A DNA stretch of 64,000 nucleotides from Eutreptiella sp. 'Long Island Sound 2002' (Eukaryota > Protista > Euglenida). The notes under the pieces were generated by a model. That model worked only from the letters and a program-made list of their open reading frames with translations. It had not been told where the DNA came from and ran no database searches. The position numbers were made by a program, and so were the translations under genes. The stretch covers positions 166,036,001 to 166,100,000 of the forward strand of contig OZ038378.1 in assembly GCA_964036045.1 (NCBI GenBank), given 5' to 3'. Below, one piece after another: positions 1-64,000 of this stretch; within the stretch, counting starts at the first letter, position 1; every line of letters begins with the position of its first letter.

Positions 1-109
1 GTTCAAAAAATGGGCCTGAAACGATGTTGCGCCAGGCATTAGCACCGAGGGGCAAGGGTCGGGACCACGGGGATGGCCGAACCAACGAGTCCTGCAAGTC
101 CTGCACAGC

Positions 110-511
110 ATGAAAGAGGCCCGACAGATAAAGGATTTCCCGCGACTTAAATTTCTGCAGCAGGACCTTCACAGTCTGGCCTCGCAGATGAGTGTACCAC
201 TGTACTCCGTAGGCAGTATCATCGTCCCGAATCTGCAGCCATCTCAGAAAAGTGCTATTCACAGAGTCACCCGAAAAATGATTGCTTCTGTTGCCAGCCC
301 CGCATGGGAAAAACAGGCCCTGGCTAAGGCCATACGGGTCGTCCGCAGTAGCCCTGTAAACGTCCGCCGCGTTTTTGAGCAACACGCTCGGCGATTCGAT
401 AAGTTAGGCGACCAGCCCCCATGCAAGTGTCTCACAGCACCAAAATTCCCGGGGGTCTCCACAGTCATCGATGGACACATAGCGTACACACCACTGTGGG
501 TGCCTACCTGA
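110..511 (+). CDS. PLE linker region with CxC motif, in frame with the downstream RT ORF
   Basis: RRVFEQHARRFDKLGDQPPCKC...IDGHIAYTP. TGA at 509-511 is followed by 27 open in-frame codons up to the ATG at 593. Confidence 0.6.
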   Translation: MKEARQIKDFPRLKFLQQDLHSLASQMSVPLYSVGSIIVPNLQPSQKSAIHRVTRKMIASVASPAWEKQALAKAIRVVRSSPVNVRRVFEQHARRFDKLGDQPPCKCLTAPKFPGVSTVIDGHIAYTPLWVPT

Positions 512-592
512 GACACCTATGCCCGTCCCAACGACCCCCTACCCCTCAGCGGCTCCTCCGTCCGCTCCCACCTCCTCTCTGACCTGAAAAAG

Positions 593-2353
593 ATGGCGGA
601 TCAAATCGGTGCATGTCTTCCACCCCTCGAACTCATGCTCCCAGACTCCCTGTGGCCAGAGACGGGCCACAAGCTTACGCAAGTCAGGAAATTTGCCAAG
701 TCGGTCTGTCAGTCCCACTATGTCCGCATCGTCGACAAGGGGGTGGGAGTCCTATGGGCATTCTGCCGCCACTGGGTATGGGGCATCATCCAACAGTTCC
801 TGAAGAGCGAAGGCTACACCCCGTCCCCTAAAACGTTGCCCCAAGCCATGGCCTTCGTCTCTGCAGAGCTCGACGCCAGAGGCTGGGACCGCAACACAGC
901 CGGTCAACTTCCCCTCCTCTATCTCCTGGGCAAATTCAAATCACTGGCTAAGGGTAAATGGCTCTGGCGCGGCATTACCTCCCTCCCCCAACCCCTGCTA
1001 CCCAAAAAATCGCTGCGCATCGCCGCACGGGCCAACACAGCCTTCCTCCGACTCCTGTGCCAAGAAGTCCCCTGCTGTTTTCTAGCTCAGAGCATCTCAG
1101 AAGTAAGCCAATGGTTCCACTGGTTAGACACGATAAACGCCCGGTTCATTAGTGAGGTGGATTGCAAGGACCAATTCAATAATATATGCCCCACAGACAT
1201 AGAATCGCACCTGACGGCAGCCAGCAAGTGGCTCGCCAAACGCCGCAAGTGGCGCATGACAGATATTGAGTGGTCCATTCACAAAGACTCCAAAATGCTC
1301 GACAGAGCGGGACGGGCAAAAGCAACGAAATTCTGGTACATCACCCACGCCCAAATGTCAGACACAATCACGTTTGAAATGCACTGCAATAACTTCATCA
1401 GAGCAGTGGGAGGGTTATGGTGCCGCCACGGTTGCATTCCAATGGGCGGTTCTTTTTCAGCCCAGGCAGCCGATCTGCACAACCTATGGCAGGTATATTC
1501 AAATCGCCACCTCCTGCGCCGCCTAGGCTCCCTCACTGTTTCCGAGGCAGGGTTCCCCTACTGGGAGTCCCCGCAGGGGATAACCGCCCTATGTCAATTT
1601 AGAGACAACATCCTGATTGCCACCACCAACCCAGACACCACCTCCCACCCCATCGTCTCTACAGTGTGTAACCTGCTTGGCGAGGCATGGAACCTGGATG
1701 TGCTCTGTGAGTGTATGTCGGGGCCAGGGGACCCCTGCAAACATCACTGCCACTCAGCGTCCACCACAGCCCTCGGCTTTGACATGATTCGGGGGGAAAC
1801 GGGTAAAGGACTAGCGTACCTACACCCCAGCGCGCTCTCATCAACCTGGAGTTTGAAGAGTGCACCCCCCCTCCTGTCCCCTGCAAGCGCCTATCCCGCT
1901 TACCTGCCGGGTATCATGACGGGCGCTTTGAGCAATGCACGCCCTTGGGCCACGACATGGGCAGGGGAGCTGCTGTCCCTCTCTGCTTGGTTACAGATAG
2001 CGCTTCTTAGCGGGTATGCATTGCCACAGGTCACCAGGGCGGCACACTCAGCGGTCACGCGGGGCCTGTCTACCAGCCCCAACGACCATACAGCCACAAC
2101 CCGCTACCTGTACACGGTTCGCCACCTCCTCCCCATGCCACACTGCTGCCACCTCACCTTGTGCGCCGCGTGGCTGCGGCGTCATGCACACTGGGCGGGG
2201 GACAGCTACAGCAGTTGGCACCTGGACCCATCCCTGTCACCAGACGGAACCACGGGCTTCTGGTGCGGAGATTGGGAAATCCTCCACCTCCACGCCGCCA
2301 AAATTAAACCCAGCAACCATGATTGCCCCCCTTGGGAGACCATGTGTGTGTAA
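593..2353 (+). CDS. Penelope-like reverse transcriptase (586 aa portion)
   Basis: RT motifs as above. The paralogous C-terminal half at 5654-6376 keeps its frame and shows many synonymous changes. Confidence 0.75.
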   Translation: MADQIGACLPPLELMLPDSLWPETGHKLTQVRKFAKSVCQSHYVRIVDKGVGVLWAFCRHWVWGIIQQFLKSEGYTPSPKTLPQAMAFVSAELDARGWDRNTAGQLPLLYLLGKFKSLAKGKWLWRGITSLPQPLLPKKSLRIAARANTAFLRLLCQEVPCCFLAQSISEVSQWFHWLDTINARFISEVDCKDQFNNICPTDIESHLTAASKWLAKRRKWRMTDIEWSIHKDSKMLDRAGRAKATKFWYITHAQMSDTITFEMHCNNFIRAVGGLWCRHGCIPMGGSFSAQAADLHNLWQVYSNRHLLRRLGSLTVSEAGFPYWESPQGITALCQFRDNILIATTNPDTTSHPIVSTVCNLLGEAWNLDVLCECMSGPGDPCKHHCHSASTTALGFDMIRGETGKGLAYLHPSALSSTWSLKSAPPLLSPASAYPAYLPGIMTGALSNARPWATTWAGELLSLSAWLQIALLSGYALPQVTRAAHSAVTRGLSTSPNDHTATTRYLYTVRHLLPMPHCCHLTLCAAWLRRHAHWAGDSYSSWHLDPSLSPDGTTGFWCGDWEILHLHAAKIKPSNHDCPPWETMCV

Positions 2354-2393
2354 CCCATGAATGTGCATGTTTGTGCCACAGACATGTAAGAGG

Positions 2394-2548
2394 CCTGGAG
2401 TGGACCAGTGGTCAGCGGCATAGACTCGTCTGCCTATAGCGGAGGTTCGAATCCTCCTATCGTCGTAAACACACCACCACCCCCTACAACAGCACACGCG
2501 GCCAGCGGGTCCACGGGCACCGGCAGCGGGCGGTGCGCCTCGCTTTTT
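2394..2548 (+). ncRNA. tRNA-like Pol III unit R1 (copy 1): A box, perfect T-arm, T5 terminator
   Basis: TGGACCAGTGG A box; GGAGG-TTCGAAT-CCTCC T-arm at 2441-2457; TTTTT at 2544-2548. No acceptor stem, so it is SINE-like rather than a tRNA. Confidence 0.55.
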
Positions 2549-2589
2549 CAGGCAACCCCCCCAAACCCCCGGCCCCCTACGCGCGCCGC

Positions 2590-2790
2590 AAAAAACGCAC
2601 CACCGCCCCCTCCGGCAGCGCGCGCCGCTTGCGCGTCTTGAAGCCCGGCAGCGTGGCGAGGGGGGCGCATTCGCTGCAGCCGGGCACCTGCAGCGAGTCT
2701 TCTCTTCGGCAGTGCAGCCACGCGCACAGCGGGAATTGAACCGGCGCCTTCACGGCACGAGCCCGGCGATTCAACCGCTGGGGTAGCACT
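2590..2790 (-). ncRNA. tRNA-like Pol III unit R2 (copy 1), minus strand, T6 terminator
   Basis: Minus strand reads GTGCTACCCAGCGGTTGAATC...GGTTCAATTCC (B box). The A6 run at 2590-2595 is T6 on the minus strand. Confidence 0.5.
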
Positions 2791-2930
2791 CACCAAAGCC
2801 ACAAAAAGCACCATGCACGCATACCAACACAGCGACACCCCACGATGTGCGCCACAAAGCGACAGCGAAAAGCGTCGGATTCACTAACCATGACGGGCCC
2901 CTTGGAGTCTGTGTGTGTGTGTGTGTGTGA

Positions 2931-3242
2931 GCGGGTGGTTACACCCGTCTCCCGCTAAGTACCTCCAGAGTAGACATGTAAGTAGCGCTGCGGTTTTCAA
3001 CAGATCATACAATCATTGGCTAGACAGGGCCAGACAGTGGGCAGGGTCTGTGGTGATCAGCGCACAATGCACTGTGAGAACAAACTCCTCTTCACCGTCA
3101 CCCCTGTCGCAGAAAGGACCTTGCCTACCTTTTTGTTAATGGCCTGATGAAATTGTCTCGGTGACCAGTGCTCTGCCTTCGCTTGCTTTCGTCTTCACTG
3201 ACGTTGTGCCCCGCGTTTGGTCCCCACTGGTTTTCCCGCACA

Positions 3243-3245
<3 letters not shown>
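2931..3245 (+). repeat. Non-coding module A (copy 1) between (GT)n tracts
   Basis: Starts with a GGGTG-GTTA-CACCC hairpin and ends AAG|(TG)n. Homologous to 6930-7244. Confidence 0.8.

Positions 3246-3281
<36 letters not shown>
3245..3281. repeat. (GT)n microsatellite
   Basis: Pure GT dinucleotide run. Confidence 0.95.
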
Positions 3282-3282
<1 letters not shown>

Positions 3283-3722
3283 CTGGGTGGTTACACCCAT
3301 GGCCAGCGAAGGTGAGGGCCGTGTGACCAGCTGTGCGTGCATGCGTGTTCTGCTGTCTTGCGACCGGACCCTTGGTGCAGCGACTTACCCCTCCGTGATG
3401 ATGGCGATGTCAGTGAGACGTCACACCAAGGTGCTCGCCATTGGAGAGGGATGACTCGGGCAAACCCGAGTGGGAGTGAGTCCCGAGCACCGGTCATCTG
3501 CAATGCTGTTGTCTGTTCCTGCTACTCTCTTGTGTATGTGTGAACGTGTGTCTGTGAATCCGACTTACAGCACCACTGCTGTCAGTCGACTGCTCGTCTG
3601 AGGGCCAGCATTTTTTGCTCCTCTGATGAGGATGCTGGAGACTTGTACCCACAGTGCCTCCCGGTGCATTTGTATCCACATTGGTTATCTGTTGGTTCTT
3701 TTTCCCTTCACTATCACTCAGT
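3281..3722 (+). repeat. Non-coding module B (copy 1)
   Basis: Near-identical to 5022-5462 and starts with the same GGGTGGTTACACCC hairpin as module A. Confidence 0.85.
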
Positions 3723-4519
3723 CTGTGGTCTGCTGTTGGCACACCCCCGTGACCGTTCGGCAGTGAAATGTTTGGTGCTCAATGCTCCGTTTTTTTCATC
3801 TTTCAGTTTCCTCTTTCTGCACCCTGTTGTATGCCGCACATCTTCGGTACCTTTTTCTCTCCCCCCCAATATACGGTTATGCACTGGAGTACTCCCCAGG
3901 CGAAAATGAGGTTTGCTGGCACCAACTGCTATCTGCCGCTCTGGACACCACCTGTACTGTACTGAGGCTATATCCCGGGTGTGTTTGACACGGCTACGTG
4001 TCGGCCGGGTGGGACCCCCCAGGGAGTGCCGGGGGAGTGAAAGTATGGATTGCTGCCACCAACTGCTACCTGCCGTCAGTGTTTAATTTGTACCTTCATG
4101 GCTTCCTACTCTTCCTCTGAGCCCGGATTTGTAGACCCCTCCACAGTTCCCCTAGTGCCGGAACGTTTGGGCAGACACTGGTTTTATGTGCTACGGCGTG
4201 CGTTCAGTGCTGTTATGCACACTGCTCTGACTGCAGTCCATGCGTACACTACACCATGCGGTGCACTAGGCCGTGTAAGGGGGCATGGGGCTTTGTGCAC
4301 TCGCCCGCGGCTTTACAGGTGGGGGGCTCGAGTCGCCCATCCAGGTGCATCGTAGGGAGTACTGTACTCAGCGAGCTCATGTCCTGTTTTTCCTTTTTTC
4401 AACCCTATAGAGCCTTACTTACTGTAGCCACCGAGGACGTGTTTTCAGGCTCAACACGGAGGTGGCAGTGTGCTTGAGTGTGTGTGTGTGGGTGAATGCA
4501 CGCAATGCAGGGTAAGAGG

Positions 4520-4670
4520 CGTGGAGTGGTCCAGTGGTCAGAAACATAGACTCGTGAGCCTATAGCGGAGGTTCGATCCCTCCTGTCGTCTTAAACGCAC
4601 CACCGCCCCCTACAACAGCACACGCGGCAACCGGGTCTACCGGCAGCGGGAGGTGCGCCTCGCTATTTTT
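4520..4670 (+). ncRNA. tRNA-like Pol III unit R1 (copy 2)
   Basis: TGGTCCAGTGG A box; GGAGG-TTCGATC-CCTCC T-arm; TTTTT at 4666-4670. Confidence 0.55.
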
Positions 4671-4700
4671 CATTCGCCCCCAACCCCCGACGCAAGCCAC

Positions 4701-4898
4701 AAAAAACGCACCACCGCCCCCTCCGGCAGCGCGCGCGGCTTACGGGTCTTGAAGCCCGGCAGCGTGGGGAGGGGGGCGCATTCACTGCAGCCGGGCACCT
4801 GCAGTCTTCTCTTCGGCAGTGCAGCCATGCGCACAGCGGGAATCGAACCGGCGCCTTCACGGCACGAGCCCGGTGATTCAACCGCTGGGGTAGCACAC
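4701..4898 (-). ncRNA. tRNA-like Pol III unit R2 (copy 2)
   Basis: GGTTCGATTCC B box on the minus strand (4838-4850 region); A6 at 4701-4706. Confidence 0.55.
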
Positions 4899-4967
4899 AC
4901 CACAGCCACATACACAAGCGTGCACGCATACCGACACAGGCACGATATAGGACACTCCAGCAAAACG

Positions 4968-4969
<2 letters not shown>

Positions 4970-5022
<53 letters not shown>
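4970..5022. repeat. (GT)n microsatellite
   Basis: Pure GT run. Confidence 0.95.
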
Positions 5023-5023
<1 letters not shown>

Positions 5024-5462
5024 CTGGGTGGTTACACCCATGGCCAGCGAAGGTGAGGGCCGTGTGACCAGCTGTGCGTGCATGCGTGTTCTGCTGTCTT
5101 GCGACCGGACCCTTGGTGCAGCGACTTACCCCTCCGTGATGATGGCGATGTCAGTGAGACGTCACACCAAGGTGCTCGCCATTGGAGAGGGATGACTCGG
5201 GCAAACCCGAGTGGGAGTGAGTCCCGAGCACCGGTCATCTGCAATGCTGTTGTCTGTTCCTGCTACTCTCTTGTGTATGTGTGAACGTGTGTCTGTGAAT
5301 CCGACTTACAGCACCACTGCTGTCAGTCGACTGCTCGTCTGAGGGCCAGCATTTTTTGCTCCTCTGATGAGGATGCCGGAGACTTGTACCCACAGTGCCT
5401 CCCGGTGCATTTGTATCCACATTGGTTATCTGTTGGTTCTTGTTCCCTTCACTATCACTAAG
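5022..5462 (+). repeat. Non-coding module B (copy 2)
   Basis: Near-identical to 3281-3722; ends AAG|(TG)n. Confidence 0.85.
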
Positions 5463-5653
5463 TGTGTGTGTGTGTGTATGTGTGTGTGTGTGTGTGTGCG
5501 TGTATGTGTGTGTATGTGTGTATGTTTGTGCGTGTGTGTGTGTGTATGTGTGTGTGTGTGCGTGTGTGTGTATGTGTGTGTGTGTGTGTGCTCGCGCGCG
5601 CGCGCGTGTGTTTGTGTGTGTGTGTGTGTATGTGTGTGTGTGTGTGTGTGTGT
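5462..5653. repeat. Imperfect (GT)n microsatellite
   Basis: GT run with AT/GC interruptions. Confidence 0.95.
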
Positions 5654-6436
5654 CCCGACACCCCATCCCACCCCATCGTTTCCATAGTGTGTAGCCTGCT
5701 GGGCGAGGCGTGGGGCCTGGATGTGCTCTGTGAGTGTATGTCAGGCCCAGGGGACACCTGCAAACATCGCTGCCACTCAGCGTCCACAACAGCCCTCGGT
5801 TTTGACATGATTCGCGGGGAAACGGGTAAGGGACTGGCGTATCTGCACCCCAGCGCGCTCTCATCAACCTGGAGTTTGAAAAGTGCACCCCCCCTCCTAT
5901 CTCCTGCAAGCACCTATCCTGCCTACCTCCCGGGTATCATGACGGGCGCCCTGAGCAATGCACGCCCTTGGGCCACGACATGGGCAGGGGAGCTGCTGTC
6001 CCTCTCCGCTTGGTTACAAATAGCCCTTCTCAGCGGGTATGCATTGCCACAGGTCACCAGAGCGGCACACTCAGCAGTCACTAGGGGCCTGTCTACAAGC
6101 CCCAACGACCACACGGCAACTGTCCGCTACCTCTACATGGTTCGCCAACTCCTCCCCATGCCACACTGTTGCCACCTCACGCTGTGCGCCGCGTGGCTGC
6201 GACGACATGCACACTGGGCGGGGGACAGCTACAGTAGTTGGCAATTGGATCCATCCCTGTCACCAGACGGCACCACAGGTTTCTGGTGCGGGGACTGGGA
6301 CATCCTCCAGCTCCACGCCGCCAAAGTTAGACACGGAAACCATGACTGCCCCCCTTGGGAGTCTGTGTGTGTGTAGTTCGATAACGTCCGTACATGTGCA
6401 TGTTTGTGCCACTGACACGCAGTGTGGGGTAAGAGG

Positions 6437-6587
6437 CCTGGAGTGGTCCAGAGGTCAGAGACATAGACTCGTGAGCCTATAGCGGAGGTTCGATCCCTCC
6501 TGTCGTCATAAACGCACCACCGCCCCCTACAACAGCACACGCGGCACCGGGTCTACCGGCAGCGGGAGGTGCGCCTCGCTACTTTTT
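6437..6587 (+). ncRNA. tRNA-like Pol III unit R1 (copy 3)
   Basis: TGGTCCAGAGG A-box variant; GGAGG-TTCGATC-CCTCC T-arm; TTTTT at 6583-6587. Confidence 0.5.
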
Positions 6588-6617
6588 CATGCAACCCCAA
6601 CCCCCGACACAAGCCAC

Positions 6618-6810
6618 AAAAAACGCACCACCGCCCCCTCCGGCAGCGCGCGCGGCTTACGGGTCTTGAAGCCCGGCAGCGTGGGGGGCGCATTCACTGC
6701 AGCCGGGCACCTGCAGTCTTCTCTTCGGCAGTGGGGCCACGCGCACAGCAGGAATCGAACCGGCGCCTTCACAGCACAAGCCCGGTGATTCAACCGCTGG
6801 GGTAGCACAC
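6618..6810 (-). ncRNA. tRNA-like Pol III unit R2 (copy 3)
   Basis: GGTTCGATTCC on the minus strand; A6 at 6618-6623. Confidence 0.5.
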
Positions 6811-6929
6811 ACCACAGCCACATACACAAGCGTGCACGCATACCGACACAGGTGGGATATAGGACACCTCAGCAAATGTTAGACCCGGTAACCATGACTG
6901 CCCCCCCTTGGGAGTCTGTGTGTGTGTGG

Positions 6930-7241
6930 GCGGGTGGTTACACCCGTCTCCAGAGAAGCCCCCAGAGTAGACATGTAAGTAGCGCTGCGTTCCTCAACAT
7001 CTCTTACACTCATTGGCTAGACAGGGCCAGACAGTGAGCAGGGTCATCAGTGATCAGTACTGCATTGCACTGTGATAACACGACTCCTCTTCGCCGTCAC
7101 TCCTGTCGCAGAAAGGACCTTGCCTACCTTTTTGTTAATGGCCCGATGAAATTGTTTCGGTGACCAGTGCTCTGCCTTCGCTTGCTTTCGTCTTCACTGA
7201 CGTTGTGCCCCGCGTTCGGTCCCCCCTGGTTTTCCCGCACG

Positions 7242-7244
<3 letters not shown>
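6930..7244 (+). repeat. Non-coding module A (copy 2)
   Basis: Homologous to 2931-3245; ends AAG|(TG)n. Confidence 0.8.
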
Positions 7245-7550
<306 letters not shown>

Positions 7551-8210
7551 TGCATGCGCGCATGCACCTGATTACAGCAGTATTTCAACCTTTGCGCTCC
7601 TGTCCGTTGCATGCGGGAGACTTTGGGCCTTCAGCGCTTCATCTTTTCTTTCCTGTACTGTACGTTCTGTGTGCACGTTTGCCTCGGATTCAAATGATAT
7701 TTGCTAAGTTTGGCTGGGTATCTCCCTCGTCATTTCGTTGTGGGGAGAAGGAGCGGATGTACACAAGGTGGGGGTCCTGTTTTCCCCTTTCCGGATCCTG
7801 ATGAGCGCTGGCCACAGACGCGCACACAATGCGAAATCACCGAACACCAACACCCAGCAGGCAACAGGGCACGGCAATGCAACTTGTAAGGCTACAGAAC
7901 ATGGAGCGTAAAAACAGACCCTGGGCTAGAAGCCTTTCTGAGTGGCACGGAGAGCGGCAGCACAGTCCGCTCTTCTTCCTCGGAAGGACTCCCCCCCGTC
8001 CCCCAATGCGCACAAGCGAAGGAGCCGAAAAAGATTTCGCGAATTTCGACACAACTGCCGGTTGCAGTCCACCAGTGTTGGCGGTTTTGCCGCCAGCGCA
8101 CCCTGCGTTGATCCTGCTGTTTGGCGCATCGAGCCGTGCGCGTGCGCTACCCACATCGGTCCCGGCTCTGCGGTGCGCATAGCTCGTCCATGCGCTCGTC
8201 ACCCGTTCAG

Positions 8211-8510
8211 GTGTTCCCTGTGTTCGTCAATACGCTGCCGTTAAGGCAGGATTGGCAGGAGAACCCCATCGTGTACCGCACGCTGTGCCATCTGATGATG
8301 CACGTGCCCGACAAGCTCATGCCGCACATGGCCACTGTGCTGAAGCTCTGCGCATATGCGCTGAAGGCCCCCGAGAACGAAGTGTCGGCCGAAGTGAAGG
8401 CTGGGATCGCCCCGGTGTTGAAGCAGTTGCTGCAAGGGAACGAGGCGGTGCAGCAACACGCGTCCCAGATGTCCGCAGAGGACCAGGCGGTGTTGCGGCA
8501 GCTGCTGTAG
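8211..8510 (+). CDS. IPO4: Terminal exon of an importin-4-like karyopherin beta
   Basis: Follows the acceptor ccgttcag|. VFPVFVNTLPLRQDWQENPIVY...EDQAVLRQLL* resembles the IPO4/Kap123 C-terminus (LPLKEDxEE, terminal HEAT helices). Upstream exons are outside the window. Confidence 0.7.
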   Translation: MFPVFVNTLPLRQDWQENPIVYRTLCHLMMHVPDKLMPHMATVLKLCAYALKAPENEVSAEVKAGIAPVLKQLLQGNEAVQQHASQMSAEDQAVLRQLL

Positions 8511-9363
8511 TTACCGTGCAACCGTGTCGGTTGCCCTCCGGTCGCCGTCCCTGGCACTCCAGCCAATCGGTTTCTTTGCCGCGGCCCTGTAGCACCCAGA
8601 GTACCAGAGTGGAAAAGAGGCAAGACGAGGAAGCGGGGGTCTGGCGGCCACGGATGGTCTTTTATGGCTGAGGACGAGGAGGATGAGCGGGGCTGCGCCG
8701 GAGGGGGAGGGAGGCTGCACGGGGCTTGCAAGAGCGGCTGCAGCAGCGGTCATTGGCGGCTGGAAAGCGGTTTGGGTAGCCATGCTGGCGGTTGCAAGAC
8801 GGTTGGCAATGGGGTGCGCACAGAAGCGGTTGGGGCGGAACTGATAGTCATGGTCGACAGGGGGCGGGGGTCTCCGACACCCCCTTCAAGCGCAGGCCTG
8901 AGGGTGAGGCCGCAGAAGAGGGAAGGGCGGAGGAGGCCCAGATAAATCGTTTTTATTGCTGAGGAGTGAACAGGGGGCTCGAAGGGACTATTTGGCGCCC
9001 GCACTGGTCAGCGAAGTGTGCACAGGAGGTGCACGGGGCTACAAGTCCATATCATGATGCCCGCACTCTGTGCTCTGCACGTTGTGCATTCTCACGGGGC
9101 ACCCTGAGCACAGGCGGGTGATGCAGTCCAGTGATCCGTCCGACTTGACTGTCGTTCGCGACAACGATCCGCTGCACGCACCCTCACCCCCGATCTTTGA
9201 ACGGAACGTGCGGTCCATGTGCGTGTGGAGAGCCGTCTGGGGCGCGTGGTGTGTGTCATGGCATCATTGACGACAGGCGTTGGTCATTGCGTTGGTCATT
9301 TTGCTTGTACTCTGCTTGCACCCTTAGGGCACACTACTACTGCCCCCCCCCCCCCCGCCCCCC

Positions 9364-9432
9364 TCCCACCACCACCACCACCACCACCACCACCACCACC
9401 ACCACCACCACCACCACCACCACCACCACCAC
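9364..9432. repeat. (CCA)n trinucleotide microsatellite
   Basis: Pure CCA run. Confidence 0.95.
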
Positions 9433-12400
9433 CAGTTGTCGCTGTATTTGCAACGTTGCTGGTGTTCGTGCGCTGTAGAGTTACGCGTGGACAATGGCTT
9501 TGTCCGAACCACTTCAGGTGTCGTGCCGTGGTTTTTCGTGGTTTTGCTGCGTGTGGCTGAGGAAGAGCGGAGATGGTGGTGGGGTCCGGGGTCAGGGGAG
9601 GTTGTGTGCTTGAGTTTGAGCGCCTCGAAAACTGCAGTGGTCCAGAGAGGACACTCGAGCACACGGGAGGCAGGGCAAATGTGGTCCGATCCAGCGGGTG
9701 GCACTCACGGCACGCCTAAACCCAGGCCCAAACGCTGGTGGGGGTCTTGAGAGTTTCGGGGGTACACCGCATTCCTAACCTGACCTTGTCCAGAACCCAA
9801 AGCTAAGAGCGGGTGGTATTCATTTGCAGATCCACAAATCCAATCGATGTTGCATTCTATCTTCTGGTACGCATGCACGAGGAACAGTGTCAGCATCCTC
9901 GGGGGTCACGGGTTGCATCGCCTTCTTCTCACTGCTGAGGACCCGTGTCCACCGCCCGCGCATTCACCATATCCACCATTTGCCTCGCAGAAAGAGGGAA
10001 AGAAGACAACACGGGTCAGCAAACAAGGCATCCTCTTTGAATTTGGAAAAGCCACTCTCTGAAATGGCAGGTGTGCCGCTTTGCGCGTTCTAAAACACCC
10101 AAGAGCCAGAGTTCCGGAGCATCAGTGATGCGGACTGAATTGCACCTGCCAGAGTGTTGGCCAGCAATCGGTGGGATTTTGGGAGACGAGGGGAAGCCCC
10201 CGAAAACTCGGACACCATTCGGTGTGGTTGAGTTCTGCTGAGGCACACATCGTGTGCAGGTTCGTTCCAGTAGGTGATGGATAGGCCCAGCTTGCAGCGA
10301 GCCCGACCGACTGCGAAGGTGAAAGCAGCACGGGCTCAGCATTCTATTGTGCGTGGCCCAGGATGGCTCAGTCAAAGCTGTGGCAATGCTGATGGCTGGA
10401 ACCCCGCACACCCGTCTGGTCCGCAGCCGAAACCCGTTCCGTGAACCAGTGGTTTACGGTCGGAGGAGGAGTGGGCGGGTGTTATATATGGAGGCGCGCT
10501 GACAGCTCAGCTCCGGCATTTACTCAAATTTGATTTCGGTTTTCGCAGCCCTGCGCTCAGCGCAGGCGCCCCCTGTCCCAGCCCGTGCATGGACTACGCC
10601 ATGGCTCGAGCTGTGGCCGGTGCTATGGCGCGGTTGCCGTGGCCTGTACTGTGGCCTATGCCGTGGACTGGCTGTGCCCCATGCTGTGGCCTGTGCTTGC
10701 GCTGTGGCTACGGTCGATGCTGGAGCCTATGCTGTGGCATGTGCCAGGCCTTGTGCTCTGAGCCAGCAGCAGAAGGCGACAGAAAATTTTCTCTACTGTT
10801 AAGGTCCCTGCGTTTGCACTGAATGTGCCTGTGCAGGAAAAGCGCGTTGGTCTGATGTTTGCCTCTGTCTATTCGTGCGTTGACACAAGGCCCGTGTCGG
10901 CCTCAAGAGTCGCCGAGGAGAGTTGCAGTTTCGACGAAAATTTGTGTCTCTCCCATCCTCCTCCTGTTTGTGTTTGGGGGAAGGGGCTTACTCCCTCCAG
11001 GCATGTTTATGCGTCCCAGATCCTCCGACAGTTAACCCTACATTTGCCATAACGGGAGGGGCCGATGGCAAATCAATAGAGGAGCCTCCATTCCTCTGCC
11101 CTCCACCGGTACCTGATCGAGGGGCCCTAAACCCCTGTTTTTTCAGGGGCAAATGCGGTTATCCGCACCGGCTGGCCCTCACCCCCGCATGACTCTTTGC
11201 ACAGCGAAGCAGTCTTTAAGAAGATCGCTTTTGGGGGGGGGGGGGGCAATCGTGATCGCCTGCCGAATGATGGCTGGCGGTTGGCGGGTGAGCCACGAAG
11301 CGACAGCGGAGGCCCGTCGATGGACAGCCACTGCTGGTCAATGGACGCCCCTTCACTTTCTTGAGGAATGGAGTCCAGTAGCCTTTTTGATGTTTTGAGT
11401 TATCTGCCCTGTGACAGAGGACGTGGGGTATATCGCCTCTTTCTCTGACCTCATGCCCCAGTATGTTCTCATGTAGGGCCTTCCTCGCACTTCTTCAAGG
11501 AGCAAGGGTCGCAATGTACCTTCCCCCCCACCCCCACCCCCACCCCCACCCCCGGCGGCATTTTGAGTTTCCGCACAGTTTCCTGCGAAAAACAGGACCG
11601 GGCACGCCAATGTCCCAGACGTGCAAGGGCCTGACAAAATGCGTGTTCTGCGGTGGGGGTCCGACACAACAAAGGGCATTCGGGGGGGGGGGGCGGGGGT
11701 TCCTGGGATGTCTGGGATGTCTCTGGATGTTGTGAAGCTCGGGGCACGTTTTCAAACTGCTGAGCCCCTTTCCTGACCCCACTGCACCTCTTTTGACCCT
11801 TCTCTGAGCCAGGCTGACCCAGTGGCGTTGAAGGGGTGCCCCTGGCTCTTGCGCACTCAAAGCCACGTGGCCACTAAGCGCAACACCCAATTATAAGCTC
11901 CCGCCCAATGCACACGTGTTATGGCGCTCAGGACAAACCTCTACTGACTATATGCAAAGGTTCAGCAGGTTGCCTTTTTTTAATCAATTTTGAGAGACCC
12001 AAATGAAGCCTCTGAGGCTATGCAGGTAGCATTCGTTCCGGCATTATTTTGCTGCATCATTTGTGGTGGGCCAGTTTCGCACCCACTCCCGAATTTACGG
12101 TACCAGCCTGTCACCCCTGCCCTTTTTCTGATAGATTGTCAGAAGACGTACAGGGGGTTGCACCCTGCGCTGTGTGCACGCTGAGCGAAAAGTAGGCTAT
12201 TTTGGAGCCGTTTTCCCTGATGGCCAAGGTGACTGCGGTAACCAAGGTAACTGTGGTCCCAGACACAGGCCTGCGAAATGAGTTGAAACAAACTATGTTT
12301 CACATTGAAAATACCAGAACGCTATCAGTTTTCTATCCAAATCTGCTGTTTTTGCCCTGTCGACATATGCTTCTGCGGTGGTGGGTGGTTTCCAGGGTAG

Positions 12401-13470
12401 TCACGGGACAGCTACTTTACCACTGGGCGCTGTGCACGCGCTGTGCAGAAACGCCCCCGAGCACTCCACATGGGCTGCGACGCGAGGGACAGAAGGTACT
12501 GGTGGTGTACGCTCAGTATGAAGCGGGCAATGCATTCAAAAGTCTGCTGCATTTGTGGATGCAAATCAAACCTGAAACAGCTTGTGTCACATGATTGAGA
12601 TAAGGCTGCACGTGTGAGCGAGGTGAAGGGAAGTGGTTTGTTGGCCTCATTTTGGAGTGTTTGTCTTCAAACCCTCTGTGCTGACCATATGCTGTAGCAC
12701 TCGATATGTTGCATCAAGATGTTCTTGGTTTCAACGGCGCTGGTGCATGGACGACGGTTGATCCACAGGAACTCATCGCAGACTGCTGATAAAAGCTGGC
12801 CCACCAGCACCATGCCCATGCACAGTTAACTGCTTGGGTTGATTTTTGAGGGGATTTGTGCTTGTGCCATGACACTGCCACAATCATAACCTCAGCCCTG
12901 TTGTACTAGCAGAAGTTCACATTAGGACCAAATTGAGGGGATTCTGTCAACACATTCCAATTCCAGTTGTTTGTCATAATGAAGGGATTGCATACGGTTT
13001 GTTGCAGTGGTGGGCACACAGAATAAACGTCTAAGTGAATACACATTGGTAGGAGAGTGTCCTATCCAGTGGATATTGCTGCTTGCTCTTGCTGCTGGAA
13101 CCCGCTGCCCCATCCTAGACCTAAAAAGGGTACAAACACTGACTGTTTCCACCAGCTTGGTGACCCTGGCCCAGGCGGTATGTGGTGTGGGCATCTGAGG
13201 TGTTTGCCCGTGGCCAAAATGCCCCCTCCCCTCCTCTGGGTAGCTGATTTCTTCTAGCCCCAGCTCCGCCCAATGGAAATGGGGGGTCTGCTCAATGTTC
13301 TCAACGGACACCAACCCCACCCCAGACTAACAATTGGCTGATAGCCCCTGTTGGGGGATTGGGGGACAGTGACATTCACTTTGATCTTTGGGGGGCACCT
13401 CCGGCACCTTGTGCGGGTTGTAGGTCATGATTCGCACTATGATGGAAACTAGAGTGATTTTTGGGATGCA

Positions 13471-14121
13471 CTTAGCACGGTGCGCGCGCACTGCAAGCGC
13501 AGTGCAACTATTTGGGCGTGTGGCCGTACTAGAGACCCATACTTTGTGATACTAGGCGGGCATCATTGTTGTTTGAGAGTAGGTTTTGATAATTCTTCCA
13601 CATTGGGGATATGGCATTTTTGAATTTTCACCTAGTTTCACCATTTTCTCCCCACCATGTGACCTTGAGAAGGCAGAGGTGATGTATCCATGTTGTTTTC
13701 CCCCCATCATGGGGACCCCGAGCAGGCACGGCTGATGTCGGACCTCACAATCATGATCAAGGCCGAGGGACAATCCGGCATCCTCTCCAAGTGCTTTATC
13801 ACATCCAAGTGCTGTAATCGAAGGTGACCTCACGCGCTTGATCAACGCCAAGGATCCTTCGTGCTAGCCAAGACGTACCATGCCGTCATCCCAAGACGGT
13901 CGGTAGCGGGGCTATGCTAGGCCATACCCAGCACCCCCGGGCCCATCATCCCACCCCCATTCATGGAAGATGGACCACCTCCCAGCCCCACCGAAGGAGG
14001 TCTCCTAGGGTCTGCAGTGGGACATGCTCCTGAGGTAGAGGTGATATAAGGGCGTTTGGAAGGGGTGTGCTTGGGAACTCTTCAGTGGGAACCTGGTCTA
14101 AAACGTAGCGCGCAGTGCAAG
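13471..14121 (+). mobile_element. Short non-autonomous element E1 with GCGCGCAG(T/G)GC end repeats
   Basis: The left ~170 bp and right ~75 bp match 50412-51098; the interiors differ. Confidence 0.55.
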
Positions 14122-14546
14122 GGCGCCACTTTTGGTGGGTGACAGCCATCGAGGGTGCCGCCCGCGCAGTGTGTGCGATGCACATAGTGCACCAAAGCAT
14201 CTGCATTTGGCTGCATCCATGAACCCGGATGCAGCATGTGCGCTGCAAGTCACCACGTTGCTTCGTTTTGAAGTCTTGGGGCTATGTTCTGCAGCATGGC
14301 GTAAAACCCAGGATACTTCAATGATGCAGTGTGTGGGGTGCGCGGGTGGCACCCTCATAGACATTCTATGACCAAGCAACACAAGTGGCCAAACGCTCAT
14401 GGATGGAAGCACTGTTGGCAGAGTTGGGGCCAGGGGACATGCACACACCCAGCGACTCACATAAAGGGGACAACTCAATGGATGCGAGCTCTACCTCTGG
14501 GCCGGATTTAGATTTCGGCATTGACGTTGGTGACTCGGGGGAGCGT

Positions 14547-15288
14547 TAGCGCGCAGGGCGCGTGCAGGGCAACTTTTTGGGCTATTTCCAATCCCTACCC
14601 CTGTGGAACCCCTCTGATTTTGTCCCCGCGGGTCCTAGGGCGCCAACCCGGCTGCCTATGGGTACCACGTTTGCTTCCTCTACACTTTGGTGCATTTGAA
14701 GGGGTTAGTACAATCAAAAGCAGCCTGAAGGCATGTCCCTGTAATTCGACGACAACCTCCAAACGGTGGAAATCACGGGCTCCGAGTACCAAGCTGCGGG
14801 AGTTGCGGTGACAGAAGGACCCCTGCGCAATGTGGCCCGTGTATATCGACAACATGGCCGTGACCAAATGTTCTGACAAACGACCCACACGGGAGTGCTC
14901 TTATTCCGACGTCCGCCACAAGGTGTGTGATCACACGCAACACAAGCAAGTCATCATGGAGTAATCATGGAGTAGATCCCCAGTCATCGTCAAGAGTCTG
15001 AGGCTCGCAATGCACAGGAATGTGAGCAAATCCGGCGCAATGGGGAGGTGGACTTGCTTGCCAAAATGGCCACACGGCTACCAGTCCCAGACTACGATCC
15101 GGTCCGTCCAGAGGATATAGCAGTCTGTGGCAGTCTGTTCAATGTTGTGCACGGATGGTTTGTTGCTTCATTTGGTAGGCAAGGGGCAGCTGTTGGTCTA
15201 CGCGGGGGCTTCATACGGTAATGGTAAACGCGGGGACTCAATTTGGGAAAGTCATCATAAAAGTAGCGCGCAGGGCGTGCGCAGGGCA
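14547..15288 (+). mobile_element. Short element E2 with the same end architecture
   Basis: Left end TAGCGCGCAGGGCGCGTGCAGGGCAACTTTTTGGGC; right end AAAAGTAGCGCGCAGGGC. Confidence 0.4.
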
Positions 15289-18220
15289 GACACTCCTCCT
15301 AAGAAGGAGGGGCAAATAGGATATGACCATCTCAAGGGCCACACTACAGTACATACATTAGCGAGACACGAAGGCGGGGTGCAAGAGGGATAATCAAGAC
15401 CTGGTGTAATCTAGGGGGTGTCTAATGGTGCCAATGTGTGACGCTGCTTTGTTGCTCTCAGGCATTTGCCACAATTTGCTTCACTGCACTATGCACAGAG
15501 AGTTGTGGGTTTGCCTTCGGCGCCTTGTCTGCCTTATGTCCTTCCGGCAGGTTTTCCTTGTTGGCCTCCCTATGTCACCCCGCTGGACAAATATCGCTGC
15601 AGAGGACCGAAACTGATAGCATGGAGGGTGCCTCGCATGCCGTGCGCGCGGTGTGGGGTGTCGCGATGTGACTGAGGCCCCGTTGGCGTAGACCGGTGGT
15701 ACCATGGAATGTTGCCCAAAAGTGGTCATAGGGGCCTTCGCATCACAAATGGGTGGCCAACTGTTGTGTTTGGGTGGAATTGACAATGTTGAGGTCTAAG
15801 ATTGGGCAGCAGGGCACTTTGTAGATTCGAAAATGTCAATTTTTCCTCCTTTGCTTTCCACAGGACGCATGGCAATAGATGCTGACCTTTTGGCGCCTGG
15901 CAGTAGTGTCTATTACCTGAGTTTGTCAACAAGCGCAATTTGCACTATCAGCCATTTGGCCCTTGGAATCATTTCCAGGATGGAATTTTTCACCAGTCTG
16001 AAGTTGAACCTGACACAGGTTCATCAGAGAGTTCCTCAAGCTCTCGTGATGCGTCACGTGATGAGGATGGCACCACTGGTGCAGTAAACTGGTAATTGAC
16101 ACGTCTGCCTTAGAGCGCAGTGCGCACGGTGCGGGTGGGTGCGTGGTGCACTGACACACACTCATGCTGTTGAGGAGATTATAGCCCACCAGCACTGAGC
16201 TGACACAAGGGAAGACTACAATGAAATACTGGAACCTCGGGTGTCCAAACATTTGCAAGACAATTTCAACACCCAACTGCCAGCAGAGCCATACAAGGTG
16301 TTGAAGAGAACATGTTGTGCACCTGTTGTGTTGTTCGGCGTGCACCTGATGCCCTCCACAAGTAATAAAACATTTGGGCTAATGCAGCCGCTTTTTCATG
16401 TTGCATGGTTCGCAGTGTGGTATCAGGGGCATGGCCTAGTGCCAACTGCTCTTATGCCACACATCTTGGCACATGATTTGCAATGACTCACAGCCAATGA
16501 GATGGCATGAAGGTGTGTGCCATCGGTGAGAAGGCTCATAACAGATGACAAGGCTAGATCACATGTGGTGATCAAGAATCTCAAGCAGTTGCATAGAGAC
16601 CCAGAAGTCGGACTTCGGTTTGAGCTGATAGAGGAGCCGTCCTTTCAGGACTGTTTACAGGAAGGAATTACGGCACTGATGAATGTTAGGAGTTGTACTC
16701 CTTGATTGTGCACATCATTGGCATGCTCAGGATGATGGCAGCGTCCTGAGAGGCCATGGAGGTGCAATGGCTCAAACGGGGTCTGCACACATTTGGGTCG
16801 GAGGCTTCTTTGACAGTGCTGCCAGCCAGTGGTTGGCGGACAGTGGTTATTTTGGAAGGAGTGGAGGGGGGATGGTTTGCAGGTGTGCTGGATGTACTCT
16901 GCAGCATTTTACCCTTATTGTGTTTCACCAGCCGGTACCAGGGTGGGGGGATGTGGTCAAGGGCTGGCACGTTTTACTTGCAACTGGACTGAGAGAGAGC
17001 AGGCTAATTGGGTATGTCCTGTGGTTGTACGTCTGACCCACAAAGTGACCTTGGTTGCAAGGGAGGGAGTAGGAGACCTGAAAGTGACCCATGCCCAGGC
17101 CAGGAAACATTCAATAGTACGAAGTATGAGCCCATGGCAACAATTGCTACTGGAGCAGGCACGTGAGGCTCGCAGTTTAGGAGACTTCCACTGGAACATT
17201 CTGTATGTATGCGATGCAGTGAACAGTTCATGGCCGTGCGAGAACAACACCCCTGTCAGAAGAACACAAGGTGTTGTTCCTGCAAGCATGAAATTTGGCT
17301 GTCCCATTTTCTGGTTGTCAATGAAGATCAAGTGTTCTCTGTGATGTGGGGCTAAGTGGGGCTTTGCGGCCAACGTCTGTCAAAGGACCCACCCTTGGGC
17401 AAGGTGGGCCCGTGTTTGGTGAGAATTGTGCATTTTAATGGTTTGCATGCCGATCTTTGAGCAAGGCGCTATCAATGCTCGTCTCTTCTCCGGGCGCGTA
17501 AGAAATGCCCTTCTGAGAGCAACAGGAGGCGATGTTTTCATTGTCAGTGCTTTTAATCTTGTTCTCGCAAAGGGGGAGGGGTACGTACGTGGTCCATATT
17601 TTCTGTATTCTGTGGATCTTGGTGTGCATTTGACCCGCCAAATCTGTAGGCGTTGGTAATTACTAGTTCAAAGGCAAAGGCGTGTAGGCATCGAGGAGGT
17701 TGCCACCGTGTTCAAAGCTACGAATTTGAGTTGCAACAGTTGCGAATGATCGCCAAACATGCTGCACAACACTCACTTGTCCAGGCTGTTGTGCGCTTTG
17801 CAGACTTTCCTCACCCAGCTTGTCTCTCTTGCTGCATGAAAGGAACAGCTCTCCCGTCTTTTTTCTCTGAAGTGCTCATGTACCCACAAATTGTCTCCAT
17901 ATCTCGGCGGAGAGATTTCCTAATTCCACGCAATCCATCGCAGAGTGATTTTCTGATTCCTGTAGTCACAACTCTCCTGGAGGGCTGCGCTCCGATGTAC
18001 CTCTGGGCACCCCATGCCATACCATGCTTTACCCTTTGTTGTCAGCCAGTAGCCTTCGTAGGATTCAAAAAGGGGTGGGTACCCCCTGGATTTAGGGGGT
18101 AGGGGTTGGGAGGCTTGTGCGCACTCAGTGCACTCTCAGTGTTGAGGTATTCTTTCGGACTGTTGCCTGCTGACCCGCCCAAAATCCCCAGCGCAAACTG
18201 GTTGTTTTTGGGCAGCGACT

Positions 18221-19258
18221 ATGACAGATTTGCCGAAAACGCGGCTGTACATCTCAGGCTGTCCGCCTCAGATGAAGGAAGAGGACGTCAAGTCGCTTTT
18301 CCAGGGCTTCGATTATGTCAACGACGTGCACATTGGCATCAATCCATGGGATGGAAGCTGCCGGGGCTATGTGCACTGCACCTGCTCCAACGAGTACAAG
18401 GCCAGAGAGGCCACATGGAAGTTCAACAACTACAACTACAAAGGCTACACGTTGTACGTGGAGTACGCGAAGCCCCGCTTCTACGAAGTGGCACAGCAGC
18501 TGCAAAGAGAGTACGCAGCGAAGATGACAGGCCGGTCCGCAGAGCCCGCCGTCAGAACAGCATATGCTCCACCTCCCAAGAAGCCCGTCGCAGTTAAGTA
18601 CACCCCGCCGCAGGACAGCAGCAGCGATAGTAGTGACTCGGACAGCAGTGACAGCGACTCTGACGCTGCCCCAGCGAAACCGGCTCCGAAGGCCGCTCCG
18701 AAGGCCACTGTCAAGAAGGTGGTGAAGGTGGTGAAGCGTCCGATCGCAATGATGGACGACGCCGATGACCCCATGATGGCTGGCTCGACACCGGCCGCCG
18801 CGGAGCCCGCAAAAAAGAAGGTGAAGATCATTAAGGTGATCAAGAAGGTCCCAAAAGCCAAGGCCGCTGAGGATCCACCGGCACCAGAGCCGGAACCAGA
18901 ACCGGAACCGGAGCCGGCACCTGCGCCAGCACCAGCGGCAGAAGCGCCAGCACCTACGAAGAAAATTGTGAAGAAAATTGTGAAGAAAGTCGTCAAGCCC
19001 AAAGCAGCCGCGGCTGAGCCCGAAGCTGCACCTGCCCCTAGCGCCCCGGCTGCGAAGGGGGCGGCTGTCGATGTGTCTGCGGGCGTGGCGAAGGCATGGG
19101 CCGAGTTTATGAAGCAGGTTGAGGGGCAAGGGTTCACGGAGGAGATGATCGCTGGGTGCGCCGAGCCCGAATTCGATGACATCGTGAACGACCTGGGGCT
19201 CACCGGCCTTAAGAAGATGGGGGTCAAGACGTACTTCAAGAAGCTAAAAGAGGCGTAA
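18221..19258 (+). CDS. Intronless RRM-domain protein (345 aa) with a Ser/Asp tract, K/V-rich and Pro/Glu/Ala-rich linkers, and a possible SAM-like C-terminal helical domain
   Basis: RNP2-like LYISGC, RNP1-like RGYVHCTC, and LYVEYAKPR at the RRM end; GC3-rich codons; tttttgggcag acceptor 5 nt before the ATG. Confidence 0.85.
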   Translation: MTDLPKTRLYISGCPPQMKEEDVKSLFQGFDYVNDVHIGINPWDGSCRGYVHCTCSNEYKAREATWKFNNYNYKGYTLYVEYAKPRFYEVAQQLQREYAAKMTGRSAEPAVRTAYAPPPKKPVAVKYTPPQDSSSDSSDSDSSDSDSDAAPAKPAPKAAPKATVKKVVKVVKRPIAMMDDADDPMMAGSTPAAAEPAKKKVKIIKVIKKVPKAKAAEDPPAPEPEPEPEPEPAPAPAPAAEAPAPTKKIVKKIVKKVVKPKAAAAEPEAAPAPSAPAAKGAAVDVSAGVAKAWAEFMKQVEGQGFTEEMIAGCAEPEFDDIVNDLGLTGLKKMGVKTYFKKLKEA

Positions 19259-21600
19259 GCCGCGTCGACCAGGAACGCGGGGCGCGGGCTCCCGGCTTGA
19301 GTGGAGACGTCACTGCTCCCCGGCCCACCCCCAGCCCCACCCGTGCTTGCCCCTCGCCCCTTGGCCCTCGCGTTACTATTCGTGGGGCTGGCACGTCGGG
19401 CGTGCCAAGGGACGCCTGTGCAGCGCAGCGACGGACGCTGGCCACTGCGGAAGTAGAATCGGGGGGGGCTGGGGTGCCTCGTGATGTCTGTCGTGGCGGG
19501 TTTTCGTTGGTGTACGACGACATGCGCTGTCGATCGACAGCAGTGGTACGGTCCTCCGGGAACGAGGTACTTGCGTTTTTGCTCGATTTAGGGCAACGCC
19601 AAGGCCGGGGGTGGCAGGACTGCGGCGGTTGGCGCTGAGCCGACGGCCGTTTGACGGTCACCCGACGCCTGGTCGCCGGGAAGCGGCAGCAGTCGCCGGC
19701 CGGTGCTCTGTCGAGGTCCGCGGGTATCGGAGCCCGGCAATGTTTTTGGGCTCCATCGCAACTGGCGGTTGACAGGCGGTGCGCCTTGGGATCAGCGAGT
19801 TGCGTAGGGGACATTCGCTCAAGTCCATTTGGGTTTCAGTGCACCTTTTAGGGTTTTGGGGGCGGTGAATGGTCGTCACAAAAGAGACACATGTTTCCGG
19901 TGCGTCGTCAGGCAGAAAGAACAGGGGCTTCAGATTTGAAAGCGGCTGATTGCAGACTGCCTCACGTCCCCCACGGAACCTCCGCGGGTTGCCCTCTCCC
20001 CAGAGAGGACCGCTTGGGCTCAAGGCGTTTGGGGCAAGCCCGCAGTTGCACACGGCACCTTTTTGCTGGACCTGGTGCCGTTTCGGCGCCCCCAACACCA
20101 TGCGAACGCAGGGTGGCAGGAGCATAGGTCACCATGCGTGCGTGCCGTCGAGCCCGGCACAACCAAACAGCGCCACACACTGCACAGTGCTGCCCACGAA
20201 ATGTGTGGCGTCTTCGCGTTCCGCATGTGCGCCCCAGATCAGTGCTGCCATCTGCTCATCCCATCGCATCGCTCTCTGTTCCCCCCCCTCAAATGTGTCT
20301 TTTGACAACCTCGTTTACCTGTCGAGCCCTGTTGCTTTCTCTGACAGTCACTTGCAGCCCTCGGGCAGTCATACTGGGCAAGAGAGTTGCATCATGGCTG
20401 TACGGTGCCCGTGGTCGGGACAGATTGTGGGCGACGCGTTTCAGCATTTGGGTCAGCAAAGGCGCGTTCTGGGAGACCCGAGTTTGCGGCACGTGTTCTC
20501 CGGGAACGCCGTCTGTGAAATGGAATCCCAGGCAGTTACCCTGGAAGAATGATGTGGGCGCGCGGTTGCCATGGACGGGATGCCATGGTCCAGGGAGAGG
20601 AGCAGTCCCTTGGCTGGATTGATGGATGCTGCCTGGTAAGGCGCCCTGTTGCAGTGCAGTGGGCGCTGAGGCAGGCACGGGCACGCCTGTGCAGGAATGG
20701 GGTGGAGATCGCAGCCTAACCATATCCCCTGACATTTCGAACCCTGTCCACCAATTTCACAGAAAAATCAATCCTAACCGTGGCCCATGATGACACATTG
20801 GTTCACTGTCACCTGATTTCATATATATGGTGCGCACACGGAGACGGGGATACGTGGCTTTGTGCTGCACTGGGTGCATGTGCCTGAATCGCCGGATTTC
20901 CTGTGAGAGTTACGATTTTGAGCAAACATTCCGCATTTTCGGTGTTTTCCTGGTAAAAGACAAAAGGCCTCGGGACATGCGGTGAGTCCCTGGCGTGTGT
21001 GTGCGTGCTCCGTGCAGCTGTTCCCATGCAAATCAAAGCACTCTAACCAGAATCTTACATTCCAGAATGAAATGCGATCCAGCATTCCGCAATGCAACAC
21101 ACCCTGACGCTATTTCGGAAGCAGAATTGGCCGCATAACAAGCAGCTCACACCTTGTCAACCCAGATGTTGGATTTCACGCGGGTCATCTGCCCTGGATT
21201 CAGTGGAATTCACCCTGGTCCCACGCCACGAAAACATGACATCAGTGATGCCAATACCAATACAGCTCAGCCTTATCCTTGCCCGCCTATGGATCGGTAT
21301 TATGGAATTTTTTGGTTGTGCAATGCAGCAATGTGGTCCAGACTACGATTTTTAAGCAGCAATTTCGAGGTGCTATGCACTGCAACACTGTGACTATCAC
21401 ATTCATACTGTCGTAATGTACATCAAACAGAATTTCCTGACAATCTCTTGACCTGGGTTCACATTGCTTTGCATCATGCTCAGACAGGGCAAGGCACAGG
21501 GCGGAGGATGCATGGAATTGTGACAGGAGACAGCAAGTGACAGGTGTGTGAGCAGGTTGGCGCCGTTTTATGTTTGTCACCCTAAAAAAAAGTGAGAAAT

Positions 21601-22170
21601 CACCTCAAAGAGAGGCTTTTAGACCAAACGCAGGTGCGGACCCGTACACCCCCCCTTTTTGGGGGTCGTTCACGTAGCATACCCGAAGGCATGATATTGG
21701 ATGTCTAACCCCTTGTAAAATCATTATTTTGCCTGACAAAACGATCCCCCAATGGATTTTTAGATTTTGAGGCCTCAATCCCCCTGAAACTGAATGTCAC
21801 ATTTTAGGGGGTGGGGGTCAAAAGTTTGTGCTTAAAAGGATTTGAACCAGGGTCGGGTGAAAAAGAGTAACCGGTCCATAGACCCACGCCGACGATCGCT
21901 GGCTGGGACTCAAACCGACGACGTTTGGGACACGAGGTGAATGTTCTACCACTGGATGGCCGATTGATGCGCTGCAACTGGGGTTCCCCATTGTTTGTAG
22001 ATGTAGTCCGTGACTGAAAAAAGCCAAACTGTGTGTTTCTGCCAGCCTGTCTGCCTGCCTGCTTGCCCAACCGACTGCCTGCCTGACTGCTTGCTTGACT
22101 GACTGACTAACTGATTGGCTGACTGTCAGCCTCTCTTCGGGGTCATGAAACCACGTAGGCAATAGAATTT
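21601..22170 (+). repeat. Dispersed repeat family, copy 1 (includes GCCT/GACT tetranucleotide tract)
   Basis: Aligns with 43678-44288, e.g. GTAGCATACCC(G/C)AAGGCATGATATT...CCCCTTGTAAAATCATTATTTTGCC. Confidence 0.8.
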
Positions 22171-23046
22171 GCAAGGTTGTGTTACCTATGGCACATGAAT
22201 TGTCGCTGAGTGCCAGTGGATCAGAAAGGCTGTGAGATCGCATGGCTCACCAGAAGAAGTAGCTGCGCCCCACCCCCCCTTGTCTAGGCGTCTGTGAAGC
22301 CTTTTTCAACTGCATCCTTCAAAAAGATGAAATGTTTTCATGAACAGGTGGCAAGTAACGCTGTCTACACCTGGCCTCCCACTATATAACATGTCCATTC
22401 CCGAACAGACATTGAGCCATGGCTACAAGGAGCGGGAAGCACCCTAGTCAGGTACAGTGCCCTTTGGTAAAGAGTGGTGTAGTAACCGAAGCCACAGCTA
22501 TAGGTGGAAGTTCACTCTCAGCCTTGATGAGTGGAGTGCAGGAAACACCCATTGAAAGTGCCTAGCGCACTCTCCCTCGGAGCAATACATTTCTAGCAGA
22601 CCTAGAAAGTACCTGCCCCCCCTGCTGTATGCGGCACATTTTCTCTGTAGCCACACAGAAATATGTTTGCAACCATCCCTAGGCATATTGGTAAAAAGTG
22701 TGTGCACAGGGGAGGGTGTTCAACAAAGGGATTGGCAGACTTGTTGCTGCCAATCTGTCAGTATGAAAGCCAGATGGGGCTGCTGGGCTATTCCACAAGT
22801 TGTGTAGCAATGGACCAAAGGCTGAATTGGTGCAAAGAGTGCAAAGCTACATCCATAGAATCCATGAATTCAAAGGTTTGCCTGTTGATTTTTTCGATGC
22901 ATGTGCATACTCTAGGGAATGATATCGCCTTTGATTCAGAATGAGGAATTGTGTCCAAATGCATGAGTGCTAATGCTAAAGGATAATGACATTGTTCTTT
23001 GTGATGGTGATGGCAGTAACCCTGTCAGTTATCATCATGTCAGTTA

Positions 23047-23535
23047 TCATCTAAGGTATCCCAATTGTTTAGGGCGTAGCACCCACTCCAACCTACCCAA
23101 CAATCGGGACATGTGTCGCAGAGAAAACTGCTGCAAGACAGCGAAGATCCACAGACCCAATATACCAACCAACAAGCCATTTCTATGACTGACCACGCCC
23201 CTGGCAGAGTCAAATATTTTCCCCACGAAATCCAAACTCCGTGCGACTTCACATATGGACTTCAAGCTGATCAAGAAACTGGCTTTCGTCATCTTCCGTA
23301 CCACTTGGGCCTCCCCCCTCCTGACTACCTGGCGGCGTGCCACAAGGAGAATGTCATCCAAATAAACAAACCCACCAACCTCTGTCCTACTCAACACAAT
23401 ACGTACAATATCCGACAATACCCAACACACCACCGGGAGTAAGCCCAGCCAAAGGGGAGCCACATGCACCGACAACCACCACTGCCTGGCAAATACACTT
23501 TCAAAACTCCGTACCGACCAATAACAGTTCCTCAA
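23047..23535 (-). pseudogene. Fragment of a DIRS/TATE-type reverse transcriptase
   Basis: GFVYLDDILLV...ASFLISLKS...LDFVGKIFD...RLLGRLEW is the YLDD motif plus DIRS-like downstream motifs; no flanking domains are intact. Confidence 0.75.
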
Positions 23536-24404
23536 ATCCAGCTTGCAAATCCATCAACCCCCTTTGACTCCCTGAACATCAGTTGTTCACGCATGTGTGC
23601 CACCTGAGGTAGCATCTAGGGTGAAACCAATCTGAAAATGCCCCCTACCCCAGCCCCCGACCAACAGTGGGTTATTATACCCATAGTGCGATTGCCAACC
23701 GCCACACCCTTGTGTGTGACACGTCACCTCACTCTTGTGAAACTTGTTTGGGGGAGACTCGACTGGTTAGAGGAATCAACATCAAATCTATCACGTGTGC
23801 ATGCTGTGCAAGACCATCAACAATCAATCAAGAATGCAATGCAGGGGTGGTCGGTTTCTTGGCAGGCTCATATTAGTGGCGTGTCTGTGGGGGGATGTTT
23901 GCAGTTTGGGTTTGTTGCATTCTTTGATGACGGCAGTGATTTATACCATCCTGCCACAACAATTTTGTGCTCTTGAATCCCCTTAAGGTCGTTTATGATA
24001 GACACCTCTTGTTTGTGGCATGACAAGTTGGGGGTCGCTGTTTCAGAATGGGTGTGTTTTTGCTTGTTGGTGGTTTGCGCAGCTGGATGTGCCATGGCCA
24101 TATAGCTGGCACGATACATGGGCTGGCCGTGTGTTTTCTTAGGTACCAGTTTTTCAGTGGCCAAGGCTCAAGTAACATCTCGATGTCTTTTTGGTTCTGG
24201 TCCTCGGCCTAGTTGAGGATTTGGATTTTTTGGGTTCAATCCAACAGCAACCTACCAAATACAAAACCTACCAAATGATTTTCACTCTAGTCGTGCAGTT
24301 TTAAAGGAGGCACCATTTTGAACGGTGGTGCTCCGACAAGGAGCTGTCTAAAATTGAGCACCCGAGTCCCACCGTTTCCTTGGTGGGTGCCACACGAGCG
24401 AATA

Positions 24405-24422
24405 TGATGGTGCCTGTTCCAA
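24405..24422 (+). repeat. Target-site duplication, 5' copy (TGATGGTGCCTGTTCCAA)
   Basis: Exact 18-bp match to 35161-35178. Confidence 0.75.
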
Positions 24423-24589
24423 GGTGTTTTTGTTGCCCCTGCATGTGGTGACACTGCCACTGAGACTCTGAGACCCAGAATCTTACCGAAAGCAACAACT
24501 CTTGACCTACACAGGGCCCAGTGCCCTCGCTTCGCGCTCACACAGGCTTCTGGCCTCGCTGACACTGCCCTTGAGCGGGGCCATACAAT

Positions 24590-26620
24590 ATGTCGCCCAT
24601 CACGCTGGACGACAAAGCGCTACGAGGGCTGCGCGACATCATCCGCCAGGAGGTTCAGGCGGCCATGGGAGCGACCTCACAACAGCAGCCAAGTCCAGCG
24701 GCTGGAGAGCGAAACACACCCACATCTGCAAAGAGCACCAGCAAAGGTGCAAGCAGATCACAAAACCCCACCCAATCCCAGGGGGCAGCAGGATCCAAGG
24801 CCAAGGCCAGATCACAGTCCCCAGCCCGCCAGTCAACCACTGGTGCAGGGAGCAAAAAGGTGCGAGAAGATCCCAAAGACAAGGAAATACGAGAGCTCAA
24901 AGACATGATCAAAGAGCTCACCGCCACGATCAAGGAGCTTCGGGCCTCCATTCGACATCCCAAGAAGACGTCAGACAACGAAGATGCAGCGGAGCCAACA
25001 CAGCTGGCTCAACGGCCACGCACGTATGCGGACGCAGCGGCCAAGGAGAAATCCTCCTCAGTGCAAAAGTCACAGGAAAGCAGCCAGTCCAGTGCTTATA
25101 CGGTAGTCAAATCACGATCTGCTGTCAAAGTACTTGGCAAGCCAAAAGATGTAGGTATGCCAGTGCAACCAACGCATGGAGTAGCTGCGGAGGAAGCACG
25201 AACCTGGCAAGCCTCTGCTCTACTGCCATTGCAACTCTGGAAAGAAGCCGAGAACAAGCAACTTGGCCTTCCGGTGCTGAATCCCAGCAAACCACCAGCC
25301 GAATGGAAAGTCTCAGAGAGACCAGGCACCTTCCAAAGGGTGCTCATGCTAGGAGGCACAGCAGACTCATGTGCGGAACTCGCAGACATGGCTTTCACGT
25401 CCCATCCTCAGGTAGAACACATGGCCGCCATCGTCAACGTGCCAAATACAGCCGGAGTCAAAAAGGCAACTGTCGCGGACGCACTACGCCGCATGAGGCT
25501 CACGCGCGCCGATCTGGATGTTCAGGGCTGCTTGCTAACCCTGGCAACCCGAATCACGCGGGCCGAGTGGGTCCACTCCGAGGGTCCGCCCAGGCCCATA
25601 GCAGATCAGCAACTATGGATGCAGTGGGAAAGGACCACAATGGAGCAAGACGACGAATCGGACCATCAGGAATCAGACACGGCGGAGCATGCCCCAGTGA
25701 CCCCCTCGGAGAGGGAAAGTGGCTTCCACAAGATATCCTTGCAGATAGATCCTCTTATGTGCTCGGATTCCGAACTGCCTCCGAACAGAACCAAAGGCTC
25801 TGCACAACGATGGGTGAGGCAACAAACAATGGAGTACCTGAAAACGTGCATGCAAGAAATGACACAGGCACCGCCAATGGAGATTTTTCGCCGAGCAGAA
25901 CATTACTCAGTCACGATGGAGCTCCCACTGGAGGCTGCCAAAAGGGTGCTCATTGGGTCGGGCAAGCTGCAAGGCATCGAGGCAAGGCCGTGGATGTCGA
26001 AAGGATCTCCTGGACCTGGACTGGAAGCACGCATTCTCTGGCTGAAAGCCCCCAACATGAAGAGCTCCAGCAACATATGGGAGATCCTTCACACCCAATA
26101 CTGGTTTGCTGGTGTGCTGACAGGAGACACTGTCGGCAGATGGGGTATCCGAATATGGGGAACAGAAGAACCAAGCGAGCAGCAAAGGACAGGTATTGCG
26201 AACCTGCTTGGAGCAGAGGCCCCCACCAAAAGAACACGCATACGGGTGTACGGATACCCGGCCGGTTTCGGCTACGGTACCACGTGGGCTCAAGAGGAGG
26301 CCGCGCGTGTCTTTCCCTCAGGCAAGGTCCAAGTTCTTTCCTGCCAACACCTCGTCAGCACGTCCATAACCAAGCCGGTGTTCGACATTACCGCAACGGG
26401 GGTGCCAACGGAATGGCAGGCGCACAAGCTGGAGTCCACCGACACCAGAGCAAACCCACGGATTTGGAGGCGGTGCGTGTCGCACAAACTCCGACCAGCA
26501 GCGGAAAGAGTTGGACGCCAAGAGAGGCTACGTCTAGCCACACGGGCAGACGACGACCCAGAGACTACCTCTTTGCAAGACGTCGTGGAGGACAACCACG
26601 ACATGGAGACAGGACAATAA
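24590..26620 (+). CDS. ORF1 protein of the non-LTR element (676 aa, coiled coil)
   Basis: Heptad coiled coil KDKEIRELKDMIKELTATIKELRAS, TYADAAA motif, and a globular C-terminal half. Its TAA overlaps the ORF2 ATG. Confidence 0.8.
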   Translation: MSPITLDDKALRGLRDIIRQEVQAAMGATSQQQPSPAAGERNTPTSAKSTSKGASRSQNPTQSQGAAGSKAKARSQSPARQSTTGAGSKKVREDPKDKEIRELKDMIKELTATIKELRASIRHPKKTSDNEDAAEPTQLAQRPRTYADAAAKEKSSSVQKSQESSQSSAYTVVKSRSAVKVLGKPKDVGMPVQPTHGVAAEEARTWQASALLPLQLWKEAENKQLGLPVLNPSKPPAEWKVSERPGTFQRVLMLGGTADSCAELADMAFTSHPQVEHMAAIVNVPNTAGVKKATVADALRRMRLTRADLDVQGCLLTLATRITRAEWVHSEGPPRPIADQQLWMQWERTTMEQDDESDHQESDTAEHAPVTPSERESGFHKISLQIDPLMCSDSELPPNRTKGSAQRWVRQQTMEYLKTCMQEMTQAPPMEIFRRAEHYSVTMELPLEAAKRVLIGSGKLQGIEARPWMSKGSPGPGLEARILWLKAPNMKSSSNIWEILHTQYWFAGVLTGDTVGRWGIRIWGTEEPSEQQRTGIANLLGAEAPTKRTRIRVYGYPAGFGYGTTWAQEEAARVFPSGKVQVLSCQHLVSTSITKPVFDITATGVPTEWQAHKLESTDTRANPRIWRRCVSHKLRPAAERVGRQERLRLATRADDDPETTSLQDVVEDNHDMETGQ

Positions 26621-29600
26621 TGCTGTCCGTTCGGGCAGTGGCATTGCTGCGTCCAAGGGCATGCACGAGTCGGTACAAACAGCCGCCGTGCTACGCGAGA
26701 CGGACACGTCCGCCGCGCGGGAAATCTTCAGGATTCCTCTTGTGCATGCTGTGCCTTCTGCCAAGGTGCTCTAACCGTAGACAATGTTGCCATACACCAG
26801 CCTTGAGTGCACGCAAGTGCCCCCCCACTGAGCTGACGAGAGAGGACGCAATGAGAACCGCTCGGGCACGCAGCCCTGAAATGATGCTCCCCCTACCAGG
26901 GCTCTTACCACCCAGGACGTGCGACTGCCACCTGGACTGCCTATTCCTGATGACAGGTACTATGTTTTATTCCATGGGACGGTCGCACAAAAGGCGAAGG
27001 TCGGACTCCAGCAGCGAGGAAGGTGAACGCCAACATCGAAAGCGGCAGCAGCCGCAACAGCACACCCACATCCATGTCCACGTCCACCAGCCCCAACAGC
27101 GGCACCCAGATCGGTCGAAACGCCGCAGTGCACACCGAGAACGATGCAGGATCCAAGGCGAGACCAGACGGATGGAAAGCGCGCTGCAAGAGCTCAATGC
27201 CCAACAGGCAACTGAAGTCCAAGCAGCCCGGGAGGAGCAGCAGTCGGCCGCGCAGTACTCTGACAGGGCTCCTCTGATCCCGTTCCAGGCCAACCTGCCG
27301 AGACAAAGGCCACGGACACCCAGCTACGAGCAGGTGATGGCCCGCCCACCGCTACCCAGCTACGATGAGGTAGTGGGGATGTCAGCAGACGAGGAAGAAG
27401 CAGAGCATGGCCCCAGCAGATCCGGACTCGCCAACCCGTACTCCCTGGAGCAGCTGAGGGACATCTCGGCAGCGGTGCAGATGCAACCGGAACGGCCCAC
27501 GGTGATCACCGACGTCCTGTACAAAACAGGCTCATACATAGCCTTGGCGCTGGAGCCCCATCTTGCGCTGCATCATCGCGATGATTGGGTCAGAGACTGG
27601 GCCACGGATGTCGGACGCCAGCTGGGCTTTGACGACGCGCCAGAGCCCGACACGGTCAAGCAAGGGACCCATGCGGCGCCACGAAACTGGAGGCTGCGGC
27701 TGCGGGGAAGGAAACCCCAGGGACTTACTTTCGGCATCAGCTCCAACGCCAAATATGGAGTGTCCCAGTACGCATGGGCCTCGGGCGCGGAATGGCTGAT
27801 CAGCCGCATCGAAGCCCAAACAACAGCAGCGAGGCCGCCGTCACCGCCACCGGAGGACGAAGATGCCCAGCCGCCGGCATACGCGCCACGCCAAGAGTTT
27901 GTGGACCAGGTACGTGCAGACCTTGCTTGGCAGATGCCTGAACGTGCGGTCCTCTCAGCAAGCGCTGATACATGCAGATACAATACCCCCCTGCTCACAC
28001 AAACTTGTCTTCTCACTTCCAGTGGCTCGACCCGGAATGGAAGCTGCAGCGAGGATACCGAGACGTCAGATGACCGTGACCTGAAAATCCGTCAAGGCGC
28101 ACCATCACCGCTGCACATGCGCACTCTCAACCCTGCCAGTGACGAGCGGGCCAGCATAGCTAAGACGGAGAGCTCTGCTAACCACCCAGCTAAGCCGTGC
28201 GCGAGATGGGAACGCCCGCCGCGTCACAGTGCCGAGAGACAGTCTGTGATGGCGAGAGCCGCCAGACTATTATGGACGAGTCGGGTAAGCCCGCCGTCCT
28301 CAGCAGCGGTGCCTGATGCACACCGCAATGCCAGTATTCACTGTCACTGTTACCTCAGAGCTTCTCTTCCTGACCCCTCCAGCATGCCTAACCGCCTGGC
28401 CTGCCCTGTTCCTTTTCGCCCCCTGCTCCTGCTCCTGGATCAGTCAGATCAGAATCTCACCCCGACGCAGCCGGCCCACAACTTGGCACAGCTGGTGCCA
28501 CCTGACCAGTGGGCCGCGCTGCATGTGCGCGCACACACACGCGCACACACGCATCCACACTGGAGGCGTGACCAGATCCTACGCTGTGGTGACGTGCACC
28601 CCAACCCAGGACCCACCTCTCTGGCACTCATCAACGTGACGGCCTTGCGAGCACACCACCATGAAGTGCTGGATTTGCACGAGGACATCGTAGCACTCAC
28701 GGAAACACGGCTCACGCAAGGGGCCCAGAATGCAATGGCCTTCATGGCGAGACAGAAGGGGTGGCAACCCTTTTGGGGAGCCCCCCTACTATCCAAGACA
28801 GGTGGCATTTGGGGAGCTGCCCCAGGAGGGGCGGCCCTTCTGGTACGGGAAAAGTGGCCGGCAAAGCAAGCTCAGCGGGACCCGGGATGCACACTAAGTG
28901 AGGAACTGTGGAATTCAGGCAGGTGGCTGCACGTCATCGTGACCCCAGCGGATGGTAAACGCCCCCTAAACGTGATTGTGGTGTATGGGATCCCAGGAGA
29001 CCACAAGCTAAATGGCAAGCTATGGGAGGCAGTGCTGACCCAAGTTGCAAAGCTGGGGAACTCCCCCTTTCTGATAGCCACGGATGCCAATGTCCAACTA
29101 GATCACTATCGCTGCATGCCCAACCTCATGATGACGGAGCTGCTTTCGGGGCGCATTGTGGATGTCGACCTCTTACATGCACGGACCACGGGACAGGACT
29201 GCCAGTGCTCGTACCACAATGGCTCCATCAAACAGAAACCAACCAGAATTGATGGTATTTTGGCAGATGCCAAGACGGCCAGTGCCATCATGAAAGTCTT
29301 GCCAACCGAAAGATGTCCCGTGCCTGGACACAAGCCGGTCACCTTCACCTTCAATTTCAAGCAGTCTGCCCAGCGGGTTCTGAAGTTTGTGCGGTTACCA
29401 CCCATGATACCAGCCCACCTGCAGAAACGCAAGCGGGACCAAATTGTGAAAGACGTCACCGAACCATACGTGGCGATATGGGAGAAAGTCCTAGACAATG
29501 AGGCGTCCACGGCAGATCAACTGTGGGACCTCTGGACGTGGCTGGCTGAAGAAACCATGCTGGTCCTGACCATGGCACCGCCGCCAGCGGTCAGGACAGG

Positions 29601-32600
29601 AATATGCCAACTACCACTGGCTCCCCAAGAGTTGCCGAGAGGACGGGGAACCAAGAAGATGCTCAAGACGGTGGAGCTCACGCCGAAGCGCATGACGTCG
29701 TCAGGACTCCCGTGCACTGCACCAACTAAGGAGATGTCCGCCCTGCTGAGCGCCCTAGTGCCAGTGATGAAGTGGGCGGCAAGCAGGGAACAAGCCGTGG
29801 TCCCTGTTATGGGCCCCGTACCACGAGAGGTCCTCAACAATTGGAAGGCGATACGCAGGAGAGCCCACCGCATTCTACAGCTCATCTCCAAAGGGCAATG
29901 TGTAGCAGAGCACCAAGAACTACTGCGCACGGTGATGGAGGCTCCAGAAAGTGCACCCATGAACATCACTGACTTGGTCCGGCTCAGTGATAAGATTAAA
30001 ATGCTGAGTAGGCGGCAACTGGCTCAAGAAGAGAAGAAGAGGCACCAAGATTGGAGAGAATGGATTGAGGAGACCTGGACCACATCACCTGGGAAGGTGT
30101 ACCAGTGGATCAAAGAGGACAAGTACACGCCCACGGTCCTGATCCAGAAAGAGGACGGCACCTTGACTGGCAATGTGCCCGAAATGGACCTCGTGATACA
30201 CCAGAAATGGGACCCGATAATGAGGCAGCACGCGGATCCGACGCTGCCGGAGCCGGAAACTGAACCCTTCTGGCGCAAGTTCGGCAAATATGTGGAGCAT
30301 CACCAGATGGAATGTCAGCCCATCACCGCGGAGCGCCTCTGCCGGCAATTCAAGGACATGAAACGCGGCCGGGCCACAGGTCTAGACGGAGGGACTGTTG
30401 TAGACATGCGAAACATGCCATGGCCGCTACTGCACATGCTGGCTCAGCTGTTAAACTGGGTTGAATCCCATGGCGTATGGCCTGAGCAACTTGCCACAGG
30501 GTACATTCCGCTGATCCCCAAAGGCGAGGGCAGTGAGCCACTACAGCTCAGGCCGCTGTCGGTGCTGTCTGCGATTTATGGCGCCTGGTCCGGTATCCGA
30601 CTCCGTGACTGCCTCATCTGGCAGGAGAAGTGGGTGCACCGAAATGCATTTGCCTTCAGGCCGCAGAAGAGCGCCCTGGACGCCGCAACTCTGCTGGCCG
30701 CCCTCATTGAGCGAGCACACCTACTGAAGCAGGCATTATCTGGCGCTGGCACTGACTATGTGAAGTGCTTTGATTTGATACCACAACAAATCTCCTTCCG
30801 GATGGCACGAGAATTCGGCCTGGACCCCAAACCGCAGGCGGCATTGGAGGCCATGTATCAACAACTACACAGGGCGTTCAAAATAAACGGGGCGCTGGGC
30901 TCCTTTTTTCACGCCACGAACGGCGTACTGCAAGGGTGCGCCATGAGCGTACTCATGATCAACATGCTCACCACAGTCTGGATGCGTGCCGTGGGAGAAC
31001 TGGAAGGAGCTATCTCAGTGACGGTACACAGCCTGCCGCCCATACCGCCCAAGCTGGAAGAGCCCAAGGAGCTGAGATACAGACGTAAACCCTCCCCGTC
31101 CACCGCGGTGTCCCGCCCTCGGCCACCACCGGCCCCGAGCAGGTGCGTTATGAAGACCTTCGGCTCGGGGATTGACCAATTTGAATATTGGGAACACTCC
31201 AACCCCTGCACGTGTGGCCATGGACCTCCACCTCCGCCTCAGCAATCGCAGCCGCCACACTCCTCCTCCGAACCTGCGCCCGAACGCGGTGGGCCGGTGG
31301 AAGAAGAAATGGCAGCATCGGGGGAGTCCCCGCCCCACAGCCCAGTGAAGCTCAGGGGTGCTCAACCCCAGCCACAAGAGGCGGGCACGATCCAGGTCGG
31401 GTCCATGGGCTACGCAGATGACACGTATCCGCTGCGATCTGAGGGCCAATACATGGCGCCGGTGATGCAGCTCACTGATGAGTGGCTGGCTCTCACCCTG
31501 CAAAAAGTGAACCCCAAGAAGTCACTGTCCATACAAGTACGACAATCCAAGGAAATTGCCCGCAAACACACGGTACTCCAAGGGATCTCACTCCCCCTCC
31601 AAGCTGAATTTCGCTCGCTGGGGGTGGGCATTCGTACCAGCCTGACCAGGGGGACTGGCCCGCTCCTGAAAAAGAGGACATCCAAGGGGATACACCTGCT
31701 GTCCAGAGTGAGGGGTGCACAAGGGGGCTTCAGCCGGCGAACGCACATCATTGCCACCCTGGTACAAGCCGCAGCCCTATGGGGGACCCCGGGGGCGGAG
31801 GTATCCCGGAGGGATTTGCAGAGTCTGGAGACGGCAGTGCTCCACAGTTTGTGGGGCACCTCGAGGCCAGGTAGGGCAAAGGAGATCATCTTCGTGCTGC
31901 TAGTACAGGGACACCGGGTGTCTCCTCACATGAAAACCACGTATGACAGGGTATGTTGGCTCCTCGCGGTGGCGCGCACGCCAGGCACCCTTCAGGTAGT
32001 GGTGCAGTCGTGCATTGAAGCTCGGCAAGCACAGGTACGACCCACTACATCAGGACCGGTTCAGCGAGCCCTCCTGGAGTTGGAGAGCCTTGGCTGGAGG
32101 CAGGCGGATCATTGGCGGGTCTGGAATGTGCCCGGGGTGCCCGAAGAAATAGACATGACACTCATAAATGAGGACAAATTCAAGCATATCCTGCGGGACT
32201 CCATCAGGCGGCGGGCCCTGCTCTCGCTGGAAGATCGTCGGCCGCGACAATTTCAAGGCATCTTAGGGGCCCTCGACAGGGAGGCATGTCAAGTCCTTCT
32301 GTCAGAGGGCACAGAATTTGATAAGGCGCTGCTGCGGGGCTGGCTCACAGGGGCGTTATGGACGGCTGCCAGGGCGCATGCGAGGGGCCTCAGGGCGACA
32401 CCGCTATGCCCATACTGCACGCGGCAACAAGAAGAAGACGACGAACACATCTTGTGGGCCTGCCCAGCTTGGGGCATACATCGATCCGGTGCCTGGCGCT
32501 CGCTTATGAGAACGGCGAGGGCACTGGGGCTATCAGACCAGATCAGTAGTTGGCCCACGTGCTTACGGATCTGTGGCCTGATGCCGGAACACCTGTCGCA

Positions 32601-34527
32601 CGGCATCCCCAAAGGTCAGGTGCACGACTTCATGTACGGTTTTCATAGTATGGTGCTGCAAATTCTGCGGGCGCGGGCACACCGGGAAGATGTGCAGCTC
32701 TTTGACCAGCCTAAGGCGAAACAAGGCAGAGGGTACCCATTCTGGCAGTTCATCGGGCCGCTACCGCGGCCGGAGCACAGGGAGAAGCTGCGGATTCGCC
32801 AACCCACAGCTCAAGAGTGGCGGTGGGACTCAGACTTTCGTGACGATCTGCTACGATGGGTCAACGAGTTGGTCTGGATACCAGGGAAAGGGCAAGTCTC
32901 CTTCATGGAGCTGGCAATGGACTTTGAGTGCTTCGCGGCGCGCACCCTGCCGGCCTCACCCCAGGCTGTGTATCGGGCGACTGCCCTCCCGCTACCAGAA
33001 AGGGCAAGGGTCCTAAAGCTTGCCCTAGCGACCTTGCAAAAGTTGAGCGTGGCTGGGGCCGTGCTACCAGGTGGTGTGCTTACCAAATGCTCCTCCCTAG
33101 TCCCACTGGGGGCCCCCACAGTAGTGGGTGTGTCTGCGAGACCATACTTCACACGGCGCCCGGACATGCTGAAACTCCTACAAAACCTGCAAGAGTACTG
33201 TGAGCTGCGCTGGACGGCTGTGCTACAGGCACCACCCCCCTCACCGGACACGAGACGGAGAAATGCCCAGCGGGCCAAGGAACGGCGGGAAGCAACGGAG
33301 TCCAGCCCCAGCATCAGGGAGCGCATTCCCAAGCTCAAGTACACATCGTCTCTGCTGCCTGCTATGCACACCCCCAGGCATCTCACCGGCAGAGGAGGGG
33401 GTAAGAAGAGCACCACTTTGTTTGCGGCTGACTACTTTCCAGCACACCGCAACCCTGGAGCTCCCCCTACGCGGCCCTACCGGTTGCTCCGACCTGCCAA
33501 GCAGGCGGTCCCGCCTCCACCTGATGTAGCTGCAGTGGGCCCGAGTCACCAAGCGGCACTGCCGGCGGGGCGAGCGGCAGCGCCCAGCGATTTGTCTCAG
33601 CGCGTAGATGCGCTAACTCCCCCGGATGCACCTCTAGGATGGGCTCCGCCGTCGCCGTCGCCCCCGGTGCAGATGGAATACACCTCGGAGGAAGGGCCCT
33701 CTACCCCTGAGGTCTTCTCCTCGTCGTCCTCGTGGGAATCTGAGCCCATCAACACCGGGGGAAGCTACCGGCGAGCGACGGCGGGGCCCAGAAGCGGCCC
33801 AGCGCGGTCCTCACCGCCACACGCAGTGCCCCGCACACGCGCTCCCAGGGCCCGATCCGTTCACCGGTCAGGGAACCCGGCGCCGAGGAAGTCACGGCGT
33901 AGGGCACCACCTGCGCGGGTGCCCCGAGGGGTCAAAAGGCGGCAGTCGGTCACAGCACAGCCGGGGAGCCCACGGCGCAAGCGACCCCAGCTACAGCAAG
34001 GGGATGCGCGGTCACACACGGCCCTGGAGGCCCCGGACCGTCACGGGAGCCCAGCCGGAGCCCCCCTCCCCATGTCCAGGCATGCGCTCTCATACCTACA
34101 GCTCACGGGAGCTATCACTCCTGAGCGTGCGTCACGCATAGTGGTGGTAAGCACCCCAGAGGGGCAGCGCACCCCACTACCGACACGCAGCTCGGAGCAG
34201 CCTCCACACGAAAAGGGACGCGACATCCCCCCGGGGATAGCAAGGATGTTGCAGCAGATCCGGATGCCCCCGGCAAGGCCACAACCGCTACAGCCCCGAA
34301 GGGAACCACGGCCCAACGAGCGGACTTCACGCACCGCCGCCCTGCCCCCCGGTCCTCCGATGGGGTTCAACGTAACCAGCACCCCGTCTCCGCGGGTGCT
34401 GAGCAGGCCAGGGCAATTCTCGCCATCTCCGGCATGGTCGCCGGCGGTGACTTCCAGTTGGCACTCCGTGCGGCATGTGACCCCGGAGCATTGGTCGCCC
34501 GCATGCACACCAGGGGGGGGGGTCTAA
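26620..34527 (+). CDS. ORF2 polyprotein: ~660-aa leader, 2A-like peptide, APE endonuclease, RT, CCHC finger, C-terminal domain
   Basis: GDVHPNPGP at 28588-28614. APE motifs LINVT, LTETRL, VYG, TDAN, RIDGIL. RT motifs DYVKCFD, GVLQGCAMS, GYADD (31411-31422). Zinc knuckle CPYC..EDDEHILWAC. The frame is also open upstream to 24502. Confidence 0.9.
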   Translation: MLSVRAVALLRPRACTSRYKQPPCYARRTRPPRGKSSGFLLCMLCLLPRCSNRRQCCHTPALSARKCPPTELTREDAMRTARARSPEMMLPLPGLLPPRTCDCHLDCLFLMTGTMFYSMGRSHKRRRSDSSSEEGERQHRKRQQPQQHTHIHVHVHQPQQRHPDRSKRRSAHRERCRIQGETRRMESALQELNAQQATEVQAAREEQQSAAQYSDRAPLIPFQANLPRQRPRTPSYEQVMARPPLPSYDEVVGMSADEEEAEHGPSRSGLANPYSLEQLRDISAAVQMQPERPTVITDVLYKTGSYIALALEPHLALHHRDDWVRDWATDVGRQLGFDDAPEPDTVKQGTHAAPRNWRLRLRGRKPQGLTFGISSNAKYGVSQYAWASGAEWLISRIEAQTTAARPPSPPPEDEDAQPPAYAPRQEFVDQVRADLAWQMPERAVLSASADTCRYNTPLLTQTCLLTSSGSTRNGSCSEDTETSDDRDLKIRQGAPSPLHMRTLNPASDERASIAKTESSANHPAKPCARWERPPRHSAERQSVMARAARLLWTSRVSPPSSAAVPDAHRNASIHCHCYLRASLPDPSSMPNRLACPVPFRPLLLLLDQSDQNLTPTQPAHNLAQLVPPDQWAALHVRAHTRAHTHPHWRRDQILRCGDVHPNPGPTSLALINVTALRAHHHEVLDLHEDIVALTETRLTQGAQNAMAFMARQKGWQPFWGAPLLSKTGGIWGAAPGGAALLVREKWPAKQAQRDPGCTLSEELWNSGRWLHVIVTPADGKRPLNVIVVYGIPGDHKLNGKLWEAVLTQVAKLGNSPFLIATDANVQLDHYRCMPNLMMTELLSGRIVDVDLLHARTTGQDCQCSYHNGSIKQKPTRIDGILADAKTASAIMKVLPTERCPVPGHKPVTFTFNFKQSAQRVLKFVRLPPMIPAHLQKRKRDQIVKDVTEPYVAIWEKVLDNEASTADQLWDLWTWLAEETMLVLTMAPPPAVRTGICQLPLAPQELPRGRGTKKMLKTVELTPKRMTSSGLPCTAPTKEMSALLSALVPVMKWAASREQAVVPVMGPVPREVLNNWKAIRRRAHRILQLISKGQCVAEHQELLRTVMEAPESAPMNITDLVRLSDKIKMLSRRQLAQEEKKRHQDWREWIEETWTTSPGKVYQWIKEDKYTPTVLIQKEDGTLTGNVPEMDLVIHQKWDPIMRQHADPTLPEPETEPFWRKFGKYVEHHQMECQPITAERLCRQFKDMKRGRATGLDGGTVVDMRNMPWPLLHMLAQLLNWVESHGVWPEQLATGYIPLIPKGEGSEPLQLRPLSVLSAIYGAWSGIRLRDCLIWQEKWVHRNAFAFRPQKSALDAATLLAALIERAHLLKQALSGAGTDYVKCFDLIPQQISFRMAREFGLDPKPQAALEAMYQQLHRAFKINGALGSFFHATNGVLQGCAMSVLMINMLTTVWMRAVGELEGAISVTVHSLPPIPPKLEEPKELRYRRKPSPSTAVSRPRPPPAPSRCVMKTFGSGIDQFEYWEHSNPCTCGHGPPPPPQQSQPPHSSSEPAPERGGPVEEEMAASGESPPHSPVKLRGAQPQPQEAGTIQVGSMGYADDTYPLRSEGQYMAPVMQLTDEWLALTLQKVNPKKSLSIQVRQSKEIARKHTVLQGISLPLQAEFRSLGVGIRTSLTRGTGPLLKKRTSKGIHLLSRVRGAQGGFSRRTHIIATLVQAAALWGTPGAEVSRRDLQSLETAVLHSLWGTSRPGRAKEIIFVLLVQGHRVSPHMKTTYDRVCWLLAVARTPGTLQVVVQSCIEARQAQVRPTTSGPVQRALLELESLGWRQADHWRVWNVPGVPEEIDMTLINEDKFKHILRDSIRRRALLSLEDRRPRQFQGILGALDREACQVLLSEGTEFDKALLRGWLTGALWTAARAHARGLRATPLCPYCTRQQEEDDEHILWACPAWGIHRSGAWRSLMRTARALGLSDQISSWPTCLRICGLMPEHLSHGIPKGQVHDFMYGFHSMVLQILRARAHREDVQLFDQPKAKQGRGYPFWQFIGPLPRPEHREKLRIRQPTAQEWRWDSDFRDDLLRWVNELVWIPGKGQVSFMELAMDFECFAARTLPASPQAVYRATALPLPERARVLKLALATLQKLSVAGAVLPGGVLTKCSSLVPLGAPTVVGVSARPYFTRRPDMLKLLQNLQEYCELRWTAVLQAPPPSPDTRRRNAQRAKERREATESSPSIRERIPKLKYTSSLLPAMHTPRHLTGRGGGKKSTTLFAADYFPAHRNPGAPPTRPYRLLRPAKQAVPPPPDVAAVGPSHQAALPAGRAAAPSDLSQRVDALTPPDAPLGWAPPSPSPPVQMEYTSEEGPSTPEVFSSSSSWESEPINTGGSYRRATAGPRSGPARSSPPHAVPRTRAPRARSVHRSGNPAPRKSRRRAPPARVPRGVKRRQSVTAQPGSPRRKRPQLQQGDARSHTALEAPDRHGSPAGAPLPMSRHALSYLQLTGAITPERASRIVVVSTPEGQRTPLPTRSSEQPPHEKGRDIPPGIARMLQQIRMPPARPQPLQPRREPRPNERTSRTAALPPGPPMGFNVTSTPSPRVLSRPGQFSPSPAWSPAVTSSWHSVRHVTPEHWSPACTPGGGV

Positions 34528-35023
34528 CCGACAGCAGGATTCACCTCACCTGCCCCCTGTCCTGCTGGCGCCCCTATTTGAGAGCGCAATGTCTACCCCG
34601 CGAAGGGACAGCACTCAGAGTGCGTCTGATGAGGACGTGCAACAGTATGCCGTCCGGTGTTCAACCCCCCCCGATTTGCCCCCCACCCTGCTGGCTCCAC
34701 TTTTTGAGAGTGTGATGTCTGCCTCGCGAGCGGGCAGCACTCATCGTGAGTGCGATGAGGACATGGGTCAGTATGAAGTCCAGTACTCTACCCCACCCTC
34801 CGTGGGGGAGTGGCCCCCTAACCCTGTTACCTTTCCCTCTCTTCGCGGAGCACAGCGTCTCTGCACGGAATTGCCTGGCATGGCCCGACAGGGCCAGGGG
34901 TGGGTTCGTGACCCCCATGCACAACACTCCACCATGCTGTACAGCATGCAGGATGGTGCTCTGTCTTCCAACAGCGCGGAAGGGCTCATGAAGCATGGAC
35001 GGGCCTCACGTGAGGCAACCTAA
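34523..35023 (+). CDS. Probable C-terminal continuation of ORF2 after a one-base shift in a G10 run
   Basis: With one G fewer, ORF2 reads on as SNRQQDSPHLPPVLLAPLFESAMSTP..., which contains an amino-acid-level tandem repeat. Confidence 0.6.
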   Translation, partial: SNRQQDSPHLPPVLLAPLFESAMSTPRRDSTQSASDEDVQQYAVRCSTPPDLPPTLLAPLFESVMSASRAGSTHRECDEDMGQYEVQYSTPPSVGEWPPNPVTFPSLRGAQRLCTELPGMARQGQGWVRDPHAQHSTMLYSMQDGALSSNSAEGLMKHGRASREAT

Positions 35024-35160
35024 AGGACGGAGGGGGGAGCCTCTTCTCATACAGGGCGGCAGCTCTCCAGAAACCCGCGCGACTTGCCCCTTGGGTGAGT
35101 TTGGGGGCTGGAATGGGTAGAAGCCCCATGGACTATTGCTCCTTAATATGATTTCCTTCC

Positions 35161-35178
35161 TGATGGTGCCTGTTCCAA
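35161..35178 (+). repeat. Target-site duplication, 3' copy
   Basis: Exact 18-bp match to 24405-24422. Confidence 0.75.
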
Positions 35179-35995
35179 TTTTGTTTTGGCTGTACGTATT
35201 CGCTCATTCCCGACAAGGCTGGGTAGGACTGGCAATTGCGGCTAACTGGCAACTGTTTTGCATGCTTGCCTTCTAAGGATGGACAATCACGGACCGAAAT
35301 ATAGTTCACCTAGGAGAACTAGAGTTCAGTGCACTAGTGCACTGTAGAGTTTCTCCCAGGATAGCCAAAACCTGAGTTGCTTTGCTGTTTTTGCCTTTGC
35401 CCCAAATGGGTTGACTGTGTGTACATTGTCTCAGTATTTGTTGTCTTTTGTTTTGGGGATGGATGGACCCACCCACTCAGCCCAAGAACAACATTGGGTG
35501 ATTCGTATCTTTTGCTGCGGTGTGACTGCTATGGGTGGTGACTGAACGCCACTGCTTGGCTAGGCAGGATTGGCAATTGTGGCACTTGCAGCTTGTTTTG
35601 CATGCTTTCCTTCCGAGGAGGGACGATCACGGACTGAACATCCTCAAGCCGGACAAGTGTATAGGCCTAATAAGGGGGGCAGGTACTATTGGATGCAACA
35701 CGTGCATGTGCCACCTTCACACTCAACCTTGTACTGTGAATTCATGTGGCCCCAAAGTAGCATAACTGTAGTTCTGCAGGAACGAAAGTTCCGTGTGCTG
35801 GCGTGGGTGTGCGCCGGGAGTCGCGGGTGTGCACATATGCCTGCTGGGGAACACCTCGTGGCTGAAAATCTAGAGCTACCGGACAAGGCACGGTCAAAGC
35901 TACTCCAAACGCCCGAGTACGCAGAGAACATACCGGAGGAGCACCGCAGCAACGTACTCACAGTGGGATACTCAGTCTAGGTCACGTCAAACCAA

Positions 35996-37213
35996 TTGAC
36001 TACCACGCGAGGTGCCGTCTTATTTAAGCAGCTGCTCAATGTGCACATTGTGTCCAGCACGTTTCAGTACTATCGCGATTGCTTCCTCTTTGCCCAAAGT
36101 GTTGCCTGGGACGTGGACGTGCAACGCTTCGATCTCGATGCGGAGCAAAGCCAAGCTGCCTTCAACTATGTGGACATCATGAAGAGAGCGCGCGCAGTGA
36201 GCCCGAGCCAAGCAGGTCCACAGCACGGTGTGCGGGTGATGCCGCCGCGTGGCGGAGGGGGCGTGCAGTCGACAACACAATGGGCCCCTAACACGTTGGG
36301 GGACGCGCCGGGGCAGCCCTCCACGCCGCGATCGCCGGAGCCGGAAGACAAATACGCCCTCAGCAAGAAAAATCTCAAGGCGCTTCGGAAGCGGGCGGTG
36401 TCGCGCTGGGCGCCGAAGTTGTGCAGAATACTGGAGGGGTATCTCGGGGCGATCCATACTCCCAGGAGCAGCCATTCAGGCGGTTCGATGGACACGGCGA
36501 TGCTCATTCAAGAGAAAGACCCTGGGCCGCACTGGGATTTGAAGAAACACAGCCCAGTCAAGCCCAGTCAGTTTGTTAGCGCATGGTATGGTAAGGTCAA
36601 GCCTAGGGTGTGTACGCCAAATCCCACCCCACAAGTGTTGCAACAACAGGTAATGTATCAACCTCGGAAGCAAAAGCGTGCAAAAGGCAAGGCACCTACC
36701 ACGGCGACACAAGAAGATGACAAGGAGTATCACAAGATTCTACGACACCAAGATTCATACCATACCAAGGTGAAGGCGTTAAAATACCTTGAGTTCACCC
36801 AAGATACGATCGGGCATCAAAAAGTGATGGAGAGATTGTCCGCACCTAGGATTAAGTACCAAACCACTAGAATGATGCAGGAGGCACAGGACATGCACAA
36901 CAGTGGGTGCCAAAGTGTTCTCAGAGACCGGCACTATGACGGTATTTGGTATAGGAGGATGGGTAAGTGGCTGCATTATATGGAAAAGATATGCCAGGAG
37001 TGGCTACATGAGGTGGACCTATCATATCATATCTTGGGTCTATGGCACGCACTTATCCAAAAGGGCTTGCAACGGCGCGAGGAAGCACCACACAACACCA
37101 CCTGCTCACCGCCACGGGCCAAACGGACATGTACCACTAGGAGGATAACAGGGAATCAGAGCATCACCGGACTCACCCATGCACATCCCTGTAGCAAAGA
37201 AAATTTGTCATAA
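35996..37213 (+). CDS. Orphan ORF (405 aa) of unknown function; the frame is open further upstream apart from one TAG at 35978
   Basis: Long open frame with a protein-like composition; no recognised motif. Confidence 0.35.
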   Translation: MTTTRGAVLFKQLLNVHIVSSTFQYYRDCFLFAQSVAWDVDVQRFDLDAEQSQAAFNYVDIMKRARAVSPSQAGPQHGVRVMPPRGGGGVQSTTQWAPNTLGDAPGQPSTPRSPEPEDKYALSKKNLKALRKRAVSRWAPKLCRILEGYLGAIHTPRSSHSGGSMDTAMLIQEKDPGPHWDLKKHSPVKPSQFVSAWYGKVKPRVCTPNPTPQVLQQQVMYQPRKQKRAKGKAPTTATQEDDKEYHKILRHQDSYHTKVKALKYLEFTQDTIGHQKVMERLSAPRIKYQTTRMMQEAQDMHNSGCQSVLRDRHYDGIWYRRMGKWLHYMEKICQEWLHEVDLSYHILGLWHALIQKGLQRREEAPHNTTCSPPRAKRTCTTRRITGNQSITGLTHAHPCSKENLS

Positions 37214-37438
37214 GTGAGAAGACGAGGGCCACCCCAGGTCGCTCTGCGGGTATACTCAAGGTAGGAATATAAGTTGCTCCTTCTTTGTCAACCTTGACCC
37301 CTGTCCTTGACAGGGAAAGAAGCTATGGTATGTTCAGAGAGTGTACTTAGATCCCGAGATTGACTCGTACTGCTGCACAACTATTGCAGAACTATTGCAG
37401 CTTCGTAAAAAAAAAAAGACCATGGGCTGCACTAGGAT

Positions 37439-38122
37439 TTGGCGACAGCGGTGTGGCGCACCCTGCTAAAATGTGACAATGACACTAAAGGTGTGCTCAA
37501 GGACAAAGCCAAACAGGCGCGTCGCAAGGAGAAAAAGGCCCGCAAGAAGTCCAAGCGGCAGGCCACGGGCAAGCTCAAAAGCTCCAGCCAAGGGGGTTCC
37601 TCCAGCGATAGTGATACATCGTCGTCCGGGTCCTCAACGAGCAGTTCTTCGTCGTCTTCGGTGGAGGCGTCCTCCTTGTTCCGCGGCAATCCAGCTCGAG
37701 CTATTACAAGATCTCCGAGGAAACGAAGGACACAGCGGCAGCACCTCCCCTTCATTTACGTGAAAGGGGTGCCCCACTTTCGCTCCAAAACGACGGGGGA
37801 CCTTGTGAATGCCGGAGAGCCGCCGAACACGCCGTGCCGTTCCTGCCAAAACTGCCATTGGTACTGGCAAGATGCTGTTGTAAAGGTGCAGGGCTGCGCA
37901 AAAAGTGAAGCGGAGATCCCGCCGTTCGTAGGTCGCGAGCAGAGCCGTGCCGAGAAGCAGGAAGGCGGGGAAATGATACATGGGCACGGTATGAGTGTGC
38001 GTTGCAAGCAGCAGGGCAGCGGTCGACGGGAAGGACATCGTCGCCAACACCCGATTGCGAGAGCGACACAGGAGTACACACACATGACGCAATCTGCATG
38101 GTTGACGCTGTGCGACATCTAG
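37439..38122 (+). pseudogene. gag-like ORF of the YR element
   Basis: Basic and Ser-rich tracts followed by a Cys/His knuckle (PCRSCQNCHWYW). Confidence 0.55.
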
Positions 38123-39368
38123 AGCAAGCGGTTGCGGCAGGGTATGGGGGCTCGTATGCAGCCACGGCATTGCAAGCCTTCGCCAACGAGACGCAGCACG
38201 GATACAGACGGGAGCTGCGGCGCTACGCAGCGCGCATTCGAAAACAGCCGGGGGCTAGCACGCGCGAGTCCCTCGACGATCACATACTGCACCTTGTGCA
38301 AACCACGTCCTCCGAGTCATCCATCAAAAGGCTCATCAGCGATGTCAAGATCCTCGAAAAGCTCAGGTGCAACCAACGATCAGCGCAGGAGACCGGCTGG
38401 TCGTGCAGGGCATCGTAAAGTTCCAGCAAAAAATTGGCAATATCCCTGCCAAGACGTGGGCCTCTGTGCGCAACTTCGCAGCAATGTGCAGGCTAGCAAG
38501 TGCTCCGGCGGAATGGGAGCTGTGCGCTATGTCGGCGTTCAACATCTCCTTCGGATTGCGGGTAGTCGAGGCCCTATCAGTTGCATATGACGGGGAGAGA
38601 GTCACTTTCATGGGGGCAAAAGGAAGGTCAGGGATGTAGTACGAGATACCAGGGTCGTGGGCCCGCCAATGGGGAGAGCTCCTTCGAATGCCGCGGGCAC
38701 GTCACGGGTACCCACCAGGAAGGTCAGCGTGGTTCACTTTACAGGCAGCGCTTCATAAGGGGTTCAAAGAGTTGGTCGAGAAGCCAGAGTTGGAGTGCAA
38801 ATTGCTGAGATGGCATTCGTGGAGGCCCTACGCCCTTGCTCAGCTGCGGCTGCTCGGGGCACCCACGAACAGCTTGCTGCGATGGGGAGGCTGGGCGTCC
38901 CCCATTATGCTCAAAATCTAACCGTACCCCCCTACTAGTTGGCAGTTTGTGCACGGTTGGCCGCTCCTTGTGGCAAAAATCGATGAGCAATCAGCGGTGT
39001 CGTTCTTGGAGCGACCAAGAACTACGCTACAGCTGTGGGCGCCATGCCTACGAGCTGACATGGCGCTGGGGTTGGAGAGGCAAGAGGATTCTCAGCGATC
39101 TGCTCGGGCATTGGCACCTGCGGCACCCGGTACACAGCGGAAAAGAACGAGGCCACAGCCGGCGGCGGCAGCACGAAAGGCAGATTTTAATCTGAGCGGC
39201 GCCTTGGCCTCGGTCGCAGAGAAAGTGGCTCAGATGGAGGGAATAAAGCGGGGTAGAAGTGACATGGTCCGGGGGGCCCTGCTGGATATGTTCGACACCC
39301 TAAGGCATATGCGGGGGGGGCAGTGCGGGGGTGCGCACCATGCTGCGTGCGCTAGAGTTGGTTCTTGA
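38002..39368 (+). pseudogene. Tyrosine recombinase, disrupted by one frameshift and stops at 38637 and 38919
   Basis: R box (FGLRVVEA), HxxR box (HSWR), W box (WGGWAS). TAA at 38919-38921 sits where the catalytic Tyr is expected. Confidence 0.75.
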
Positions 39369-39498
39369 CTCGGGGCTCGGCGAGCATGAGGAGCAGCTGT
39401 ATGACCGTCCGTGTCCCCCCACCAGGCAGGCGAAGTTCCAACGCCTGCCGGCAGAGGATATGGCCAGGGCAGGGTTAGGCAAAGCAGGGTGAGTATCT

Positions 39499-39870
39499 GT
39501 GGCAGCCTCCACCTGGAGGCGCTGCGTGCCCGATAATTTGCTTGACGTCCACCTCCGCCACTTCTCTTTTGACAAGGAATTCCCCTGCTCCCAATCACGC
39601 TCTCAGGAGATTCTCGGCAAAATGCTTCAGGCAGTGCGGGTGAATGCGTCAAGTTTTCGGTCAACGTCGCGCCCGCCCACTGCCACAGCGTTTTTGCAGT
39701 ACAAAAACAAAACTAAATGTCGTCTGTTGCTTAATGCTAGGGCAATCAACGCAGCGGACAGGCGGAGTCCGCCTTGGATCAGTCTCCCATCCCTGCGTGA
39801 CTTCTCTGATAGGCTTGGGAAACCAGGGGGGAAGGGCCTCTGGATGGCGAAATTGGACCTCACCAACGCC
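39499..39870 (+). pseudogene. N-terminal RT fragment of the YR element
   Basis: RLLLNARAIN...PPWISLPSL...WMAKLDLTNA; homology ends after motif A. Confidence 0.65.
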
Positions 39871-41309
39871 GGGAGTCGCGTGTATGCACACATGCCTGCG
39901 CTTTTATTTGTGCTCCCTTCACTGAATTTCCACCCGCCCACCCACCCTGGTCCCGTCTTGGTCCATACTCACGCGGTCCGGGTATCGCACAATTTAGTAT
40001 TGGATGTTCTACGGAACTCGTGCTGAGGATTTGTGCAGAAGAAGAAGTGTACAGAAGATGAATTCCCCGGATTGCAGTGTGCTCGTGACATGCATGTGTG
40101 ATGCCTCGGGGATTGTGGGGAGACAGTGCGCACGCCCAGCGGCAGCAACGGAACAAGAATGTTGCATGTTTGGGCCCAAAGCCCGCAAGAACCGCTTACC
40201 TGTGGGGTTGGCATAAGGATAGGCTTGTCTTTGCATGGAGTGCTGTCCCATGCCTCGTACTTGCGCAAAGGGGAGGGGTGGCATAATGAGGCAGTGGCCT
40301 ACCTTGGACAAGGTGGGGGAGTGTTTGCCCGGCATGCACCAGGCATGCTACTGATGTACCAAGTATCCCAACTTTAGCCCCAGTTTTACCCTCCCCTCGA
40401 GAAGCCCCCCAAGCAGACCGGGATCAACACCGAACCCTTCTTCGTTTAGTTGCCCTAAGTTTGGAGTGCATGGGCACGCAGGGGATGTCCAGCCAGAAGG
40501 GTGGGTTGACTCCCCTTGGGCGCCTCCAGCAAGCGGGGATGTGCACATTTCGTGCTCTTTGGTCTCACCCAGATGCATTACAGCCCTCTTTCAGATGTGT
40601 CCACCCACAGTTGTGACATCACCAGATCTTTTCAGACTGTTTCTCCTGTGTCTTTTTTGCACTCAGACCTTTCTCTACTGTCTGAAGTGCAGTTGCCTCT
40701 CCTGAGGTGCCGTAGCTCTTCCACGTCTTGGAGTAATACAGAGCTTTGATTTCTCGAGATTAGTAGGGATCATACAGGTTCCAGCTGAATTCGTAGGACG
40801 TTTCAAGCCCACTGAGGGCACAGGGGTTCTTCAGAAACAGGCCAGCATAGACAGTTTCGTATCTGTGTTTATAGACCTCGAGCTGTATCATAGCGGTGCT
40901 TGGCTTGGTTTCACATGCACTTAGATATTGGCTGGAATTGCCTGGGCAGGGGTATCCAATATCTTGCTACGGACTATGATTGTGCCCCTGACCCCTTGCA
41001 GCGACACCGCATCATGGTGTGCAGCATGATGACAAACTCACTGGGAGGTGGGGAGGCCAAAGAGGGCCATGGCTGAGCAGCCAAGGAGCTTTGAGGTTTT
41101 GTACTGAGGGTGAATCTTGCTCTGTCGGCAAAGGGGCATCTTCTTCCACGTCTCCCAACCAGGGTGGCATGGGAGGGGAATCACATGCCTGGCTGCCCAA
41201 GGGCTATGCTCCTTGATATGCATTCCTTCCTTCTTGGGAAAGCATGTTCCAAAAGTAGTGGGCAGTGCAGGGATTTCCTTTCAGTAGACCGGAACACGCG
41301 TCCCAACAA

Positions 41310-41525
41310 AAGTCTGTGCGAAAGTTTTGCCCACCATTTTCCCAGCGTTTTCACGGATTTCTGCAGCATATTTTGGCAAGTTCTCTGGTTCACCCTTCCC
41401 GTATTGACATTTGTTGGCTGGTGGGCTTCAGACTGTTTGTGATGGAAATGCCTCATGCTGCTGTTGAGCTGACACCACCACAGGTCAAAACACAGTGCAA
41501 CACGTAATTTGACATGTGTACAGAA
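41310..41525 (+). repeat. 216-bp direct repeat, copy 1
   Basis: Matches 45452-45667 with only two mismatches seen. Confidence 0.9.
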
Positions 41526-41683
41526 TTTCAATTGACGGTGGTTTGCAGTGTTTTTCTCAGTGGATGCGAATCACTGGGATGTCTGTTTCCTGTTGTTAAC
41601 GCCGCCCTCAGCAGCTCCACAATTGCAATGCAATTCTGATGTTTTGCATCACAGGGACCAGCAGTCTTTTGTGGCTGCATCGC

Positions 41684-42121
41684 ATGCATGGAACACCCCG
41701 AGCTACACCTCCCACATGGTGGTGTGCCACCTCGGGAGTCGCTGCAGGGATTGTGTCCACCGTTGCGACCAACCCCCTGGATGTCGTGCGTGCGCGCTTG
41801 CAGGCCTCCCGCCAGGGAAGCCGGTTCGTTGGGGGCAAGAGCCTGAGACAGACTGTGTACCGGATGTACCTGGATGGCTTCCAGCGTGGGTACATGTGTG
41901 GTATTGTGCCCAATCTTGCTGCAAGCATCCCCGCCACCACAATCTACCTCACTTCCTACACCCAACTCAAGGGGCTGCTGTGCGCCGCCGGCACCTCCAA
42001 CGACGACCTCCTTAACGCGGGCTCGGCGTTTGGCGCCGTGTGCTGCACAACGTCACTGCTGAACCCACTGTTCGTCATACGGCTGCGCATCCAGCTCTCC
42101 CCTGGGCACTCCATGACGCAG
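41684..42121 (+). CDS. SLC25 mitochondrial carrier, exon 1 (Rim2/SLC25A33/36- or folate-carrier-like)
   Basis: Carrier signatures NPLDVVRARLQ and NPLFVIRLRIQ; donor CAG|gtgtgg at 42122, phase 0. Confidence 0.85.
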
Positions 42122-42427
42122 GTGTGGTGTTGCATGGGATGTGGAAAGCCCCTGGCCCTCCAAAGTAGGTGGCCAAGGAGCATAGCAGGTGTGTGTTGTA
42201 CGTCACGTTTTTTTTTTTGGGCGTTAAGCGCTTTTACCGCCAAAAAACACGACGTACAATTTTTTGCCACTCCCGTTTGCTGCAAACAACATTGCACAAC
42301 ATACAACTTTTTTGTACTCATGTTTGCCGCAGAAAAAAAACAAATTACACGAAATACACTTTTCTTGAAATCTCATTTGCAGCGGAAAAATACATTACTC
42401 GCACTTACGACGGGAAAAAAAATAGTG

Positions 42428-42935
42428 GCCACTAGCCACTTCTGATTTCGTCCCCACATCAGGGACCCCAAGACGGCGCGAGTTATGTAGCCACTTTGCC
42501 CACACATTGGCCCCCAAGACGGCAAAGGTTATGTAGCCATTTTGATCGTGTCTCCGCTTTGGGGACCCCCAAGGCGGCAAGGGTTGTTATGTAGCCACTT
42601 TGCCCACATGTGTGCCCCCAAGACGGTACGGTCTATGTGGCCATTTTGATTTTGACCCCCCCCCCCCCCCAAAGACGGCGGTGTAGCCACCTTGCCCACA
42701 TGTGGCCTCCCCAGACGGTAGGGGTTATGTAGCCCCTTATGCTTTCCTCCCCACACTGGGCGCTAGGGACCCCACGGGTGGCAGGGGTTAAAGAGCCACT
42801 TTGCCCACATGTGCCCCCCCCCCCCCCGAGAAGGCAAGGGTTAAGTAGCCTCTTCTGATTTCCTCCCCGCGCTAGGTGCTGCCACCCCCCCCCCCCTCCC
42901 CGAGATGGCAGAGGTTATGGTGCCACTTTGCCCAC
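42428..42935. repeat. Minisatellite of alternating ~46 bp and ~55 bp units
   Basis: Recurrent TAGCCACTTTGCCCACATG and TAGCCATTTTGAT units, each ending CCAAGACGG...GGTTATG. Confidence 0.8.
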
Positions 42936-43677
42936 ATGTAACGGGTGCAAAGTCCAATTATACTTGTGGGTCTCTGACAAGCGTATCTTTTTTCAACCCT
43001 CAGATTGTCCCATGGGGTGTTCGGCCCTCATATTTTGCTATTGCCATGGAGGAGTGGGAACATGCCAAGGGGGAATGTTTGCCTGGCGCATGCCCGGCAT
43101 GCTACCTTTGTATTAGTATTAGTATATTAGTATCTTATCTCTAGCCCCAGGTTTATCCTCACCTTGGGAAGTCCCCCGCACTTGACCGCAAACCTTCCCT
43201 GCAAGGCACCTTGCATAAGCCGAAATATGAGAATTCAACAACACAAAATGTCACTCTCACCACTTCCAACCACCACCCTTGCCAACGTCATAAACTGGGT
43301 GCAAAGGATGGGCCAAATTCTTAGACACGGTGAGAAGGTACTCCAAATTGTTTGGTTAGGTGGGGGCAAAAACAGGCACGGGTGGGGAATGGTCAAAAAA
43401 AGATGCCCGGCGCGCTAACGCTCCCCCTAAGGTGCAACTCACTTCCGACGATTGCAACACAGTCTAGTCAAAACCATTATTGGAAGCAATGTGCAATGTC
43501 GTCGTTGGTATGAAAGCAAACCGATATGCTGCTAAATTGCGCGACATTGGTGCTGCTTGGGGCACCGTGCTCCCCGTACGGGTGCCGTGGGTGTTCATCG
43601 GCCGATCGTTTAGAAGACACAACGTGCCAATGACACAAAACCTAACAAAAAGATAGAGATGGCTTGGTTGGACAAGT

Positions 43678-44288
43678 CACCTTGAAGAGAGGTTGTTAGA
43701 TCAAGCGCAGGCGCGGGCGTCGTATACCCCCCTTTTTGGGGGTCATTCGCGTAGCATACCCCAAGGCATGATATTTGATGTCCAACCCCTTGTAAAATCA
43801 TTATTTTGCCCAATAAGACCATCCCCCAATGGATTTTTTGATTTTGAGGCCTCTATCCCCTAAAACCGGATAACACTTTGTTGAGGGGGGGGGGGCTGGT
43901 GGTGGGGGGGTCAAAAGTTTTCGCTGAGAAGGCTCCAAGCAATGGGAGACACGTTTGTGTCACATTCACCCCCGGTCGAATGGTAACGCACCAAACCGCA
44001 GAGTTTTCGGTCGGCAGTTCGAATCTTGGTGGGTGGATGCCGGCGGTGGCGCCGCTGCCATATTGGCCGCACCATGGTTCGAACCGCCGACCAAAATGTC
44101 TACGGCCGCCTGCATTACCATTCGGCCACTGCCGACACTGACACCGGGTGTTCTCCCCACTGCTTGGTAGCGTGTCTGCCACTGACAAAAAACCCAAAAT
44201 GTGTGTTTCTGTCTGACTGACTGCTGGCCTGTCTAACTGACCGACAGCCTCTCTTCGAGGTGCACTGCCGAAGGCAATAGAATTTTTT
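43678..44288 (+). repeat. Dispersed repeat family, copy 2
   Basis: Aligns with 21601-22170. Confidence 0.8.
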
Positions 44289-45451
44289 GTAATTGCTGGT
44301 TCAACCAACCAACAATTGGGTGCGGAAAAAAGCCATCTTGAACCATGCTTTGCAAACCTTTTTCGTCCGCACCTTTTTAGCAAGCAAAGGCTTCAAACAG
44401 AGTATGCACCCGAAAGAGGCCTACATGCGCCAATCAAAGCCGGAGGCATTGCGGAAGAAAAAGGCCGCAACACAACGCTGCTTTAAGGTAGTGGCCAGCA
44501 GTGATGCCGATAGCGGCACTGTTGTGCCAAAGCTTGCTATGACAATTGGACCAGTTGGCACGCTAAGGTTGTGGCACCCAATCATAGTGAGCCGGACTTT
44601 GCAAATCTTCCTATTGCGGTGCATCAAAAACCGGCTAGCGTGGAATTGCCTCGCAAGCAATGGCATTGCTTGAACCTCTTTTGACCCCCTTATGTCTGTG
44701 GCCAACGTCGCAGAAGTGTGTACCGATGGTGCATACACTCAGGGAGCCTTGGGACCCACGGGATCAAGCAAGGTAGGGACCACCTGCCTGTGTGAGATGC
44801 CCGGTAACTCCAGTAGACGGCATGATAAGTGATTATGACTATGACTATGACTATGGTGCATACACCATGAAGGGTGTGGCTTTTGCCTGCCCACTTTGGA
44901 GCATCTTGCTCGTGGTAGGGCCCACCCTAACCTGAACAAATGGGTGTTCCAAAAGTGGTGTGTGGAGGTGGATGCCGAGGTTTTGATTGCCACTCTTACA
45001 CTCACACTCTTACACATAACACAACTTTTTTTTTTGAAGTGTTCCGGTTTTTTTTTAAGTCACACTACCTGACCACCTAAAAAATTGCACGACGTTATTG
45101 CCAAAATAATTACACACACAGACGTTTTTTTTGTACACAAGTTACATTTTTCACGCATGGGAGGGTCTTACACGAAAACCTTTTGCCCCCCCCCCCCAAA
45201 AAAAAGCCCTTTTGGACTGCCCAACATCCCCCCCAAATATCGTATGGTGCTCAAATACTGCATTCCCCTCGGGTGCCTTTTAATGGCAGCCCACATTACA
45301 TATCCCCTTTGGCAAAGCCGCGTGCTCAGGGCATTGACATGTAGCATGCAATGGGCAGTGGCACTTGTGTTTTTTTGGGCACTGGCACTTGTATTTTTTT
45401 GGAATATATTCCACGTTAATGGGAGTGGGGAAGTCTGTGGAGGACAAATTC

Positions 45452-45667
45452 AAGTCTGTACGAAAGTTTTGCCCACCATTTTCCCAGCGTTTTCACGGAT
45501 TTCTGCAGCATATTTTGGAAAGTTCTCTGGTTCACCCTTCCCGTATTGACATTTGTTGGCTGGTGGGCTTCAGACTGTTTGTGATGGAAATGCCTCATGC
45601 TGCTGTTGAGCTGACACCACCACAGGTCAAAACACAGTGCAACACGTAATTTGACATGTGTACAGAA
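45452..45667 (+). repeat. 216-bp direct repeat, copy 2 (inside the carrier intron)
   Basis: Matches 41310-41525. Confidence 0.9.
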
Positions 45668-46321
45668 ATTCAGTCAGACACTTCCTCACTTCTTCAGATC
45701 ATTGTGGCAATACTAGGGGCTGGCTACCGTTCAAGCACTCTCTTGTTTGTCATGCGTGCATTTCGCGGCTACAATTTGAGTACACAGACTGAAAAGTCGT
45801 GTACCGTGCATAGACTCACCCCGGGGCGTACCCCAACGACCTCCTGTGCTGTTGGGAACACAATGCAATACTCACGGCACTCTACACACCACCCGTAGCC
45901 CAGTCTCAGCCCAAGCTTGTTTGCACACGGCAGGTCAGGGGGTAGCCTGAACGGACGGGAGTTGTTTGTTTTTTGTTTACAGGAAAGTCCAGGACCACTG
46001 GCAGTGAATCCCCAACCGCTGGCGGTTACTTGTCAACTGCTGCTGACTAACCCTCAACCCTCAACCATGGACATTTACTGCTGACCTCCAACTGTCAAAC
46101 GATGACCAGTTGACAGGCGTGGTTGGCCCAGATTCTATTCTAAAATGTAAGTTTTTTTATACCCACTGCTTTGCATGATGATTTTTCTTTCGGGCCCTTC
46201 GGGCCCACTGAAAGGGAGGGTATCGGTTTGGGACTGCGAAGTGGTGGGATGGTATCCTAGGGAAGGGAAGTCCGGCGCCAGGCCACTGTCCCCATGCCCT
46301 TGCGTTTGCCCCGTGATGCAG

Positions 46322-46789
46322 GTGATGCAAGCGATATATGCACAAGATGGCCTTACAGGGTTCTACCGTGGGTTGGGCACTGGGGTCTCCGGTCGTGCGT
46401 GTGAGTCCATGTTGTACTGGATGCTGTACGAGCGGCTGAAGCAACACTGCGGCACCCACTCAGAGACCCTCTCCACGCCGTACTTCGGGGCGCAGGTGAT
46501 GTCCCTGTCGATGGTTGCCAAACTGGTGTCCAGTACACTTGTGTACCCCTACAACGTGGTCCGGGTGCATTTGTGGGAGGTCAACCCCGAAAGTGGGGTC
46601 CACGAGTACAACCACCTCTGGCAGACGGTGCGGGGCATTTGGCGGGCGGATGGGGTGCGGGGTTTCTACAGCGGGCTGATGCCCCACCTCATGCGCGTGA
46701 TTCCCAGCAGCGGTCTGACCCTCATTGTGTATGAGACATTGATGCGCGCGTTTCCGGATGGCACAAGGACAAGGACTGTGTTGGCCTGA
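46322..46789 (+). CDS. SLC25 mitochondrial carrier, exon 2
   Basis: Acceptor gatgcag|GTG; DGLTGFYRGLG, YPYNVVRVHL, DGVRGFYSGLMPHLMRVIP. Joins exon 1 in frame across a 4.2-kb intron. Confidence 0.85.
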   Translation: MMQAIYAQDGLTGFYRGLGTGVSGRACESMLYWMLYERLKQHCGTHSETLSTPYFGAQVMSLSMVAKLVSSTLVYPYNVVRVHLWEVNPESGVHEYNHLWQTVRGIWRADGVRGFYSGLMPHLMRVIPSSGLTLIVYETLMRAFPDGTRTRTVLA

Positions 46790-48030
46790 CCATGCCTCAC
46801 CGCGTCCGCACCTGACCGTGTCTGACTGCGCGACCCAGGGGCATCAGCGATGGCTGTCAGGGATCTGCCCGGGATGGGCGAACAAAGTCGTATACAAGTG
46901 CAAGTCTCCCACTGCCGAACCTGGTTTCAGACTCAGCTAATCCTCACTATGTGTCAGATCCGGTACCACGGCCATTGTGGGATCATGGTAGCACTGGACA
47001 GCTCTGAACCTTGATCCCGAGAGGTTATCTCGAGTACTGTGAAGTGAGCAGGCCACGCCAGCCCATCTTAGTCTGAACAAAAAAAAAACAAGCCGTATAC
47101 AAATGCAAGGAGGTCAGGAGAGAGGGTGAATTTCCCAGCCCACCCCGACCACCACCCCCAGGGATGCTGTCGAAGCAGGAGAGGGCCTGCCCCCTGTTCC
47201 ATGCATGTGGTCGACGCACAAACGAGACTCTCCCTTGGTTTTCTGGCCGGACCCAACACGAATCACGATACCCAACCCGAAACCGCAGCGCCACCCATGA
47301 GTTTCCTCACAAGGCAAAATGCCTGCGCACTGCAGATGTATAACACTTGGCGGTCCGGAACCCTTTTGCCCTGTGTTACAATGCCCACATCAGTGGTGGG
47401 GATTTACCCTCCAAATCCGACTAAAAGTGAAGGCGCAGAGGGGACGCCACCGGGGCAGAAGCAGCAGTTGTGAGCAGAGGGACAATGGTCCCACTCTCAC
47501 CTGCCTAAATATGTTTCCCCACTGTCTGGGAACAATGTATACAATTTCCTCTCCAACATTTGCACCATTGCACTCATCTGGAAGTACCGATCAGCATCCT
47601 TACCTAGCCTTCACGGCAACCCTCTGATTCCGTGGGCCGAGCCTGGGACTCACCGCCGCAACCTTGAATATCCCCAATTTGTAATTTATCCCCTCTCACT
47701 TCTCAAGCGCCCCCACCTTGGGCGAAACCAGCCACAACTTCTCGAAAGCCATAAGGCACGCGAGGCGCCCAAAAGAGAGTTGTTTTTTCTCGGCGGGCAC
47801 GGTGACATGGAACTTCCCCCCTCTTACCTTTGCCCCACCGCTAGTAATGCCATTGCCCTGTGTATCCACCACAGTGCTCTACGGAACCATCAAGGAGTCC
47901 TTTGGAGCTTTCCATGTCTTTTACATCCAAGGGGCAGCTCCCTCTGCTGTCTGGATGTCAACGGTGCTGCTGTGACGGACGTTGTGCTTCGACATCATTT
48001 TGGATCATCCCTCAAATGATAATTGATGTA

Positions 48031-48626
48031 CCCCCCCCCCCCCTTGTAATAGCCACGCCCTTGTCCAAGCTACAGTAGGCATAGGGACCGTATTAATTTG
48101 GCACCTAATTTTAATTCGGTACCAAATGTAGTGATGCCACTCAAGACATGGGTTTGGTGATGAATTTGCCAGTTACACAGGGTTGTGAGTGTACTTTACA
48201 AGAGACCACATGCAAGGCAATTTCATTCCCAACAACTTGAAGTTGCCTGAGCCCAAACCAGCCCCTAAACCTCGGGCAAAGGCATCTTCAAAGGCATCTT
48301 CAAGTAGTGAGCATGTGGAGTTGTTCCGCATGGTGTATGATCGCAAGAAGGGTTTCCAAGCCGAACATTTGTAGGCTTCTCATGCTTCATTGCTTGTAGG
48401 AACATGGGTGTGAACCTGAAGTTTGATGTTTCAAACACTTTCTTGTGTTTGCATGCCTTTGGGAATGTGGGCGGAGGTTAAGGTGCACTCATACCATGCA
48501 CTCACCCATGTGTGTGTCGGTAGTTGTATGTGTTGTGCACAAGCCACGCCCTTGTCTAAGCTACAATAGGCGTAGGGACCATATTAATTTGGTACTTATG
48601 CGTAGCTATTACAAAGGGGGGGGGGG
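48031..48626. mobile_element. MITE, Tc1/mariner-like (TA TSD)
   Basis: TIRs C13-TTGTAATAGC and GCTATTACAAA-G11, TA on both sides, and ~55-bp subterminal direct repeats at about 48051 and 48542. Confidence 0.7.
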
Positions 48627-49566
48627 TACAAACTGCTGCAAACTATGGACCAGTTATCACCGCCAAAGACCTCAAACAAGGCCCAGCATCAGCCCAATCT
48701 TTGCCGTCCCAGCCATAGCAACAAATTGTGGTGGGCGGACTTTCAATGTCTTTGAGGACTCCCGGGACATCCCCTATAGGCCCCTATGGCACAGCTTTTA
48801 GAATTTGGGGTGTTTTCGGGGTTGAAAGTCAATGAGATAAAGTCGTTTGCATTGCTCAAATGACAAGCAGAGCCAGTGCCAGCTACATATGTGGGGTTGG
48901 CAGTCAAGGAGAGAGTACAGTATTTGGGGGTCCAAATTGGGCATGTGACAGCCGAACAAGCATATGCGCCTTCTATGGCAAAAATGAAGGCACATGCCGC
49001 ATCTTTGAAGACGCTGCCGCTAGAACTGTGTGAAAAAGCGGCGATTTTCAAGATTTGGGTCCAGTTGGTAGTGCAGCTTACTGCAAAAGTTTGGGAACCC
49101 TCACAAAAAGTGCTTTGAATGTCATTTACAGGATGGCACTGGGGTTATCCACCTAGGATATCCGCCCAGTGATGGTAGCGGAACCGCTGGATCGAGGGGG
49201 AGTGTCGACGTACACGTTGGCTGTATGGGTGCGGTTTCAGTTTAGGCGACTCTTTGGGAATGTCATGCACGCAGTGCGAAGTTTTGGATGTCGGCAAATA
49301 CTCGAACCCTAGTTTCGGCCCCTTTTCACAAGTTTTTGGTTCCGTACCAGGGTTTTTTTGGCTTCCTAAGCATTTAGGATGTGGCATATTTGAATTGTCA
49401 ACCATTTTTGCCCATTTTCAACCATTTCCCCCTAATTTCCTCCTCCGCATGGGCGTTAGCGCACGGGGTGTGCGCCGGGCATCTTTGAGGGAGCGTTATT
49501 TTGGGCCTTCAACCTTCCGGTGCTATTGAGGAAACCGGGCCAATTATCCAATCCACGCTTTGTTGC

Positions 49567-49807
49567 GTGGCCCCTCGAGTTGGGGTTAGGGACTCACAAT
49601 CCATGCTTCGGTGTGGCCCCTCGAGTTAGGGTTGAGGATTCACAATCCACACTTCAGTGTGGCCCCTCGAGTTGGGGTTAGGGACTCACAATCCACGCTT
49701 CGGTGTGGCCCCTCAAGTTGGGGTTAGGGACTCACAATCCACGCTTCGGTGTGGCCCCTCGAGTTGGGGTTAGGGACTCACAATCCAAGCTTCTGTGTGG
49801 CCCCTCG
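49567..49807. repeat. 46-bp tandem repeat, 5 full units plus a partial, containing TTGGGGTTAGGG
   Basis: GTGGCCCC restarts at 49567, 49613, 49659, 49705, 49751 and 49797. Confidence 0.95.
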
Positions 49808-50411
49808 TGTGCCAGAGTCTGTATGGGCACAGGAGGAGGCAACCGTTGTAGAGGAGGAAAATGATGACGGTTTTTGTTGCCAATTGTGTGGCCACCGTCC
49901 TGGTGATATATCCGAGTGTGGCACTTGCCACTTGAACATGTGTGCATCTTGCATGCCCTTGCATAGTTGTACTTTATAAGGCTGATTTGCTTGTTCATGA
50001 GGACAGTTGATTACCAAGTTGAAGGCAGTTTCGTTGTTCTCATGTGGGCTTTGCTGCTTCGCCGTGCTACTAAACAGGTGATAGGTATTCTTGGGTGAGT
50101 ATCCCAGCCTCTGCGTGCGCAATATGCACGCAGTGCGCACGCAGTGCAAGAACTTCGCCTTTCAGCTTGTCATTCGAGAGAAGCTGCATTTTTCAAGATC
50201 CCCGGTGGGGCTGTCATTGGTGCCGGCGTTCATTCTGTACTTGCATTTGGGAATAGTACGCATGGGAGTCAAAAGGTGGCTACACGTGTCTTGTTACACG
50301 CTTTCGAGGTTACGCTAGAAAGCATCCCCGCCGTCGTTGGTGGGTACGCCGGGCAACACGCCAGTATGGCACAATGTGTACTTTCGGAATGCAGTGGGAC
50401 ATAGGGGGTGC

Positions 50412-51098
50412 CTTAAGCGTAGTGCGCGCGCAGTGCAGGCGCAGTGCAACTATTTGGGCGTCTAGCCGTATTGGAGACCCATACTTTGTGATACTAGGGG
50501 CATCATTGTTGCCCCTAGCCTAGGTTTTGATGCTTCTTCCACATTGGGGATATGCCATTTTTGGATGTTCACCCACTTTCACCCATTTCCACCCCTTTTC
50601 ATTTGCTCATCTCCACCATGGACTCCCACACTTTGGTGTGGGCCTTGAGTTGGGGTGACGGACTCCCCGGTTTTTGCCTAACCATAGTCGAATGCCCTAT
50701 GCGAGGCCGCATTGCTGCTGATGAGGATGCGTGATTGTACCACAAATGGAAACTGGAGGTTGACGTGGATTCTCTCCTGCAAGCCACTTTGCCCCCCGGT
50801 CCAGTTGAGGATGAGGCGGACACATACGAGGCTTTGGCACTAGCTGGTAGGGTGAGTGAGCTTTCCAATAAGGCCACTCCGGAGCTTTCTGGTCTTGCAC
50901 TTAGTTGACAATTGAACAGAAAAGAGGATATGTGTGTGGCTTTCCACATTTTGCATGATGTCTTATGTGAGGGGAAGGTAGCTTGCATTTGTCTTTAGCT
51001 AGGGTAGTTTGGGTGACCTAAATTTAGGGGCATTTGGAAGGGGTGTGCCCGGGGGTTCTTTAGGGAGGACCTTGTCTAAAAGTAGCGCGCAGTGCAAG
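50412..51098 (+). mobile_element. Short element E3 (same ends as E1), inserted in the decayed LINE
   Basis: End homology with 13471-14121; LINE-like coding fragments lie on both sides. Confidence 0.55.
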
Positions 51099-53029
51099 GA
51101 TTCCCCCATAGTGATTACTCACCGAAGCTGGTAAGACAAGGAGTGCTGGTACTGTCTCACGTGGCTGGGGGGGGGGAGATACGAACGGACGTGACCCTGC
51201 CCCCCACCTGGCGTCCGATATGTCAAGCAGCAGTGCCCTATCTGCTGTCCCTGCCTGTCCAAGATTTACCGAGGTGTTGGTTGAAGCCGTCTTTTACATT
51301 GCTAGTTGCACTGCAGCCACTGGAGCCGCCGCAAGTGAGGCAGTTGGGGGAAGTGTGGGCGCAATTTGAGCGGTTGGTTATGCCGGGGACACAAAGTGAT
51401 TTCATGCGCACAGCAGTGTGGAAAAAATTGGCGCTGGGGGCGCATACAAAAGATGTTTGTCATCAACCGCAATGTGTTCTCTGTTCGGTGCTAGAAACTA
51501 TGAGGCATACATTGTCGAGGTGCAAATTTATGCCTGTGGCTGCAGAGAGGTTTGCGGTGCTGACGCCCATGTTTCGACTACCATCTGCCGCAGTACCACG
51601 AAATCATGTAGCACACACCTAAATGACCTAAACTTTGCACCACAACGCAACACCCACGATGCTTACGCCGCCGCCCACATGGCCAACCCTTGTTTTGTTT
51701 TAAGGGAAAGCAGTTGTTCATCAACCAGCAGGTCATTCATGGGGTGTAGTACCCCTGTTACCACATTCATTAGGCAAGACACACAGCATCCAACCCCGTG
51801 TCTTGAGAGATTTATTCAGGGGTCCCAAACGTTTCGCATTCAACATCCACAACGAGTGGTTGTGCGTTCCAAAGCGGTGAGAGTGCCCAAGAAAGACAAG
51901 TGGGCACACATATTACCAGGGATGCTGCAGACCATTGCGCAAAAAGCAGCTCAGAGCTGGGATGTTGATCAAGAGAAGAGAGGGGTGGGGATATAGATTT
52001 TGCTTGGTATGGCATTTGGTTTGGTGATGGAGATAGTTGTAATGAACAGGCCCCAATCCCCGAAACTGAACGTCAATCAATCACCAGTGCTGAGCTCACA
52101 GCAGCCCTGCGGGTGCTACAGAAAAAGTGCCCATGACAGCCACTGCATCTAGTTACCGACTCAGAATTAGTCGATGTTGGACTCACGAGTAAATGTCAAA
52201 AGTGGTGTCGGCACAAGTGGGTGGGATTGAGGGGCCCGCTGGTTTGTATTGACTCATGCTCTGATCTGTGGTCCCGATGCTAACTCTTGGGGGCAGTGTG
52301 TCGGTGCAGTGGGTGCCATCACACGTGGGAGTGTAGGGCAATGAGTGTGCAGATGCTAATGCGGCCAAGGGAGCCAGGATAGCACACCGGAAAGTCCTGG
52401 CACACAAGACAGTGACAGACATTCGGGAACAGCTGAGGTTGGAAGAGATGCCAGACTCATATGATTCTGATTCTAACCAGTCACGGGTACCAGACACAGT
52501 AACGTATTTGATGTGTCAGGGGAGGGGATAGTGTTCCTGAAGAACTATTCTCGTTCAAACGCCCGAGGATGTCAAGCTGACCGGCTCCAGGGGAGGGGGG
52601 CGAGCTGACCAGCCAGCCCATGAAACATTCGATAACTGCAGTAGCAGTGAACTCAAGGCAGCATTTGGTACTGGGCTGAGCGATGATGGTATGCCTGTGT
52701 CCCAGGGGTACGCAGAAGCTAAGTATCCAGCGCTTCATTCCCCAAAGTGTACGAAAATTATTGATTTCTCTACACCATGAAGACCCTTTGGTCTGGGATC
52801 ATGGGGCCATATTGATTTCTCTCCACAATGGGGACCCTTTGGCCTGGAGTGGGGCCATATGGGGCCATATGGATTTCTCCTCAAGGATCATGATAAACAC
52901 AATTAGCCGCTCGCTCATTGGGGCATATTTTTCACAGTGCAGTGCAAATCTGTCGGCACGACTGTTGTGTGTGCACAAAGGCATGCACAAGGCAGACAGA
53001 CCCATTCGGGATTAGACTGAACTGCAGTT

Positions 53030-53153
53030 GAACTGTACGTGAGCTGTAGGTGAGCTGTGGCTGGACTGTGGGTGGACTGTAGGTGGACTGTAGGTGAGCT
53101 GTGAGCTGTAGGTGAGCTGTAGGTGGACTGTAGGTGAGTTGTAGGTGAGCTGC
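53030..53153. repeat. 11-bp tandem repeat (GGTGAGCTGTA / GGTGGACTGTA)
   Basis: About 11 imperfect units. Confidence 0.9.
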
Positions 53154-53348
53154 ATACTGGGCTTGTAACAACCGCTTTGGATCATTGCTCTGCATGTCTA
53201 CATTCCAGCAATTTGGTAGGGTCTTCAGGGGTAGGGTTGGTGATACCTCCTGCTGTGTACAACCCCCCGTCCATCAGGATTATTATCTGCACACTGAGAC
53301 CACCTATGCCCTCTGCTGCAGCTCTGAATTTGTATTTGTCTTACCACA

Positions 53349-53447
53349 ATGTTGGGCAACCTGACTTCAAAACTTGAGAATGCCCTTGGTGTGGATATTG
53401 ATGGTGATGGACGAGTGGGCAACAAGCCCCCAGGGCAAGCTGGCTAC
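53349..53447 (+). CDS. MCA1: Type I metacaspase, exon 1
   Basis: ATG to TAC|gtatgt, 33 codons, phase 0. Confidence 0.7.
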
Positions 53448-53559
53448 GTATGTCCTCGCTCTGGCCTGTCAACCATGTTGCCTCTGATGCGGAAACACAT
53501 GCATGTCGTCGATAATGCCATACTTGTAGCACTTACCTGCCATCCATTGACATGCACAG

Positions 53560-54565
53560 GGCCAGCCTGGGTCTCAACAGCAGAACTACAACAATCCTCC
53601 ATACCACAACCCTCCAGGAGGGGGCTACCCACCTCAAAGCAACACAGGCTATCCACCACAAGGCAACAGCGCGTACCCACCTCCTGGCGGCACCGGATAC
53701 CCGCCTGCCGGCAACAGTGCGTATCCCCCTCCTGGCAACACTGGGTATCCTCCTCAGAACAACAATGCATACCCCCCTGCCAGCAACACCGGCTATCCCC
53801 CTCCTGGCAACACCGGTTATCCTCCTCCAAACAACAACGCATACCCTCCTCCGAGCAACACCGGCTATCCACCACCTGGCAACACTGGGTATCCTCCTCC
53901 GAACAACAATGCCTATCCTCCACCCGGCAACACGGGGCCCCCTCCACCCGGCAACACTGGCTATCCACCTCAAAACAACACTGGATACCCTCCACCTGGC
54001 AATACTGGCTATCCACCTCAAAACAATACTGGATACCCTCCACCTGGCAATACTGGCTATCCACCCCAGAACCCACCGGTAGGACCACAAGGCAACAACT
54101 CAGCCTACCCACAAGGAAACACAGGGTACCCACCTCAAGCCAACAATCCAGGGTACCCACCTCAAGCCAACAATCCAGGGTACCCGCCCCAAGCCAACAA
54201 CCCGGGGTACCCACCTCAAGCCAACAACCCGGGGTACCCACCTCAAGCCAACAATCCAGGGTACCCACCTCAAGCCAACAACCCGGGGTACCCACCTCAA
54301 GCCAACAACCCGGGGTACCCGCCCCAAGCCAACAATCCAGGGTACCCACCTCAAGCCAACAATCCAGGGTACCCACCCCAAGCCAACAATCCGGGGTATC
54401 CACCCCAAGCCAACACTCCCGGGTACCCACCAGCCCCCGGAGGGTACCCTCTCGCCGCCGGAGGAGGATTTCAACCTGGAGTTCAGGGATACGATCCATT
54501 GATTCCGCAAGGTCCCACAGGCACGAAGAGGGCGCTGTTGATTGGTATCAATTACTATGGGACAG
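53560..54565 (+). CDS. MCA1: Type I metacaspase, exon 2 (P/Y/N/G repeat prodomain and start of the catalytic domain)
   Basis: cacag|GGC; YPPxxNxG and QANNPGYPP repeats; KRALLIGINYYGT; phase-1 donor gtgctg. Confidence 0.85.
53620..54430 (+). repeat. Coding tandem repeats of the prodomain (mixed 24-33 nt units; 27-nt QANNPGYPP array at about 54130-54430)
   Basis: Direct reading of the repeat units. Confidence 0.9.
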
Positions 54566-54940
54566 GTGCTGTGCATGTGTGTGTCTGGGCATGTTGGGCC
54601 CACTGGTGTGATGCCTATGCACGCTCTGACTTTGTTTTCTTTACCACATCTCATCTTTGCCACACATACAACACACGACGGCATTCTATTAAGTTTATCA
54701 ATGTCGCTTAATGCATGTGGTTGTGTGAGTAGATGTGCGTGGGGCATGACATTGCAAGCGGCACCGTAATCATGATGTTCCGCCAGACCTTTTTGCTTGG
54801 GCCAAAGCACGGTGTGCTTGATACTCCACGACATCGATGTCCATTCCCAGCTGCACTCGGGCATCTGTTTGCGATGTGTTATTCAAAATGTCGTGTGAAT
54901 TGCCTGCCGCCTCTGTCACAATCGCTTGGGGACTCCCCAG

Positions 54941-55043
54941 GATCTGAGCTCAAAGGCTGTGTGAACGATGTGAGTACTATGCGCGATTTCTTGCAGCATC
55001 ATGGGTTTCAGCAGCAGAATATGCATATTCTCGTCGATGACAG
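54941..55043 (+). CDS. MCA1: Type I metacaspase, exon 3
   Basis: ccccag|GA; SELKGCVNDV...HILVDD; phase 1 in, phase 2 out. Confidence 0.9.
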
Positions 55044-58000
55044 GTGTCTAGCTTGTACAGCATATAGCTTGAGGCTGTATGGCTATTGTGTTGTTGGGAT
55101 CTAGTGTGTGGATCTGTGTTCACATTCTGTGTAAGCGCATGTGCGTGTGTGTGTTCCTTATTCCTTATGTGGTACTGCTTGTCGGCTTCAGCTAACCCAA
55201 GGACCCAGCCTCAGCCCAAGATAGTGCCATTTGGCCGAGACCTTTGGGCCACCTCTTCCCCAATGTGGGTCCGCTTGGTGTAATACCCTTTTTTTGGGCC
55301 CCCAAGAGGGCAAGGTTTATATAGACATTTTGCTTTTTGCTCCTTTTGGGGAGACCCAATCGTAGTGGCTAGGCAAATACTTTGCAGATGAGCAGACCTC
55401 AAATCATGTCAGCTCACTCTCCAGCCTCCCCAGAATGCCGTAGACATGCCGTAAACGGTGACACACTGGTCGCAGCCCCTTGCTTCAAGGGGGGTGTTTG
55501 TCCATTGGTCTTTATTGGTTGACGGTAGGCACAACCGCTCATGGTGCAAATGCCATGCACGCACCAAACTCGGTGATCAAGCAATTAGATGCTTGCATTG
55601 TGACGGGGCAAGTAATGCCATGTGATTTTTTCCCGGTAGTGGAGCTATGCCCGGGGGTCCTGCAAGCCTGTCTCATGGAACAGCCCGAAGAGGGCACCCT
55701 TAGCATACAATATGCCCACTGCCACAACCTCACTGTCCAAGCCCCGGGGCTGCGGATATCTCTGCACCACGAAATGACCCGTGCAGGTTCCACAACGCTG
55801 CTGTTTTGGTGTCCGGCCGTGTCTCCCTTCAGTTGTGGCCCTCCTGGGCACCGGTACTGCCCATATGTGTGGCACAAATACATGCCAATGCAAGGCGCCA
55901 TATTTCCCGGCACAACGTACCGTTCTCGAAACTAGATACCTTTGCAGGACATGCTTGGTACACACCCTCGCTGAATTTTGTGTTGCCACATGCTCCAAAA
56001 GCGTCCCACTTGTGGCAATGCCCCCCTGTGATGGTGACCCCACCTACGAATGGGGTGACGTGGCAAAGAGCTGCAAGATTGCAACCCGCCTTGCGGGAAA
56101 ATCGTCCGCCCCATCAAAAGGAATCACACGGCGCAACATTTGCCGCGCCGTGAGTGTCTTCCGGAAAACGGGACACCTCATCTTTGTTGGTGCGCAGATT
56201 TTGCGGACAACGAGGAAAGTGCACATTGAACCATGTGCAATTCGGTTGCTAGACTTACAATGTTGTGATTCAGTGTGGTTGTGTTGCTCGGCCTATGCAA
56301 GTAAAATGGAGCACATTTAGGAAGGCAACTGCTTGTAGCCCCTACACAAACCTGTCGGAGAAGTGCCCTTTTTGCACGATGACCGTGTGGTTGTATGGCT
56401 TCGAGGTGCACTGCAAGGAGGCCTTGGTGCTGGCATAGAAGGAATATGCTGAAGAATGATACGCACAGGCCTCCGGTGACGACGTGTATCACACGGCTTG
56501 CCTCCGCATACCGTAGTCCTTTGGCGATTGGCTACCGCTAGGGCATGGCTTGCAATTGTACGAGCGAGTGGCATGGAAAAGCCACCATACCATGCACGGA
56601 GTTGTCAAACTCAGGGGTTAGCTTACCATGCCGCCGTGTCATCCTTTGCACCCATCGCCGCCTCTGCTAGCGCACTAGTATGGCACACAAAACTCCCCCC
56701 GCCTTCCACGAGACCCAATGCAACTTATGCAGGTCAGGTCATGTCAAGCATCACTTGCTACCACCATCCGCCAACCCGCCTTGAAGCGTCCGATGGCAAG
56801 AGACCCAGAGAGGGCGCTTGCCGGCAGAGAGAAGCTACGCGACTCAGATGGGGCTTAAACTGGGGGACTTGGTATGGCAATGGTGCCACTACCTCATTTG
56901 GCCATCCCTTGGAGTAGCGCCCCGTATTGGTCGGTCCCGGTGCGGGGGGCCGCTCCGCCCCATCCAGCTCGACAATCCAGGTGATGCAGCATTTCGCCAG
57001 CAAGTCTGCTACACCAAGCACATGCCAAACACCGCCAATCGTCCATGCACCATGACAAGGGAGGGTGACACGGGGGGCCACACCCACACAATGCGCTAGC
57101 CGTAGGGGTACTACACTTGAACATGGATGGTGCACTACCTTGATGACCGCCTGAGCAACACACCCTCCTACCCCAGCACCCATCAAGCGGCACTGCCCCA
57201 AACCACCAGCCCCCCAAGTGCGGGGAGGGGTTTGCCTCCTTCTCACCAAAATGGCTGCATCACTGCTGCCCCCAAACTGCAACCCCTTCTTCGGCATGAC
57301 TCATTACCTTGTCATCCACCCCCTCTCCCAGTCTGGGGAGGGGGCTACTCAGCCCTCAAATAAACGGTGGCATTGCGCGGAAAGATGTACACTATGGGGG
57401 AACGTTTGCCCGGCGCGCACCCGGCACGCTACTTTTCTATTAACTATCCCGGCATCATCCCCAGATTTACCCTCTCATGGAGAAGCCCCCCAAATAGACT
57501 TTTGACGGCAATTGGATACCACATTTGCTTGTTACCTGCATTATGGCCAGCGGTCATTTGACGGTACTTTGCCGTTACCTTTCCCATAGATTTCGCTATG
57601 GTAATGAGTCCCCAAGCCGCAAGCCGTTTTGGACAGCGTTTCTGCCTCACGTCGCAAGAACGGAGCGCAAACTTAGTATTGGCTACATCACCCCTTCCTT
57701 CTCAGGGGCCCAAAATTCGGTGGAATGGCTACGCCACCCCTGCCTTCGCAGGGTCCCCTTGGTGGGGAGAAATCAACCTAGTAAGGGGTGGATGTGGTAG
57801 AAACGAGCATAAAATGTAGGGGTGGTAATGGCGAGGACAGGGTGCCCTTTTTCCCAGATTTATCTCGACATCCGTCCCAAATGTACCCTCCCCGAGAGAA
57901 ATACCGCAATCACACCAAAAGCAACCCCAAACCCATCCCTGCAGAGCATGCAACATAAGACATAATCTGTGAATTCCACTTCCTCAACACATGTGTATTG

Positions 58001-58520
58001 TGCCCGTAGCAGTTGTGGAACCACTTAGTGCTAAACGTGTTGTGCACTACTCCTACTAGGATAATGAAGGTGAATTGTATAAGCATTAGTGCAATCATAC
58101 CACTTCAAAATGTCTTGAAACGAAAAAAGAGTGACAGAAAAGAAAGAATAAGCAAATTAAGCTTATATTGCACTGTATGAACATTTATGGAGGTATACTA
58201 CGAAGAACTGCAAACCATAACAAAACAATAAAAAAAACCAATAGCAACGATGTTTGCACACAAAACGATAAAAAAAACCAATAGCAACAATGTTTGCGCA
58301 CAGCGGTAGTGGTGTTGCTGTGCACCATGTGCATGTCACACATTTAGTGGCACGCCTAATAGATCCACGGAATGCTTGGAACAGTGCTCTGCAACACTTC
58401 ACAACCTACCATGCTTGAATTGTGACAGGAAGGCTCCACCTAGTCATGCACTTTTGTTGTTTGGTGCTTGACAAGGCAAGCCACGCTTAGACACCTCCTT
58501 TTTGTTGTGTCTTTCTCCTT

Positions 58521-58564
58521 TGTGTGTGTGTGTGTTTGTGTGTGTGCACGCATGCACGCATGCA

Positions 58565-58597
<33 letters not shown>
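58521..58597. repeat. Imperfect (GT)n microsatellite in the metacaspase intron
   Basis: GT runs. Confidence 0.85.
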
Positions 58598-60984
58598 ACA
58601 TGAAATGTGGTGGTTGCATCTATTACGGCCATTTCCACTTCTTCTGATTGGTGTGTTGCCACGCTACACACAATGGCACAGTGCAAAACCTTGACCCATA
58701 AAAATGGACGCCACATTAAATATGAACTCTTGCTTAGGGCTAGCTACTACTTGGGTACTACCAAGTTAACTTTCTTCATCACGAGCATCTTGGTGTGACG
58801 TCTCACTAACATCGTGGATTCTTACGAGAGGCCAGCCCTTGCACCAAGGTTTCGGTTCCACAATAATTAATTGCAAGCTGCCTCACCGGTCAAATGGCTG
58901 TAAAGGCGGTTCATGGCATTTATTTAACAAAAACGCAATGAACCGCCTGTTAGCGAGTGTTTATTAGTGTTTATTGGCGTTTGAGAGAATTTGGGTTTAG
59001 AATTTAGTTGATGGGAGATTTGCATTGGTGTCATACACTTCTTTTTGCTTGTTTTGTTGTCATGGGCACTAACATTTGGATGTGTCGAGGGGTGGATGCT
59101 GGCATCGGCATCGGCTGTTGTTGTTTTGTTTTCCTATTTCCTATTCAATGTGGTAAAAGCACGTCCAATGTCCCGTATCTCAACAATCAAATTAACGGCA
59201 TACAAAGACTTGCGACTAGTTGACCAGCTTACTTTTTACTTTTTGGAGAAACAATGGCGTCAATTTCCAAGAAAATGCTATTTTTTGCTATGCATGTGGG
59301 TTGTTGAAGTGGATTTTCAGGTTTTGGTAAATGGTGCCAAAGCTTGTAATTTATGGCACCGGTATGGTATCAGCTGAGTGAGCCCTGCATCACCTTGCAA
59401 GTCATGCATGGAACAATGCCTCTGCACAATCTTGTGCACACTATGCAACAAATTGAGGATGGAGTCCTAAACAGCATATTGGATGTGGCAAACAACATCG
59501 GTTGTGCTAGGGACATTCATGCAAAGAAACAACCCAAAACCATAGCACTACATCCCCCCTTAGCAAGAAACTCCCAACCACCTTAGCCGACCCCTTCCCA
59601 TGCCTGCCATCCACAAGACCTGTGACCTTTCCTACATCAGTGCGACGAATCATATGGAATAAATTCAGATGGGTGGACCTGAGGCGGAACAAAGGTGGCA
59701 CAAGAACAGGGGGGGGGGGGGTTGGGGGGCTGCCAACCAGGACCCAATCCCTCTTTGCGGACCTCAAAATGGTTCTATGGGTCAATGGATTTTTGGGCGT
59801 CGGAGGTGCCAAAGATTTTGTTTTAGGCATCCGGTAGGGGGAAATTTTTTGGTTTTACCCTATGTGTCTATACTCAAAATACTCAGACGTTTGTGGAGAA
59901 CTCAAAAATGGGTGAAAAACACCACAAAACATTTTGACCACGACCTGACCACCGGGTCAGACCTTGGCTGACGGGAGCCTGAGCTGATGGGCCTTTTTTT
60001 TTCCCCAAAAAAATCCTTCATCCCACTTGTGTATGTTCAAAATGATCAGCACGTCATGGGGTCATTTTGAGTTATGTATGTTGGAGTACCCCCCCCCCCC
60101 CCCGGGGACCCCGGTGGCTGAACACCCGACCCACCTACCCGCTGGGTTTGGGTCAACGAAGGGGGGGGTTGGGGGAGCCCCCCGCCCCCCCTTCTACAAC
60201 CCCTGAAATGGTTGAAAACCTCTCGGGGTCACATCCCGCCAGGCAGCCGCCCCCGTGCACAAGAAAGAATCTTTCCAAACAGAGCCATAACATCAACCAT
60301 GAACAGTGGCCCCCTGCACCACACCTGAGTCACCTTAGCCACCCCATTAGGCCATTGCTTACCCACTTGTGAATAGTATAGTGGATAGTGCCCACATTAT
60401 GAGGAACACCAGGCAAGGGAGTGTTGTCTGCACAGTGTCCTAAACAACAAACGTCAAAGTTCACTCCTCCTAAAATGTATTGACCCACACTTTTGTGGTA
60501 TCAGGAAGAGACTGTCAAACAACCCTCCACTAATGGTTTAGGGCGGAGAGGATGGCTGATCCAACCGAGACTTGCCCTTTGGGGGTGAAGGGACCATGGA
60601 CCAACCCCACTGACAACGTCCCTGCAGCCGTGGGTTTTAGGGTTGCCACCGTGCCAGAAGCTGGCCCTTGACTGGGTCGTTACGGCTCCTGTATGGAGAG
60701 GAACAAACCACCACACCCGGATGTTCCATGGCTAGGAGCCGAATGTAGCATGCGATGTGCAGGGACAGGCAGTTTAGATCAGGGTATTCAGGGAGGAGTC
60801 TGAGGGGGAGTGTTTGCCTGATGCGCGCTCCGCATGCTACTTTTGTGCCAAGTATCCAAAGTAAATTTACCCCCCACTGTACACAAAATTGAGAAAACCT
60901 TTTTAAGCACGGCAGCAGGCTCACATGGTGAGGATTGGTGCTTTGTATGCTTTCACCCATGGCCGCTTGTGTGCATGCACTCAG

Positions 60985-61195
60985 GTCCTGGAACACACAA
61001 CCCCCCACAAGAGCCAACATCACCCAAGAATTCCAGTGGCTTTCGCAGGGAGCACAACCTGGAGATATCTTGTTCCTACATTACTCTGGTCACGGGACGC
61101 AAACGCGCGATCTGGACGGGGACGAGGCTGATGGATATGACGAGGCGCTTGTGCCTTTGGACCACCAGTCCGCTGGGGTAATCACGGATGATGAG
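60985..61195 (+). CDS. MCA1: Type I metacaspase, exon 4 (catalytic His)
   Basis: actcag|G completes the phase-2 codon across a 5.9-kb intron; PTRANI...FLHYSGHG...DEADGYDEALVPLD. Confidence 0.9.
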
Positions 61196-61575
61196 GTGTG
61201 GAGTACTCTCTGTCCCCCTCCCTCCCGACCTGGGTGCTCTTCTGCTGCTGGCTTCATTTTTAGAGCATGTTCATCACCGCGGATGTATTTTCAGGGTGTG
61301 CATAAAGAGCACCCTTGTTAGAACAACAAAGGGGCACGTTTCAGTGCTTTTTACTGTTGTGCTCCTAAGAGGGATACACTGGGTGCATCTGCGTTGCCTC
61401 TTCCGTGCCAGGGACGTGAGGGTGCTTGCCGGCTGCGATTTCTTGTTCGGGTCGGGGGTCGTTGATTACTGAGCCGCTACCTTCTCTCTGGACTGTCATG
61501 CCTTTGCAACTGCATGAGGGTCTGATTCTCCATGCCTTCGTTCTGTTGGTCACTGCCACCCCCTTTGCACAACAG

Positions 61576-61800
61576 GTGTTTGATCGCGTGTGTGCCAGGC
61601 TGCCGCAGAGGTGCCGGCTGACGGCTGTTATGGACTGCTGCCATAGTGGGACTGTGATGGACCTGCCCTACACTTTCAAAGCGAACAAGGCCAATATGGC
61701 AAATATATTTGTGAATGGCAAGTTCAATGCAGCGGGGCTGCCACAGATGCTGATGAGCCAAAAGTGGGACTTGACAAACAAGAAGAAGATGAAGAAGCAG
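61576..61800 (+). CDS. MCA1: Type I metacaspase, exon 5 (catalytic Cys); 3' boundary uncertain and p10 exons not found
   Basis: caacag|GTG; LTAVMDCCHSGTVMDLPY; possible donor CAG|gtctac at 61801. Confidence 0.8.
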
Positions 61801-64000
61801 GTCTACATGTTCGGTACCATCGGGATGCTTCATGTATCACGACGGGATTGAGGGCCGCCCGCCCCACTCCCACCCCGCAGAACCCCCCAGCTGCGCCAAT
61901 AGGAACAGTACTTTTGCCAAATGGGAGAATGCACGCCAGGCACTGTGCAACACAACGTTGAAGGGTAGTGGTTCATAGTAATTGCCCTCTAGCCTGCCTG
62001 AAGCTGCATGTTGGCAAGGCAAGGAAGGGGTCCCCCCCCCCCCCCCCGCAGTTGTGTGCGTTTGGGGCGCTCTAGGTGGGGCAGGGAATTCATTCAAAAC
62101 ACAAGTACTTTCAAAACACTCAGAATGAATGGGGGAAGTCAGAAATACCCCCAAAACCGAAAAAAAATTTGCCCCCCAACCCCACACCCGAACCCCCTGC
62201 TCACACTCTGGGGGTTGATGTCCGGAATTGAACTGAACTGAACCCCCCACCCCCCCAAGTCATGTTTCTGGGCTGCACTCTGCCCGGCGAGGGTCTACGT
62301 TGATGGGTCTCCCAGACTTCTGGATCGGGAATGCTCTCACTGCACATGCAATGGCTGCATATTTTAGTCGCGAGGAGGGTGTTGCATGAAGGCTTGTTGG
62401 TTGCCCTGTGTACGACCGGTGCCCAGTGCTTTGGCTTTTGTGTGAACTGCTGGTATTAATCCATGTGGTTTGTGATCACGGGGAGTGGGTGCAGCTCTGT
62501 GGATGAAAATGGAATGTTAGTCCAATTGCTCCCTGCGGTAGCGCGTCCACTCCCTGCTGGCGCCGGTAGGCTTGCATGCAGTCGTTCCCAAGACCGTGAC
62601 GGTGATGTGGGAAGTGTACCGCAGCGCCATGAGGCGCAGGGTCTCCTAATGTTATCCCTCAGTGGTGCGCTGCAGTTCCAGACATTTTTCCCAGGGTGTT
62701 GGCCGTAGCGGACGACTGCCACTTGAAAGCAAGCCGCTACGGCCAATGCAGGAGGGCTGCCTCTTATGCAGGTGGGAGCCTGACGATGATGACCCAAACA
62801 ACCCCCCCAACCATCCACCCACCCACTTGCAGGGACGCCAAGGGGCAGAAGTAGCACCTGTGAGCAGAGGGACAGCTGTCCCACTGTCACTCGAGGACTT
62901 CTTTTTTCTCATTGGCTTGGAACAAGCAACATGAACAATTTCTAAAACTCCAAACCAGTGCGCCAACCCAGAAGTACCAACCGGCACACTTACTCAGCCT
63001 TGATGGCAACTCCCCTGACTTGGCCTGATCCGTGGGGCCCATTGAGTACAGCATATCTGCACACAAGTTGGCATTGGGCCCAGTGCGTCACCACATGACC
63101 AGCCACAAACAGGGGTAGAACATGGAACCCCCTCTGCCAACCCCCGTCTCCCCCAAATCGGCGGCCTACTTTCGACTTTACCGATTTGCTCTGCCAATTT
63201 GTTGGCTTTCTGGATTTTGCTGATTTGTTCTGTCGAGTTGTTAGGGTTTCTGGGGCACCTGATGAGAAAAAAGGGTACAATGCTCTGAGATGTGCATCAT
63301 TTACTTTTTTTGTGTCATTAAAGTTTTTGTTAAAATGTTCATTGTTCAAGTTGACAGCATGAAGTCTTGTTACTGTGGTCCCTTGGGATTCTTTGTCTCC
63401 TGCTGATCAAACTTTTCTGTGGGACAAGCACCTTGATGCTGGTGAGGGTGCAATTTGTGACTTCTGTGTTTTCTTTGCACACCTCAGTTCAGTCTTCTCG
63501 GGTCAGTCTTCTAGGGGAGTCTTCTAGTGCTGCCACAGAGTCTGCTGCTCACCCACCCAGCACATCACAGTCAGATGGTCAAAAGGGTTCGCAAAGGATT
63601 CGCAAAACCTTCGCAACCTAAGACTAAGAAGACCCAAGAACCCCCGTGTGCTGAAAAATGGTTCAATCACAACCAGGGTTGGAAAATTCGGAAAGTACGG
63701 TCTGTATGGCAACAACGGTGTGCTGTATTGTTGACTGTGCGGGAAAGGCACGGAAGGACTCACGGACGAAGTGTGCATTTGCCTTTTTTTGTGGCAGGCT
63801 TTGTTTGTGCATGAAAAAACAGAGTTTCCATCAGGTTGACCAGTCTAAGGTAGGTAATAAAAATTTAAGCAGTGGGATATTATCGACATACCCATTTTTC
63901 ACCAAAGCAACTTGCCACTGACCTGGATCACAGTTGCAGAGCTGCTTTGGGGGAAGGCTTCACCATGCCCAGGAAGCCGCTCACCCAAGGCTTCGGATCT

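Follow-up and report, generated by a model that had tools for sequence, protein, structure and literature searches.

The question raised by this locus is why a retroelement should carry, near its 3' end, a cassette in which two units resembling small RNA polymerase III (Pol III) genes face each other tail to tail. The window, i.e., the whole stretch of DNA analyzed, comprises 64,000 nt of contig OZ038378.1 (positions 166,036,001 to 166,100,000) of the euglenid Eutreptiella sp. 'Long Island Sound 2002'. The original prediction described a plus-strand unit (R1) and a minus-strand unit (R2) with tRNA-like heads, borne by a Penelope-like element (PLE) and complementary to each other in their tails.

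The three cassettes of the window represent three different families and can be aligned over approximately 420 nt with a mean column identity of 86%, flanks included. In copy 1, R1 (2390..2548, plus strand) begins with the 5' strand of a helix, P1 (2390-2395), followed by a box A-like motif (2401-2411), the T-arm with box B (2441-2457), a 19-mer (2467-2485), the partner of the 19-mer (2526-2535), the 3' strand of P1 (2536-2541) and a T5 run (2544-2548). A C-rich, hypervariable spacer to which no strand is assigned (2553..2587) precedes R2 (2590..2797, minus strand), which consists of an A6 run, read as T6 on the minus strand (2590-2595), a 3' hairpin in which the 19-mer at 2593-2611 is paired with 2613-2626, box B (2732-2742) and a box A-like motif (2771-2783). 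In copy 2, R1 occupies 4516..4670 on the plus strand (P1 4516-4521 with 4656-4661, box A 4527-4537, box B/T-arm 4567-4583, 19-mer 4593-4611, T5 4666-4670) and R2 4701..4904 on the minus strand (A-run, minus-strand T6, 4701-4706; 3' hairpin 4706-4734; box B 4839-4849; box A-like motif 4878-4890). The respective units of copy 3 are located at 6433..6587, plus strand (box A 6444-6454, box B 6487-6497, 19-mer 6510-6528, T5 6583-6587) and 6618..6816, minus strand (A-run, minus-strand T6, 6618-6623; 3' hairpin 6623-6651; box B 6751-6761; box A-like motif 6790-6802). The variable, C-rich spacers between T-run and A-run are 27-35 nt long. In window coordinates, the box A-like motif starts ~40 nt (R1) or ~41 nt (R2) upstream of the start of box B and, by eye, matches 8-10 of 11 consensus positions. 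The box B pattern GGTTCRANNCC occurs seven times in the window against 1.2 expected, six of these occurrences being in the cassettes. The 19-mer, with a chance expectation of 0, is exact at 2593, 4593, 4704, 6510 and 6621, and the first site of copy 1 (2467), which had been described as decayed, has two mismatches. The sequence CCGGCAGCG directly follows the second 19-mer and lies 28 nt after the first, and a CTCGTG core is common to both heads, being changed in R2 of copy 3. The anatomy was therefore found as originally described, from the boxes, the T5 and A6 runs and the variable spacer to the twin 19-mers, the placement of CCGGCAGCG and the CTCGTG core.

The assignment to a Penelope-like retroelement was also borne out, as the cassette lies after the ORF2 stop codon and before the junction microsatellite and pseudo-LTR of a PLE. 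The carrier appears to be a (TG)n-targeting, two-ORF PLE of the Naiad/Chlamys type with pseudo-LTRs, accompanied by non-autonomous derivatives. In the family-A copy, the 3' part of ORF2 with CxC linker and reverse transcriptase (RT) spans 1..2353 (plus strand), its stop codon falls within a short (TG)n run, and its translation contains the CxC motif PPCKCL. Upstream of ORF2, this element has ORF1 and, ahead of the RT, a weak N-terminal GIY-YIG match under the cut-off (E=0.011). The RT gave no match in Pfam or in the PDB; its nearest language-model clusters, to be read as a lead only, carry HTH_animal/RVT_1 and are commonest in rotifers and green plants. Downstream of the cassette, a repeat of the last ~50 nt of ORF2 and the (TG)n junction (2873..2925, plus strand) are followed by pseudo-LTR T (2926..3244, plus strand), which begins with the hairpin GGGTGGTTACACCC. 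A second copy of T, 99% identical, lies upstream of ORF1 (window -3099..-2781), so that T is present at both ends. The 30 genomic family-A copies, 95-99% identical, all span the region from the ORF through the cassette to ~3250-3289; many are 5'-truncated, with variable 5' ends and (TG)n on both flanks. Pseudo-LTRs, microsatellite target and 5' truncation all agree with a PLE of the Naiad/Chlamys type. Since all copies reach the end of the pseudo-LTR, Pol II must read through the cassette to yield the retrotransposition template, a point that we count against the reading favored below.

Cassette copy 2 is carried by a non-autonomous 2.2-kb element of family C (3282..5468, plus strand) and not by a coding PLE copy. 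This element has pseudo-LTR M at both ends and is composed of pseudo-LTR M (3282-3727), a body (3728-4470), (TG)6, the cassette, (GT)26 and pseudo-LTR M (5023-5468); it forms tandem arrays in loci L058-L060. Around copy 3, a 5'-truncated family-B PLE copy begins in a (GT)n run, with its ORF2 end at 5654..6376 (plus strand) and its pseudo-LTR T at 6925..7243 (plus strand), followed by (GT)154.

A genome search, which returned 400-1300 first-look candidates per query, placed the cassette in families A, B, C, G, D1-3, E, and F (at least six families, with differing ORF ends). Family E terminates in poly-C, while in family F the right half of the cassette is repeated, each repeat with its own A5-6 run and no facing T-run, indicating that the A-run does not serve merely for pairing with U. 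Short non-autonomous carriers, namely the 2.2-kb family-C element and 640-nt tandem units in locus L073, keep the cassette as well; all non-autonomous carriers include additional sequence along with parts of a pseudo-LTR, and the partial copies derive from longer units by 5' truncation. Based on per-family majority states, the fraction of invariant columns across four deep groups was 0.86 for the P1 5' strand, 0.87 for the 19-mer, 0.73 for R1 box A and 0.71 for box B, compared to 0.24 for the inter-box stretch of R1, 0.15 for the spacer and 0.09 for the leader. A T-run of at least five is present in 45/45 aligned sequences and an A-run of at least four in 42/45. The tail-to-tail arrangement of boxes and T-runs is thus conserved above background across families, as had been anticipated. 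By eye, R2 box B is kept in families E and F despite a non-complementary T-stem, as would be expected of a protein-binding box. A search for cassette-less sisters by the ORF-end/pseudo-LTR junction pattern gave ambiguous matches, given that the ORF end recurs in the repeat following the cassette. Two scans of metagenome contigs, one with the conserved inter-box stretch of R2 and one with the T-arm and 19-mer of R1, revealed no cross-species copies, although these contigs may lack euglenid DNA. Our tentative view, held at slightly less than even confidence, is that the cassette may be an ancient module, kept by selection at the 3' terminus of Euglena-type Naiad/Chlamys-like PLEs and of the non-autonomous elements derived from them, and may hold convergent, tRNA-derived Pol III-type units.

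Concerning the tRNA-like heads of the original prediction, box A- and B-like motifs at tRNA spacing are indeed present, but neither head is a tRNA gene. ARAGORN found no functional tRNA gene in the window or in 15 loci, and the Rfam tRNA model had no match up to E=10 in the window and a maximum of 21.9 bits elsewhere, below its gathering score of 29. With this score and no acceptor stem visible by eye, processing of R1 by RNase P/Z is unlikely. No known Rfam family, hammerheads included, was recovered at gathering score, and R2 gave only weak antisense-tRNA-like matches to plastid UTRs. The units do combine box A and box B at tRNA-like spacing with a downstream oligo-T on the same strand, which at the sequence level corresponds to type 2 Pol III genes. 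A tRNA-derived SINE should have no internal Pol III terminator between head and 3' end, and a mid-unit T5-T12 run is present in 45/45 sequences. By eye, the sequence is also at odds with a primer-binding site, which would require the plus strand to be complementary to the 3' end of a tRNA with its CCA.

The helix evidence consists of targeted pair counts made after families E and F had been added. P1 joins the predicted 5' end of R1 to the bases just before the T-run; its pair 23-208 is GC in 26 sequences, GU in 13, AU in 5 and AC in 1, and an additional A-U pair is present in families E and F. In the 19-mer:partner helix of R1, one A-U pair is replaced by G-C in family F. The R2 3' hairpin, read on the minus strand, comprises 248 Watson-Crick, 128 G.U and 19 A.C cells, and pairing on this strand is kept in all of three family-level changes. 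The minus strand is G/U-rich, a composition that favors wobble pairing. The energy of the hairpin is -14 to -21 kcal/mol on the minus strand (z -1.3 to -4.6 in families A-E) vs. -3 to -8 kcal/mol on the plus strand. Each 19-mer thus takes part in an intramolecular helix, and strand-specific helices adjoin each U-run. Covariation amounts to few events among related copies, and in the RNAalifold consensus of 18 sequences covariation contributed only -0.24 kcal/mol. Whole-unit folding energy is ordinary (z ~0 for R1 on the plus strand, ~-0.5 for R2 on the minus strand); this, along with the lack of tRNA recognition of the heads and of cross-species copies, was counted against the favored reading. 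The anatomy of the cassette, its place in the element, its copy number, its conservation pattern and the strand-specific pairing are established.

The reading that we favor, with some reserve and as somewhat short of probable, is that the element carries two convergent Pol III-type small-RNA units, for which transcription is predicted. R1 would correspond to a plus-strand RNA of ~160-190 nt with A/B-like boxes, closed by P1 and ending at the T5-T12 run, the first 19-mer pairing inside P1 with its downstream partner. R2, present one to three times per module, would correspond to a minus-strand RNA of ~180-205 nt with A/B-like boxes, in which a G.U-rich 3' hairpin immediately precedes the T5-T6 run of the unit. 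TFIIIC and Pol III would recognize both units and give rise to two small RNAs stopping at the facing T-runs, in which case the C-rich spacer would be free to vary. The tail complementarity is a by-product of direct internal duplication. Both Pol III transcription and any function are what we infer from the sequence. A further-reaching idea, which we regard as quite unlikely, is that a telomerase-related lineage of autonomous retrotransposons encodes its own Pol III small RNAs and that the RT or its RNP needs them as cofactor, chaperone or strand-specific regulator. Such a need would explain why the module is kept in every lineage and every non-autonomous parasite, and the closing stem and 3' oligo-U of R1 recall ciliate telomerase RNA in outline.

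In the original prediction, the complementary tails were thought to pair as a guide or primer-template duplex, or R2 to prime cDNA on the sense transcript. In families A-E, the pairing of the last 40 nt of R2 with R1 has an energy of -52 to -70 kcal/mol, while shuffles give -35 to -45, and both 19-mers differ in concert from group to group (AAACG.. in B and C, ATACA.. in D1). However, the 19-mers are part of a direct tandem duplication (H1/H2), which makes the complementarity of an antisense R2 to R1 automatic. In family F, moreover, the same 40 nt give -32 to -36 kcal/mol against -35 for shuffles, while the architecture and the intramolecular helices persist; pairing is therefore not kept wherever the cassette is kept, and the guide or primer-template proposal is not supported. 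Priming by R2 is disfavored by the 5'-truncated copies with complete 3' ends, which fit priming at the target microsatellite. We thus consider both forms of this pairing model very improbable.

A less remote alternative, although still unlikely, is that the cassette has a role in cis alone, as a structured domain in the 3'-UTR of the plus-strand retrotransposition template, used for recognition by the telomerase-related RT or for RNP assembly. Shared 3' tails of LINE/SINE pairs offer an analogue, with the Pol III look inherited from tRNA/SINE ancestry, and such a role would suit a module that always occupies the 3' end of the unit, immediately ahead of the terminal microsatellite, is kept by minimal non-autonomous elements without ORFs, shows G.U or compensatory changes in plus-strand P1 and 19-mer:partner helices, and is conserved beyond the boxes, e.g., in the 19-mer and the inter-box stretch of R2. 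Nevertheless, it leaves unexplained the runs of at least five T and five A around a freely varying spacer and the A-runs of the extra family-F R2 units that have no U partner; the R2 3' hairpin works on the minus strand only, R2 box B is maintained without its stem, and the plus-strand fold is no more stable than shuffles. The boxes may instead act at the DNA level, bound by TFIIIC/TFIIIB as a boundary or insulator against silencing or read-in transcription, with the RNAs irrelevant. tDNAs and B-box sites are boundaries in yeast and mammals, and boxes A and B are conserved here at tRNA spacing on both strands, but the conserved T-runs, closing helix and 3' hairpin would have no explanation and a strong roadblock would impede the Pol II read-through required for the template, so we deem this role improbable. 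Equally improbable in our view is a neutral passenger, i.e., a SINE-like or tRNA-derived sequence inserted once into the terminal microsatellite of a master element and hitch-hiking since. The cassette is flanked in families A and B by a direct repeat (~50-60 bp) that corresponds to the ORF2 end, finishes in (TG)n and resembles a target duplication, and internal microsatellites precede the cassette in C and E too; against this stand its retention in at least six families with ORF ends no longer alike and in short non-autonomous units, the patterned conservation, in which boxes and runs are kept while the R1 inter-box stretch and the spacer are free, and the compensatory and wobble changes in the helices.

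Telomerase has its closest relatives in the PLEs, whose transposition cycle is poorly understood; to our knowledge, euglenids have not yet been described as a host group for these elements. If the favored reading is true, PLEs would possess a new accessory RNA module, a conserved Pol III-type small-RNA pair located at the unit junction. The reading predicts two RNAs of defined size, ends and strand. Should these RNAs exist, Euglena would be a system where a retrotransposon supplies its own non-coding RNAs; should they not, the module still marks a cis element common to these RTs and their parasites. In canonical PLEs, hammerhead ribozymes are found in the pseudo-LTRs; these ribozymes resemble the cassette in being a small structured RNA module near the unit junction, while the cassette matches no Rfam hammerhead, lies upstream of the junction and is tRNA-derived.

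The Naiad/Chlamys elements, reported without a hammerhead-type RNA module, share with the present elements an N-terminal GIY-YIG domain (here a weak match under the cut-off), the CxC linker, a C-terminal RT, pseudo-LTRs, tandem insertions, a target bias toward (CA)n and (C)n, non-autonomous relatives sharing the 3' end and the lack of a canonical hammerhead (PMC8557442). In the text of that study, Pol III is absent and tRNA is mentioned only regarding selenocysteine recoding (Craig et al., 2021). The elements described here differ in their additional ORF1 and in their euglenid host.

Compared to tRNA-derived SINEs and their partners, the cassette likewise has a tRNA-related head with box A/B-like motifs, relies on the RT of an autonomous element, with which it has a 3' microsatellite end in common, and occurs in short non-autonomous units. 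Unlike SINEs, it also resides inside the autonomous element itself, contains a mid-module T5-T12 run at which Pol III would be expected to terminate, includes a second (to fourth) unit on the opposite strand, and has a PLE instead of a LINE as partner. Finally, trypanosomatid snRNA and 7SL genes rely on the A/B boxes of a companion tRNA gene, which is divergent and at a fixed distance of ~100 bp. A promoter of this kind was rejected for the cassette, as the units are convergent and the microsatellite places R2 at variable distances from the pseudo-LTR; moreover, every box pair is followed by a T-run of its own, and the spacing to neighboring features is not constant. What the two systems have in common is the setting, both being found in Euglenozoa, and the reuse of tRNA-type boxes as promoter modules for small RNAs other than tRNA, which in the cassette is predicted from its boxes and T-runs.

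The three copies of the cassette, a module of about 400 nt, were read directly in the window and aligned with each other (copy 1, ~2390-2797; copy 2, ~4516-4904; copy 3, ~6433-6816), and all the features listed in the original prediction, which described a plus-strand tRNA-like unit (R1) faced by a minus-strand unit (R2), were found. The exact 19-mer is located at 2593, 4593, 4704, 6510 and 6621, with a two-mismatch version at 2467, while the chance expectation is none, and the box-B consensus is matched seven times in the 64-kb window, six times inside cassettes (1.2 expected). T5 runs are present at 2544-2548, 4666-4670 and 6583-6587 in copies 1, 2 and 3, respectively, and A6 runs at 2590-2595, 4701-4706 and 6618-6623; the spacers are C-rich, 27-35 nt long and unlike one another. 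tRNA-gene identity was rejected for both heads, as ARAGORN found none and the Rfam tRNA model matched nothing in the window at E values up to 10; the best score of this model, 21.9 bits against a threshold of 29, was obtained in a related cassette copy.

The cassette was also predicted to be borne by a retroelement, and it indeed lies between ORF2 and the junction microsatellite/pseudo-LTR of a Penelope-like element (PLE). In family A, the lineage of copy 1, ORF2 ends at 2353 and its translation contains a CxC motif, with a separate ORF1 situated farther upstream. Thirty genomic copies with 95-99% identity all span the ORF and the cassette and stop at about 3250-3289; many of them, 5'-truncated at varied points, have (TG)n on either side. 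The 319-nt stretch 2926-3244 occurs a second time upstream of ORF1 at 99% identity (-3099 to -2781, i.e., before the window start) and is therefore a pseudo-LTR. The unit order is pseudo-LTR, ORF1, ORF2, leader, cassette and (TG)n, making the cassette the 3'-terminal module ahead of the junction. The cassette of families A and B (the latter represented by copy 3) is bounded by a direct repeat of the ORF2 end (~50-60 bp) terminating in (TG)n, an arrangement that looks as if the terminal microsatellite of the element itself had received an old insertion. Copy 2 (family C) resides in a non-autonomous 2.2-kb element with its own pseudo-LTR (3282-3727 repeated at 5023-5468), which forms tandem arrays at other genomic sites as well.

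Several observations concern the surroundings. The region 2900-7560 is a single (TG)n microsatellite that has been repeatedly invaded, holding a full PLE copy, the 2.2-kb element and a 5'-truncated PLE copy, set apart by stretches of 18 to 154 GT units. Every pseudo-LTR, whether of type T, of type M or from families D2 and F, opens right after the (TG)n junction with a short palindrome forming a hairpin of the GGGTGGTTACACCC type (2926-2960, 3282-3300, 5023-5040 and 6925-6950 in the window; near 6900 in locus L093). This hairpin may indicate where the unit begins, or the 'tail' extension reported for PLEs. A CTGATGA motif, the hammerhead core, is found in T (3140-3150) and M (3620-3630), and no hammerhead was detected by Rfam, whether at its gathering score or with the limit relaxed to E=10. 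Immediately past the transposon cluster, an open frame of the host, apparently free of introns, comes to its end (8200-8510). A 3341-codon open frame at 24502-34527 with RVT_1 and zf-RVT matches represents another retroelement, which is very large and has no cassette close by.

The families were recovered by iterative searches of the 2.28-Gb genome, with 399 to 1337 first-look candidates per query, figures that are not copy numbers. Family D is old, its copies being 73-88% identical to each other, and the family E element terminates in poly-C and carries an extra 27-nt hairpin downstream of the R1 T-arm. Family F is young and was first met by profile search of fetched loci and next in the genome. 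Upstream of the cassette, D3 and F have ORF ends that bear little resemblance to that of family A. Locus L073 has two cassettes ~640 nt apart within a tandem of short units, while in family F (L094-L099) the cassette's right half, comprising A-run, H2 and R2 head, occurs two or three times in tandem. The same F loci have a 10-bp hairpin beside box B, with a T-A to C-G double change between right-half repeats. In the family E loci (L079-L092) several cassette-bearing units begin at an internal poly-C run, and the cassette spacer contains a poly-C run of variable length.

The anatomy of the module was taken from a 45-sequence alignment. On the plus strand, a leader is followed by the 5' strand of the R1 closing helix P1 (GAGGC), a box A-like motif, a variable stretch including a family-specific hairpin, the perfectly paired T-arm with box B, and the first 19-mer. 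Subsequently come a small CCGG hairpin, the partner of the 19-mer (GCGGnAGGTG), the P1 3' strand (GCCTC) and the T-run, and beyond it the C-rich spacer, the A-run, the second 19-mer with H2, and the antisense tRNA-like head (boxes B and A). When family majority states were pooled into four deep groups, the fraction of invariant columns was 0.86 in the P1 5' strand, 0.73 in R1 box A, 0.71 in R1 box B/T-arm, 0.87 in the first 19-mer and 0.62 in R2 box B, with 0.09 in the leader, 0.24 between the R1 boxes and 0.15 in the spacer.

P1 connects the expected box-A-directed start site with the bases immediately 5' of the T-run; its variable pair is read as GC (26), GU (13), AU (5) or AC (1), with one additional A-U pair in E and F. 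As read from the alignments, complementarity is kept in the T-arm through GGAGG/CCTCC to CGGGG/CCCCG and in the extra E/F hairpin through GGGAC/GUCCC to GGGGCC/GGCCCC. Where the first 19-mer is paired with its partner, one double substitution (A-U to G-C) was seen, in F. On the minus strand, a hairpin of 10-14 bp stands immediately ahead of the U-run at the R2 3' end, formed by the complements of the second 19-mer and of the 12 nt that follow it. This hairpin is retained with changed sequence in F, its minus-strand pairs comprise 248 Watson-Crick, 128 G.U and 19 A.C, and all three family-level changes preserve the pairing, the helix evidence as a whole resting on a small number of independent changes. 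The folding energies of whole units were not distinctive.

The original prediction was that the complementary R1 and R2 tails could act as a functional pair, namely a guide or primer-template duplex or an antisense regulator. According to the alignments, the segments H1 and H2, each extending from a 19-mer to GCGGnAGnTGCGC, form a direct duplication, and therefore any antisense R2 is necessarily complementary to R1. Pairing of the final 40 nt of R2 with R1 is far stronger than that of shuffles in families A-E, but not in F, where it reaches -32 to -36 kcal/mol and the shuffles about -35. Family F keeps its intramolecular helices and the remaining design although this pairing is at shuffle level, so that the structure of the individual unit, rather than the duplex, seems to be under selection, and the duplex model is very improbable. 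Pairing between U and A does not explain the runs either, since each additional R2 unit of F has kept an A-run of its own that no T-run faces.

We tentatively favor a reading in which the element carries two convergent candidate small-RNA units of the Pol III type; the boxes at tRNA spacing, the closing stem or 3' hairpin, the oligo-T run on each strand and the free spacer between the runs fit this grammar. However, template production must involve Pol II passage through the module, which is in tension with this reading. A purely cis-acting plus-strand 3'-UTR domain would be rather unlikely; the minus-strand form of the R2 3' hairpin has a folding energy of -14 to -21 kcal/mol (z -1.3 to -4.6 in A-E), compared with -3 to -8 for the plus-strand sequence, and R2 box B, by eye, is retained in E and F despite a non-complementary T-stem. 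A DNA-level TFIIIC boundary is an improbable account of the module. There is equally little chance that it is a neutral passenger; a run of at least five T is present in 45/45 aligned sequences and one of at least four A in 42/45.

Regarding known systems, literature searches on PLEs with tRNA-like modules and on Euglena transposons turned up no such module, and two Helitron-type convergent tRNA-like pairs from this genome showed no similarity to the cassette. Another tRNA-like sequence, on the minus strand at 21830-21980, combines two box-B-like motifs with a loop reading CTCGTG, and it terminates in AAACTTTTGACCCCC, as does the Helitron-type element L061; by profile search it is unrelated to the cassette. 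The language-model neighbors of the family A RT bear HTH_animal/RVT_1 and are most frequent in rotifers and green plants, which is a lead only. This RT was unrecognised by Pfam and PDB. With a sub-threshold GIY-YIG match on the N-terminal side of the RT, the carrier appears by its sequence to fit the Naiad/Chlamys type of PLE (Craig et al., PMC8557442).
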